A DNA stretch of 64,000 bases from positions 3,598,001-3,662,000 of the forward strand of contig CM075994.1 in NCBI GenBank assembly GCA_038087875.1, written 5' to 3'. How positions within the stretch are numbered: position 1 is the first letter of the stretch; every line of letters starts with the position of its first letter. This document shows, in pieces, positions 1 through 64,000 of the stretch. The notes under the pieces are model-generated. The model saw nothing but the letters and a program-made list of their open reading frames with translations. It ran no database searches and was not told the origin of the DNA. The stretch is from Malacoraja senta. Taxonomy: Eukaryota. Both the position numbers and the translations under genes were made by a program.

Positions 1-71
1 TGCATATGCACCAAATTGGTACATCACCATAAAACAAAGCATTTTGAATAAGCCTCTTCCAGGAATTTCAC

Positions 72-377
72 CTTTGAATTCTGTGCCATCAAGTCCCCTG
101 ATGGCTTCCATGGCATCCTCACTCCTCTCCAAATGCACAAAGGCATAATCCTTAACGATATCGCACTCCAGGACCGTCCCATACTCCTCAAATTTGGCCT
201 GCAGTTCCTGGCTGGTGCAACACTGCTTAAGTTACCCACGTGAAGTTTGGTGGACGACTTGGACCCTCCCTTGCTGGCCTCGACATTGATGCAGACGCCA
301 TGCAGCTTATAGTGATGCAGATTCTCAATTGCCTCCTTTGCTGCCTCCCTGTCCTTCATGTGCACAAAGCCATAATT
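72..377 (-). CDS. rbm4: RBM4/lark-like RNA-binding protein, coding exon 2 (rest of RRM1 plus RRM2); apparent 1-bp deletion near 221
   Basis: Translates [52 protein letters not shown], then in a shifted frame [50 protein letters not shown]. Acceptor ttcaacag at 378-385, donor G|gtgaaa at 71. The gene continues beyond the left edge of the window. Confidence 0.93.
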
Positions 378-529
378 CTGTTGAAGGACAAGGACATAGA
401 GGTTACAAATCAAATTAAATCTCTTCCTCCTATACACAAGCAATAGCACATGCATTTGCATTTTACATTCACATCTTGGAAAACAACGACATTATGAGGC
501 CAGGAAATCCTTACCAAGATTCATAAAAA

Positions 530-1031
530 AATAGAAACATACAAATTGGATGCAGGTGTAGCCCATTCGGCCCTTCGAGCCAGCACCGCCATTCAAAACG
601 ATCATGGCTGATCATTCATAATCAGTACCCTGTTCCTGCTTTCTCCCATATCCCTTTATTTCTTTAGCCCCAGAGCTATATCCAACTCTATCTTGAATAC
701 ATCCAGTGAATAGGCCTCCACTGCCTTCTGTGGCAGAGAAATCCACAGATTCATAACTCTCTGGAAAAAGGTTCTCCCCCCTCAGTCCTAAATGGCCTAT
801 CCTTTATTCTTAAACTGTTACCCCCGATTCTGGACTCCCAGAAGGAAAACATTTTTCCTGCAACTAGCTTGTCAATACTTTAGGAATTTTATGTTTCTTT
901 TAGATCCCCTCTCAACCTTCTAAATTCCAGTGAACACAAACCCGGTCGACATACTCTTTCATCACATGTCAGTCTCGCCATCCCGGGAATTAACCTGGTG
1001 AACCTACGCTGCACTCCCTCAATAGCAATAA
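530..1031 (-). mobile_element. CR1/HER1-type LINE 3' fragment (left part, split by a hAT insertion)
   Basis: [16 protein letters not shown]...SLEFRRLRGDL C-terminal RT segment plus TTCTATGT-type tail; continues at 3712. Confidence 0.9.
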
Positions 1032-1214
1032 CAGGCTCTCGCTTAACTTTTTTTCCCTGTTGGCAGCCGGGCAACCTTGACAGCATTTTAGGTTGCCAAA
1101 TGACAGTTTAGGTGTCATTGAAGACGGTTTGCATGACGCGTGTGATAATGTGCTCGGACGAAGTGCGCAGTTACCAGTCGGAATTATGCTCAATGAAGCA
1201 TTCAAATATGATGT

Positions 1215-1430
1215 TCAAGAAGGAACTGCAGATGCTGGAAAATCAAAGGTAGACAAAAATGCTGGAGAAACTCAGCAGGTGCAGCAGCATCTATGGAGCG
1301 AAGGAAATAGGCAACGTTTCAGGCCGAAACCCATCAGTCTGAATAAGGGTTTTGGCCCGAAACGTTGCTTTTTCCTTCGCTCCATAGATGCTGCCGCATC
1401 CGCCGAGTTTCTCCAGCACATTTGTCTACA
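1215..1430. mobile_element. Palindromic Penelope pLTR-derived element with degenerate hammerhead motifs on both strands
   Basis: The two arms are reverse complements (gtagacaaaaatgctggagaaactc... / ...gagtttctccagcacatttgtctac), centred near 1338. Confidence 0.8.
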
Positions 1431-2064
1431 TTCACATATTATTTCTGCTTAAAATAACTCACAAACTAAACTATTCACCAATCAAGACATGATATATACC
1501 ACAATGACATGCAGCAAAATTATAATACAATATCTCAACTCTTTTTACACATTGCAATTGATGCAATTTCTATTAGTTCTTTCCAGTTCCAAACAAAAAT
1601 GTGGTTGGATTATCAGCATATGATCAACCTGCGTCAATAAATCCTGGACCATGGTAACATATATGCTTAACCATACAGACTACAGATTGATGCAAGCATG
1701 TTTTCTGTGAAGGACCGAAAATTACCATGACATGGCCATAGCATGGGTCGTTATTGCTATGGCACCGAAACACTCTGGCTTCCCACATAATTTATCCATA
1801 ACAAAATATACAGGTTGCAAGGAAATTTCTAAAGGCATTTTATGATAATAACTGTTAAAACCGACTATACCCATCTGACAGGTTAAACATTACACTAATT
1901 GACAAGAGATGGCCAAAGGACATAACTGCAGCAAATGTTCTTTTGGTAATATGTTTAAAGGTGTCAAAACAAATAATAATATTGGGAATTAAAACACATT
2001 TGATTACATTCCATTATCAAACATAATCAATGTTTGCTCTGAAGACCATGAAGCACAATAGCGT

Positions 2065-2930
2065 CAGGGGGTGTGTGAATCAGTGCGGGGTGGATAGAGG
2101 GCGGGGGGGGGGGGGGGGTTGAGAAGGCAATCGGTGCGGATGGATGGATTGAGGCAGGTGAATTAGTACGTGTTGGTTGGAGTATGTAAAATTGTGAGGG
2201 GAGAGCACGGGGGATGTCAGTGGTGTTGAATGGGGGGGGATCAGTATGGGATGGATGGGGGGGGGATCAGTATAGGATGAATGGGGGGTTCAGTACAGGA
2301 TGAATGGGGTAGACAGAAATGCTGGAGAAATTCAGCAGGTGAGGCAGCATCTATGGAGCTAAGGAAATAGGCAACATTTCAGGTCGAGACCCTTCTTCAG
2401 ACTGTTCCCCCATTCTCCTTGAATGGGGGGGTTCAGCACAGGATGAATGGGGGGGGTCAGGACAGTGTGGATCGGAGGGTCTATGCAGGATGAAATGGGT
2501 GGTTCAGTACAGGATGAATGAGGGGATCAGTACAGGATGAATGGGGGGTTCAGTACAGGATGCATGAGGGGATCAGTACAGGATGAATGGGGATCGGCAA
2601 AAGATGAATGGGGAGATCACTACAGGATGGATGGGGGATTGGTGCAGCGGTAAATGGAGGGTGGGTCAGTACGGGATGAATGGGATGATCAGTGCAGTAT
2701 GAATGGGGGAGAAGTGCAGGATGGATGGGAAGGGGGGTCAGTACAGATGAATTGGGGACCAGTGTAGGATGGATGGGGGGGGGGGTGGCAGGACAATCAA
2801 TGCGAGGTGGGTAGGGTGATGAATAGATTGGGGGGGTTAGATGGGGAGGGAGCAGAGGGGATGTCAGTGAGGACTGAATAGAGGAGGGAATGGGATCAGT
2901 GCGGGATGGATAGGAGGGGTCCCAGGATAA
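2065..2930 (+). repeat. G-rich degenerate minisatellite (about 21-bp unit GGGGGATCAGTACAGGATGAAT) inside the hAT element
   Basis: Many tandem degenerate copies, interrupted by a pLTR fragment at about 2308-2402. Confidence 0.85.
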
Positions 2931-3711
2931 GAGGGGTGGAGGGGGATGTACAAGAGAGAGAAAGAGGGGGGGAAGGGGCAGAGGAAGTGGGGAGGAAGGA
3001 AGGTCAGCGCTCCTCGGACAACATCGCCCCGCTGCCTTGGCCGTCCCTGTCCAATGCCAAAGTGCCGCCGCCTCCTCCCCTGCTCCGCCAGCCGACAGCA
3101 AGGTGCGGGGCTGAGCGATGCAGCTCTTAGATCCTATAGCTGTAGGATCTTTGGTGCAGCTGCTTCAGACGGCGGAAGGAGACCTCCCTCTCCCTCCCTC
3201 CCTCCCGGCCTCGGCATGCGAGAGGGGTTGGTTTGAAAGCACCGTTAGCGGAGTTGCAAGCAGCGAACGTTATCACGGCGATAGAGCCGCTGATGGCAAA
3301 TCCGCAAAAGGCGCTTTGAAAACACCCCCTCCCACACACCGAGGCCAGGAGGAGGGGGAGGGAGAGGGAGGCCTCCTTCCGCCGGGCTGGGTGCGGGAGG
3401 AGGAGGCGGTGGAGCCGCTGTCGCGGCCGCTGTTTAGGGGCCCGTCATTTGCCCCGACCCTTCGTCACCACGCACCTAGTATCTTTCATCCGCATCAAAG
3501 ATCCTAGAAGAACACAGTCGCCGACCCGAAACGTCAGTTCCTATTCGCCGGAGATGCTGCCTGACCCGCGGTGTTACTCCAGTTTTTTGCGTCTACCGGT
3601 ATAAACCAGTATTTGGGTGCCAAGCCAGGCAAAATGAGTCGGCGTTTAGGTTGCCCGGGGGCACTTTCTGTGGTCAATGGCACCCCGGGCAACCGCTAAT
3701 TTCGAGCCCTG

Positions 3712-4210
3712 AATAATGTCCCTTCCTCAAATTAGGAGACCAAATTGCACACAATATTCCAGGTGTGGTCTCACCAGGACCCGGTACAACTGCAGTAGGA
3801 CTTCCTTGCTCCTAAACTCACATCCTCCTGCAATGAAGGCCAACATGCCATTAGCTTTCTTCACTGCCTGCTGTACCTGCTTGCTTATTTTCAGTGACTG
3901 ATGTACAAGCACACCAGATCTCCTTGCACCTCCTTTTTACTAATCTGGCAACATTCAGATAACTGCCTTCTTGTCATTGCCACAAATGTGGATAACCTCA
4001 CATTTATCCACATTATACTGCATCTGCCATGCATCTGCCACTCACCCAAACTACCTTGCACCCTCATTGCATCCTCCTCGCAGCTCACACTGCTACCCAT
4101 CTTTGTGTCATCCGCAAACGTGGTGATGTTACATTTAATTCCTTTGTCTAAATTGTTCATAAATATTGTAAATCACTGGGTTCCAGCAACGAGCCTTGCT
4201 AGTCACTACT
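3712..4210 (-). mobile_element. CR1/HER1-type LINE fragment (right part of the element split by the hAT)
   Basis: FADDTK RT motif and QVQQAVKKANGML...RPHLEYCVQF. Confidence 0.9.
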
Positions 4211-5184
4211 AGTCCTACCCGTCACTGCTCTCCAAATGCACTGCTATTACAAGCTTGTTCAAGACCAATAGTTTTCCTCATTCACCAGTACCTGCAACAC
4301 TCGACAAGAAGCCTGGTGGGTCCACATTGGCTACAGAAACAAGAGTTCAAAGAAGTTCAAGATGAGTTTATGCACATAAAAAGCAATTTTTTTGACATTA
4401 TTATCAGAATTAGCAATCTCTAAACAAGTATGGATTACTTAGGAAATGACAGTACTGACTTGTTAAAAGCAAATTGTGTCCATCTGACGTGATTTTTTTT
4501 AGTGGAAGTAACAGAGTTGATTGGGAATGTTGACTTCCTCAGGCATTTGATAAGCAGAAATAAGTCTGATCATGTAGATTAAATTCATGGTATTTAACAA
4601 ACTATAGCCAAGTGGAAGAAGGTTGAATATTATAAAACAGTAGTATAAAAGACAGTTTATCCACAAGAATGAAGGAAAGCAGAGAGTGGAGGTTGTCTGG
4701 TGGTGGCGGTGGGATGTTTTCAAGATTAGAGGCTTGTGAGCAGCGGGATTGGTGCTGCGAAATTAGCTGTTTGTCATAGGTATTAATGAGTTTGAATATT
4801 AGTGAAGAAGGTGTCTAATGGTATAAGAGCAGAAAGGTCAACTTAGAAATTGGGTATGGCAGATGGAATTTAACTAGGACAATTGTAAAGTGGGAAATTC
4901 AACCAGGGCAGGATGTAGATGGCAACGGCTGGCACCTGGGGAGTGTGGCTAGATTGGCATGATGGTTCACAGACAGGGTCAAAGTGTGTCTGCTTCTGTA
5001 CTGCACAACACTGACTCTTACAAAGTGAATGGCAAACGAACCACAACAGGAACACAAAGACATATTTTAAAAGAAAGCAAGTGTCTAGGTTGAAGTGTCA
5101 GGGCCAAAATGAAAGCAGATTTAATAGCAAATTTCTGAAAGGAAGGGAATTTGCAAAACTCTGGGTTAGAGAGTCAGACAATGT

Positions 5185-5315
5185 GTCTGAAGAAGGGTCT
5201 CGACCCCGAAAAACGTTGCCATTCCTTCTCTCCAGAGATGCTGCCTCACCCGTTGAGTTACTCCAGCATTTTGTACCTCCGATTTAAACCAGCATCTGCA
5301 GTTCTTTCTTACACA
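5185..5315 (+). mobile_element. Penelope pLTR-derived short element with a hammerhead-like core
   Basis: gtCTGAAGAagggtctcgaccccGAAAaacgtt followed by the family body. Confidence 0.75.
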
Positions 5316-5459
5316 GGAAATTGACTAGTTTGATTACTCTTGGCTAATTCAAATAGCCTCCTAAACAGATAATTTAGATAAACAGATAACAATATACTGT
5401 ACTCAACCCCATTTTACTAGCCCTGTTCACAATAGGAGCCTCTCTCCAGTCAACTTCTG

Positions 5460-5840
5460 AGTTACCAAACTTCTGAATTCTCTGGGGTGGAACCCTCTCC
5501 AAGATAGACGTGAAGCTCACCGTTTCACCTGTTTTTACAAAATGTTAAATGGTCAGCTCGACATAGATTACAAGACCACACCCAAACCAATTAGGAGCAG
5601 ACGAGGGCATTCGATCCAATTTGAGATTCCAGCTACCAAGACAGATGTGTACAGCAATTCGTTCTTCCACCCGCACAATTAAAGCATGGAATAATCTCCA
5701 CCTACTATAGTTACCCAACAGATGCAACTAAATTTAAGGTAGCTCTTTCTTCCCAAAACCCTTTCTGGCTTCACCCCACCCCCCACCACCTCCAGTTTAA
5801 ATTCCATTTGGAATATTTTGGAGGACCAAGAAACCAAGAA
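5460..5840 (+). mobile_element. 3' end of a CR1/L2-group non-LTR element (distinct family)
   Basis: Reads VTKLLNSLGWNPLQDRREAHRFTCFYKMLNG...YSNSFF..RTIKAWNNL with frameshifts; CCAAGAAA repeat tail. Confidence 0.7.
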
Positions 5841-6002
5841 CTATACTCTGTTTCAAGCCACTGAAACGAACCATCAGGATGACCTGAGCTCCCACTCGTG
5901 TGAGGCGCCATCTCTCCTCTCCCTCCTTCAGAGACACAACTTGCACTCGGGGTCCCACTGCCCCGGGGCGACACCGGCCCGAATCCCCGTCCCCGTCCCC
6001 AC

Positions 6003-6107
6003 CTTGATCAGGTCGCACTCGCTGACCGGTCCGTACTTCTCGAACAGGGAGCGGATCTCCTCGACGGTGGTGGGCCGCGACAAGTTGCCCACGAAAATCT
6101 TCACCAT
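6003..6107 (-). CDS. rbm4: RBM4/lark-like coding exon 1 (35 codons, start of RRM1)
   Basis: ATG at 6107, [35 protein letters not shown], then donor AAG|gtgggg at 6002; joins exon 2 in phase 0. Confidence 0.93.
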
Positions 6108-6229
6108 CTTCCTTGTTCTTTTGGAGCGTTTGGAGATGAATAGTGGATAAAGCAGGAGAGGGAGGAAATACGAACTACTGAGCAACAACACAAGTTTAAA
6201 AACAACAAACGCCGGCGACTCTCCGACTC

Positions 6230-6495
6230 GACTCCGCCAACGAGGGCAAAGAAAATGGCGCCGCTTGTCTCCCCGCTCTCTCCTTACGTTTACGCGCTCT
6301 CCTCGCACCCACGCCTCTGATTGGACAACGATCGTGTCGTTCATCACGCCGACTGCGCTGATTGGGTGATACTCAGCGGATGTGTGCTCTGATTGGGCGC
6401 TTGCGCTGTCAACCATCGCAATAGACCCCGCCCCTTGTTGGCCTGCTCGTGCCGGAACCGATCAACAGCGGCCAATCACAGGGGGCGGGAGACCA
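6230..6495 (-). promoter_or_regulatory. CpG-rich TATA-less promoter of rbm4
   Basis: CCAAT boxes (ATTGG at 6320, 6361, 6392; CCAAT at 6472), GC boxes (6426-6434, 6482-6490), ETS-like CCGGAA near 6452 and YY1-like AAAATGGCG near 6252, all just upstream of the ATG exon. Confidence 0.8.
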
Positions 6496-7289
6496 GTATG
6501 GGTTAAAAAAAAAATTTGCAACAGCCACATGTTAAAAATATCTTTTGTGCAGGAAGGAACTGCAGATCAAAGCTACAAACTACAATGATCTTTGCTGCAG
6601 ATGCTGGTTTAAACAGAGGATAGACACAAAAATGCTGGAGTCACTCAGCTGTCTGGAGAGAAGGAATGGGTTGCGTTTCGGGTCGAGACCCTTCTTCAGA
6701 CTCTCTTTTGTCCAGTTTGATCCCAGATAAATGGTCACCCATATGATGTTGAAGTTGAATTTCTTCCCACAGAAAATTATGAATCTCCGGAATTCGCTGC
6801 TCTATTTCAAGTTCAATTTCACTGTAATATACATGAGTATGATATGGTACAGGTACAATGAAAAATCTTGCTTAACCTCTGGAGAGCTATTGTGATGTAA
6901 TCCTTAAATATACTACGGTTAAGAAGGAGGAATCAAAATTAAGGTTAAGAAAGATTAAGTCAAGTCAAATCAAGAGAGTTTATTGTCATGTGTCAGAGAG
7001 AACAATGAAATTCTTGCAGGAATTTTGATTCATGATAAGATGGGGAATCAAACGGCTGTGGGGACAAGGCAAAGTAATTAAAATGAGGTTTCTTAAATTA
7101 CCTGTGATGTACCTGAATGCCAGGTAGACACAAAATGTTGGAGAAACTCCACGCATGAGGCAGCATCTATGGAAAGAACGAATTGGCGATGTTTCGGGTC
7201 GAGACCCCTTTTCAGATTGATTTCAGGGGAGGGGGTAGGTCAAAGAAAGAATGTAGGCGGAGACAGTGGGACTATTGGGAGAACTGGGA

Positions 7290-9812
7290 AGTGGGGGGGG
7301 GGGCAATGAAAATGGAGAGCAAGGGCGACCTGGAGTTGGGGAAGTCAATGTTCATACTGCTGGGTGTAAACGGCTTTGTTAAGACGGACTGACTGGAGGT
7401 GTTCAGCATAATGATCGCCGAGCCTGCGCTTGGTCTCGCTGATGTAGAGAAGTTGACACATGGAACAGCGGATGCAGTAGATCAGTTTCGAGGAGGTGCA
7501 AGTGAACCTCTGCCTCACCTGGAATAACTGTTTGGGTCCATGGATGGAGTCGAGGGGGGAAGGTAATGGGACAGGTGTTGCATCTCCCGTGGTGTAAACT
7601 ACCCAAGCAAAATATGAGGTGCTGTTCCTACAATTTGTGCTGGGCCTCACTCTGACAATTGAGGAGGCCCAAGACAGAAAGGTCAGATTATGAATGGGAG
7701 TGGGAGTTGAAGTGCTGGGCCGCCGGGAGATTAACTTGGTTAAGACGGCCTTAAAGCAAAGTAATGCTCATATTTCATATGCCTGCTGGGAAGAGACCTT
7801 GAAAACACCTGTCTATCAAATCAGGTTATCACTACTGGGGAAAGGCATTATAAACATCAATGTTTATAATTGTTGTTAGCAATACCCCAGGAGTTGGAAG
7901 TAACAATAACAGGGATTGAAGCAGGACTCCTGAAATTATGTTTGCAAACAAGAATATATTGACAGTGGCAATACTCCTGGGAACAGTTTGGAAACAACAT
8001 TGAGTGGGTCTCGTGCAGAACTAGCAGAAACAATGTTTGTAAGCAGCCAATTATGAGTAGGTGCATTACTGCTGGAGACTGTTTGCAAACAGGTGCCGAT
8101 GCCTCAGCAGAGATGCAAATAATCTTCCTCTTGGAGTCCCTTGAGAATGAGGATTATTTGCTTTCACTCCAGTTATGTGATTTTGAGATGGCTGGAATGG
8201 CCTATATGGGAACTCAAGATTCTTCCATGGATGGGGAAGGTGGTGGCTGATCCAGTGTGTGAGTGATCCAGTCCTTACACAGGGTTCTTATGTGTTCACA
8301 GCATCCAACCTTAATGTTCTCAAAGCTAGCAACAGGGAACTGTAGATGCTGGTTTGCAAAATAAGCCATAGACTGCTGGAGTAGCTCAACGGGTCAGGCA
8401 GCACTTCAGAAGAATATGGGTAGGCAACTTTTGGAGGTCTGGACACTTCCAATTGTTTCTTCAGGCTGATTGTGTGTCGGGGGGGGGGGGGGGGGTAATG
8501 AAAATAGAGAGCAAGGGTGACCTGGAGTTGGGGAAGTCAATGTTCATACTGCTGGGGTGTAAACTACCCAAGTGAAATATGAGGTGCTGTTCTTCCAATT
8601 TGCGCTGGGCCTCACTCTGACAATGGAGGAGACCCAGGACAGAAAGGTCAGATTGGGAATGCGAGGGGGAGTTGAAGTGCTGGGCCACCGGGAGATCAGC
8701 TTTGTTAAGACGGACTGACTGGAGGTGTTCAGCATAACGATCGCCGAGCCTGCGCTTGGTCTCGCTGATGTAGAGAAGTTGACACATGGAACAGCGGATG
8801 CAGTAGATCAGTTTCGAGGAGGTGCAAGTGAACCTCTGCCTCACCTGGAAATACTGTTTGGTACCATGGATGGAGTCGAGGGGGGAAGGTAAAGGGACAG
8901 GTGTTGCATCTCCCGTGGTGTAAACTACCCAAGCAAAATATGAGGTGCTGTTCCTACAATTTGTGCTGGGCCTCACTCTGACAATTGAGGAGGCCCAAGA
9001 CAGAAAGGTCAGATTAGGAATGGGAGTGGGAGTTGAAGTGTTGGGCCGCCGGGAGATTAACTTGGCTAAGACGGCCTTAAAGCAAAGTAATGCTCATATT
9101 TCATATGCCTGCTGGGAAGAGACCTTGAAAACACCTGTCTATCAAATCAGGTTATCACTTCTGGGGAAAGGCATTATAAACATCAATGTTTATGATTGTT
9201 GTTAGCAATACCCCAGGAGTTGGAAGTAACAATAACAGGGATTGAAGCAGGACTCCTGAAATTATGTTTGCAAACAAGAATATATCGACAGTGACAATAC
9301 TCCTGGGAACAGTTTGGAAACAACATTGAGTGGGTCTCGTGCAGAACTAGTAGAAACAATGTTTGTAAGCAGCCAATTATGAGTAGGTGCATTACTGCTG
9401 GAGACTGATTGCAAACAGGTGCCTATGCCTCAGCAGAGATGCATATAATCTTCCTCTTGGAGTCCCTTGAGAATGAGGATTATTTGCTTTCACTCCAGTT
9501 ATGTGATTTTGAGATGGCTGGAATGGCCTATATGGGAACTCAAGATTCTTCCATGGATGTGGAAGGTGGTGGCTGATCCAGTGTGTGAGTGATCCAGTCC
9601 TTACACAGGGTTCTTATGTGTTCACAGCATGCAACCTTAATGTTCTCAAAGCTAGCGACAGGGAACTGTAGATGCTGGTTTGCAAAATAAGCCACAGACT
9701 GCTGGAGTAGCTCAACGGGTCAGGCTGCACTTCAGAAGAATATGGGTAGGCAACTTTTGGAGGTCTGGACACTTCCAATTGTTTTCTTCAGGCTGATTGT
9801 GTGTCGGGGGGG
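7290..9812. repeat. Direct tandem duplication (units about 7290-8490 and 8490-9812) containing Penelope GIY-YIG fragments
   Basis: Near-identical ORFs offset by 1326 bp (7403/8729, 7857/9183); copy 1 lacks about 130 bp. Confidence 0.92.
8490..9065 (-). mobile_element. Penelope-like element 3' fragment (GIY-YIG endonuclease); second copy at about 7300-7740
   Basis: FTCTSSKLIYCIRCSMCQLLYISETKRRLGDRYAEH...PVAQHFN...RKLEEQHLIFHLGSLHP..MN. Confidence 0.88.
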
Positions 9813-10006
9813 GGTGTTGGTGGAGAAGAAAGCTGGAAAACAGGAAGGGCAGAACAAAACCTGACAGAACCGTTCCCTCCGCAACTCCCTGGTTAACTTG
9901 TCCCTTCCCACCCAAACCTCCCCCTCCCCAGGTACTTTCCCCTGAAAATGCAAGAGATGCAACACCTGTCCCTATAGCTCCGCCCTCGAATATGTCCAAG
10001 GGCCCC

Positions 10007-10388
10007 TGTAGGAGACATTCATGCTTAGGCTAATTACTGTTAGCATCTTATACTATTTTGTCTAGATATTTCTAGCAGTATTATTTTGAAAGCTTGGGGT
10101 TGGGCTTCTGATACGTAGATGAGCGTTACATATATCATACCAGGGGAGGGTGTGGGCAGATCAGGCGACCAGGCATGGGAGAGAGAATACATTTCTTACC
10201 AGATCACATAGTAAGAATGGAAAGTTACAATTTGTATAAGAACAAAGAGGATCTAGTATGTTCACTTTTTTGTCTGTACAACTACTTCAATAAAGAATCA
10301 ATTAAACTGGAAATAACAACTGGAGGATCTGTTTATTTTTATCGTCTGCGTACGATCACTCGTATCTGCCCGTGTAGTAATGGCAACA
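10007..10388 (+). mobile_element. Possible LTR remnant
   Basis: Starts TGTAG at an abrupt junction with Penelope sequence, contains AATAAA near 10289 and ends near TGGCAACA; no TSD seen. Confidence 0.3.
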
Positions 10389-10419
10389 GAAAGGTGGACA
10401 TTGGAAAAGTTTGAAATTG

Positions 10420-10563
10420 CCATCTATCTATCTATCTATCCATCTATCCATCTATCCATCTATATCTATCAATACCTATCTATATCTATATCAATACCTA
10501 TCCATATCTATTTTCTATCTTCTATATATCTATATCAATCAATCAATCAATCAATCAATCTGA
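10420..10563. repeat. (TCTA)n/(TCAA)n microsatellite, probably the expanded tail of the adjacent retroelement
   Basis: Direct reading. Confidence 0.85.
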
Positions 10564-11190
10564 TTTATTCATCATATACACAACAAAGTGCAGTGAAATG
10601 AACTTGCCAGCAGCGGTACAATCAAAAAGAACACACAATACACTACAAAAATTCAACACAAACATCCACAACAGCATTCTTCACTGTGGTGGAAGGCACA
10701 AAGTATAGTCAGTCCTCCTCCATTGTTCCCCCGTGGTCGGTGCCATAAACCTCCGCCGCTGCAGGCAGCCAGATGCACAGGCCCTCTCGTCTGGAAGGCA
10801 AGTCCAGAATCAGTGCTTCCCCATGTTGTAGGCTGCAGTGCTTCAGGATGTTGTAGGCTGCAGGCCGGCAGTCGGAGCTCATCTCCAGGGATCCCAGGTG
10901 AGGGATCCCGCTCCGGAAGGTAAATCCACGCCGCGCCCGCAGATAGAAGCTCCGCAGACCGCGGCTTCAAGATGTTGTAGGCCGCGGGACGGCGGTCAGA
11001 GCTCATCTCCGGGGATCCCCAATGAGGGATCCCAGGCTCTGGTCACCGCGCCCGCGGTGAGAAGCTCCAAGGACCGCAGCTTCAGGATGTAACAATCCGT
11101 GGGGCAGCGATCGGAGCACTACTTTCTGGCGACCCCGGCATGGGTTCGCCCCGCTACATGATGTAAAAATGTTAACAGCAACTTCAACGT
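10545..11190 (-). mobile_element. GC-rich non-autonomous retroelement (same family as 36380-37278)
   Basis: 3' region matches 37080-37255; internal tandem repeats of about 120 bp. Confidence 0.8.
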
Positions 11191-11884
11191 TGTTGTGCAG
11201 AAAATTAGAGATGAAGTTGCATGCAAAAAATATGGATCTCAATAGACGAGACAACTGATACAGTGGGGAGATGTGTTGCCAATGTGGTCATCGGTACACT
11301 GCAGGCAGGTCAACCATCAAAGGAGTATTTCTTGACATTGGAAAAATTGGAGAAGTCAAAGAGCTCAACTATTGCTCAGTTGTTTACATCTTCACTTGCT
11401 GTACTTTGTACTTAAAGTTCCTGGCGATGTAGGTAAAGACATACAAGGAAAATGTTAGAGGGGAATTTAGCTAACAAAGATCTTGAAGAAATACAAAACA
11501 TAGCTTAAGTTCTCAAAGGTAGTTGTAATGCACAAGATATTGACATGAATATAGAGTTTGTAGCTTGTTTCAGGTATGCACCAGTGACCTCAGCTGGGGT
11601 AGAAAGAAGTTTTTCACAACTGAAGCATATTCTGTCTGACAGACGGCATAGTTTTACACCAGATATTTTGAAAAAAATGCTAGTAATTATGTGCAACCAG
11701 GCAACTTTGGTCATTTAATGTAGTATATACCTTTACATTATCATTTTAAAGCATATTTTGGTGGCGGAAATAAATGCCTTTTTTTTGTCAATTAATGGCT
11801 TTTATCGTGCCTTTTTTGTAATTTTATTATGCACTTTTGCCTGCCTATTTCAGAGATTTTTAGCACCTAATCATCCTGGCTCTG
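11190..11884 (+). mobile_element. Internally deleted CGGBP1-like hAT transposon remnant
   Basis: KIWISIDETTDTVGRCVANVVIGTL followed, after a deletion, by FRYAPVTSAGVERSFSQLKHILSDRRHSF (hAT C-terminal motif); terminus-like ...TCCTGGCTCTG. Confidence 0.8.
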
Positions 11885-12028
11885 GTCTTCAGTTTAAGAA
11901 GGAAGTGCAGATGCTGGAAAATCGATGGTAGACAAAAATGGTAGGGAATCTCAGCAGGTGAGGCAGCACCTATGGAGCGAAGGAAATAGGCGCCGTTTTG
12001 GGTCGAGACCCTTGAACCGAAACGTCGC

Positions 12029-15000
12029 TTAATTGTCATCTGAGTCACTCTCGAGCAGAGCATCCTCCTCATCAGACATGTCACTGTCAGAGGCAGATGA
12101 TGCAGCTGGGTCCTCTCCCATGTCAGGCCTCATTGCCCTCATCCCTTCTGCATGCCACAAGCTGATGGCTGGCCGGGGATCAAAGTCCTTGATGTTACTG
12201 CCATACAGCATGTTGAGGAGCTGGTCTGTCACCTGGAGGGACCTTCTGATGCTGGTCATCAGCTGCTTTAGCCTGCTGAAGCCTCGCTCAGCCTCAGCTG
12301 AACTTGCCGGTATGGTAAGGACGAGGTCAAGGAGAGTGCAGATGTTAGGTAGCTCTTCTCTCATCACAGGGATGATGGCTGACCAGGTCAGGGCCTTCTT
12401 GCTGAAGCTATGTAGAGTCATTAAAAGTTATTAACAATACAACTTGTTACATGAGAATATTTATGAAATTAAGTTTTGAATTCTTCAAAAGTAATACAAT
12501 ATTACAAATGCATCATTTAAAAAGAATATTTGAACATTTACTTTGATTGGGAGCTGATCACCACTTTCAGGAGGTCCAACTTTACTCCCAGTTTTGTTGG
12601 GTCCACGTGTTGTACTGTGGTTAGGCTGCCCTTGAAGTGCTGTGCCAGTGACTGGACAGCTTCATTTAAAAAATGTGCGGAAAATAAAGAAAATAAATAT
12701 TGAATCAGTCGACTACTAGCTCTTAGGGCACATGCTTTGAACTTATGTTGCACTTAATCAACTGATGTCACTGTCAGTGTGGAGAATTTCTTCCTGTATT
12801 TTGATATAAAATCTCAAGTATGTAATCATTGTTATAGACTAGTTGTAACTTTACCTTTACGTTTACGGTAAAGTTTAGATTATGATCCATTGTAGCTCAA
12901 AACAGAAAGCTTTATAAAGAAGTAACGTGCAGCAAATTCAGAGAGAATCATATAGTGAATCATACATTATGATTTGCTCCAAATTTCCTCCAGTGTGGTA
13001 TTAAAAATATCTGACTCCTACAAGGAACTAGGCTTTGCAATTGAAATGAATTACTATGAGGTGAACGGAATTAAACATACTGAACAAAAATATGCAATAC
13101 ATCATACTTTAAAAAATCTACATATTTTAAGATTTACTTGAGTTGTTCTGTAAAAAAGCCCATGAACATTTTTCAACATTACTCTTACTGAAATATCACC
13201 TGATAGTTTGCCGTCTGGCCAGAAGTTGAAGCTGACGATCTTCATTGCCTCGCAGACTCCGTCACTCAAGTCATGAAATCTGCCTTGAAGACTTGTTGCC
13301 AGACCATGCAGCAGTTGTGTCAGTCCAGCCTCAATGTCGGTGCTGCCGGTCAGATCTCCCTGAAAATGTGCTTGAAATTCCTGATGTATGAGAAAAAAAA
13401 ATTATAATGCAGTGATTAATGATTTTTTTTTCTGTTAGGTAACACCAATACGTTCATGAAATGTAAAACAACTTCATTTTGCTAAACTGCAACAAAACTG
13501 TTGTGTAGAAATGTGAACCTATCTTTAAATGTGTGTATGACTGACAAAAAAAATGCTGCGTCAACATGGTTTCAGTGTTTTTTCTTTTAATCTTACAATT
13601 CATTGCATGTTAACCTTTGACAAGAATTACCTTTCCTTGTACATTACAAGCGTGGTTTCAGCAGCATGAATGGAACTACATTTGCGTTGATGTTGACTTC
13701 TGTACCACAAGGGACACCTGTGCAATGATACAATCAAAAATGGACATCAAATGAATTAATGGACTTACTTATCATTACACACGGAAACGTTAGTGTACAT
13801 TCTATCATTAAAAAACTGTTTGAAATTAGCACATCCCTGCGGAAATATAAATGGAACTATAGTAAAATTTAACATTAATTTTCTTATTATTGGGACTAGC
13901 CAAAATGAAAATGCCTTCAAGTGGCATTTAAGCATATTATCAGCAATTTTGGTGGGTGTTTTCTCTGTAAAATTAAAGTTTGTGGTGTAGCCTGAAATGC
14001 GAAGTAAAGTTGATGGCTGATTGGCAGAAAACCACAGCAGTTGTGAAAGTGTTGAGTTTATGGTCATAGTGCACCATTAGTTCATTGCTCATATTTATAG
14101 TATTCTTGATATCCATATTTTAAAAATAAAAAATACTCAGTCATTCTGTAATGCTTGATATTGCTCACCTTGGAAAGTATAATGACAACATCGTACAGGA
14201 AAAGGATATACATCAGCACATCCCTGTGCTCCAACAGCTTGTTGAATCCCTTTGTCTTGGCCCCGGCTTCACTGGAAGTGCCCACCTGTGCTTGAAGCTG
14301 CAACAATAATGAGAGAGATTGAAAGGTGGTATTAATGAGCCAGGAAAACAGTAACGCACATGTATTTGATGTGCTTAATGATTACTATTTGGTTATAACT
14401 ATTTATTTTGGAGGAATGACATGCCTCATCCTCATTCATTTTTATCTGGAATCTTCCATGAAAGTTCTAAAATCATGACATGTAGTTATTTCATTTCATA
14501 ATTGTAATTGATTCTAGTTTCAGAAAAAAACTAATTAATACCTGACAGAGATGAGGCACAATCGCTTGGTAGCGTCTGAGGAAATTTCTTATGGCCCGTT
14601 CAAAGTGGGAAATCCATCTTGTTCCTCCCACCCTCGTCGGGATTTCTGGAGCGATTCCAACTGCTTCCGCAGACACTTTGAGGGCACTTCTGTTTTTTGA
14701 ACTGTTCCGGTAGAACAAATATAAGTTCAGAAACAGAGAGTTGACTGTGTTACACAGGTTGACTCCCTTCATGGCGTCCTTGCAGGCCAACTCTAGATGA
14801 TGGGCAGACCAATGCACTGCCTGTACTTCGGGATTCAGACCCTTCATCAAGGTTGCGACGCCACGTTTCCTCCCCTGCATCACACTTGCTCCATCAGAAC
14901 TGAAACCCACCAGTTACTGGGACACTTCCTCTTTATCCATCTCCAGTCTGTGCTTCTGAGCATCAGAGCAGCTTTGATGGACTCGGCATCTGCAGTTACC

Positions 15001-15831
15001 ACCTTTGCCACTGCCACAAACTCTGTGTTGATGGTACCATCGCATGCATGCCGGACATAGACAATCTCATCTTCAGTGATAGAAGAATCAATTGTCCCAT
15101 CACTGATGATGGAGACAAATGGAGACTTCTTCACACGCTGGACTATGCTTCGTCTTTCCACCTGTTCATGAAATTGAATACAAAATGACCTAATTCAGTG
15201 ATTAAATTAACAGACCTGATTTACAATAATATATGTAATGAGATGAATATTGTTTCTATCTACGGAACACTTATGTACTTCCGCTATGAAATGGATGAAG
15301 ACCTGAGCTGCACGGTCATTCTGGTAGGCCGTGCCGATATCGAGGCCCTTCACACTATCCAGCTGACACAGCCAGACGTAGTCGGTGAAAGGCCTGCTTT
15401 CTATAGCCATGGCATGGGCGTTCCTCAATAGGTGTTCCAGCCGATGAATGGTTGTCTCGATAATTTTCTCGATCATCCTTTCTGCTTTTAATGATCCCGC
15501 CTCCGCATGTCTTGCTGCCATTATGCCAACTGCTTTTTGGCGGTTCTCGCTCTCTTCATGTCTCTTGACTGAGTGCAGCTTAAAACTCGTGCTACCATTA
15601 AAAAAACATATTCTGTGTTTTCCCTGGCTCTCCCTTCACGTTTGCCTCCCTGCAAACCTGGCAGAACGTTCCCCCTTTCTTCTCATCATACCTCAACCAT
15701 TTGTGATCACGTTCCCATTCCTTCCTGCAACTTCTTGATCTTTTCTCATCCTCATACTCGTTATCCCTTTCATTTTTTCTTTTCGCTGCCTCATCCCTTG
15801 GGTTTGCCACATTTTTCAGGTAACACCACAT
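12029..15831 (-). pseudogene. Intron-containing hAT transposase (ZNF862-like), at least 7 exons, decayed
   Basis: Exons about 15831-15279, 15161-14542, 14297-14169, 13717-13631, 13380-13200, 12674-12542 and 12407-12029, mostly with GT..AG boundaries. TTF-type Zn finger (WLRYD..TFCQVC), SIISDG, FSSDGAS, VHWSAHHLEL, TRW, PASSAEAERGFS. Frameshifts near 15600 and 14965, in-frame stop near 14915. Confidence 0.88.
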
Positions 15832-16644
15832 GATTGATCTCGAGGATCCACAGGCTGACTTATGGAAAGAAGCATGTGCATGGAGCCCCACGTGTCACAT
15901 TAGTGATGTATCGGGCGTGCTGAATTCAAGTCGCATTTTTATTGCCCTTTTTATTTTGACTAGATTAAGTGGTCAGTGGCCTCACTCTTCCTTGAAAACT
16001 GTCGATGTCCCAAAGACTTGGTCTTACACAACCAGTGCAAGTCTCTCTCTCTCTCTCTCACTCTCTGTTTCTCATTCTCACACAGTATTCTCACTATTTT
16101 ACACCTCACGAGCATGTCATTTTCATTCTCTTTCTCTCATATATCTCTTTCATAATGTACATTCTCTCGTATATCTCTTTCATATCATACATTAAGGATG
16201 CTACAGATACATTTGCCCAATACTCATTCATTCAATCCCAGGTAAGACCAGGTAAGATTAAATGTTAATTGGGTTATTTCACGATCTGCCTGACCCGCTG
16301 AGTGCAACATTTTTTATTTCAGATTTTTCACATCTACAGTACTTCGCTTGTATGTTGTACTTTTCCACTAGAAGTAGTATTTTTTTTTACATAATTATTT
16401 AAATCCTCACACCAAAGAATAAGAAAGCTAGCTGGTTGGTTCAAAATAAATCATGTATATAGTGTAAGGTTACTTGTGAGGCATTTGGAGTTAATTCTTG
16501 TTAGTTTACCATGCTTTTCTACATTTGTATATATATTTTTGTAAATAAATCTAAGATAATTTACAATGTGTATTGGTCAGGGATATTTATCAGTAAGTGC
16601 GATTGATGGAATCACGTTTAACAGTGAGCTGATTACCAGTAGGT

Positions 16645-16866
16645 TTAAGATGGAACTGCGGATGCTGGAAAATCGAAGGTAGACAAAAATGCTGGAGAAA
16701 CTCAGCGGGTGACTGAGACAGCATCTATGGGGAGTAGGAAATAGGCCACGTTGCGGGTCTAGACCCTTCTTCAGACGTCTGAAGAAGGGTCTCGACCCGA
16801 AAAGTCACCTATTTCATTCGCTCCATGGATGCTGCCTCGTCACCCGCTGAGTTTCTCCAGCATTTT
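16645..16866. mobile_element. Palindromic pLTR-derived insertion with back-to-back hammerhead cores and a 15-bp TSD
   Basis: Centre ...cccttcttcagacgtctgaagaaggg...; TGATTACCAGTAGGT at 16630-16644 and 16867-16881. Confidence 0.88.
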
Positions 16867-18268
16867 TGATTACCAGTAGGTGTTAATTAGGCTACAATAA
16901 CCCAAATGTGGGGTGGAATATTTACAGATAATGTTTAATTGAGAAAAAGACAAACATTAGGAAGCAGACTGAACTCGAGTAGACACTGGTCCTACCAACA
17001 TTCAGTTCGCCATCTAACAAACCTCAACCTACCTTGGATTTACAAACTTATTTTTCCTTTATCAATTCTCAACTACTTTTCTGGCGAAGAAAGGCTTTGG
17101 GTTATTATACCCTACCTGTGGAATAAATGCTTCCAACCAGCACAACTGAATTTGTCCGTCTCAATTTCAGGGCATCCTCTTGAAGGTACGTTTCACCTCA
17201 TCTCCCCAACAAGATCCTCAATTAAGCCATTTTACTTCCTTTTAAATGGATTACGAAACCTCATTCATAATTGAGACGTTTAGATACTTCCTGTAACTGC
17301 TTTACCTTTTAATTCTGGCACATTTTCTTTGTGTCCATGTCTTCAAACATCATTCTCGCACACTTTATCTCAAGGTTTATTTCTTTTCTTTGCCTCATCC
17401 CTTCGGCTGCCCTGCCTTTGGAACATCTCCCACCAAGAGATGGACCTCAAATAAGGGAATTACTGCTCCACTTTGTCAATGACGATGGCAGCCAAGATGT
17501 GGTGTCAGATAGGCCGGGATTAGAGGGTGCAAACGAACAAAAAGTATTGGGGGTTAGGGCCAGGATTGCTATCCAAGGTAGGATGGTGTTGATACCTTGG
17601 GGTTTGACAATGAGAAGAGGAATCAAGGGCTCGCAGATGATTTGAATGAAAGTTGAGACCTGACAAAACTTAAGGAGAGGGGAGAATGGGAGTTGCAATG
17701 ACAGTTTGATGTTAGCTTTGTTTCACAGAATGTTTTGTTTCCTGCCCAGCTCCCATTGCTTTGCACGGAACATTAACAGTTTTGTTTGCTGAGCTAACCT
17801 TGCAGAAAATAAAATGGTGAGACAGACCAGGAATGATTCATTGGACCCTTCCTGCTTGGACAAATATTTAGGCAAAATCTGAAACTGTTAAAAGTATGTG
17901 ACAAAAGTAAGGAAAATGATAAGGAATAAAACTTTATTTGTTTTCCGAAATAGGTAATAAAAACACTACAGTTAGCGAGAATTCAGATTACACATCAGAT
18001 TGCAGGAAATCTAAGTCATAAGACCATTTTGTTGTGGTTAGCCCTTTATTAGCAACTAAACAAAAAAATACCCTATACAATGTTGGCAGCAGCTGTTTGC
18101 ACTGCAGCTTATATTGAGTAACTACGGTATGAGCTCATAAATGCAACTGACGGATATAACATGCATCAAAATGCCTTTATTTTTTTAAATAAATAAATAA
18201 TTTAAAAAATACAGCATAAACAATATAACTAAGATTTAATGTTCTACCTTAGAGAAGTACAGAGTAAC

Positions 18269-18301
<33 letters not shown>

Positions 18302-18497
18302 ACTCACACACACACACACAAAATCAGTAAACACTCACTTTCACAAATATTACATATGCATGATCAAATTAAAGGCATACATTAAAAACAACGAAGTCTG
18401 AAGAAGTGTCTCGATCCGAAACGTCGCCGATTTCTTTTGCTCCATAGATGCTTGCTGCCTCACCCGCTGAGATTCTCCAGCATTTTTGTCTACCTTA

Positions 18498-21400
18498 AGA
18501 GGGAGAGAAGGGATCAGATTTGGGATTTTTTTATCCCGCGAAAATGCGTATTTCCTTTAAGGGTATTGAAAAGTCATTTGTTAAGCCTGAAGAAGCGTTT
18601 AAATATGCCCAAACTATCGTTGAAAGGAAAGGGAGGTTTGGCAGATCTGAACCATTTTAAGCAATGCTTTGTCTGGGGATAGTTACACTGTTATCTTTGG
18701 AATGTTGAATCAAGGACACTTTCTGTTTAAAACGAGTAAACAACTCAACAGATGGGAATGGTATATACCAGAAAGCATATAATTGCTTATTAGATTATAA
18801 TATTATAACCAATTATAAGAACTTATCCTATTAACAACTTAATAAGTTATGCATGTTAGATTAGAATACTAATAAAAACAAAAATAAAAAATAATGAACT
18901 AACATACTAATATGAATTCTTAATAAACTGAAACCCTATCTATAAGTGGGAGGAGGGGATGAGAAACGAGCAACTGGCTTAGGTCCAGGGGCACGTCTCG
19001 TTAACCCCTTCAACCATCAGTTGATTCTTATTGAAGTCAAAAGTATCGGTTTAATAATTAGCAGTTAAAATTCCGATATATATATATGTTATAATGAGGC
19101 CCCGTTTTAATATTATAATATGTTATGATTAACCAAGAGAGCGGAGCTATTTGTGCAAACAACGCAATGGAAGTCAAAACAAGGTTTTTTCCCACCTACA
19201 GGTGGGACACTCGCTACAGTGCCGACTATATCAGACACTGTATCTTCACTTTTTTAGGTTTTTTTTTATCACATAAAATCACTTGTTTGTGTTTTGTGTT
19301 TAGTGATAAGCGTAAAATGGACATACCAGCAAAACTTAAAAACTCAAAAGCTCCCCCAATACCTAAAGACCTAGGATATGGATGCACCACAAGATTTAAA
19401 GGTACTATAATTATTCAAAATGCATGACACCACACAAAAGAACCTAGGAGGAATCTCATTTTGTAGTTGGAATATAAGAGGTATTAACGAACCTTTTAAA
19501 AGGGGTAAGATACTAGCTCAGCTGAAATTGTACAACTCCGACATTACCTTCCTACAAGAAACACACCTAAAATCTCAGGATCAAGTTAGGTTGAGGGCGA
19601 AATGGATAGGTCAAACATACCATTCTTCATTTACTTCAAAATCTAGAGGCACGTCAATCATCATAAGAAAAGGTATACCATTTAAAGCAAAGAATATTAT
19701 AACAGATATAGAAGGGAGATACCTAATAGTTAATGGAGAAATCCATGACACTCCACTTACTTTGGTAAATATATATGCCCCTAACTTTGATAACCCCCAC
19801 TTTTTCAATAAAATTTTCAACATAATTGCAGATGTTATAATAGGAGGAGACTTTAACTGTGTTTTAGATCCGTACTTAGATAAATCAAGTCAAAAACAGA
19901 GAGGGAATATGAAATCGAACTGGTGAACTTCTCAATACCTATATAAACAACACTAATATAGCAGATGTTTGGAGAATTGTTAATCCAACTGGCAGGGAAT
20001 ACTCGTTTTACTCAATGGTACATAAGACATACTCACGTATAGACTACTTTCTGCTGGATACAAAATTAATCCCCCAAACATCTAATGCAATATACCACAC
20101 AAACTCGATTTCAGACCATTCTCCACTAACTTTCTTTTTAAAACTGGAAGGATTGTCTAAGAATAAATCGTTTTGGAGATTTAATTCTCAAATTCTAAAA
20201 GATCCACAAGCGAGTATATATGTAAAAGAACAAATGGAGGTCTTTTTTCAAATAAATGATACTCCAGATATATCGCCTACTGTATTATGGGAATCTTTTA
20301 AAGCATACATTAGGGGTATTATAATTTCATATCAAGCTTTTCAAAATAAAAAGAATAAGAATAAACAAAGACAGTTAGAAGAACTTATTAGACAAATGGA
20401 TATAGATAATGCTAAAGATCCATCAATAGATAAACATAATAAAATAATAATTTTGAAATTTAAATTAAATAAATTATTATCTGCCAAACTTATAAGACTT
20501 TTTCAAATTACAAAACAAGAGCATTTTGCAGTTGGGGATAAACCGCATAAACATTTGGCTCGCCAGCTAAAAAAACGAGAAAAGGAACATACTATACCAA
20601 AGATCAAATCAGACAAAGGGGAATTATTAACAACACCGAAGGATATTAATAATATTTGCGCAATTTTATGAGAATTTGTATACATCTAAAACGACAATTG
20701 ATTCCAATAATATCACAAAGTTCTTGGATACCTGTAATCTTCCAAAGTTAGAGCTGAAGGAACAAGAGGAACTGGGTGCACAAATCTCAATTAAGGAATT
20801 AGAAGATACAATAAACTCACTAAAGAATGGAAAAACACCAGGCCCTGACGGATTTACTAATGAATTTTATAAAAGCTTTTATGATAAAATGATACCAAGA
20901 TTACAAAAAATGTACCAATATGCTTTTAAAAAACGAATACTACCTGATACATTAGCGGAATCAACGATTACATTAATACCTAAGAAAAATAAAGACTTAG
21001 AAGAACCTGGTTCATATAGAGCTATAGCATTGTTAAACACAGATCAAAAAATATTAGCGAAAACATTAGCTAGAAGATTAAGTAAATACATTAGTAAATT
21101 AATAAACCCAGATCAGACGGGGTTTATCCCTAAGAGATACTCATCTAACAATATGAGACGTCTACTCAACATAATGCACTCACACAAATCTGAAGATCAA
21201 GAATTATCAATTATTTCGCTGGATGCTGAAAAAGCATTTGATCAAGTAGAATGGAATTATATGGACAAAGTATTACAAAAATATCAACTGGGGGAGAATT
21301 TTATTCTATGGATCAAGTTACTATATAACAAACCTACAGCTAGAATACTAACTGATAACATATTATCCTCGAAATTCCAACTATCAAGGGGAAATAGACA

Positions 21401-23610
21401 AGGATGCTCATTATCACCACAGCTGTTTGCTCTCATTATTGAACCGCTAGCAGAAAAAATTAGAATACACCCTGATATCCATGGATATAATACTAAAGAT
21501 TCATATAATAAAATATCTTTATACGCGGATGATATATTACTGTACATTACAAAACCTCAAATCACTATACCAAATATATTAAATTTAATTGAAGACTTTG
21601 GATCTTTTTCTGGATATAGAATAAATTGGAATAAAAGTGAAATTATGTCAATAAAACCGAAAGATTCAACACATCTTTTAAAATTCCCTTTTAAAATAGC
21701 AACAGAAAAATTTAAATACTTGGGAATCGAAATTACCAGATCATATCAAGGTATGTTTAGGGCAAATTTTGACCCCTTACTTAATAAATTAAACACACTA
21801 ATTAAATTCTGGAAAACGCTCCCGATGTCTTTAATAGGCCGAATAAACGCAATAAAAATGATCTTTTTACCACAAATTTTATACCTATTTCAATCAATTC
21901 CTATATACTTACCAAAGAAGTTTTTTAAAAAACTCGACTCAGATATCACTAATTTTATATGGGACTATAAATCACATAGAATACAAAAAACTCATCTGAA
22001 CAAACCTAAAGTATTAGGGGGTTTAGCACTACCTAATTTTATGTATTGTTATTGGTCAGTAAATATTAAAAATATGATTCAACTGATGGATAACTCCGCC
22101 CAGCAAGTGGACTGGATTGTAATGGAGAAAGAGGATTGCTCCTCTAGAAACATTGGAGCGATCCTCCTCTCTCCAATGAAACTGAATAACATAAATTATA
22201 ATAAGAACCCAATTATTCATAGTACAATCCGAATTTGGAAACAAATAAAACAAAATTTAAAATTAAGAAATTTATCACTTTTATTACCTATAGTCAATAA
22301 CCCTTCGTTTAATCCTTCTATTATAGATAAAGCTTATACACAATGGGATAGATTAGGAATTAAAACGCTTGGTGACTTGTATGAAACTGGAAAATTAGTT
22401 TCATTTCAACAATTACAAATAAGATATAAACTCGGAAATAATCAATATTTTAAATATTTTCAAATATGCGACTATTTGAAAAAATATACAAAAGATCATT
22501 ATAATAACCCAGTAGATGTATTGGACGAGGCAATGCAGATAAAAGCGGAATCAGCAAACTTAATATCTTATTTGTATAATATTATCTTAAATGTACAAAT
22601 ACCACCTACGGAGGGTATCAGAAGAGACTGGGAACAAGAGTTAGCTATTAAAATTTCAAAGGAAAGTTGGAATGAATACTTATTAAACGTGCATAAATGC
22701 TCGATTAATGTAAGACACACTTTAATACAATTTAAAATTTTACATAGATTATATTATTCGAAAACTAAAATTCATAAAATTTTCCCAAATGTATCATCTA
22801 TTTGTGATAAATGTCAATCCCAAGAAGCTACTATAGCGCACTCATTCGTTTTCTGTACAAAAATTCAAAAATTTTGGAATTAAATTTTTGAAATCTTTAC
22901 AAAGTTATTTAAAACATGACTGATACCCAAAGCAGAATGGATTATCTTCAGTATAACGGAAGATGGTCCAGAACTAAATGTGTTTCAAAAGAAACTAATG
23001 GACTATGGGTTAATAATTGGAAAAAAGCCAATTCTAAAATTTTGGAAGAAGGCTCCAATACCAACTATAAATATGTGGATTTCAAATATGTTTGAAACAT
23101 TACACCTAGAAGAGATAAGACTCCTCCTAGCAGGTAAACCAGATCACTTCCACCTGACGTGGTCTGCATTTATAGAATTATTACAAACATAGGGTGCAAA
23201 AGTACTTAAAAAAAAATAAAAAAAATTGAGGTCAGGTAAGGGGGGATGATAGTTGAAGAGTTGGTATGTCCCATTTACGTAATGCTCATAAAAATATTTG
23301 TTTCTCTCTTTTTCCTCTTTCTCTCTCTCTTTCTTTCCTATGGTCTATTTCTTAACTCTTTTTCTTTTGTTTTTAACTTTGCTCTTATAGGGTCTTCGTC
23401 CTTTTTTGTTGTCACATTTCCTACACTTTCACTTTTTCCTTCAATTTCTTCTTTCTTTCAATCTTTTCCTTTTCTAGTGTAAAAAATAAATGGAGTACAA
23501 TAATTGTAAGAAGATATAAATGACGAGTACTAATGTATGTGGTTGTAATGTAATGTACTTCTAATAAATAAAAATTAAAAAAAAAAAAAAAAAAAACAAC
23601 AACAAAAAAA
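18498..23610 (+). mobile_element. 5'-truncated L1 LINE (family a): ORF1 C-terminal remnant, long inter-ORF spacer, disrupted ORF2, poly(A)
   Basis: ORF1 tail GIRFG..YPAKMRISFKG; ORF2 19420-23192 with APE (SWNIRG, LQETH, GGDFN, SDH), RT (QGCSLSP, YADD) and a C-terminal Cys/His motif; several frameshifts and stops; AATAAA plus poly(A). Confidence 0.96.
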
Positions 23611-23774
23611 CGATAGCAACAGTTCGATCTCCTGACGCGTCATAGAGTGCGCCGCGTCGTCGCTTCCATGGATCGCCACAAGGAGGCTCCTTTCATGATC
23701 CCCAAAGTAACAGGAATTTAACAGTAATAGCATCGTGCACGCAGGGAAGTGGGCTTATGCATGCGAGGCGAAGA

Positions 23775-23871
23775 TGCTTGCCAAGCCGGGCAGAATGACA
23801 CGGCTTTTCGGTTGCCCGGCGGGACTTTAGGTGGCCATTGGCACCCGGGCAACCGCTAATTTCGAGCCCTG
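23775..23871 (-). mobile_element. hAT terminus shared with 3615-3711; probable 5' end of the element carrying the intron-containing transposase
   Basis: About 95 bp alignable to the right end of the 1032-3711 element, ending in the identical GGGCAACCGCTAATTTCGAGCCCTG; abuts interrupted Gypsy sequence. Confidence 0.8.
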
Positions 23872-24180
23872 CCATCCGACTGGGTTAAGTTCACTACTAC
23901 GATAGGCCACGAGAGTAGAGGAGCAAGTTTTTAATTGCTCTGCATTCCGAACTTGGAAAAACTCCTCGTGAGACAAAACATTACATTTGATTCCAGTGTC
24001 GATCTGCATTTCAATAGTATTGTTGTTTACCTTAACAGTGGTCATGGGCTCACTATTTTGCACATTTTGTCTTGCATGGAATGTGTTTGCAGAATCACGC
24101 CATCCACTTTAGGCTTATCATCGGTGCTGCTATCAGATAAATGAGACAAAGGCTCGGCCTGTGGCAGATTCACAGATTAT
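23872..24180 (-). mobile_element. Gypsy LTR-retrotransposon fragment (protease)
   Basis: TIEMQIDTGIKCNVLS aspartic protease motif; its gag part lies at 31525-32015. Confidence 0.8.
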
Positions 24181-24181
24181 T

Positions 24182-24517
24182 TAGAAACATAGAAACATAG
24201 AAAATAGGTGCAGGAGGAGGCCATGAAGTCCTTCGAGCCAGCACCACCATTCATTGTGATCATGGCTGATCGTCCCCAATCAATAACCCGTGCCTGCCTT
24301 CTCCCCATATCCCTTGATTCCATTACCCCCTGGAGCTCTATCTAACTCTCTCTTAAATCCATCCAGTGATTTGGCCTCCACTGCCCTCTGTGGCAGGGAA
24401 TTCCACAAATTCACAACTCTCTGGGTGAAAACGTTTTTTCTCACACCTGTCTTAAATGGCCTCCCCTTTATTCTAAGATTGTGGCCCCTAGTTCTGGACT
24501 CACCCAAGATTGGGAAC
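24182..24517 (-). mobile_element. CR1/HER1 3' end (continues at 31076-31520)
   Basis: SRTRGHNLRIKG...FTQRVVNLWNSLP plus (TTCTATGT)n tail. Confidence 0.9.
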
Positions 24518-24646
24518 CCAACAGTCGCGATTTTCCACGTTCTGGAGGTCGGGACCGTTTTAAAAAACTTACCGGAGTCTCATGTCGCGGCGCTGATGAC
24601 ATCATCAGTAAGCGCCGTGAATTTAACAGAGGGAAAGTCATTTAAA

Positions 24647-25786
24647 ATGAAAAATACATCTCCAGGTCAGAGCCCACAGAGGAAAGTTACAAAACAATCG
24701 CTGAAGACTCTCGAACATCAAGAAACTGCAAAACGGACCTCTGGAGTGGTTTCTGGAATGGACACACGATCTAAGACTGAGATGACCACAAAAGAGAAAA
24801 CCGAATTGGAGGAGTTAAAAAACTCGGTAAGAGATTTGAAAAATGACTTGAAAGTTGGAAACATAAATTTGATGGCCGGTAATGAAAAAATACTTGCGGG
24901 CATTGGTGCTCTCCAAAAAAGAGTGGATGATGTGCAAGAAGAATTAACGGGGAAAATTAATAAGATGGCAGAAGAGACCACAAAGATGTTTGAGGCTGTG
25001 CATGAAACTGTTTCTGCAAATGTAACTGCAGTGAAAGATATGGAAGCTGTTGTGGAAGAGATGACCGGAGAGATGCAGACGATGAAGTTAGAAATAGACA
25101 GCCTCAAGAGCCATCTTACAAAAGTGTCTGATAAATGTGTTGACCTAGAAGCTCGCTCAAGAAGTCAAAATATACGTATACGTGGAGTAAAAGAGGGAGC
25201 TGAGGGGGACAATGCTTGTGAGTTCACTGCCAATCTAATTAAACACGTACTCAAACTACCTGAGGCACCTGTAATTGAAGTAGCACATCGACTACCCAGA
25301 TTTAAACCAAGATCTCAAGGAGCACATGCCTACCCACGACAGATCATAGTTAAACTTCGGGATATCCCAACAATGGAAGCGCTGATGAAAAAAATCAAAT
25401 ACGGAGAGGAGATGATGTACAGAAATGATTCTATTAAACTCCTACGGGATTACCCTTACGAGATTGTGCAAAAGAGAAGAAAGTTCTCACAGACCAGTGA
25501 AGTTCTTTACGGTGTCAAGGGTGTCATATGTGGAGTGTATTATCCAGCCAGGATGCATATTACTTTCATGGGAAAGTCAAAAACATTCATTAACTCGGTA
25601 GAATCTCTTAAATACGCTCAAGAAATCGTGGCCAATCAGCAACAAGTGAAGATTGATCACCAAGACGTCATGAACAAATTAATTTGTTTATTCCCCCATC
25701 AGGAATATCACAAGAAAAGTGAAATAACTGAACATCAATCTTTTAAAATTATTACACGCAACAGATTTTCCAGGAGACGTGTCTAG
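24647..25786 (+). CDS. L1 ORF1p (coiled coil plus RRM/CTD), open
   Basis: ATG at 24647 in frame with ORF 24290..25786; DLEARSRSQNIRIRGVKEG, IEVAHR, PRQIIVK, YPARMHI. Confidence 0.9.
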   Translation: MKNTSPGQSPQRKVTKQSLKTLEHQETAKRTSGVVSGMDTRSKTEMTTKEKTELEELKNSVRDLKNDLKVGNINLMAGNEKILAGIGALQKRVDDVQEELTGKINKMAEETTKMFEAVHETVSANVTAVKDMEAVVEEMTGEMQTMKLEIDSLKSHLTKVSDKCVDLEARSRSQNIRIRGVKEGAEGDNACEFTANLIKHVLKLPEAPVIEVAHRLPRFKPRSQGAHAYPRQIIVKLRDIPTMEALMKKIKYGEEMMYRNDSIKLLRDYPYEIVQKRRKFSQTSEVLYGVKGVICGVYYPARMHITFMGKSKTFINSVESLKYAQEIVANQQQVKIDHQDVMNKLICLFPHQEYHKKSEITEHQSFKIITRNRFSRRRV

Positions 25787-26910
25787 ACATTATTATCTCC
25801 CCTTGAACATTGCGGCATCTAACTCAAGGACACTCTGTGCTCAAACGAGGAAAGACTGATAACATGGGACTGACGATCTGATGTGCTGAGAGCGAAAAAC
25901 ATCACATGGCTTATATAGTTTTATAAAATATTGAGAATCAATAATAATTAATAATTAACAATACTAATATAGAAATAGCAATTGAAACTGATAAAAATGT
26001 GTTGCCTGCTTTATAACACAGACAACAGTAATTACATATGTTCCGCAGCTCGAGTGGGGAGGGGAGGAGATTAGGCACCTGGCATAATTCCAGGAGCCTG
26101 ACTCCGGTTAACCCTTTCAGCGAACAGCTCACTTTTAACAATACTAAAACCAATTCAAAATAGTTAAGAGATAAAGAGTGAGGAATATATGTAACTGAAT
26201 ACATTTGAAGTCGGAATGAAACATATATATGGCTTATAGAGTTTTACAAAATATGGAGAATCAATAATAATTAATAATTAACAATACTAATATAGAAATA
26301 GCAATTGAAACTGATAAAAATGTGTTGCCTGCCTTATAACGCAGACAACAGTAATCACATATGTTCCGCAGCTCGAGTGGGGAGGGGAGGAGACTAGGCA
26401 CCTGGCATAACTCCAGGAGCCTGACTCCGGTTAACCCTTTCAGCGAACAGCTCACTTTTAACAATACGAAAACCAATTCAAAATAGTTAAGAGATAAAGA
26501 GTGAGGAATATATGTAACTGAATACAATTGAAGTCGGAATGAAACATATATATATACTGCAACTGGGTGAAATAGAACTGATTTGGAAATGGTACCGACC
26601 CCCTAGGTTTTGGGTAATAAAGGCAGCGGGGCTAACATCATAACATCTACGCCGGAAGCGATATCGATGTCGTACCCCACAGACGAGTGGGACACTCACT
26701 ATGGTGTTGAAATCTCAGACACCGTAAACTTATTTGATATACTTTTATTTTTTATTTTTATCACAATACGTCACATCTATGTGTTTTCTTTCCAAGGACA
26801 ATCGCGGAGGAGAACTACCAAGGAAGTCTATAATAGAAATGCCCCCAAAATAACCAGAGTCCTGAGGTATGAATGCACCATAATAAATAAGATCATTAAA
26901 ATTGGTAAAA

Positions 26911-29900
26911 ATGTACGTTGATAATCAAAAGAAAATGGGAGGAATCACACTATGTAGCTGGAATATAAGGGGTATTAATGAACCTATTAAAAGGGGCAAG
27001 ATACTAGCTCAGTTGAAATCATACAACACGGACATTTCGTTTCTACAGGAAACGCATCTTAAACATCAAGATCAGACGAGACTGAGGGCGAACTGGATAG
27101 GACAAACATTTCACTCTTCATTCACCTCCAAATCTAGAGGTACTGCAATCATCATTCGTAAAGGAATTCCATTTAAATCAAAGAATACTATTTTAGATAA
27201 GGAAGGGAGATACCTTATAGTAGCAGGAGAGATCAATAATACGCCAATTACGCTGGTAAACATATACGCGCCCAATTTCGATAACCCTCAATTTTTTAAT
27301 AAAATTCTGAATATAATTGCAGAATTTAATTATCAAAATGTTATAATTGGAGGAGACTTTAACTGTGTTTTAGACCCTTATCTAGATAAATCGATGCAAA
27401 AACAAAAAGGTAATATGAAATCTAAAACCAGTGAACTTTTACATACATATATGGAAAACACAAATATAGCAGATGTGTGGAGGATTGCAAACCCGACGGG
27501 AAGGGATTATTCGTTTTATTCAACGGTGCATAAAACATACTCACGGATAGACTATTTTCTTGTGGATACAAAATTAATTCCGCACACTATGAACGCTAAA
27601 TACCACACTAATGCGATCTCAGACCACTCTCCGTTAACTTTTGTTTTAAAACTAGATTTATTCATAGACATTCCTTCTAGTTTTAAAACAAAAGTTAACG
27701 GAATTATATTCAGAATTTTATTAAAATTTAAAGACCCACAAGGGAGTATATATCTAAAAAAACAGATGGATCTATTTTTTGAGATAAATGATACACCAGA
27801 TATTTCCCCCACGCTATTATGGGAATCCTTCAAAGCATTTATTAGAGGAGTCATTATTTCATTCCAAGCTTTTCAAAATAAAAAGAATAAGAATGAACAA
27901 AGACATTTAGAAGAACAAATAAAATAATTAGATACAGATAATGCTAAAGATCCAACTATGGATAAACATAATAAAATCCTACTATTGAAATTCAAGCTAA
28001 ATAAATTACTGTCAGAGAAAGTTATAACATTATTTCAAATCACAAAACAAGAACACTTCGAATTCGGGGACAAACCCCACAAACTCCTAGCACGGCAACT
28101 GAAAAAACGGGAAAAAGAGAATGCAATATTAAAGATTAAATCAGACAGAGGGGAATTATTAACGCTACCCAAGGATATCAATAAAAGATTTGCTCAATTT
28201 TAACAGAATCTATACAGAATTTTTAGATAACTGTAACCTACCACAATTAGAACTGAGGGAACAAGATGAACTGGGAGCACAAATTACTTCTAAGGAGATA
28301 GAAGACACAATAAAAACACTAAAGAATGGAAAAACACCAGGACCAGACGGATTCAGTAATGAATTTTATAAATCTTTTTATGACATAGTTACTCCACGAT
28401 TACAGAAAATGTATACACATGCTTTTAAAGAGCAAAACTTACCTGAAACACTAGCAGAATCAACGATCATATTAATACTTAAAAAAGATAAAAATATAGA
28501 AGAACCAGGATCATATAGAGCTATTGCTTTGTTAAATACGGATCAAAAAATAATAGTGAAAACACTAGCCAGTAGACTAAGCAGGTATGTTAGTAGACTA
28601 ATAAATGAGGATCAAACAGGATTTATACCTAAGAGACATTCATTTAATAATTTGAGACGTTTGCTTAACATAATGCACTCACATAAATCTCAGGACCAAG
28701 AGTTATCTATCATCTCATTGGACGCAGAAAAAGCGTTTGATCAAGTAGAATGGGACTATATGATTAAAGTATTGCAAAAATTCCAATTGGGAGAGAACTT
28801 CATTGCATGGATAAAACTATTATATAACAAACCTACGGCTAGAATACTAACTAATAATATATTATCCTCGAAATTTGAACTATCAAGGGGCAATAGAAAA
28901 GGATGTTCATTATCACCGCTGTTATTTGCTTTAGTAATTGAACCCCTTGCTGAAAAAATAAGAACACACATGGATATTTACGGTTATAATACAAAATATT
29001 CAAATAACAAAATATCCCTATATGCCGATGATGTACTATTGTACATCACAAAACCACAAATTAGTATACCAAATATATTAAATTTAATTGAGGACTTTGG
29101 ATCCTTCTCAGGATATAGAATAAACTGGAACAAAAGTGAAATTATGTCGATAAAACCAAAAGACTCAACACACCTCAGGAAATTCCCCTTTAAAATAGCT
29201 ACAGAAAAATTCAAATATTTGGGAATTGAAATTACTAGAAATTACCAGGATATGTTTAAAGCCAATTATAATCCCTTACTTAAGAAATTAAATAATATGA
29301 TTAAATTCTGGAAAACACTTCCGATGTCCTTAATAGGCAGAATAAATGCTATAAAAATGATTTTCTTACCACAAATCCTATACCTATTTCAATCAATACC
29401 TATATATCTCCCAAAAAAGTTTTTCAAAAAATTGGACTCAGACATTACAAATTTTATATGGGATTATAAATCCCATAGAATACAAAGAGCACACCTTAAT
29501 AAACGAAAAGAGTTGGGGGGTCTCGCGCTCCCTAACTTTATGTATTATAATTGGGCAGTAAATATTAAAAATATGATTCACCTGCTGGACAATTCTGCCC
29601 AGCAGGCGGACTGGATTATAATGGAAAAAGGGGACTGTTCCCCGAGTAATATAGGAGCGATTATTCTCTCTCCAATAAATTTGAATAATAAAAATTATAA
29701 TAAAAACCCAATTATAAATAGCACAATTAGAACATGGAAACAAATAAAACAGAATCTAAAATTAAGAAACCTATCTCTCTCAATACCAATAGTTAATAAC
29801 CCATCGTTTAAACCTTCAACCATAGACAAATCATTTATACAATGGGAAAGAATGGGAATCAAAACGCTCGAAGATCTGTATGAATTGGGAAAATTACTAT

Positions 29901-30691
29901 CATTTCAACAACTACAACTGAAATATAATTTGAAAAATAATCAATATTTTAAATATCTACAAATTCGTGATTACCTGAAAAAATACACAAAAGACTATCA
30001 TAATATGCCTTCCGACTTACTAGATGAAGCAATGAAGACAAAGGCGGAATCAGCTAATCTAATATCGTACTTATATAATATCATTTCAAACATAGAAATA
30101 CCCACAACAGATGGAATTAGAAGAGACTGGGAACAAGAATTAGCTATAAAAATTTCAAAAGAGAGCTGGGATAACCATTTACTACAGGTGCATAAATGTT
30201 CGATCAACGTACGACATACGCTCATCCAATTCAAAACATTACATAGACTATATTATTCAAAAACTAAATTAAATAAAATCTTTCCTAATGTTTCACCAAT
30301 CTGGGATAAATGTCTATGTCAAGAAGCTACCATAGCGCATTCTTTTGTTTTTTGTACAAAAATCCAAAAATTCTGGTATGAAATATTTGATATTTTCTCA
30401 AAATTAATTAAAATAAAACTGGTACCAAAACCAGAATGGATCATTTTTGGAATATCGGAAGGTATCCCTGAATTAAACGTGTATCAGAAGAACTTATTCA
30501 ATTACGGGCTAATAATGGGAAAAAAGCTCATACTTAAATTCTGGAAAAATGCGCCCACACCAACAATAAAAATGTGGACATCAAATATGTTGGAAACATT
30601 ACATCTGGAAGAGATGAGATTCCTCTTAGCAGGTAAAGCAGACCAATTCCAAAAGACGTGGTCTACGTTTCTGGACCTATTACAAGCATGA
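26911..30691 (+). pseudogene. L1 ORF2p (APE endonuclease, RT, Cys-rich domain), disrupted
   Basis: Three ORF pieces; stops near 27927 and 28203 and a frameshift near 28200; YADD at about 29021. Confidence 0.95.
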
Positions 30692-31075
30692 GGTGCAATA
30701 GTAATTTAAAAAATAAATAAATAAAGAAATGGTATCAGGACCTGGTAATGGGAGGTAAAACAATAAAAACAGACTTGGTTGGTGGTTCCCTTTCTGCGAT
30801 TGTTCCTACTCTCTTTTTCTTTCTTTTCTAGGAACTACTTTCTTACTTTACTTCCTTCTCTAACTTCTTTTCTAAGGGGCTTTCTTTTCACAACACTCTC
30901 TTGCACTTCACGACTCTTGCGCACTTTCTTTACTTTTCTTACTTCTATCTTTCTCTTAAAGCTCAAAAAAATGAAGCGGTATAAAAAATGTATTAAGATA
31001 TAAGTGTTGTGTATTACTGTAATTTACCGTACTTCTAATAAATATAATTAAAAAAAAAAAAAAAAAAAAAAAAAA

Positions 31076-31520
31076 GGGAGCAAAACTGTACACAATACTC
31101 CAGATGTGGTCCCACCAGAGCCCTACACAACTGCAGAAGAACCTCTCTACCCCTATACTAAAATCCTCTTGTTATGAAGGCCAACATTCCATTAGCTTTC
31201 TTCACTGCCTGCTGTACCTGCACGCCAACTTTCAGTGACCGGTGTACAAGGACATCCAGGACTCGCTGTACCAGCCCCTTACCTAACCTAACCCCTTGAG
31301 ATAATAATCTGGTTCCTTGTTTTTGCCACCAACGTGGATAACCTCACATTTATCGATATTATACTGCATCTGCCACGCATCTACCCACTCACTCAACCTG
31401 TCCAGGTCACCCTGCAACATCCTAACAGCCTCTTCACAGTTCACACTGCCACCCAGCTTTGTGTCATCCGCAAACTTGCTAATGTTGCTCCTAATTCCCT
31501 CTTCCAGATCATTAATATTA
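31076..31520 (-). mobile_element. CR1/HER1 RT fragment
   Basis: INDLEEGIRSNISKFADDTKLGG. Confidence 0.9.
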
Positions 31521-31524
31521 AACA

Positions 31525-32015
31525 TTAACCATTAAACTCACTGACAAAGGCCTGGTATTGTTCATGCAAAGATGTCAGATTGTTTTGTCTTCCCTCTGCT
31601 TGGCTGAGATCTGCAATATCTCCAGAAATGGTTGCACCTTTTGCAACCATGACAAATTTGGCCAAAAACGGGGCAACTCTCCCTCCTTGCAAAATAAGAG
31701 CAATTGCAATTTGTGCACTTTGTAATAAATCTTGTCCCAGGCTTATCAAACTGTGCTTGCATTGTTATATTTTGCTTCGTTCGCCTATCAAATGAAGCCT
31801 GGACACTATCAATTCCCATGGAGGAATGTTGTGCTTTGTGTTAGCCTTCTGGCGTGAACAGCAGACCGTTCATACTTTTCGCAGACAGCGACAGCCTTAT
31901 CAAAAGTTATGGCACGGTCACAGACAAGCTTCCTTCTTAGTTTGTCGTTAATAAGACCGCACACTAATCTGTCTCTAATAAATTCATCTCGAAGCTCGCC
32001 AAATCTACAGCTTCC
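31525..32015 (-). mobile_element. Gypsy gag fragment
   Basis: CRFGELRDEFIRDRLVCGLINDKLRRKL and zinc-knuckle region CTNC...CPVFGQICHGCKRCNHFWRYC. Confidence 0.8.
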
Positions 32016-32019
32016 GTCA

Positions 32020-35000
32020 GCTTTTTTAATGGCACACAGACCTTGAGAATCTCAATGATATCTGTTGTTTTGAATTCCCGCTCTGTTGTTTTTGATTCCA
32101 TTCTGGAAGCATACGGCATTACGTCAACACGTCTTAAAGGGATAGTGAGCCAGTATGTCTAAGGCTCAGCCACAAGAGGGAGATGTGGAACATGAATCTG
32201 GAAAAGAAAGAACCATTAAACACACCGACAAAGGCCAGGTATTGTTCACGCAAAGATGTCAGAAGTCAAGTAACACGGTATGTAAAGAAGATAACAATTG
32301 AAAAGCTGAAGGAACTCATGAAATCAGATGAGAATGCGAAGGAAGTACAATCTAACCCGGTTCAATTAATCAAGCTCTGCAATGAAGTCAGATAAAACCA
32401 CGGGTGAAAGTACCACTGCCTGAAATGGAGCTGGAGAAGCAGAATCAGTGGTTTAAAGAAAGAACAGATTTATTTAATGGTTTTATACAAGATGTGGAGA
32501 GATGGTTATCTGAAGTTGGACAGCAAACTGCACACTCCATTGTTGAAGGTGCCTTACAACAGAGTGTTGTGGAGTCAGAAATTGGACCTAATGACAGTAT
32601 TTCAAATGTCTCAAGACGAAGATCGTGACAAATCTAGTTCTTCATCATGTGAATCTTCAAAGGCCACTGCTCACAAAGCTCAGGCAGAAGAGGCTTCTTG
32701 CTTAGTACGGGTTGCCACCCTGAAGGAAAAGCACAAGCTTGAGGCACAAAAGGACCAAATGGAAAAGAGAGACTGTGCTGGCAGCAACCAATGCCGAGTT
32801 TGAGCTTGAGCTTGAGGCACAAGAAGCACAATTGAAAAGAGCGACAGCACTGACAGCAACCAATGCCAAGCTTGAGCTTGCGCTTGAGGCACAGGATAAA
32901 TATTTCAAGAGTCAAGAGAGTTTATTGTCATATGTTCCAGATAGGACAATGAAATTATTGCTTTGCAGCAGCCCAATGGAATACAGTTAAACGGTATGTT
33001 AAAAGAGAGATGCAACAGTTGGAACTAGAGATGGAGCTGGTGACAACTGATGCAAGGTTTAATATACATGAGGCCAAGAGATCAAGAAGAAATCGTCACA
33101 CATCGGAGAGGTGTCCACTGATCAAGACGAAAGGGCACATGGAAAAGACTTCAAGAGTCGTATGACTTATGATATATGCAAACAAGATCATCCTGAAATA
33201 CTTCACACTGACCAGAAGAACACAGAGAATAAGCCGGAGCGTGCAGAACAGAATGACAAGTCAACTGTGAGTGATGCTGTTTCCTCATCTAAGATGTGTG
33301 CGCATACTGGGGCTAGTGATGAATCTTGCATCTTCTCCATCTTACCAGTACAGGTAAATAGCCGCAAGGGCAACACGGTGTTGCAAACATACGTATTTTT
33401 GGATCATGGAAGTTCAACAACCTTTTGTACAGAAAGCTTGATGAGAAGGCTGAACATTACAGGACAAAAGACTAAGATTCTCTTGCGTACCATAAATGAA
33501 GAGAAGCCTGTGATCAGTCATCATATCTCGGGTTTGGACATATCTAGTCTGGACAAAGTCAATTTTATACAACTATCTGATGTGTTCACACATAAGACCA
33601 TGTCTGTTTCTCATCTAAAGATTCCCAGTCAGGAAGATCTGAAACAATGGCCTTACATGAAGGATATCAAGATTCCTAAAATAGACTCTGGCATCGACCT
33701 ACTCATCGGAACAAATGCTCCAAAGTTATTGGAACCTTGGGAGCTGGTCAACAGCCAAGGGGATGGACCATTTGCCGTGAGGACCCTACTCGGATGGGTC
33801 ATCTATGGTCCCCTGAGAAGAGACAACGAAAGCAGGGATGAAAATAGCTGCCCTGCTGCTACTATCAATCGAATATCCACTGTAAACATAGAAGAGTTAC
33901 TGGTCAAGCAACACAATCACGATTTCAGTTAAATAACTAGTAAGGAAGCAGAAGAAATGCCCAGAGAAGAGGTAAAGTCCTTGGATATTATGTATCAGTA
34001 AAGATGATAGATGAACACTATACTTTAGATATTCCTTTCAAACAAGAAAGCGTCATTTTGCCGAATAACAGTTGCATTGAAGTGCAGCGCATCCAGAGCC
34101 TGAACGCAGGTTTGGCAAGAATAAGAAATTTCATGATGAATACACATATTTCCTTACAGAAATGGTTGATAATGGTTATGCAGAAATTGTACCAGCGGAC
34201 CAGCTGAATCGAAGTGATGGAGAGCTCTTGTACATCCCACACCAAGGGGTGGATCACTCACGGAAAGGAACCTTAAGGGTGTTATTTGACTGTGGGGCAG
34301 TCTTGAAAGGAATATCACTTGACTGCCAACTGCTGCAGGGTCCAGACTTTACCAACTCACTTATTGGAGTTATCATCAGATTCAGACAAGAACCGTTTGC
34401 TTTGATGGATGTTATCAAAGCAATACTTCATCACGTCAATGTATCAGAAAAGCATATTGACTATTTGCAGTTCCTGTGGTGGCCTGAGGATGATGCACAG
34501 CAAGTTCTTGTTGAATACCGGGTGAAGGTACATCTTTTTGGAGCAGTGTCATCACCAAGTTGTGTAAACTTTGCATTAAGGAAGACTGCTGAAGAAAACG
34601 AAGCTCATTTCCCAGCAGAGGTGACAAACACCATAAAGAACAACTATGCAGATGATTGTTTAAAGTCCATGTCTTCGGAACAGGAAGCAATTCAAATGGC
34701 ACACATCTGACTTCCCTCTGCCAAATGGGGGGATTCATGGTGTCAAAGTAGATCAGCAACAGCCGTGCTGTATTGTCATCCATTCCACAAGAAAAACATA
34801 GCCAAGGAGACCAGAAAGTTGGACTTGGACAAATAAAATCTGCCTATGAAAAGGACACTGGGATTGCACTGGTGCGTTGAAGCAGATGTGTTCAAGTTCA
34901 GAATTGCGGTACATGAATGGCCATACATTAGACGGGGCATCTTGTCCGTAGTTAGCCCTTTACATGATCCTTTATGATATCTAGCACCATTTACTCTGCC

Positions 35001-37485
35001 AGCCAAGCTGAATATGCAAGAGCTCTGTAAGGAAAGGCTCAGGTGGGATGAGAGCATAACGCAAACCTTCACTCAGCGATGGACAGGATGCCTAGCAGAT
35101 CTCAACAAGATGTCGTAATTTAAAGTGTAATTTGGGTGCATAAAGCCTGCAAACTTTGGTCAAATCTGATTTGTACAGCTGCATCACTGTTCAGACACAA
35201 GAGAAAGTGGTTACGGTACTGTTTCATATCTAAGACTGGAAAATGATAACAAAGATGTGCATGTTGCATTCATAATGGGAAAAACCAAGATGGCACCATT
35301 GAACAAATGACGATTAACAGAATGGAGTTTACAACTGCAGTCGTAGCTGTCAGAGTGGAGATAATGCTGCTTACAGAAAAGGAATTACAGCTACCTCTGG
35401 ATCAATCCATATTTTGGAACGATAACACAACCGTGCTTAAGTACATCAACAACAAAACCAAATGCTTTCAAACATTTGTAACAAACAGGATCTCCGTTGT
35501 AAGGTATGCTACTGATGTATTACAGTGGAGATATGGTGGCACAAAGGAAAATCCTGCAGATGAAGCCTCTAGAGGACTAACAGCAGACGGCCTCTTAAGT
35601 AGTAAGAGATGGATCAAGGGACCAGGGTTTCTCTGTAAGCCAGACAGAGGGTGGCAAAAGCTTAACCTGGAATCTGCGATCTTGCTAATGATCCGGAAAT
35701 CATGCAAGACATCACAGTGAACGTCATTGTCAAAGATCCATTAGACTCAAGAAACTATTTAATTACCTATTTCTCACCATGGATTAAGCTGAAGACTGTG
35801 GTAGCTTGGTTTGTTAAGCTCTTGCTGCTTACTCCAAAAAGAACGGAGATTACTACGAATAGTTATGAAGAAGTTCCTGGCAAATTAGAGGAAAAGGTTG
35901 ATAAAGAGATGCAAATCTTTAAAGCATCACTCCGCGGGCAGTCTTTATGTCCTGAAAATCTTCTCAAATCAGAAAACACAGTTATCTCTTTCTGTCAAAG
36001 ACAACGATTCAAAGAAGAGCTATGAATATTAGAAGCTGGTAAAAAAGGTATTAAAATAAGTAGTCATTCTAAGTGTAGGTGGTCGCCTGAATAGACTAGC
36101 GATGCCTGAAGAGGCAAAACATCCTATTATTCTCTCGAAGGACCTTCACATATCAACACTACTGTTTCGACATATTCATGGATATCTCGGACATGGTGGA
36201 AGAAATCATATGCTGTCTCGGCTTCGTAAAATATACTGGATATCAAAGCTAACCACTGCAAAGAAGGTCATAACAGATTGTGTCATGTGTAGACGACAGC
36301 GGGGATCAGTTGGAGAACAGAAAATGGCAGACTTGCTCCTGGATAGAATTCTACTTGACAAGCCTCCATTACAGATGTAGGTGGGGGCGCAGCAAGCTGG
36401 CAGCCCTGCCAGCAGCGTGTTGGTGTTTTTCTAGTTTTTTTGTTTTTTTAGTGTGTCTGAATGTGTGTGTTTTAATGTGTCTCTGTGTGTCTTGTGTGGG
36501 GGTGATGTGGGGGGGGGCGGGTAAGGGGGAAACCGCTCTGGTCGCCTCCTCCACGGAGTGGCCACTTGTTCCATGTCGCCTCCCCCGCGGCCTAACAGCA
36601 AGGATCGGTGCGGCCTTTCCAGGAGACGCGCGCGGGGCTTTTCGCGCTGGGGGCGCCGGAGGGGAGCGTTCCGTTCGCTGGCCCGCGGCAACCTGAAGCC
36701 GCGGTCTGCAGAGCTCCAGCTGGCGGCGTCCTGGGCCTGCGATTTCTCGTTGGGGACCCGGGAGGACCCGGGAGGAGAAGAGCTCCGACCGCCGGCCCGC
36801 GGTCAACTTCTACCACGGGCGCGGCGTGGACTTACCATCCTGAGCGGGGTCCCTCGCTGGGGATCCCTGGAGCAGAGCTCCGACCGCCGTCCCTGCGGTC
36901 TGCGGTGCTTCTGGCTGCGGCGCGGCAGGGACTTTAAATCTTCGACCGCCGGCCTGCGGCCTACACCAACTTGAAACCGCGGTCTCCGGTGGGGAGGCAC
37001 CGATTCAGGACTTATCTAGACTTACCTTGTCTTAACATCTTGACGCCCACAGCGGCGACTGCGGAGGGTTGATGTCCGGACCACGGGGGGAAATGGAGGA
37101 GGACTGGCCAATTTTTGTGCCTTCCACCACAGTGATGAATGCTGTGGTGGATGTTTGTGCAAATTTTTATTGTGTTTTTGTCTGTTCTTTTTTTATTGTA
37201 CCGCTGCTGGCAAATTCATTTCACTTGCACTTTATGTGCAAGGGACGAATAAAACTTGACTTGTCTTGACTTGACTTGAGTGTAGACTGCTTCGGTCCTA
37301 TAGAGATCGAGGGAGGACGAAGTCTATTTAAAAGGTATGGTGTAATATTCACCTGCACGGCGAGCAGGGCAGTACATCTTGAAGTTGCATCTGAACTTGA
37401 CACAGACTCCTGCATTTTTGCCTTTCGAAGATTCATCTGTCGACGAGGTCAAGTTTCATCTTTAAGATCAGACAATGGCGCAAAT
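32020..37485 (+). mobile_element. Decayed BEL/Pao LTR retrotransposon (gag-PR-RT-RH-IN), 3'-truncated
   Basis: FLDHGSSTTF (protease), AVRTLLGWVIYGP, LRVLFDC, LLQGPD, VHLFGAVSSPSC, YADD, ENPADEASRG, HGYLGH..CVMC, VDCFGP, AVHLEV, SDNGAN. Confidence 0.93.
36380..37278 (+). mobile_element. GC-rich non-autonomous retroelement of about 900 bp inserted in the BEL integrase
   Basis: Splits ...TDV/GVDCFGP; ends AATAAAA(CTTGA)n; no recognisable protein. Confidence 0.85.
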
Positions 37486-38006
37486 TTGAGGAAGGACATC
37501 CTTGTGATTGAGGCAGTGCAGCGTAGCTTCACCAGATTGATCCCAGGGATGGCGGGACTGTCATATGAGGAAAGATTGAAAAGACTGGGCTTGTATTCAC
37601 TGGAGTTTAGAAGGATGAGGGGGTATCTTATAGAAATATAAAATTATAAAAGGACTGGACAAGCTAGATGCAGAAAAAATGTTCCCAATGTTGGGCGAGT
37701 CCAGAACCAGGGGCCACAGTCTTAGAATAAAGGGGAGGCGATTTAAGTGAGAAACAACTTTTTCAGCCAGAGAGTTGTGAATTTGTGGAATTCCCTGCCA
37801 CAGAGGGCAGTGGAGGCCAAATCACTGGATGGATGTAAGAGAGATTTAGATAGAGCTCTAGGCGCTAGTGGAATCAAGGGATAAGGGGAGAAGGCAGGCA
37901 CGGGTTATTGATTTGGGGACGATCAGCCATGATCGCAATGAATGGCGGTGCTGGCTCGAAGGGCCGAATGGCCTCCTCCTGCACCTATTTTCTAAGTTTC
38001 TATGTT
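37485..38006 (+). mobile_element. CR1/HER1 3' fragment
   Basis: [22 protein letters not shown] plus tail. Confidence 0.9.
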
Positions 38007-38157
38007 TAATAGGCCTGCATCGGTGAAGGATCAATACAACTTATTAAACTTTGATCCGTTCGGATGTCTGTGCATATTTAGGTGAAGTTCCAGCAAGGTT
38101 ATCAATTTTGACAAACATTTCTCCACTGATATCGATTGACATGAAGATATCGATTGA

Positions 38158-38185
38158 CTGATGAAGGGTCTCGACCCGAAACGTC
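38158..38185 (+). ncRNA. Minimal type I hammerhead ribozyme motif (Penelope pLTR type)
   Basis: CTGATGA-A-GGGTC(TC)GACCC-GAAA-CG-TC: intact catalytic core, stem II and palindromic ACGT in place of helix III; activity not shown. Confidence 0.75.
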
Positions 38186-38811
38186 GCCAATTTCCTTCGC
38201 TCTATAGATGCTGCCTCACCCGCTGAGTTTCTCCAGCATTTTTGTCTACCTTCGATTGACATGAGAATGTCTCAGTATTTATATTGTTCACTGTCTTTGT
38301 TTTTGTACTAGTTTGGTGTTGGTTACCGAATAGAATCGGCAAATACGTCACGGGGCTATAAATTATGAATTAACGATGGGCGAATTAAATGTGCTTATGT
38401 AACAGTAGAACGGCTTTTTCAAAGTGGTTGGATTTAACAGAGACAAAGTAATCGATTAAATAAAAGGTCACAAAGTGCTGGAGTAACTCAGCGGGTCAGG
38501 CAGCATCTCTGGAGAACATGGTAAGTGACTTTTCGTGTCGAGACTTTCCAGAGATGCTGCCTGGCCCACTGAATTACTTCAGAAATGTGTGTCCTTTTGT
38601 GTAAACTCGCATCTGCGTTTCTACATTGATTAATCCTTGACTATATTGCCCATAGTTAACAAAGTCTAATAAAGGACCTCGATCCGAAATGATGTCCGTC
38701 TATTCCCTCTCCAGATGCTGTCTAATCCACGGAGTTCCTCTGGCACTTTGTGTTTTGCTATGCAGTAATTAATATTTGGGCGTTTTAGGTACTTCTGCTG
38801 TGTGTGTGGTT

Positions 38812-38845
<34 letters not shown>

Positions 38846-39551
38846 CACAAACGTTACTGTGGCTCTAATGGACAATGGGTAAGAAAATGCGATTGAAAGA
38901 AAGGGGGAGAGACTGGAAATTGACAGTGGTGGCTCATTTTCCTCTTCCAATGTGGCCGCTCGAGAGACATGGTAACCGGATAAATCACATGGCCATTCTG
39001 TGACAAATCAGAATTAGTTTGAGAGGAAAGGGCTGCCGACAGAAAATCTGCAGTCAGCACATTTAAGATACACTGAATTTCGGTTAAAATGTATCATCTT
39101 GCTGAAAAGATTCCAGTTTCCACGTCGATTTTTTTTACTGTCAAGTTTCAAATTTAACACAGTAAACAACTCCAATGTTGAATTAATTTCGAAAATTTTG
39201 ACATCATTTACCCAATGGAATTCAGACATTAGCTGCCAATATTTTTGGAAAATTCTTCACAGGTAGGCTTACTTATTACTTTATCGAAGTAGCGTTCTTC
39301 AATTTTAAGCGTAATAAGTAGATATTATATCCAATGGAGTACTGGAGTATTTTAAAGGTATCTAAACAAAATCCCAAGCGGTTTGTTGACACTTCTGCAC
39401 CTATGTGCAGTTCTATTTATTCCCAAATCGGCGCACCTTGTGTCAAAATCATGAGAGCCACCGTTTACGGGTTAATTGACCGCTGTCCATTGGTTGTGAA
39501 GCCTAGCGCTAAGGTCCAAGTGCAATTGAGCGGACGTTGTGAGTGATGCAG

Positions 39552-39869
<318 letters not shown>

Positions 39870-40194
39870 CGGTTCAGAGCCTACGACGTCTGAGTGTTCA
39901 ACACATAACTCCGTGAAGCCACTGAGGCAAAGACCCACTTGTTGATGTGCTCTGTAGATCGCGCCGACGCTTGGATTAAAACAAAAGAGTTTGAGGGCTC
40001 CAAGAAGGCGTAAAGGAATCGTTTAAAATAAGGTCAGTTATTCCATGTAACACTAGCTTGTATTTTGCGCGAGGTTTACAGCGAACGCAACTCTTTCCCT
40101 TTTGTAACATAAAATTGAAACATCACTTCCTATAATTTGACCTTGGCATTTCTGTGCTGGGAATGCTACTGATAGAAGTTGCAAACGGGTTGAC

Positions 40195-40380
40195 TGGGCC
40201 AATTGCAGACTTATCCACTGGCAAAGATTCCACGACCTATCAGCATTACGTCACGGGCCTGTCAGCGTGGTATAAATAGATTGGGTGTGTTTCGTTTACT
40301 GATGAAGCGAGTTTGGAACGGATCTGTTCAAGAAATACCATTATTTTGTTGTCGCTAATTCAGTTGGCGATCCAAGTAAT
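40195..40380 (+). promoter_or_regulatory. Candidate CCAAT-CRE-TATA Pol II promoter with a possible non-coding first exon
   Basis: CCAAT 40199, TTACGTCA 40246-40253, TATAAATA 40271-40278, possible donor AA|GTAAT at 40376; apparently unique sequence. Confidence 0.35.
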
Positions 40381-40839
40381 AGAAAATGATCACCTTGTCT
40401 CGTCAGATAATTGTCTAAAAGAATATACCAGCGACATCTAAATGCGTTTTACATTTTTATATTGAAAATATAAAAGGGTGTGAAGGAGGGTTCTGAACGT
40501 CATCTATCCCCATGAGGTGTTAGTGAAGCACACTGACGTCCCATTGCCTCATATAAACCTATGAATGCAATCCTTATTTCATTCATGGACGCATGTAGCT
40601 TCTTGGTAAACGCATTGATATTATTCAACTCAACTGCGCACACGCAGATTTACATTTTTTGGACCATTTTTCGCTGAATCATTGCAGATGATCAGAATGG
40701 CTCTAAATTGGTCCTGGTTCTGGAGTCTTTTCATCTTATCGCGTATCTATACGATCCGGTGATGCAGTCTCACCTCCTGACTTACACCAGCCGTTCGTGT
40801 AAACCAGCACCTGCAGTTTATTCACGCACAAATAATAAT

Positions 40840-41770
40840 TGTGTTCGGAATGGGGACGTCAGGAGACTCCGCGCCAATTTTCATTGGTACTTCCGTGCTG
40901 GAGAGCGTTAACAGCTTCAGATCCATTTGTGTTAACATATCAGATGTAATGTTCTGGTCTCGGCACATAGATAGTATCAAAAGAAGGCGCGCTGATGTCT
41001 TCATTTTCGTAGAGGTTGCAAGAGATTCAACATGTCACCGAATATTCCAACAAACGTCGACAGATGCACTTTAAAATCGATTCTGACTGAGCGGGTCATA
41101 GAAAGCAAGTTCATACATGATAGGAGTAGCATTCGGCCGTTCGGCCTATCAAGTCTACTCCGCCATTCAATCATTCCCTATGATTCTCCTCAACCCCATT
41201 CTCCTGCCTTCTCCCCATAACGCCTGACACCCGTAATAATCACTAATCTATCAATCTCTGCCTTACAAATATCCCGCAAGAGACTGCAGAGAGTGGTGGA
41301 CTCGGTTCAGTCCATTACAGGCACCCCCCCCCTCACATTAAAAGCATCTACAAGAGGCGCAAAGCCACAAGAAGGTGATATCTATCATCAAAGACTCTCG
41401 CCACATGCGACTTGCAATCTTCTCGCTACTACCATCGGCCAGGGAATATATGTTGCAATCTCACACCGCCAGTTTCTGGAACAGCTACTTTACTACCAAC
41501 ATCAGACTCTTGAATTGACCTGCTCAACCATAATCCTACCTTGACAATGGAACACAACTAACCACTTCTTGCACCACCATGGCCTTGTTTATCTGATTGT
41601 GCTTTGCACTAATGACTTGTTTTTGCAGTCCTTTTCCTTTCACTGGTCTTTATAAGCTACCTATAATGTAAATTTCAAGTGTTGCATGAGTGTATTTGCT
41701 TCTAGGAGCAATATTTCCATTGTACCTGTACCTCACGGTAATGACAATGAACTCAACTTCGCTTAACTTG
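40840..41770 (+). mobile_element. Decayed Rex1/Babar LINE 3' fragment, with a small CR1 tail inserted at about 41095-41270
   Basis: APIFIGTSVLESVNSFRSICVNISD..FWSRHI; CTTGA-like tail. Confidence 0.7.
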
Positions 41771-42613
41771 ATTAGGTGTGGGATGATCATTTCAGGGATA
41801 CTTCAGGGATAAATGCAGCAGGAACAGCAGATAGAACAGCAAAGACCGGATAAATCTCCCAACACCTTATTTATCCACTTGTCACATCCTTCAAACCCTA
41901 TTTAATGATAATGTCACCACGTTTTACTCACCTTGATGCATAATGATCAATATATCTTCAGTCGTTAAGTTATATCTCGAAGTGTTAAACCCCACTGGTC
42001 AACTCTTATTTGAGCTGCTGCATTTTCTGTGTTTATTTTTCATTTTCTTCTGCGGTGTCTAGTTTTCATTTGAGATGCAGTGAGCATTCATTAACCCATT
42101 AGCTAATAAATAGGGCAGATGCATTTACCTTTCATGCTCTAATTGGATCGTCCAGAACCGCATGGCGTCGTCTCAGAGGAAGTGATTCGATCATTTGAAA
42201 CAGCCATACAGAGAAATTCTTCAATGTCAAAGTCTGAAATCATTGAATATATTAAATCATAAAATGTATAGATTTATTCATTTATAGTATAAATCTATAG
42301 ATGTATGATATAATTGTATAGATCTTAGGGGTGAATGAAGCGCATGATTAGTTCTGATAATGAGTGGTGGAACATCTCAAATGGACATATAGCGTTCTGC
42401 TCTTTTCTAATTACTTATAGATTCCGCGGATGAACAATCGCATACCATCTGTGTTTTAGTGTGAAGACTTTACGTCTGCTTTAAATCCTCCCCAAATAAA
42501 CAGCAAGAGTGAAATAAGAGACTGCGGGAGTCGGAGTCTTGATAAAAAAACAGAAAACACACCAAACATATCTATCAGTAATAGTGATGTCATTCAATGA
42601 GGCTCCTGCACAA

Positions 42614-43830
42614 AGAGGGAGTACAGAGAAGGTTCGCCAGACTGATTCCTCTCAGCACTTTCTTATGAAGAAAGACTGGATAGACTCGGCTTGTACTCGC
42701 TAGAATTTAGAAGATTGAGGAGGGATCTTACAGAAACGTATACAATTCTTAAGGGGTTGGACAGGCTAGATGCAGGAAGATTGTTCCCGATGTTGGGGAA
42801 GTCCAGAACAAGGGGTCACAGTTTAAGGATAAAGGGGAAATATTTTAGGACTGAGATGAGAAAAACATTTTTTACACAGAGAGTGGTGAATCTCTGGAAT
42901 TCTCTGCCACAGAATGTAGTTGAGGCCAGTTCATTGGTATATTTAAGAGGGAGTTAGGTGTGGCCCTTGTGGCTAAAGGGATCAGGGGGTATGGAGAGAA
43001 AGCAGGTACACGATACTGAGTTGGATGATCAGCCATGATCATATTGAATGGCGGTGCAGGCTCGAAGGGCCGAATGGCCTACTCCTGCACCTATTTTCTA
43101 TGTTTCTATTAGGAAAAGGGGAAGTACAACGAGATCTGTGGGTCCTTGTACATCAGTCACTGAAAGTAAGCATGCAGGTACAGCAGGCAGTGAAGAAATC
43201 TAATGGCATGTTGGCCTTCATAACAAGAAGAGTTGAGAATAGGAGCAAAGAGGTCGTTCTTCTGTTGTACAGGGCACTGGTGAGAGCACACCTGGAGTAT
43301 TGTGTGCAGTTTTGGTCTCCAAATTTGAGGAAGGACATTCTTGCTATTGAGGGAGTGCATCGTAGGTTCATGAGGTTAATTCCCGGGATGACTGGACTGG
43401 CGTATGTTGAAAGAATATAATGATAGGGCTTGTATGCAATGGAATTTAGAAGGATAAGAGGGGGTCTTATTGAAACATATAAGGCTAATAAGGGATTAGA
43501 ATCCAAAGAGGCTGGAAGCATGTTCTCGATGTTGGGGGAGTGCAGATCAGGGGTTACAGTTTAAGAATAAGGGGTAGGTCATTTAGGACGGAGATGAGGA
43601 AAAATGTTTTCAACCAGAGAGTTGTGAATATGTGGAATTCTCTGCCTCAGAAGGCAGTGGAGGCCGATTATCTGGATGCTTTCGAGAGAGAGTTAATATA
43701 GGTCTTAAAGATAGCGAAGGGATATGGGGAGAAGGCAGAAACGGGTTACTGAATGTGGATGATCAGACATGATCACAGTGAATGGCGGTGCTGGCTCGAT
43801 GGGCCGAATGGCCTACTCCTGCACCTATTA
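42614..43830 (+). mobile_element. Two tandem CR1/HER1 3' fragments
   Basis: YSLEFRRLRRDL...WNSLP, then a second copy QVQQAVKK...HLEYCVQFWSP. Confidence 0.9.
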
Positions 43831-44934
43831 TCTATTGGCTATTGTTTATTGTCTATTATTTATTTCATTTCAGAACGAAAGCGAAAGTGAAGACAAAATA
43901 TGTCGGGTGACTATTTTGACGTTGCGGTGTGACTCAGCAGCACGCTTGGAAATTATTTTACCCCTAAATAATCATTGTTCAGAATACGAATATATATGAA
44001 ACAATATTTGTGGGGAAACTCTTCATACATTCTCAGTGTCTATACGTTCAACAGTGACATATTCAGTCGTGTTCGCACCTATCTTCAGTCAAAATATCCT
44101 TGCTACTCATGTACCCCCTGAGGTGATGTCCCTTGTTTGAAAATAACCATACCAGGCACCACCCCTCAATGTCCAGCAGCGGAAGGACCCTGGACCATGG
44201 TCCACCCCTGCGGAGCCTTGGCGTTGACTGCATCCTGCTGCATGGATGATCAGATTCCTGGCTCAATATATCGGCCTTGGAGAGAGGATATAAACTGCGT
44301 GAATGCAGGCTGCTTCACGCAGAGATCCACCTATGATTTAGATATTAAAGGATAGTCGGGAGTTCGCAAGCAGAATACCCATATTATTGAATACCCATAA
44401 ATGGAGTGTGTAGATGGCAGTGAAATAATACGATTAAATTATCAGACACAAATAAATTATTTTCTAATTTATTTCACATATTAATCAATTAACGAGGCGC
44501 ATGGCAAGTGACGACCTTCTAATTGTGCTAGATTAAAGATTTACAAGCTTCTGAAATCTTCTTTTTATTCCATGACAGACCAATCGCTTCGCGTGGAGTT
44601 GGGTAATGTATGAATTTGTCCTCTTCAGCAAACTGGGAATAATTTGCTACAGGATTTTCTGTAGAGCGAGTGATGCTGTTTGTCGTTCATTCAACAGACA
44701 ACATCGAATAATCCATCTTCATAACTGTATTTACCCAAGTAAAGAAATATCTAATGGGACACTTAAAAAATTCACATATTTCTGTAAGTTTGAGAAAATT
44801 CAGAAAAAACTTACAGGACACGGAACGTTCGTGGCTGGGAGAACGAACACAAATTCACGTCAATGATATTCATCATGAAGTGATGAAAGAATATATCTTT
44901 CAGAAAGAATATATCTATATTCCTACTGTCGTTG

Positions 44935-45272
44935 TAAAGGGACCTGGTGAGACCACACCTGACGTATTGTGTGCAGTTTTGTTCTCCTAATTTGAGGAAG
45001 GACATTCTTGCCATTGAGAGAGTGCAGTGTGGGATCACCAGGTTAATTCCCGGGATGGCGGCACTGACATCTGATGGAAGAAAGGATGGAGTAGGTTTAT
45101 ATTCACTCGAATTTAGAAGGATGAGAGCGGATCTTATAGAAGCACATAACATTCTTAAGGGATTGGACAAGCTAAATGCAGGAAAAATGTTCCGATGTTG
45201 CGGAGTCCAGAACCATGGGTCACAGTTTAACAATAAGGTGTAAGCTATTTAGGACTGAGATGAGGTCAAAAG
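44935..45272 (+). mobile_element. CR1 fragment (resumes at 52941-53178 after the Gypsy insertion)
   Basis: RPHLTYCVQFCSPNLRKDILAIE; continues as ccagagagttgtg at 52941. Confidence 0.88.
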
Positions 45273-45274
45273 TT

Positions 45275-45471
45275 TGCCGTTGGGCTCTGTTGTTAGAATA
45301 ACAACTCACGCACAGTGATTAAGATCCAAAGACTTTTATTAGCATTACAGCATAGGTAACTTCATCTTAACACATAACTCTAGACTGGGGAAGAAAGGGA
45401 AGAGAGGCTTTCTATTAAACTAGTGGGCGGAGCCATAGCATGACTCATAACACCAGTGACACTGATTTACA
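45275..45471 (-). repeat. Gypsy 3' LTR
   Basis: Aligns to 52742-52940; adjacent to the PPT. Confidence 0.9.
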
Positions 45472-47716
45472 TCCTCCCTCTTAAAGAATTAAATGTCAGT
45501 ACAAAACCATTGACTAAATAAAGCATTATTGGCAATTGATAATAAGCTGGAGGAAAGTCAAACATAGCCCGGGTACTTCACGGTGGGCTTGCAAACACGA
45601 CCAGCACGTGTGCGATATAAACCATCTCCGTTTCTCGCCACCAGGTGCAGAGTCGGTGGCAAGACTGGGGTCGGAGATTGAAACAGCATTCCCGGTGATG
45701 AAACAGAGGACTTTGGCACAGGCGGAGGAGGCGTCGCCATTGGCAGATCAGCCGTTTCAGAAGTGGCTTGTTGTGCTGGTACAGGCGGACCGATGCCGCT
45801 GGACGTGGACGGAAGCAAACATGTACGGACTGGATAATACGGAGGTGGAGCCGGCTCATTCACAGACAGGATATGTTGTATGTTACGTCTGTAGGTGCCA
45901 TCATCAGCACTGACCAAATATGAGCGTGTCTCAGAGGCAGTTCCAGAAATTACACCGATACAGTCATGACCTTTGTCAGTTTGCAAACGAACCACCTGCC
46001 CTTGGTTAATGGTGGCAACGGCCAGCTTGCTTTGTCATACCACTGTTTTTGAATGTCACGCTTTTGCTGCAGACTGGACTGGACTTCCGATGGTGGGACC
46101 ACCTGTGGGATCAATGCCTGATCAACCACAAGCACCGTGGCTCGGGTCTGCCTTGACAATAAGCGTTGAGCAGGTGAACCCAAGATGGGGTCGCGGGAGA
46201 TGTTGCGTAGGTTGAGCAGGTCCAGATACACGTCGGAATTAGCTCTATGGGATCGTTCCATGAGCGTGTTTGGCACTTTTGACAGCCCGTTCATCTAGTC
46301 CATTCGACTGTGGATATTCAGGGATGCTGGTGATGTGGCAAAAAAACCCAGCGTGCAGCAAACTCCATGAAGTGTTGGCTGGGAAATTAACTGCCGTTAC
46401 CAAATAGCAGTATGCAAGGAGCTCCGTGGTCTGCAAAATGGCGAGAGAGTTTTAAAACTACCTCGCGAGAAGTGGGGCTGCTTAGAAAATCGATATCAAA
46501 CCAGCCAGAATACGAGTCGACAAGTACCAGGTACTGCTTGCAATACCACTCATATATGCCAGTTGCCACTGTAGACCACGGAAGGGCAGGAGCCGGATGT
46601 GAGAGAAGTGGTTGCTTTTGTTGATGAGGTGCCAAGCTATTACACACTGCACAGGATGTCACCTCTCGAGGATGTATTCAGCCATATCAGGCCACTAAAA
46701 CATGTATTTCGCTCGTAATACAGTGGCTTCAGCGCCTGGGTGCCCTGCATGGACAGCGTTGAAATGCTTGTTGTGCAGCGAAGCAGGGACTACAGCCTTA
46801 TGGCCTTTTACGATAAAGCCATCCTGCAGCACTAGCTCATCGCGGACTGCAAAGAAGGGCTGAACTTGCAGCGGTACATTGTAGTGTTTGTCTGGCCAGC
46901 CGCACTTAATGACGGAGGTGAGCGACCGTAAGGTACTGTCAGCAGCAGTGTGGGCAAGCAGGTCCTCCACACAGGTCCAGGGAATAAAAGACACAGTCAT
47001 TATGATAAAGTCGTCATCCGGTGACCCCGGGCTCGCGCAGGTCTTTCGGGATGCACGCGAGAGGGTGTCAGCCAGGTGCATGTCCTTATCACGTTTGCAG
47101 GTCAGGACAATGTCATATTTTTGAAGTTGCAGCAACATCCATTGAAGGCGTCCTGGAGAGGCATGAATCGGTTTGTTAAAGATGCTGACCAAGGTTGGTG
47201 GTCAGTTTCAATCGTGACCGTATGTACAAAGATAAAGTCGTTAAATTTCTTGCAGGTGAAAACGACCGCTAGCAGCTCTTTTTCAATTTGGGCATAGCGT
47301 TGTTCTGTGTATGTCTTAGTGCGCGAGGCAAAGGCAAAAGGTTTGTTGCTGCTACCGCCATTTTTAAGACATGCTGCGCCAAGTCCGTGTTGTGAAGCGT
47401 CACAAGTCAGTGTGACCGGTCGTTTAGGATCAAAATAGGCGAGAGTAGGAGCACAAGACATCTGCTGCGTAAGAGTGTCGAACGCCCTCTGCTGTTGTTC
47501 GTGCCAGGCCCAAGCAATGTATTTGAGGGTAACCTGGCTCAGCGGGGCTGAAATTTCACTGAAGTCTGGAATAGATTTACTCAGGTAGATAACCAGGCTA
47601 AGGAATATCTGCAGACTGAGCACGTCTGTGGGTGCTGGGAGCTAGTTGATGGCACTGGTTTTCGCCGGATCCGTTATTAGCCCGTCCTTAGAGAACACAT
47701 GACATATGTATTTCAC

Positions 47717-50690
47717 CTAGAAACATAGAAACATAGAAACATAGAAAATAGGTGCAGGAGGAGGCCATTCGGCCCTTCGAGCCAGCACCGCCATTCATTG
47801 TGATCATGGCTGATCGTCCCCAATCAATAACCCGTGCCTGCCTTCTCCCCATAACCCCTAGAGCTCTATCGAACTCTCTCTTAAATCCATCCAGTGACTT
47901 GGCCTCCACTGCCCTCCGTGGCAGGGAATTCCACAAATTTACAACTCTCTGTGTGAAAAAGTTTTTTCTCACCTCAGTCTTACATGGCTTCCCCTTTATT
48001 CTAAGAATGTGGCTCGGTTCTGGACTCGCCCAACATTGGGAACATTTTTCTTGCATCTAGCTTGTTCAGTCCTTTTATAATTTTATATGTTTCTATAAGA
48101 TCCCCCCTCGTCCTTCTAAACTCCAGTGATTACAAACCAAGTCTTTTCAATCTTTCCTCATATGCTTCAATCACAGGGATATCCTTCCTCAAATTATGAG
48201 ACCCAAACTGTACACAATACTCCAGATGTGGTCTTACCAGAGCCTTATACAACTGCAGGATAACCTCTTTACTGCTATACTGAAATCCTCTTGTTATGAA
48301 GGCCAACATTCCATTAGTTTTCTTCACTGCCTGCTGTAACTGCACGCCAACTTTCCGTGACGTGTGTACACGGACGCCCAGGTCTCGCTGCATCTCCCCC
48401 TTACCTAACCTAACACCATTGAGATAATAATCTACCACCTTGTTTTTGCCAAAGTGGATAACCTCACATTTATCTATATTATACTGCATCTACCACGCAT
48501 CTGCCCGCTCACTCAACCTGTCCAGGTCACCCTGCAACCTCCTAACATCCGCTTCACAGTTCACACTGCCACCCAGCTTTGTGTCATCCGCAAACTTGCA
48601 GGTGTTGCTCTTAACAACGAGGCTTGCGGCACTCCACTCGCCACTACCTGCCATTCTGAACATGACCCGTTCACTCCTACTCTTTGCTTCCTGTCTGCCA
48701 ACCAATTTTCTATCCATGTCAACACCCTACCCCCAATACCATGTGCTCTAATTTTAGTCATCAGTCTCCCGTGCGGGACTTTATCAAAGGCTTTCTGAAA
48801 GTCTATATACACTATATTCACTGGCACACCTTCATCCATTTTACTTGTCACATTCTCAAAAAAATCCAGAAGATCAGTCAAGCATGATTTCCCTTTCGTA
48901 AATTCATGTTGACTTGGACTAATCATTTTACTGCTATTCAAATACCCCATTACTACCTCTTTAATAATTGACACCAGCATCTTTCCCACCACCGAAGTCA
49001 GGCTAACTGGTCTATAATTCCCTATTTTCTCTCTCGCTCCTTTCTTGAAAAGTGGGATAACATTAGCTATCCTCCAATCCACAGGAACTGATCCTGAATC
49101 CATTGAACATTGGAAAATGATCACCGATGCGTCCACTATTTCCAGAGCCACCTGCCTGAGGACCACCTGCCTGCAGACCATCAGGCCCAGGGGATTTATC
49201 ATCCTTCAGTCCTATTAGCCTACCCAATACTATTTATCGCATAATGAAAATTTCTTTCAGTTCCTCTGCCCCCTTGGATCCTCTGTCCTCCAGTACATCT
49301 GGGAGATTGTTTGTCTTCAGAAGACAGATCCGAGGTGCCTGTTCAACTCTTCTGCCATTTCCTTGTTACCCATAATAGTTTCACCCGTGTCTGCCTTCAA
49401 GGGACCCACATTTTACTTTGATATTCTTTTTCCCTTAACATATATAAATAAGCTTTTACTTCCTTCTTTATATTCCTGGCCAGCTTCCCTTCGTACTTCT
49501 TCTTTTCAGCCCGTACTGCCCGTTTTGTTTCCTTCCGTGGCCCTATGAAAATTTCCCAATCCTCTGGCTTCCGGCTACTCTTTGCTGTGTTATACATCTT
49601 TTCTTTTAGTTTTATTCTATCCCTAACGTCTCTTGCCAGCCACGGTTGCCTCCTACTCCCCTTAGAATCTTTCTTCCTTTTTCGAATGAAATGATCCTGC
49701 GTCTTCCGGATTATGCCCAGAAATTCCTGCCATTGCTGTTCCATCGTCATTCCTGCTAGCATACCTTTCTATTCTACCTTGGCCTGCTCCTCTCTCATGC
49801 CTTCATAGTCCCCTTTGTTGAACTGCATCGCTGACACTTCCGCTTTAACCTTCTCCTTCTCAAATTGCAGATTAAAACTAAACATATTATGATCACTACC
49901 TCCAAGCGGTTCCTTTACCTCGAGTTCTCTTATCATATCTTGTTCATTGGACAACACTAAATCCAGAATTGCCTTTTCTTTGGTCGGCTCCATTACAAGC
50001 TGCTCTAAGAATGCATCTCGGAGGCATTCTACAAACTGTCTTGCTAGGGGTCCTGAACCAACCTGATTTCCCCAGTCTACCTGCATATTGAAATCCCCCA
50101 TCACCACAGTGGCATTACCTTTGTTACCTTTGTTACATGCCAGTTTTAACTCCTGCTGCAACTTACACCCTACATTCGGGCTACTATTTGGGGGATAGTA
50201 GATAACACCAATTAGTGTCTTATTGCCTTTACAATTCCTCAACTCAATCCACGGTGACTACCTCGTCAGTCCTATGTCTTCCCTCGCAAGGGACTGAATT
50301 CCATCCCTCACCAGCAGAGTACCCCCCTCTTCTGTCCACCTGCCTGTCCTTTCAACAGGATGTATAACCCTGAATATTAAGTTCCCAGGCCCGATCCTCC
50401 TGCAGCCACGTCTCAGCAATCCCCACAATGCCATATCAACCAACCTCTAACTGAGCCTCAAGCTCATATACGTTACCTCTTATACTTCGCGCATTCATAT
50501 ACAATATTTTTAATTCCGTAGGCATCTCACCTTTCACATCGATCCCTGTTACGTTTGGGCATACTCCCTTATCCCTTTGTGAGCTTTCTTTCCCGTTAAT
50601 TCTGCGGTCATTAACTATCCCTTTACTCTCTTTCCCTTTAACTCCTTGACTATCCCATTTGACACCCCACCCCTTTATTCAGTTTGAACC
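47717..50690 (-). mobile_element. CR1/HER1 LINE of about 3 kb inserted in the Gypsy RT
   Basis: APE (MGDFN, SDH), RT (NYRPVSLTS, DFQKAFDKV, FADDTK), (TTCTATGT)n tail at 47717-47745. Confidence 0.94.
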
Positions 50691-52741
50691 CTCACCCTGA
50701 ATTTGCATTTTTGAGGGGTTAGCTTGAGGTTGATGGCATTGGCGCGATCCAGGACCTTTGTCAGATTAGCATCGTGTTTTTCGATAGTTCGTCCAGCAAC
50801 GAGGATCTCATCCACTACAATGGAGCATGGGTAACTTGCAAACAATTGCTCCATAGCTCGTTGATATACTTCACTAGCAGAGGTTATGCCAAAAGTCATG
50901 CGAATAAATCTGTATCGCCAGAACTGTGTGCTGAACATAATTTAGAGGGGTTGCGTTCCAGCGGAATCTGCCAGAATGAATGTTTGGCATCTAGTACTGT
51001 AAATACAGTTGCTTCAGATAGCTGCGCTGCAATCTCATCCGCAGTGCGCATGGGATAATTAGGTCGTTTAATGGCTGGTTTTTAAGTCCTTGGGATTGAT
51101 GCAAATCCGTATTTCGTCCTGATTTCGTCCTTTGTTGCCACCACCATGGTCGAGACCCAATCCGAGGGGTGAGCGACGGGGGAAATTACACCTAAAGACA
51201 ACTTTCACCTGAGTTCACTTTGAACACGGTCCCGCATGGCATGGGGAATCCGGTGTGCTGGACGGACAACTGGAAGTACCTCAGGGTCGATCGTAATTGT
51301 GTACTTAACAGGGAACCTGCCCAGCTTGTCGTCAAACAAAGGTTTGTATTGTGTCAGGATTTGTTGAGTAAAGTCACAGGTTATCGTCAGATGACAAACA
51401 GAAGGACTGAAAGAGACAAGCCCCAGGTCATGACAAGCATTGACACCCAGCAGGGACGGCACATTCTCACGAACAATATAGAAACTCAGGTTGTGGACAT
51501 GTGAGTTAAGACAGCCGCGTAACTCGACGAACGATAGAGTGCACTGGACCTCCTGCAAATGGGAGAAGGATGGCAGCCGTAGGAGTGATAGTCTCTGTGT
51601 TTCGTATATTTTTCAACTCAGATAAACACATCACGTTACACCTGCCTCCAGTATCAACTTTCAGAAAAAAATTCTTGCCATTAACGAGCAAAGCGACCTT
51701 GGGATCTTGATGCTTGTGCGGTAAATCAGACAGGGAGTGAACATCCAAATCAAAATAACGTTAGCAGCCTCCAAATCCGTGAAAGCTGTTTGAGAGCGTT
51801 CCGAGAGCAGGTTCTCAAGGTCGAGTGAATTAACAGATTGTCTTGTTTGAACTCTATTGCTACGCGGGCGGCAGCATTTGAAGAAGTGGTTCATTTTGTT
51901 ACAGAAACGACAACATTTTCCATACGCAGGGCAATGGTCACGAACTGCAACATGCGAACCCCCACAGTTAAATCAATTGTCTATGAATTTAACGTTACAG
52001 CTGTCGGGCACTTGAGAATGGCGAGAGGTTTGATAAGATGTGCAGGCAACATTAATGTTGTGAGCAGAGTGGGGTCATGTCCTAAAACATTTCCATGAGC
52101 ATCAGCCATTTCAGCAACGCGGCAGCGGTTTTCAGCAGTCTCTCGAGTAAGCTCAGTATCTCGCAGTAATTCGTCCCGTAATTTATCATTGCGGACAACA
52201 TAGACCGGACGGTCACGCACTAAGCTGTTACATAAATCCCCAAAACGCACCGACTGGCAATATGCTTCAAACCACTAAAATACGTTTCACCAGGATCGCC
52301 ATGTCTCTAGCTTCGTGAAAAAAACAAGTGCCTCTCCGTGATTAGATTGGTTCTTAACTCACACAAATGTCTAAATTTGCGTAGCAAGCAGTCGGGTCGG
52401 GGCCCCGGATAGATTCAGCTGGAGCGATCTGGACACCAGCCAGGTCAATCCTAGCTGGTTCATCATGAAATCTTCTGGCACGCCGAGCAGCTTCTGTGCC
52501 TGCTAGATTAAAGAGGGCTGAGGCACGTACACCTGGAGCAGCAGCCGGGTGAGCCTCGTCTATGTAAATGGTGAAATCTTCTTCAAATATGCGCCACCGT
52601 TCTGCGAGGTCTTCGTCAAACACCAGGATCCCTGGTTTTCAGAGAGCAGAAGCCATGGTATAACATATATCGGAGAAAATAACAAACTAAAATAAAAGCG
52701 AGATAATTAGGCAAGGAGTGAGTCCGAGTTTTCTGACACGA

Positions 52742-52940
52742 TGTGGTTGGGCTCTGTTGTTGGAATAACTTAACTCACGCACAGTGATTAAGATCCAAAG
52801 ACTTCTATTTATCATTACAGCATAAGTAACTTCATTTTAGCACATAACTCTAGACTGGGGAAGAAAGGGAAGAGATGCTTTCTATTAAACAAGTGGGCGG
52901 AGCTACAGTATGACTACAGTATGAGTGAGACTGATCTACA
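52742..52940 (-). repeat. Gypsy 5' LTR
   Basis: TG...CA termini; adjacent to the PBS-like sequence. Confidence 0.9.
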
Positions 52941-53224
52941 CCAGAGAGTTGTGATTCTGTGGATTCTCTGCCACAGAAGGCAGTGGAGGTCTATTCAGCG
53001 GGTGCATTCAAGAGAGAGTTAGATATAGCTCGTAGGGCGAACGGAACCAAGGGATATGGGGAGAAAGCGGGAAGGGGTTATTGATTTAGAATGATCCGGC
53101 ATGATCATATTGAAAGTTGGTGATGGCTTGATGGGTGAATGGCCTACACTTGCACCTAGTTTCTATGTTTCTATGTCTACATGGGCTGCATACTTCCAAC
53201 ACAGCTCAAAATGAGGTTTTCTAT

Positions 53225-54733
53225 GATAATAATAATAATAGATTTTATTTTAAGGGCGCCTAATACCGAGGTCTCCAGGACACCTTACAATTTAAGAAAC
53301 ATATAAACATATAAACATATAATGAGAGTAAAACAAGTTATAAAGACATCACAAATACACAAATTAAAAACAGAAATTCGATCCAAAAAAAGACAACAAC
53401 TAAATTCAGAAAACACAACAGGAAGGACATTATAGCCATAGAGGGAGTACAGAGAAGGTTCACCAGACTGATTCCTGGGATGTCGGGACTTTCATATGAA
53501 GAAAGACTGGATAGACTTGGCTTATACTCGCCAGAATTTAGGTGATTGAGAGGGGATCTTATAGAAACGTACAAAATTCTTATGGGGTTGGACAGGCTAG
53601 ATGCAGGAAGATTGTTCCCGATGTTGGGGAAGTCCAGGACAAGGGGTCACAGCTTAAGGATAAGGGGGGAATCCTTTAAGACCGAGATGAGAATTTTTTT
53701 TTCACACAGAGAGTGATGAATCTCTGGAACTCTCTGCCACAGAGGGTAGTTGAGGCCAGTTCATTGGCTATATTTAAGAGGGAGTTAGATGTGGCCCTTG
53801 TGGCTAAAGGGATCAGGGGGTATGGAGAGAAGGCAGGTACGGGATACTGAGTTGGATGATCAGCCATGATCATATTGAATGGCGGTGCAGGCTCGAAGGG
53901 CCGAATGGCCTACGCCTGCACCTATTTTCTATTTATCTATGTATCTATGAAGGGAGAGCAGCGGCAGCCAAACCGCGCCAGCGTACACTCTCCCTTCCGC
54001 CCGCCATGTTGGACATTGACTAACACAGACACTTAACATTACACAGAAAATCTCCCCCCCCCCACAATGGTTACCACTGTGGGGGGAGGCACAATGTCCA
54101 GTCCCCATCCCAGTTCTCCCCAGAGTCAGGCCCATCGAGGCCGCCACAGTTGCCTCAACGGAGGCCCGATGTTCCTGGCCGTCGGGAGAGTCCTCGCAGC
54201 GGCTGGAACTGCCGGTTTCCCAGCGGAGTCCATGGCGCCTGAAGCCGACACGGCCGCGCCGAGTTGGAGCCACGAGGCTCCCGATGTTAAAGTCGGCGCC
54301 GCCGCCCGCAGCTGGTCGCTCCGCAGCCCCGCAGCCCGGAGATGTTGATCTCGGCGGTCACCGCATACCGGAGCTCCAGCGCGTCGACCCAGCGCGGCGA
54401 CCCAGGCAAGGCATCGCCCGCTACGCTCCCCGATAGCGCTCCAGCGCTGTGCCGCTGACCGAAGCTGAAGGTGCTGGGCGGTCCCCGCCAGGAAACGGCG
54501 CTCCTTGCCCGCTGGTAGGCCACGAGGACGGGTAGACGAGGCAGCCCGGAGAAAAAGCTGCCTCACCGACCAGGTAGGGACCTAGAATAAAGTTATCCCC
54601 ACTCACCCTACACTTAGATGTAGATTTCTCCAGCACACTGGACAATAGATAGACTAACACTATTTAAAAAGGTGATTTAAACGGACGGCTGCTGGTTAGC
54701 AGCCGTTCCCCAACATGGCTCCTCCTCCTCCTA
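53225..54733 (-). mobile_element. GC-rich non-autonomous retroelement with an L2-like tail, interrupted by a CR1 at about 53420-53948 (+)
   Basis: Shares a hairpin and motifs with 36380-37278; 3' end reads tgtaaggtgtcc...aggcgcc...aataaaat(att)n. Confidence 0.6.
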
Positions 54734-55094
54734 CGAATTATTATTCGTCATCTTGAAAGAACCGGTCCGGCCAGCTCAAATCAGCGCCGAACATGCCTGA
54801 AACTATATTCTTTCTTTAATTCTCAATGTATAAGAATTTATTAGTCTATTGTTGTAACCTATTTCTTTCCAATTAGTCGAGAGGATCGCGAGAGTAAAAG
54901 GTAAACTAACATCAGATGTCTTTTCTTATATTACGTTTACATTCTGGTCTCTGATTAACTGACAAAAAGACCCCCGACAGTGTTCGAAGTACATGATGCT
55001 ACGGTTCAATTAAAATGCAGCATTGATACATTTTTATTGAAATCCGGCTACATCGGTGCGTTTAATTCTGCCTGGGCAGGCTACAACACGACGG

Positions 55095-55720
55095 TATGAG
55101 AATTGATATCATATAGAAGTTGGGAGGTCATGTTCTAGATGTATAAAACATTGGGGAGGCCGCATTTAGAGTATTGTGTTCAGTTCTGGGCACCATGTTA
55201 TGGGAAAGATGTTTTCCGGCTGGAAAGGGTACAGAGAAAAGTTACAAGGATTTTGTCAGGCCTTCACTGTCTGGTCTATAAGGAGATGTTGAGTTGGCTG
55301 GGACTGTATTCCTTGGGGCGCAGGGGGATGAGGGGTAATCTTATTGAGGCGTATGAAGTCATGAGACGAATAGATGGAGAATATGCTCTGTCTCTTGCCC
55401 AGAGTAGGCGAATCGAGAACCAGAGAACATGGTTTTAAAGGAGAAGGGGAAACTGTATAATAGGAATCTGAAGGGTAGCTTTTTCCACACAATGGGCGGT
55501 AGGTGTGTGGAACTATGCAACAAGCTGTCAAAGGAGGTAGTTGAGGCAGCGACTATCCCAACATTTAAGGAACAGTTGGAAAGGTACACGGATAGGACAG
55601 GTTTGCAAGATATGGACTAAATGCTGGCAGGGGGGACTCGTGTACCTGGGACATGTTGGCCGGTGTGGGCAAGTTGGGCGGAAGACCCTGTTTCCGCAAT
55701 GTATTACTCTATGACTCTGT
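55095..55720 (+). mobile_element. Older CR1 3' fragment
   Basis: MYKTLGRPHLEYCVQFWAPCY. Confidence 0.85.
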
Positions 55721-56439
55721 TATTTTATCTTAGGTTCTGGGTAACTCCAACTGCCCCCCCCCCCCAACCCACCGACCTCTCCGACTCTCTGTCTTGGCAG
55801 GTATACCTTGTTACCTTTCAAGTTAAAGATGTGCCCTTTTCTGTTCGACATCGACAACATGGGAAAAATACTTACTCTCCATCCTATCTAGCCTGCTCAC
55901 AAGTTGGGCAATGAGATGTTATGGAAAACCCACAATACCCTGAAACAACGATGACGAACACTCGATAATGGACCAGAGAAGGTTGAGACAGGTAGCTGAA
56001 TTTTGTTTCAAACATCTGTCACTGGCATGAATCGGGTAGCTAGGAAATGTAGGATTGGAGATCCCAACCACCGTGCAGCCAGGGAAAAGTCACCATACTG
56101 AACTAATGATGGACGGCAGACAACATGTCGTTCAAGAGGAATTTCCACCAAAGCTTGTTTTCGTTTTTCTTCAGGAAAACATGTGTCAGAATCATTGCAC
56201 ATAGTAACGGAATTGTCCATAAATATGAGCGAGATCAGTTTTGGTTTTCTTTAAACGAAAGATCTATTACATTCACGCGAAGACAGGAAAAAGCAGATAT
56301 AAACAGAAGGAAAAGGTTAATTACATGTATGCACATTTCCGCTACCTACGAGCCCAGGAATAACCAAGGAGTAAAACAGAGGAAATAAGTTACCTGATAT
56401 TCTTAATTCTACATTGAGTCCTGAAGACTGCAACTTTCC

Positions 56440-57025
56440 CAAATGGATTCAGCTGAGATGAGGATCTGTTCCTCGGCACATGATTCTCCGACAATTCTAC
56501 CGTCTTCATGGGAATCACACCACCAATCGCATCTTCCCAACTACACATCTTTTTACTTTCCACAGGGACTGCTCATTTTACAAACCATTCATTCATTTAT
56601 TCCTTCCCAATCAAACCATCCCCTCCGCAGGTACTTTCCACTGCAACCGCAGCGGATGTAACACCTTCCCTCACGTCCGTCCAGGGATCTCAGCAGCACA
56701 TCGAGTATTGAGAGAGGTTCATATCCACGTCATCTAACCTCATCTGCTGCATCCGTTGATCCGGATATGCTTCCCTTCCCATCTGCTTGACCATGCTTAG
56801 ACTAAATGAATGCTCCGCCGAACACTTGCTGTCGGTGTGTTGGATCTCGTGATGGAAAACAATTGAACTGCCCTTTCCCTTCGCATACTGACGTTATCGG
56901 CCTGGGGCTTCTCCTTTACCAGACTGATGCCACACATTAAGCGGAGGAACAATACCTCTTTTTCTGCTTGGGTAGCTCACAACCAAACGGTGAGAACATT
57001 GAATTCTCTACTTTTAGGTAACTAA
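56440..57025 (+). mobile_element. Decayed Penelope 3' fragment
   Basis: Alignable by eye to the GIY-YIG region at 8490-9065. Confidence 0.7.
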
Positions 57026-58807
57026 CCAATAATAATCATTTGCCCATTCTGCTTTGACGGAGATGGAAGTGGATGAGGGATTCGAGAAGAGATGGTCCTT
57101 TAGAATGCTGAAACTGGAATATGCAGCAGGTGAAGGCATTCTAAGCGGTCTTGACATGAACTATGCACAAATGGAAAATGTGAGTGAGGTTTAATCGGAA
57201 GAAGCAATTCCCTGTGTCAGAATGGTCAGTAAAGGAATATGAAATATTTCACGACTATAATGACATTTTCTGTGACATCAATCGTTTTTAAATATGTGAA
57301 TTATATTGCAATTAAGAACTACGTTGGGCAAGTGAGGCATTGTTTAACTGCACAGAGAGATTAGCAATATCAAAAACTTAAAGGGACGCGTCAGGTTGAA
57401 TTATGGATATGTCACATCCTGGGTCAATATTCTTCTTAGCAGACCCATAATACATCGGCTGATGGTTATGCAATCTTTCCATAAATCTGCTCCATTTATT
57501 TGAATGAAATAAATGGAAGACCGGAGGTAAAACGGCAAGCGATTGGATAGGCCACTTTATAAGATGTCTGCAGCTATTTTCTGGCCTCCGACCTACAGGC
57601 AACGATAACTCCTCTTATAGTTGTGACCTTTTAAGAGTGCGAACGAAAAACTGAGGTTTGTGTATGCAATGAATTTACGCACGATTCTTTAAATTAAACG
57701 TGCTGACAAAGTTATGAAAATATAAAATGCATCAATGCATTTCATATATTTATGTTTTATTATTTTAACATTTACTTTCCTTATCCTCCCCACCCCAGCA
57801 TTAGAGAAAGAACTCAATACGTCAAGTGAGTAACAGAAGATAAGTATCACGCGAGCAGTAAGTCAATCCAGGACACCCAATGCAAGGTAAACTCAGGCAG
57901 CATCTCTGGAGAACATAGAGTCATAGAGCGATACAATGTGGAAACAGGCCAGTCGGCCCCACTTGCCCACACCGGCCAACATGTCCCAGCTACAATACTC
58001 CCACCTGCTCGCGTTTGGTCCATATACATTCAAACCATGAGGCCGAGGTCTCGACCCGAAACGTCGCCTATCCGTGTTCTCCAGAGATGCTGCCTGTCCT
58101 GGTGAGTTACTCCAGCACTTTGTGTCCTTTTGTGTATTCACCAGCATCTGAAGTGCATTGTTTCTACTAAATCAGGCCTAGATCTCGAACACTACTACCG
58201 TGGACGACGCTTTGTGGCAACGAACTTTAGTTGTCACTTGCCTCCAAACGTTCAGGAAGTATCACTGCCTCTCTGATCATCCAGCGAGCAGAAGTCGTTG
58301 AGCTACAAACGTGGGTCCCATTTAATGATCCGAAGCCTCGCCTCCCACCCCTACCCCCGAAGGACTCATGGTCTCCGGGACCTTTCTACAGTATTTGAAT
58401 GTATGTGATAATCAGAGACTTTCCCAAACAGTTTAAGTGCATTAAGCAAATCATGTTGGTGCATTAATGTGCATTAAACAAAAAACAACATTTCACAAAT
58501 AGATAAAAAATAAATAAAGTGTTATTCAGTGAAATTGATTTAAATTAATTAAATTAACTAAATTAATTACGTTAATTACATTATTTAAAATAAAATAACA
58601 GCGAACAACTTATATTGACTGTCGTTGACTTCGTCTTTCAGCATACTATGACCAGGTTAGATCCTTTGGTGCAGATGTGGGGATTCCACTTCCCTCCGCA
58701 GATGCTGCCTGACCCGATGAATTTCTCCAGCAATTTGTTGTCTTATGTTGAAGACAATTCAGCTGTTGTTAGCATAGAGCTGTGGGCCAGATAAAATATT
58801 TTTTCTT

Positions 58808-59255
58808 TTAGTTTATTGTCACATGCAGCGAGGTACGGTGAAACGCTTTTTATTTGTTGCGTGCTATCCAATCAGCAGAACGACTATAGATGATTACAAT
58901 TACGGTGCCCACAGTACACGAATGCAGGGCAAAGGGAATGACGTTTAGTGCAAGATAAAGTCCAGAACAGTCCGATTAAAGATAGTCCAGGGCGTTGTCC
59001 GATGAATTCGTTGGTAGCTCAGAATCGCTCTTTATTTGGTGATAAGATGTTCAGTTGCATGAATACTGCTGAGAAATAACTGTCCCTGAATCTGTCAGTT
59101 TTCACATGTCTGTACCTCTTACCAGATGGGAGAGGAGAGAAGAATGAGTGACCAGGGTGAGATAATGCTGGTGACCTTGCCGAGGCAGTGTGAAGTGTAG
59201 AGGAAGTCAATGGAAGTCGATTGGCGTGATGGCCTGGTCTGTGTTTCCACAATTC
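58808..59255 (-). mobile_element. Rex1/Babar 3' fragment
   Basis: SHPGHSFFSPLPSGKRYR...TDRFRDSYF. Confidence 0.8.
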
Positions 59256-60479
59256 TTTAAAATTTATTCGACACCCGCGGCTGCTTTTCGCTAGGAACCG
59301 CCCCTCGCTCTTTGCCGCGTGCAGCCGCGAAGCGAGAGGTCCCTTGCGCCCTTCTCTGATCTCCAGCCTGTTCCCTGCTTCCGTACGAGAGTGTGAAAGG
59401 GAAACAAAACAGGTAAAAAGAGCTTAGCGGGCCAAAGAGAATGTATGGAATCAGAAACGCTATGAACAAAAATGTCCTGATGCAGAATTTAGATCCGAGA
59501 CGGCGACATATCAATTTTGATTCCATAGACGATTAATGACCCGTTGAGTCCTTCCAGATTATTGTTTGCTCGGTGTTCCGGCACTTGCAACTACTTGTTC
59601 CACCGACGTCGCGAGAGCACAGCCGGGGAACCACCAGCATGAGCTGGATCGATATTCATTCTCTCAATCTGTGCAAATCACCATTTTTTGTTCTTCCGCC
59701 AATAATGGTAGCCAAGTCGCTTACCAACATGTCTTTAGGGTGTGGCAGGAAACCAGAACGTCAGGGGAAACCCACACAGTCACATGAGGGACATGCAATT
59801 GATGCACTGAAAGTCTGTATGAAGAATGCGTACAGGGTAAAGCACACAAAAATAGCTCTGTGTTTCAATTGCAGACGCACAGTTACAAGCCAAAAGAAAA
59901 GGGTAAGGTCAATGCACATGGACACTTAATTCTACACGGATTGGAAACATCGCCTCCTTTCCCCGGGAAATTAATGACAGTTTTTTGTTGTTGTTTCGAG
60001 AAAGCGAATTAAGTTAAACAACGGACGTATAGATAATTTTTATTACACAATTCGTAGGTACTCCCGTGAGTCTAGTTATCTGGGTGTCTAAAACCGATGC
60101 CACTTTCGGTTTGGCTATCTGTCTGACGACTTGTTAATATATTTATATCTCCCTCCGTTTATGAACTTGGACCAGCGATGAGAACTGTTACAAGAGCAAT
60201 TTGCAACGTTTACAGCTTCGAGGAGAGGGGTAGGGAGTAGGGTTGCAGAACTTGATCAGAAGAAGAGGCAAGTTCAAAATTAATTGACGAGAGAAGGGGG
60301 AAGACATCAAAGAAAGAGTCTGGTCGTTACCAAAACCATATTACGGAAAGATAGAGGGACAGTGGTTTTGACCTGAAGTTGTTAAATTATGTAACGATTA
60401 AATCCATTACAGGCCTCGGAAGTCACTGAGCTATCTTGACTTCCTTCTCTCCCAGCAAGGACTGTATCATATTTCGTAT

Positions 60480-60745
60480 AGTTTAGTTTAGTGCAGTGAT
60501 ACAACGTGGAAACAGGCCACGCCGACCACCGATCTATCGTTCACTCAAGTTCTGTGTCCAACACCTGAGGGGCAATTAACACAAGCCAATCAACCAACAA
60601 AATCTGCACGTCTTTGAAGTGTGGGAGGAAACCTGAGCACCCGGAGAAAACGGAAATGCTCACAGAGAGAACGTACCAACTCCGGACAGACAGCACAGCG
60701 AATCCTTAATCGAACCCATTCTCTGCCGCTCTGCCGCTACCCCAC
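60480..60745 (-). mobile_element. HE1-like V-SINE (tRNA-derived); a smaller fragment lies at about 59715-59785
   Basis: V-domain tgtgggaggaaacctgagcacccggagaaaa, B-box-like atcgaaccc, (CTAAA)n tail. Confidence 0.75.
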
Positions 60746-62074
60746 TCTATTGCCCTCATTATCACTGTTCCGCCGTTTAATTCGGATCCAATGACGTGAA
60801 ATTGCACACGCATGCTTTTAGTATGTCTTCTTAAATGTATTGATATATGTATTTCTATATGTTATATATATATATCCATGTGTGGTCCTTCTTCGAAGGA
60901 AGTGATTTGCGTCTACCATTATCGAAAGAGCCCAGAGTACAATTTTTTTGGAGTATCAATATTTTCAATTGTTTCTGCGAGTAAAAATAAAGCTTCACCG
61001 CAGCATCGCGAACTCTCAGAATTCATATATATATTTCCCATTGCTTCTCTCTGCTCTCAGTCTCTCATTTATTTATAGACATAAGTCTTCAGGGTTTCAT
61101 AATAACCTTCTCCGCCCCAACATCTGTCGACCTTTGGCATCAAAGAGTAACCTTGTCCAATCTGGTCAATGCTCTAGTCCTGTGAGAATGAAACGCGGAT
61201 CGTCGGGTGCGTATCTGTGGGCCCTTCTTAGGGCCCTCAGGTGCGTGCCCGAAGAAGGAGAACCCATTCAGTCAGGGACGATTTAAACACGGAGTTGGTG
61301 GAATTCTAAAATGGCGAGCATGGTGGAGAGAATGTCAACAATAGTGCTGGAGTAACTCGGCGGGTCAGCCAGCATCGCTTGAGGACATGGATGAACATCT
61401 CTGGAGAAAAGAGAATGTGCAATAGGTCTGGCAGCATCTACCGCTAGGAGGCACAAGCAGGGTACCCTATCCTAAATGTTATCCTTACTTAGTCATTCTC
61501 TTGTCGTGTTTTCCAGAATTACAGTCAATGAGCAAATTGCTGCAAGCATCAGGTAACAAGATAAGAACGGTTGGAACCGCAATTATATTTAATAGCTGAG
61601 CTCATGGTATCGGTTTTGCTTTATTATTATATTGCTTTTGCCAAAAAATAACATTTAAACAGCATTATTTGTGTTTGTTTTCATGCCAGACCGAATGTTA
61701 TCTCAGAAAGAAAATGGTAAATGCGTGAGCAATTTTAATCACTTTCCATTCAATATTGATCAGCGATTTGATATTGCAGCTGTTTATATTCTGTGTCGAT
61801 CGGACCCACCGTTCCATAATATTCAAAAAAATATTGTCCCATGTTTAGAACTAGGCGACAAATGTAAAAGCAGTGGTGAGTAGAAAGGTAGTTTTACAAA
61901 CATGCATGGTGAAAATTCCTGTTGTTCTATAGAATCGAGATTTCGGTTGGGTAAGGTTGTTTTCCTTTCATGTATTGTACAACCATTTTGTTTTCCCACC
62001 TGAGCAATGATGTGCCTACCTTTCCATCATTGCAGCCCAGATTCACTGAAGATCCCTCTCATGAGAGTTTTGTG

Positions 62075-62920
62075 CATGAAAATGTAATTAAGCTGGAGAG
62101 GGTGCAGAAAAGAATCACGTGGATGTTGCTGGGACTGACGGGATTGAGTTATGAGGAGACTGAATAGGCTGGGACTGTATTTCCTGGAACAAACGAGGCC
62201 GAGCATCATTTATAAACACAAGATAAGATGGATTGCCATTGTCCTTTCCGCCGGACACGGGGGTCTAAAGCTAAAATACATACCTTTTGTTTGAGATGGC
62301 AACACTTTAAAGGGGACACGAGGGCCAAGTTTTTTCACACAGACTATGGATGCATTTGAAACAACCAGCCAGGGTACGTAGTAGAGGTGAGTACAGTTAC
62401 AATGTTTGAACGACATTTAGACAGGTACCTGAATAGGGAAGGTTTAGGCGGCTAGTTCATCAGTTCCTAAGTTTTTGGAGTAGAATTGGGTTATTCGGTG
62501 CATCATTTCCACTCCGCCATTCAATCCAGGGTGGTCTATCTTTTCCTCTCAACTCCATTCTCCTCCCTTCTCCCCAGAAGCATTGACTCCATAAATAAAT
62601 TAATAATCTGCAATTTCTTCATTAAAAAATTCCATTGACTAGGTATCGACAGCCGTCTGTGGCAATGAATTCCACAGATTCGCCACCCTCTGGCAAAATA
62701 AATTCCTCCTCATGATGTTTCTAAGGTGCACACTTGTATTCTGAGGCTAGACTCGCCCACTAATGGAAACTTCCTCTCCGTATCCAATGAATCCAGGCCT
62801 TTCATTATTCAATGAGTTTAGACAAAAGACAATAGACAATGGGTGCAGAAGTAGGCCATTCGTTCCTTCGAGGCAGCACCGCCATTCAATGTGATCATAG
62901 CTGATCATCCACAATCAAAC
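62075..62920. mobile_element. Cluster of old CR1 3' fragments in both orientations
   Basis: IKLERVQKRITWMLLGL on +; two minus-strand tails. Confidence 0.75.
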
Positions 62921-62924
62921 CATA

Positions 62925-64000
62925 TAGGCCAACGTCAGGCAACGCCATTGTAGTTGGAGACTCCATTGTGAGAGGTACGGACAAGGGTTTCTGCGGCAAC
63001 AGACGGGATTCGAGGATGGTGTGCTGCCTTCCTGGTGCCAGGATCCAGGATGCCACGGACAGAGTGCAGAAAATCCTCAAGGGCGAAGGTGAACAGCCAG
63101 AAGTGGTAGTGCATGTCGGCACAAACGATGTCGGAAAGAAGGGGATGAATATTCTGCAGAGTGACTATAGAGAGCTCGGAAAAATGCTGACAAGCAGGAC
63201 CTCCAGGTTTGTTATCTCCGGTTTGCTTCCAGTTCCTCGTGCTGGCGAGAGCAGGAACAGGGAAATACGAGACCTGAATGTGTGGCTGAGGAACTGGTGC
63301 AGGGGGCAGGGATTTAGATTCTTAGACCAATGGGATCTGTTTTGGAGTAAGGGGCAACTGTACAAATGGGGCGGATTGCATTTCAACAGGTGGGGGACCA
63401 TCATTCTGGCAGGCAGGTTTGCCACTGCCACACGGGTGATTTTAAACTGAATAAGGGGGGATGGGTGTCAAATGGGATAGTCGAGGAATGAGTTAAAGGG
63501 AAAGGGAGTAAAGTGATGGTTAATGACCCCAGAATTAACGGGAAAGGAAGCTCACAAAGGGATAGGAGAGTACGGCCAAGTGTAATAGGGATCGATGTGA
63601 AAGGTGAGATGCGTAAAGAATTAAAGTTATTGTATATGAATGCGCGGAATAAGAAGTAAAGTAGATGAGCTTGAGGCTCAGTTAGAGGTTGGTAGATATG
63701 ATATTGTGGGGATTACTGAGACATGGCTGCAGGAGGATCGGACATGGGAACTTAATATTCAGGGTTATACATCCTATAGGGGGTGGGGGTAGATCTGCTG
63801 GTGAGGGATGGAATTCAGTCCCTTGCGAGGGAAGACATATGGACTGACGAGGTAGAGTAACTGTGGATTGAGTTGAGGAATTGTAAAGGCAAGAAGACAC
63901 TAATTGGTGTTATTTACAGACCCCCAAATAGTAGCCCGGATGTAGGGTGTAAGTTGCAGCAGCAGTTAAAACTGGCATGTAACAAAGGTAATGCCACTGT
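62925..64000 (+). mobile_element. CR1 LINE: ORF1 SGNH esterase domain and start of ORF2 APE (runs off the window)
   Basis: IVVGDSIVRG, CLPGARIQD, VHVGTND, LHFN; ORF2 LYMNAR...DIVGITETWL with frameshifts; homologous to about 50140-50690. Confidence 0.92.

Follow-up and report, generated by a model that had tools for sequence, protein, structure and literature searches.

Canonical hAT transposons (Ac, Buster, Tip) create 8-bp target-site duplications (TSDs), as does Hermes of Musca domestica, which carries a BED finger. The hAT5 group, which reportedly goes back to Kapitonov and Jurka in Repbase Reports (2007), is known chiefly through Repbase entries. In the sections cited here, it comprises hAT transposases with 5-bp TSDs (PMC12730594, PMC9004415), is found in invertebrates and fish (PMC9004415) and falls among animal hATs that include Blackjack (PMC12730594 section 3.1.2); a term search of the PMC12730594 supplement returned no hAT5, hAT6 or Blackjack entry. 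A multi-exon animal hAT accompanied by MITE-like elements is described from Drosophila in the part of PMC3942097 cited (BuT2, Tip family). We found no paper on the skate family described below or on hAT transfer between urchin and skate; a Repbase or Dfam library entry may exist.

Here we analyse a 64,000-nt window from the skate Malacoraja senta (GCA_038087875.1, contig CM075994.1, forward-strand positions 3,598,001–3,662,000; coordinates below count from its first base). It holds a dead hAT transposase gene of seven exons, which in our judgement probably belonged to an element of the hAT5 kind with its 5′ end at 23871 and was probably acquired horizontally from a marine invertebrate. The likeness to hAT5 lies in the 5-bp TSD, seen on a non-coding element (1032–3711) that shares the transposon end and at the related locus L008. 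By TSD length, the transposon probably adds a new member to the hAT5 group. Unlike Hermes, the window has a zf-C17orf113 finger and a partner element with a 5-bp TSD.

Structure and decay of the transposase gene

The gene lies on the minus strand, from an ATG at 15831 to a stop at 12029. Its closest protein is Strongylocentrotus purpuratus XP_011668961.1 (hereafter P0268; 64% identity, 444/691 residues, end to end), a kinship that the earlier note overlooked. Spliced alignment places residues 1–701 of this 701-residue protein on window positions 15831–12032, and the TAA at 12031–12029 coincides with the position at which the urchin protein ends. The alignment contains six introns and therefore defines exactly seven coding exons, refining an earlier note on this DNA that had counted at least seven:

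15279–15831, minus strand: exon 1, with the ATG and a C17orf113/TTF-type zinc finger; +1 frameshift in a T run near 15600
14542–15161, minus strand: exon 2, with SDG and SDG (first and second catalytic-type Asp), a mutated CxxH and TRVGGTRW; frameshift near 14963 and stop at 14914–14916
14169–14297, minus strand: exon 3
13631–13717, minus strand: exon 4, with a phase-2 donor, as read by hand; frameshift near 13684
13200–13380, minus strand: exon 5; damaged around the acceptor, with a few codons gone
12542–12674, minus strand: exon 6; acceptor AC rather than AG, at a putative site
12029–12401, minus strand: exon 7, with ERGF (catalytic-type Glu), the hAT dimerisation domain, an acidic tail and the stop

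Additional coding exons upstream are ruled out, P0268 and P0003 (an intact relative, 54% identical to the window model) both aligning from residue 1 at 15831; a peptide at 17312–17446 had no usable Atlas match. GT–AG ends are kept in introns 1 (15278–15162), 2 (14541–14298), 3 (14168–13718) and 6 (12541–12402), and the acceptors of introns 4 and 5 are damaged. Read by hand, these two introns run from 13630 to about 13381 and from 13199 to 12675; the automatic aligner moved them to nearby intact sites (13596–13381 and 13182–12652). With three frameshifts, one stop and two damaged acceptors at the positions listed, the copy is dead, as had been proposed, and the intact open reading frame expected of a domesticated gene is gone.

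The exon 1 frameshift splits the zf-C17orf113 domain into matches of 22 and 16.6 bits, under the 29.5-bit cut-off (41.1 bits in the intact P0268), and Dimer_Tnp_hAT (PF05699) scores 28.5 bits on exon 7, over its cut-off of 21.4. The acidic motifs SDG, SDG and ERGF, which we take by analogy with Hermes to be the catalytic D-D-E, are unbroken, as is TRW; CxxH carries the changes C302W and R306H (P0268 numbering). The motifs named in the earlier note are confirmed, CxxH in mutated form. The predicted structure of P0003 (pLDDT 89.6) finds Hermes as its best PDB match (4D1Q, Foldseek E 2e-10), with the same overall fold at 14% identity; as modelled on this relative, a predicted Hermes-like RNase H D-D-E fold with helical insertion places the transposase in the hAT superfamily. 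A PDB sequence search gave no real match, and viral_contigs held no relative of the transposase protein.

Transposon ends and the non-coding element

Five further features surround the gene:

1032–3711, minus strand: non-autonomous element of 2.7 kb in an RBM4 intron, inside a CR1-like fragment; TSD AATAA on both sides
11892–12028, no strand assigned: truncated hairpin repeat directly next to the stop; the 3′ UTR and 3′ terminus of the element are lacking here
15832–18394, minus strand: probable 5′ untranslated region of about 2.3 kb, not counting a repeat at 16643–16874; membership of the element putative
18395–23611, plus strand: later insertion of a 5′-truncated L1-type LINE (endonuclease and RT open reading frames, poly-A); a short piece of hairpin repeat is joined to its 5′ end
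23612–23871, minus strand: likely 5′ end of the transposase element, with terminal CAGGGCTCGAAATTAGC and, subterminally, two GGTTGCC/GGCAACC motifs; rich in CpG (o/e 1.08)

The window contains exactly two copies of CAGGGCTCGAAATTAGC, both on the minus strand, which end at 3711 and at 23871. The latter terminus sits 8,040 bp upstream of the ATG, in keeping with the 8 kb first estimated; the near-identity attributed to the two ends is true of their first 25 bp, which are identical, and gives way to 86% over 94 bp and then to nothing in common. The window has nine GGTTGCC/GGCAACC motifs, six of them no more than about 65 bp from one of the three ends. Eight exact matches to the 15-mer end were taken as chance and left out of comparisons. 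The far end of the transposase copy, reported earlier as not visible, is indeed absent: the 181-bp end at 1032 scores at best 29, inside the range of ten shuffles (24–29). Only one end remains on the copy, so that its own TSD is not readable.

A TSD can be read on the non-coding element. Its ends are imperfect CAGG-type terminal inverted repeats (TIRs; 11/17 with one gap) with two GGTTGCC/GGCAACC motifs each, giving it the short TIRs and subterminal repeats of the hAT superfamily. Six CR1-like paralogs were tried as empty sites, two of which do not span the insertion site; in all four informative ones, removing exactly 5 bases aligns best, favouring 5 over 0, 4, 6 or 8 and departing from the canonical 8-bp duplication. 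These empty-site paralogs prove a 5-bp target duplication for 1032–3711. We infer that the window's own enzyme made duplications of this length and that it or a sister enzyme mobilised 1032–3711 in trans. Of the earlier picture of an autonomous hAT5-like family and a mobilised derivative in one window, the hAT5-like reading and the 5-bp-TSD partner are supported and an autonomous family in this genome is conjectural; descent of the partner from the transposase copy by deletion was rejected, the two sharing only the 94-bp end and common hairpin repeats. Also rejected was one giant element spanning 1032–23871, whose flanks differ (AATAA versus CCATC) and within which 1032–3711 has a TSD of its own.

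Terminus 23871 and the gene likely form one element. The 25 outermost nucleotides at 23871 have matches of 22/25 in locus L006 (505 bp upstream of the transposase alignment) and of 21/25 in L022 (679 bp upstream), both on the coding strand; across all 51 loci, the best hits of 100 shuffled queries were 16–19, and 0/100 reached 20. A similar 5′ end with different flanks is present in L010 and L039. The 1032 end gave at best 18/25 against the loci, which is not above chance (shuffles 16–19). The two loci with matching ends, and L008 with its 5-bp TSD, lie outside the window protein's own clade, and the matches are to be read at the level of the family. Together with a plausible L1 target duplication in the intervening stretch (a TT/AAAA site with an imperfect, A-rich duplication of ~10 bp), they strengthen the proposed link.

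Relatives, introns and position in the tree

P0268 and its relatives from Diadema, Lytechinus and Priapulus share the length and domain order of the window protein, and differ from it in being intact and annotated as host genes. The ends of the open reading frames of two relatives (P0001, P0002) fall at window introns 1 and 2. P0268 is 58% identical to two other urchin proteins. The tree pairs the window protein and P0268 as sisters (100/99), within an urchin-plus-Priapulus clade that lies at a great distance from the amphioxus, hemichordate and teleost proteins. An urchin and a priapulid protein of this clade are 81% identical over 353 aa, suggesting that the clade moves between phyla. An AU test rejects grouping with three teleost proteins (p 2e-9; the group was chosen post hoc from the tree), a result compatible with ancient paralogy. 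No cartilaginous fish protein appears among the named entries of the 120 matches listed, from a protein database in which dead vertebrate copies are poorly sampled. As judged by sequence comparison, the element may have passed horizontally between urchin and skate.

Introns are normal in this transposase's lineage. Of 51 related loci, 29 (picked mostly for higher identity) were aligned with splicing; 10 of these have 3–6 introns, and 8 have none within the aligned part. Five of the six window intron positions recur among the 29 loci: 392/0 (in 8), 535/1 (in 9), 576/2 (in 6), 464–469/2 (in 6) and 184/0 (in 1). Some of these positions are common to very distant relatives, which indicates that the lineage is old. 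The opinion that so many introns are unusual for an animal DNA transposon is not supported in this lineage; BuT2 itself has five exons, and differs from the window in that number, its 8-bp TSD, its 12-bp TIR and its place in the Tip clade (PMC3942097, part cited). Intron-bearing relatives are flanked by transposon ends at L006, L007, L008 and L010, and L008 is a complete 4.4-kb element with TIRs matching at 13/15 positions, a 5-bp TSD and 3 introns.

Paired-TIR scans gave many chance pairs; we counted only L008 and a multi-copy hAT6-like family (L032, L033, L035, L040, L049). The latter also has CAGGG ends, and its transposase is 37–38% identical over the exon 2 query; it differs in its size (about 3 kb), its apparent paucity of introns and its 6-bp TSD in three of five copies, showing that TSD length varies across the wider group. 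It falls outside the window's 114-row clade, on a long branch. A possible further TIR/TSD case is L032 1923–4757 (10/12, 5-bp). In a word comparison with sequencing runs, one run contained 0.51 of the words, a second from the same organism 0.24 and 21 rows from seven other organisms 0.06–0.12, with no RNA run among those listed; we give these values no weight as evidence.

Origin of the element and its consequences

When active, the gene would have depended on the host spliceosome to remove six introns, yielding a Hermes-like D-D-E transposase of about 700 aa. Bound to CAGG-type ends and to the GGTTGCC repeats in subterminal position, this protein would cut the element out and integrate it at a target opened with a stagger of 5 bases. 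Acting in trans, it or a sister enzyme would have brought the 2.7-kb non-coding element into the RBM4 intron, where it is flanked by AATAA on either side. Insertion of the L1 would later have parted the gene and the 5′ end, the 3′ end would have been deleted, and the reading frame would have decayed.

How the element reached the skate can be read in two ways. We lean slightly towards an intron-rich, 5-bp-TSD hAT that entered the skate germ line from sea urchins, or from a benthic donor common to both, bringing all six introns along, and that disseminated non-autonomous partners before it died out; many of the 'ZNF862-like' models of invertebrates would then be mobile transposases of the same phylum-crossing clade, and introns would be useless for calling domestication. 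The same transposon could have been inherited vertically, as an old deuterostome hAT lineage of urchins and cartilaginous fish selected for transposition and lost or unsampled elsewhere. Several distinct families of relatives do coexist in urchins, the shared intron positions speak for age, and dead vertebrate copies would be absent from protein databases; however, identity of 64% along the full length of a decayed copy, the distance of amphioxus, hemichordate and teleost proteins, and the urchin–priapulid similarity leave vertical descent a tentative second possibility.

Transfer aside, the terminus at 23871 might belong to a separate non-autonomous element, itself broken, that lies upstream of the transposase remnant by chance. 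Without insertions, the terminus lies about 2.6 kb from the ATG, compared with about 0.3–0.8 kb in relatives, a spacing that would allow a separate origin; the same end type occurs on the non-coding element in the window, no second end or TSD joins terminus to gene, and a weak second copy of the exon 1 start at 17350–17448 (score 57; best of 30 shuffles 35) hints at rearrangement. Yet the polarity is right, this end type lying 5′ of the gene in relatives and pointing at it, no terminus closer to the gene was found, and the window offers no partner end for a separate element, so we consider a chance neighbour unlikely. Far less credible is the pseudogene of a once domesticated, single-copy and syntenic host gene resembling ZNF862/C17orf113. 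Its seven exons would suit such a gene, introns being taken as a sign of domestication in another hAT group (PMC8097297, in the part cited), and relatives do carry the database name 'zinc finger protein 862-like', which makes the worry about mis-annotation a fair one. Against it stand the frameshifts, stop and damaged splice sites, the intron-bearing relatives between transposon ends, and the lack of any shark or ray protein among the named matches listed from a database in which their RBM4 proteins are plentiful.

The preferred reading, a decayed hAT5-like transposon, involves no new kind of system. As a worked hAT5-like example from a cartilaginous fish, the window offers a gene structure, transposon ends and a 5-bp duplication that is proven, and it illustrates that 'ZNF862-like' labels and intron counts mislead in separating mobile from domesticated hATs. 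If the urchin–skate transfer is true, it adds an invertebrate-to-chondrichthyan case with a multi-intron gene. Intact and possibly recent urchin relatives could show how a hAT enzyme makes a 5-base rather than an 8-base stagger; in Diadema, one identical protein is present under three accessions on two contigs.

Structure and decay of the transposase gene

The window holds a dead gene for a hAT transposase. On its minus strand, tblastn and six-frame reading resolve seven blocks in colinear order, onto which spliced alignment places the Diadema relative P0003 (15831–12062, 54% identity, 368/680) and, from first to last residue, a Strongylocentrotus purpuratus relative, P0268 (XP_011668961.1; 15831–12032, 64.3%, 444/691). 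With P0268 aligned from its first residue at 15831, no additional coding exon is needed upstream. Four introns have clean GT–AG borders; introns 4 and 5 each have a damaged acceptor, and hand reading would put these introns at 13630 to about 13381 (phase 2) and 13199 to 12675 (phase 1), consistent with the tblastn blocks and the intron positions of relatives. The copy carries three frameshifts and one stop, and 22 of the 176 positions invariant among four intact relatives are altered, among them C and R in the HCxAHRLEL motif. Pfam places the hAT dimerisation domain above its cut-off and also recognizes a zf-C17orf113 finger, which a frameshift breaks up, and the AlphaFold model of P0003 (mean pLDDT 89.6) has Hermes transposase as its best structural match. 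The seven blocks, lesions and dimerisation domain bear out an earlier reading of the locus as a dead, ZNF862-like hAT transposase with at least seven spliced exons.

A faint second copy of the exon 1 start lies at 17350–17448 on the minus strand (score 57, against 35 for the best of 30 shuffles), within the putative 5′ region of the element; a peptide overlapping it had no match in the Atlas search.

Element ends and the 5-bp duplication

71–377 and 6007–6108, minus strand: RBM4-like exons
1213–1433, 2308–2403, 11892–12028, 16643–16874, 18393–18496 and 38158–38257: recurrent hairpin repeats of ~200 bp with CTGAAGA...GAAAC

A non-coding element (1032–3711) sits inside an RBM4 intron, where it interrupts a CR1-like fragment. 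We joined its flanks with 0, 4, 5, 6 or 8 bases removed and scored them against CR1-like paralogs (six tried); removal of 5 bases gave the top score and a junction without gaps in each of the four paralogs spanning the site, and a 5-bp target-site duplication (TSD) is therefore shown, as the earlier note had it. The inverted repeats at its two ends are imperfect. Its 3711 end shares the 17-mer CAGGGCTCGAAATTAGC with a terminus at 23871, the only two occurrences in the window. The earlier note called these ends nearly identical, which holds for the first 25 bases (all identical); identity is 86% over 94 bases, with no relation further in. Two GGTTGCC/GGCAACC motifs lie at each end of 1032–3711 and likewise at 23871; these three ends hold 6 of the 9 in the window.

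Between the 23871 terminus and the gene lies a 5′-truncated L1-type LINE in a TT/AAAA site, flanked by an imperfect, A-rich duplication of ~10 bp; a hairpin-repeat arm lies at the extreme 5′ end of the L1 insertion. Once this L1 and one hairpin repeat are removed, terminus and ATG are about 2.6 kb apart, whereas the end-to-gene distance in relatives is about 0.3–0.8 kb. A metagenome scan for related transposases gave 51 loci. The outermost 25 bases of the 23871 terminus find matches in two of them, 22/25 in L006 and 21/25 in L022, each on the coding strand and upstream of the transposase gene; across all 51 loci, no shuffled query out of 100 scored as high as 20. The 23871 end therefore fits the gene in family, type and orientation. 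The downstream ends of five loci (L007, L008, L012, L023 and L024), with CAG first, then TAA and a T- or A-run, look like the 1032 end by eye; the 1032 end itself scored no better than shuffles. It is likely that the 23871 terminus and the transposase gene are physically linked as one element. As the earlier note said, the other end of this copy is not visible: the 3′ end is absent, with a truncated hairpin repeat directly after the stop codon, and a search of the window for a 1032-type end or matching duplication found neither.

Related elements that adjoin the recovered ones, or are nested in them, have additional CAG[G/T]G ends at L031 2314 and 2365, L007 3243 and L032 1923–4757; the last is possibly a whole element with a duplication of 5 bp.

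hAT enzymes such as Hermes bind terminal and subterminal repeats, cut the element out and join it to target DNA, most with a stagger of 8 bases. Here the spliced mRNA would encode an enzyme of ~700 aa that binds terminal and subterminal repeats and excises and inserts the element, with a target stagger of 5 bases. Because only the end is common to both elements, the non-coding element would have been moved in trans by the window transposase or a sister enzyme; with nothing in common beyond 94 bases, it is not a deletion derivative of this copy. The burst at this locus would be old and extinct, since the 5′ ends differ by 14% and the ORF has decayed.

Introns, relatives and origin

Spliced alignments were made for 29 of the 51 loci; three to six introns are present in 10 and none in the covered part of 8. 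Positions recur (392/0 in 8 loci, 535/1 in 9, 576/2 in 6 and 464–469/2 in 6), L043 has six introns, 184/0 among them, and the intron after residue 435 of the window gene has no exact counterpart among the 29. L008, a complete element of 4.4 kb, has terminal inverted repeats matching at 13/15, a 5-bp TSD and three introns; introns and mobility are therefore compatible. A high intron count is ordinary for this lineage, and the suggestion that it is unusual for an animal DNA transposon is not supported here; a five-exon animal hAT, BuT2, has already been described (PMC3942097). A passage in PMC8097297 takes introns as evidence that hAT-derived CGGBP genes are not functional transposons; given the intron-bearing loci, introns are an unsafe criterion for non-transposon status in this lineage.

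Close relatives with a named organism, among the matches listed, are from sea urchins and Priapulus. In an IQ-TREE tree of 36 proteins the window protein and P0268 form a sister pair (support 100/99), nested in a clade of eight rows (urchin, priapulid and further proteins) that a FastTree tree of 130 rows also recovers; teleost, amphioxus and hemichordate relatives are placed elsewhere in the IQ-TREE tree. P0268 is 64% identical to the dead skate copy, against 58% to the Diadema protein and the second one from S. purpuratus, and an AU test rejects grouping the window protein with three teleost proteins (p-AU 2e-9; group picked post hoc from the tree). Skate repeats lie inside the element, which speaks against contamination. 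Old paralogous families could produce the same tree pattern; judged from these sequences, horizontal transfer seems somewhat the likelier origin of the skate copy. Within the same clade, P0004 (Priapulus) and P0271 (Strongylocentrotus) are 81% identical over 353 aa, possibly a separate protostome–deuterostome transfer.

The names hAT5 and hAT6 denote hAT families whose TSDs are 5 bp and 6 bp long and which lie near Blackjack (PMC12730594, section 3.1.2), and hAT5 has been reported from invertebrates and fish (PMC9004415). The window element works like hAT5, a provisional assignment by TSD made through its partner 1032–3711. A more distant, young multi-copy family of ~3 kb (L032, L033, L035, L040 and L049; 95–98% identical, CAGGGCCAATTAT ends) has 6-bp TSDs in three of five copies, with one ambiguous and one imperfect. 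A literature search, with Repbase and Dfam outside its scope, found no skate description of this hAT family. The window feature is real and belongs to a known kind of transposon; what stands out is the 5-bp duplication, which is proven, and the nearness to a sea urchin protein.

Host exons and other elements

11160–11884, plus strand: second hAT fragment, unrelated to the transposase copy, with ISIDETTD ... TSAGVERSFS motifs
24500–31075, plus strand: second L1-type LINE, near full-length, sharing 77% identity with the first across about 4 kb
7373–9700: local duplication of a fragment, with ORFs 7345–7767 and 8461–9093

Exon 225–377 is 100% identical to an Amblyraja radiata RBM4B-like protein and 98% to that of Rhinoraja, which identifies the host as a skate. 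The frame of the ORF through the 71–377 exon shifts near 225, perhaps through an assembly error, perhaps through a genuine lesion.

LINEs and hairpin repeats are abundant across the window. The second hAT fragment has an internal deletion and a terminal CAGAGCCAGGATG as read on the minus strand, and we take it to resemble CGGBP/hAT19-type elements. The second LINE has a 323-bp tandem duplication between its ORFs (25906–26553). The CTGAAGA...GAAAC of the hairpin repeats is presumably akin to the hammerhead-ribozyme core of Penelope-like elements, whose GIY-YIG endonuclease we likewise take the ORFs at 7345–7767 and 8461–9093 to resemble.

Follow-up and report, generated by a model that had tools for sequence, protein, structure and literature searches.

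A structured motif in the long spacer of L1 retrotransposons as the probable start site of a hidden frame that ends at the ORF2 AUG

The window, a stretch of 64,000 nucleotides, contains two L1 copies that belong to different families (a and b); in both, a long spacer precedes an ORF2 with endonuclease and reverse transcriptase domains. Copy b encodes PF03372 and PF00078, endonuclease followed by reverse transcriptase (RT), behind an ORF1 with only weak, coiled-coil-type Pfam matches. We take these elements to be members of the L1 clade, an assignment that leans on this domain order and on sequence likeness. Over its first 300 nt, ORF2 is 79% identical between the two copies. Elsewhere in the window, segments on the minus strand (24-461 and 5928-6416) are presumably exons of an RNA-binding protein gene similar to RBM4, and broken frames at 12029-15521, 33162-36025 and 45950-47461 belong to what we assume to be DNA-transposase-like and LTR-retrotransposon-like classes. 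The genome-wide comparisons cover one 1.94-Gb vertebrate assembly, so that all families compared come from the same genome and are mutually related.

19420..19926, plus strand: start of L1 ORF2 (endonuclease) of copy a; broken downstream
26911..27927, plus strand: N-terminal part of L1 ORF2 (endonuclease) of copy b
28409-30691, plus strand: RT part of ORF2 of copy b, from the PF00078/PF03372 search

A sequence-only reading of the window had pointed to a multi-stem motif shared by both spacers. All of its pieces were found in copies a and b where that reading had placed them, including the U-rich tract 3' of the motif hairpin, and the two motifs do lie at a similar distance from ORF2 (177 nt from the hairpin end to the ATG at 19420 in copy a, 184 nt to the ATG at 26911 in copy b). 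Within the window, the 5' box and GTGGGACACTC occur at these two sites only. The motif stands at the beginning of an open frame hidden in the spacer, and its parts are as follows.

19142..19148, plus strand: 5' box CGGAGCT of copy a; distance to the start codon 17-30 nt, depending on the family
19167..19173, plus strand: likely start codon ATG with GAAG, copy a; ACG in most other families
19169-19173, plus strand: GGAAG of copy a, following on from the start codon position
19190..19207, plus strand: hairpin P3 of copy a, TCCCAC/GTGGGA with a CCAC/GTGG core, from pairing and covariation
19215..19242, plus strand: hairpin P4 of copy a, TACAGTG/CACTGTA, of variable sequence with compensatory pairs
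19352..19390, plus strand: partly conserved 3' block of the hidden frame, copy a, about 35-75 nt before its stop
19167..19427, plus strand: hidden frame of copy a, 86 codons and TGA; stop 5 nt after the ORF2 ATG (ATG-CA-TGA)
26627..26633, plus strand: 5' box CGGGGCT of copy b, from the sequence
26649..26658, plus strand: likely start codon ACG, in-frame CCG and GAAG of copy b; the related copy L277 has ATG-CCG-GAAG
26676..26691, plus strand: hairpin P3 of copy b, from sequence and folding
26700..26726, plus strand: hairpin P4 of copy b, from sequence and folding
26842-26882, plus strand: counterpart in copy b of the 3' block of copy a
26649..26921, plus strand: hidden frame of copy b, 90 codons and TGA; stop 8 nt past the ORF2 ATG, 5 nt in the family majority

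The motif is widespread in the genome. The pattern CCCAC-N4-8-GTGGGACACTC gave 1002 genome-wide matches against 2 for a reversed control, and two relaxed patterns for other families added many families: one matched 479 times, the other 74 times, and neither control matched at all. In a sample of the clade's L1s that was drawn through the ORF2 start and took no account of the motif, 64 of 83 copies carried the motif core, and four of the five misses given to profile R1, a model that contains no base pairs, matched it. What the clade shares is the box, A(C/T)G-GAAG, CCAC-N5-6-GTGG, a variable hairpin and then a U-rich tract. The string proposed by the sequence-only reading holds for the box, GGAAG (present in 50 of 51 representatives) and the stem, whereas only families a and b have ACACTC and a third G in GTGGG. 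Identity between the two families is 60% in the motif, 59% in the remainder of the hidden frame and 38% in the 110 nt upstream. The motif is a genuine, structured element of the whole clade. Three distant L1 groups lack it, and 0 of their 17 loci matched R1. The full motif was not seen by eye among the zebrafish, frog and lizard spacers in parts 3 and 4 of the supplement of PMC5381506. In a metagenome set, the motif search returned 117 loci, none of which encodes an L1 endonuclease, and the prokaryote and viral collections searched yielded nothing.

The spacers hold further structure. A second conserved hairpin (motif 1), in which a purine run pairs with TAACCCC, is found at window positions 18947-19011, 26057-26119 and 26380-26442 and sits 120-270 nt upstream of the main motif in several families; since no sign of it was seen by eye in families c and d, it is probably dispensable for the start of the hidden frame. 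A 323-nt tandem duplication that includes motif 1 (window about 25900-26550) is common to most of 40 scored copies of the family b spacer. Ten near-identical family a spacer copies follow each other on one strand in steps of 20-37 kb (G000:C4686, 41610-299904), which suggests a large tandem array.

The two hairpins fold better as a pair than shuffled sequences do (z -4.1 in copy a, -2.6 in copy b), and the signal is weak over the whole stretch of 105 or 102 nt (z -1.85 and -0.85). P3 is 92.9% paired across 29 sequences with a covariation score above that of 500 out of 500 shuffles, and its closing pair is C-G in 8 cases, G-C in 6, A-U in 4 and something else in 7. Since the P3 core is invariant, a sequence-specific role could explain the core. 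For P4, 33 of 50 representatives fold better than their base-shuffled versions, with z below -2. The sequence-only reading had called it a covarying hairpin; compensatory pairs are indeed present when rows are registered by hand, where three positions beat shuffles (0, 3 and 0 of 2000) with 37 of the 50 rows used, 8 dropped as off-register and 5 set apart, but RNAalifold did not recover P4 on automatic alignments, in which the rows are misregistered. Pairing and compensatory changes thus support both predicted hairpins.

From the A(C/T)G codon of the motif the hidden frame runs for 74-99 codons, depending on the family, to the ORF2 AUG. Its register is kept. Of 174 unique loci, 167 have a spacing of 15 or 18 nt from GAAG to CCAC, while the box lies 17, 18, 19 or 21-30 nt from the start, distances that do not keep to multiples of three across families. 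The modal distance from the start to an anchor codon near the 3' end (180-234 nt) is divisible by three in all ten clusters with at least three scored copies each; among single copies this holds for 96 of 138, against 69 of 163 and 25 of 118 for two non-coding control spacings. The frame is also kept open. In 10 of 15 clusters of at least three copies each, no stop interrupts the majority sequence until 25 nt or less from the ORF2 AUG, and in an eleventh 5 of 6 copies are open. The majority frame is broken at a T/A run in the other four clusters (G05, G08, G14 and G15), where 1 of 7, 0 of 4, 1 of 3 and 1 of 2 scored copies are open. In the young families a and b, 39 of 56 and 8 of 17 copies are open. 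On the tree of nine family majorities one would expect about 53 gains of a stop, a rough estimate that takes neither reversion nor alignment error into account. The other five frames contain stops in nearly all of 24 representatives, a set in which 15 are single copies chosen because they are open.

The start codon position is occupied by ATG in 54 of 57 family a copies, and by ACG or ATG in 97 of 100 listed matches to a pattern that left these bases free, read by eye; three other such counts are partly circular because their patterns required one of these codons. Of 24 representatives, 19 carry an in-frame stop in the 15 codons upstream, and 9 lack any in-frame AUG that could be used. One family (L369, L424) has AAG in place of this codon; seven codons upstream it has ATG or ATT in the same frame. 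The base at -3 is T in 29 of 51 representatives, and an AUG occurs within 25 nt upstream in 30 of 51 (15 followed by a stop as AUG-stop, 7 in frame, 8 out of frame). The P3 core begins 22, 25 or 28 nt from the start codon, depending on the family. Hairpins placed 14-18 nt downstream are reported to boost non-AUG starts (PMC5666671); P3 is short, with 5-6 pairs, and lies slightly farther from the codon than this optimum. Two other starts were discarded, one with Gly-Ala at the box and one at the ATG of position 19125, as both hinge on a 1-nt insertion in the window copy. Families with GTG or TTG starts gave 9 matches against 12 in the control, and pairing of the box with 18S rRNA gave no signal (one complement of GGAGCT against 0.41 expected).

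At its other end, the hidden frame stops close to the ORF2 AUG, at most 11 nt past it or 13 nt short of it. Measured as AUG minus stop in 24 representatives, the offsets are -11 (2), -8 (1), -5 (3), +2, which reads UAAUG (2), +4 (2), +9 (9), +10 (3) and +13 (1), with one unscored. The stop is thus as close as coupled termination-reinitiation demands in 23 of 24, and lies at -25 in one subfamily. All three frame relations occur, which excludes a fixed frameshift, and a frameshift fusion into ORF2 was ruled out for this reason. Typical stop-restart layouts are AUGn(2,5,8,14)UGA, UAAUG and AUGA (PMC5972666), and the junctions of the hidden frame with ORF2, among them UAAUG and AUG-nn-stop, match these layouts. 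The sequence-only reading had argued that spacers of 0.7-1.1 kb make termination-reinitiation unlikely. This premise fails, because the hidden frame that begins in the motif stops at the ORF2 AUG. The UGGGA word of a termination upstream ribosome-binding site (TURBS) is present in just 5 of the 24 representatives, at two distances, against 1.4 expected, and the UGGGA inside P3 is confined to families a and b, so that a TURBS at the motif was rejected as well. The partly conserved 3' block, with a C-run, GAGGT, GCACC, a possible small hairpin and no UGGGA, may be a candidate reinitiation signal. In the three distant L1 groups that lack the motif, frames of at least 75 codons ending as AUG-nn-stop were found in 5 of 6, 5 of 10 and 4 of 16 copies, raw counts without a shuffle control. 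The zebrafish element L1-12B (PMC5381506, supplement 4) shows, by eye and post hoc, a 39-codon open stretch that reaches its apparent ORF2 start; its listed spacer seems to enter the start of the endonuclease, the ORF2 start apparently having been set too far downstream.

We considered whether the hidden frame might matter for its product, as a functional small membrane peptide and third L1 protein of which the motif would merely be the start. The frame is open and in register, many of the peptides contain a hydrophobic segment (hydropathy of the best 19 residues 0.9-2.6) and a few residues recur toward the peptide end. The peptide nevertheless drifts. Over eight non-overlapping pairs, pooled pN/pS is 0.87 in the hidden frame compared to 0.24 in the ORF2 start, for which 28-29 codons were compared, and changes at the three codon positions number 134/141/116 as opposed to 19/11/45. 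By thirds the hidden frame scores 0.81, 0.82 and 0.97, none with a third-position excess. The purifying selection expected of a protein-coding third gene was thus not seen in these pairs, and selection keeps the frame open and not the amino acids. The hydrophobicity is a consequence of U-rich codons, and in some families a P3 loop shorter by 1 nt shifts the next codons and is compensated later. The frame has no Pfam match, and a search covering lengths of 55-175 found no homolog of a 100-aa frame. A third protein is, in our judgement, quite improbable. The sequence-only reading had held that a coding upstream ORF would speak against a translation element; such a frame is present, a conserved peptide is not.

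There remain several ways in which ribosomes could reach the start codon or ORF2. The distance from the ORF1 stop to the start of the hidden frame is 506 and 862 nt in the two window copies, and on this way of some 500-860 nt about 13 AUGs are passed. Scanning from the ORF1 stop is disfavoured because these AUGs are not depleted (96 observed in 13 spacers, 104 expected). An internal DNA promoter would yield a short capped transcript, along which ribosomes would scan to the hidden start or to ORF2, and downstream of such a promoter the hidden frame may still act. In this reading the box would be a GC-box and CGGAAG an ETS-type site. In 13 of 51 representatives the box has GGGCGG(A/G)G in front of it, the retained GGAAG fits this idea and a distant L1 group has both words adjacent on the minus strand; there, in L216 and L241, GGCGGAGC stands beside C(C/A)GAAGTGAC about 60-80 nt upstream of the ORF2 ATG, a candidate antisense promoter. 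Yet the GC-box is missing in 38 of 51 representatives, and the family of L359 and L403 has GGAG, a synonymous change that breaks the ETS core and keeps the Glu codon. The 5' ends of copies do not cluster at the motif: only 5 of 77 copies lose homology less than 100 nt from the start, each at a different place, and 55 of 77 extend at least 790 nt upstream; 11 ends fall at 334-421 nt, partly from the lack of a close partner. Hairpin pairing and triplet register are left unexplained by a promoter, and L1 proteins work chiefly in cis on their own RNA (PMC4072516). We regard the promoter as unlikely. Direct loading of ribosomes on the ORF2 AUG by an IRES (internal ribosome entry site), with an incidental open frame, would account for a conserved structure and U-rich tract upstream of ORF2, and IRESs were called in silico in 32 of 36 long L1 spacers (PMC5381506). 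It explains neither the triplet register nor the absent stops nor a stop that is consistently placed at the AUG, and the distance between motif and ORF2 differs by about 70 nt among families. We hold this reading to be very improbable. Known IRES folds, Rfam families including the dicistrovirus type, gave no match to the motif.

Splicing could drop the upstream spacer, so that the hidden frame follows directly on ORF1 or on the 5' leader, with the motif as an acceptor mark, and a pyrimidine run with AAG directly 5' of the box in many families would suit this. However, no deletion above 60 nt was found in 56 family a copies. Eight other clusters showed three in 48 copies, none with GT-AG ends, and the calls in family b were tandem-repeat artefacts. 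Among 15 shown of 17 joints (DNA contigs, two runs), none was GT-AG, and several families have in-frame stops between that AG and the start. We would give splicing very little chance. A branch point with splice acceptor had been tried as a candidate and dropped, as CACTNAC is not clade-wide and intron-less copies were not seen. Other non-LTR elements use ribozymes, and the compact conserved stems could likewise form a self-cleaving ribozyme or an RNA processing site. Rfam returned nothing at the gathering threshold, and a search relaxed to E of 5 gave a single chance-level snoRNA match outside the motif; 5' ends of copies are not piled up at the motif and no known catalytic core was recognised by eye, which makes this reading extremely unlikely. 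Internal entry is thus favoured over an internal promoter, splicing and scanning, by exclusion only.

We think it likely that the motif is the start-site element of the hidden frame of 74-99 codons, and that ribosomes which terminate at its end would restart on ORF2. The structured translation element for ORF2 that the sequence-only reading proposed remains the best reading, although it would start this relay frame and not seat ribosomes on the ORF2 AUG itself. Ribosomes would load here by internal entry on the full-length RNA, with the 5' box as a putative binding site, the least certain step. They would initiate at the ACG or AUG, where the invariant +4 G would help, as would the hairpin some 20 nt downstream, and translate the relay frame, whose stop would deliver them beside the ORF2 AUG. 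ORF2 would then be made by termination-reinitiation, and the weak start would keep the level of its protein low. It is conceivable, though rather doubtful, that the motif represents a compact new cellular IRES starting at ACG and that long-spacer vertebrate L1s are generally tricistronic, with an internally loaded, peptide-neutral relay frame dosing the RT.

How L1s produce ORF2 protein across spacers of hundreds of bases is an open question (PMC5381506, PMC3894237). Termination-reinitiation itself is already known; the new part would be a dedicated, peptide-neutral relay frame with a structured start. The motif has no Rfam match, and neither such a motif nor a conserved sense spacer frame was found in the literature searched on L1 spacers, ORF2 translation and non-AUG starts (subscription journals and Repbase lay outside), in line with the sequence-only reading, which did not recognise the motif as a described one. 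The question of ORF2 translation is thereby reduced to point mutations in one start codon, two hairpins and one stop. If true, our reading would reconcile IRES and reinitiation models, give a reason why long spacers are not simply deleted and offer a natural alignment of a structured ACG start site across many families.

Termination-reinitiation at ORF2 of mammalian L1 was described by Alisch et al. 2006, as reported in PMC5972666 and PMC4072516. As there, ORF2 is predicted to be served by ribosomes that end an upstream frame near its AUG; here this frame is not ORF1 but a dedicated one of 74-99 codons with its own structured, mostly ACG start. In the long-spacer L1 of megabats, mutation of the spacer AUGs cut retrotransposition about 3.3-fold and removal of the 3' third about 6.9-fold, from which Yang et al. 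2014 (PMC4072516) drew support for reinitiation that follows small ORFs. Both systems share the long spacer and small spacer ORFs as the proposed source of an upstream stop, whereas a conserved long frame, a non-AUG start and an RNA motif are found here and not described in the available text of that paper. SART1, with its UAAUG, and the TURBS of calicivirus and influenza B also have stop and restart codons that overlap or abut (PMC5972666, PMC10275272), and both UAAUG and AUG-nn-stop are among the junctions of the relay frame. Unlike in TURBS, UGGGA is infrequent here (the 5 of 24 above), and it is where the upstream frame begins, not beside the junction, that the structure is found. Initiation at non-AUG codons with the help of a hairpin (Kozak 1990 and the AUU of PTEN-beta, according to PMC5666671) likewise combines a near-cognate codon with a conserved hairpin shortly downstream, but in scanned 5' leaders, while the L1 site is internal, behind about 13 AUGs, and its hairpin core begins 22-28 nt from the codon. 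Question and type of element are shared with the IRESs that Boissinot and Sookdeo 2016 (PMC5381506) predicted for the long L1 spacers of vertebrates. Those IRESs were predicted in silico, had no common structure and were located within 10 nt of the ORF2 start; the motif described here has a shared structure, lies about 280 nt upstream of ORF2 and opens a frame.
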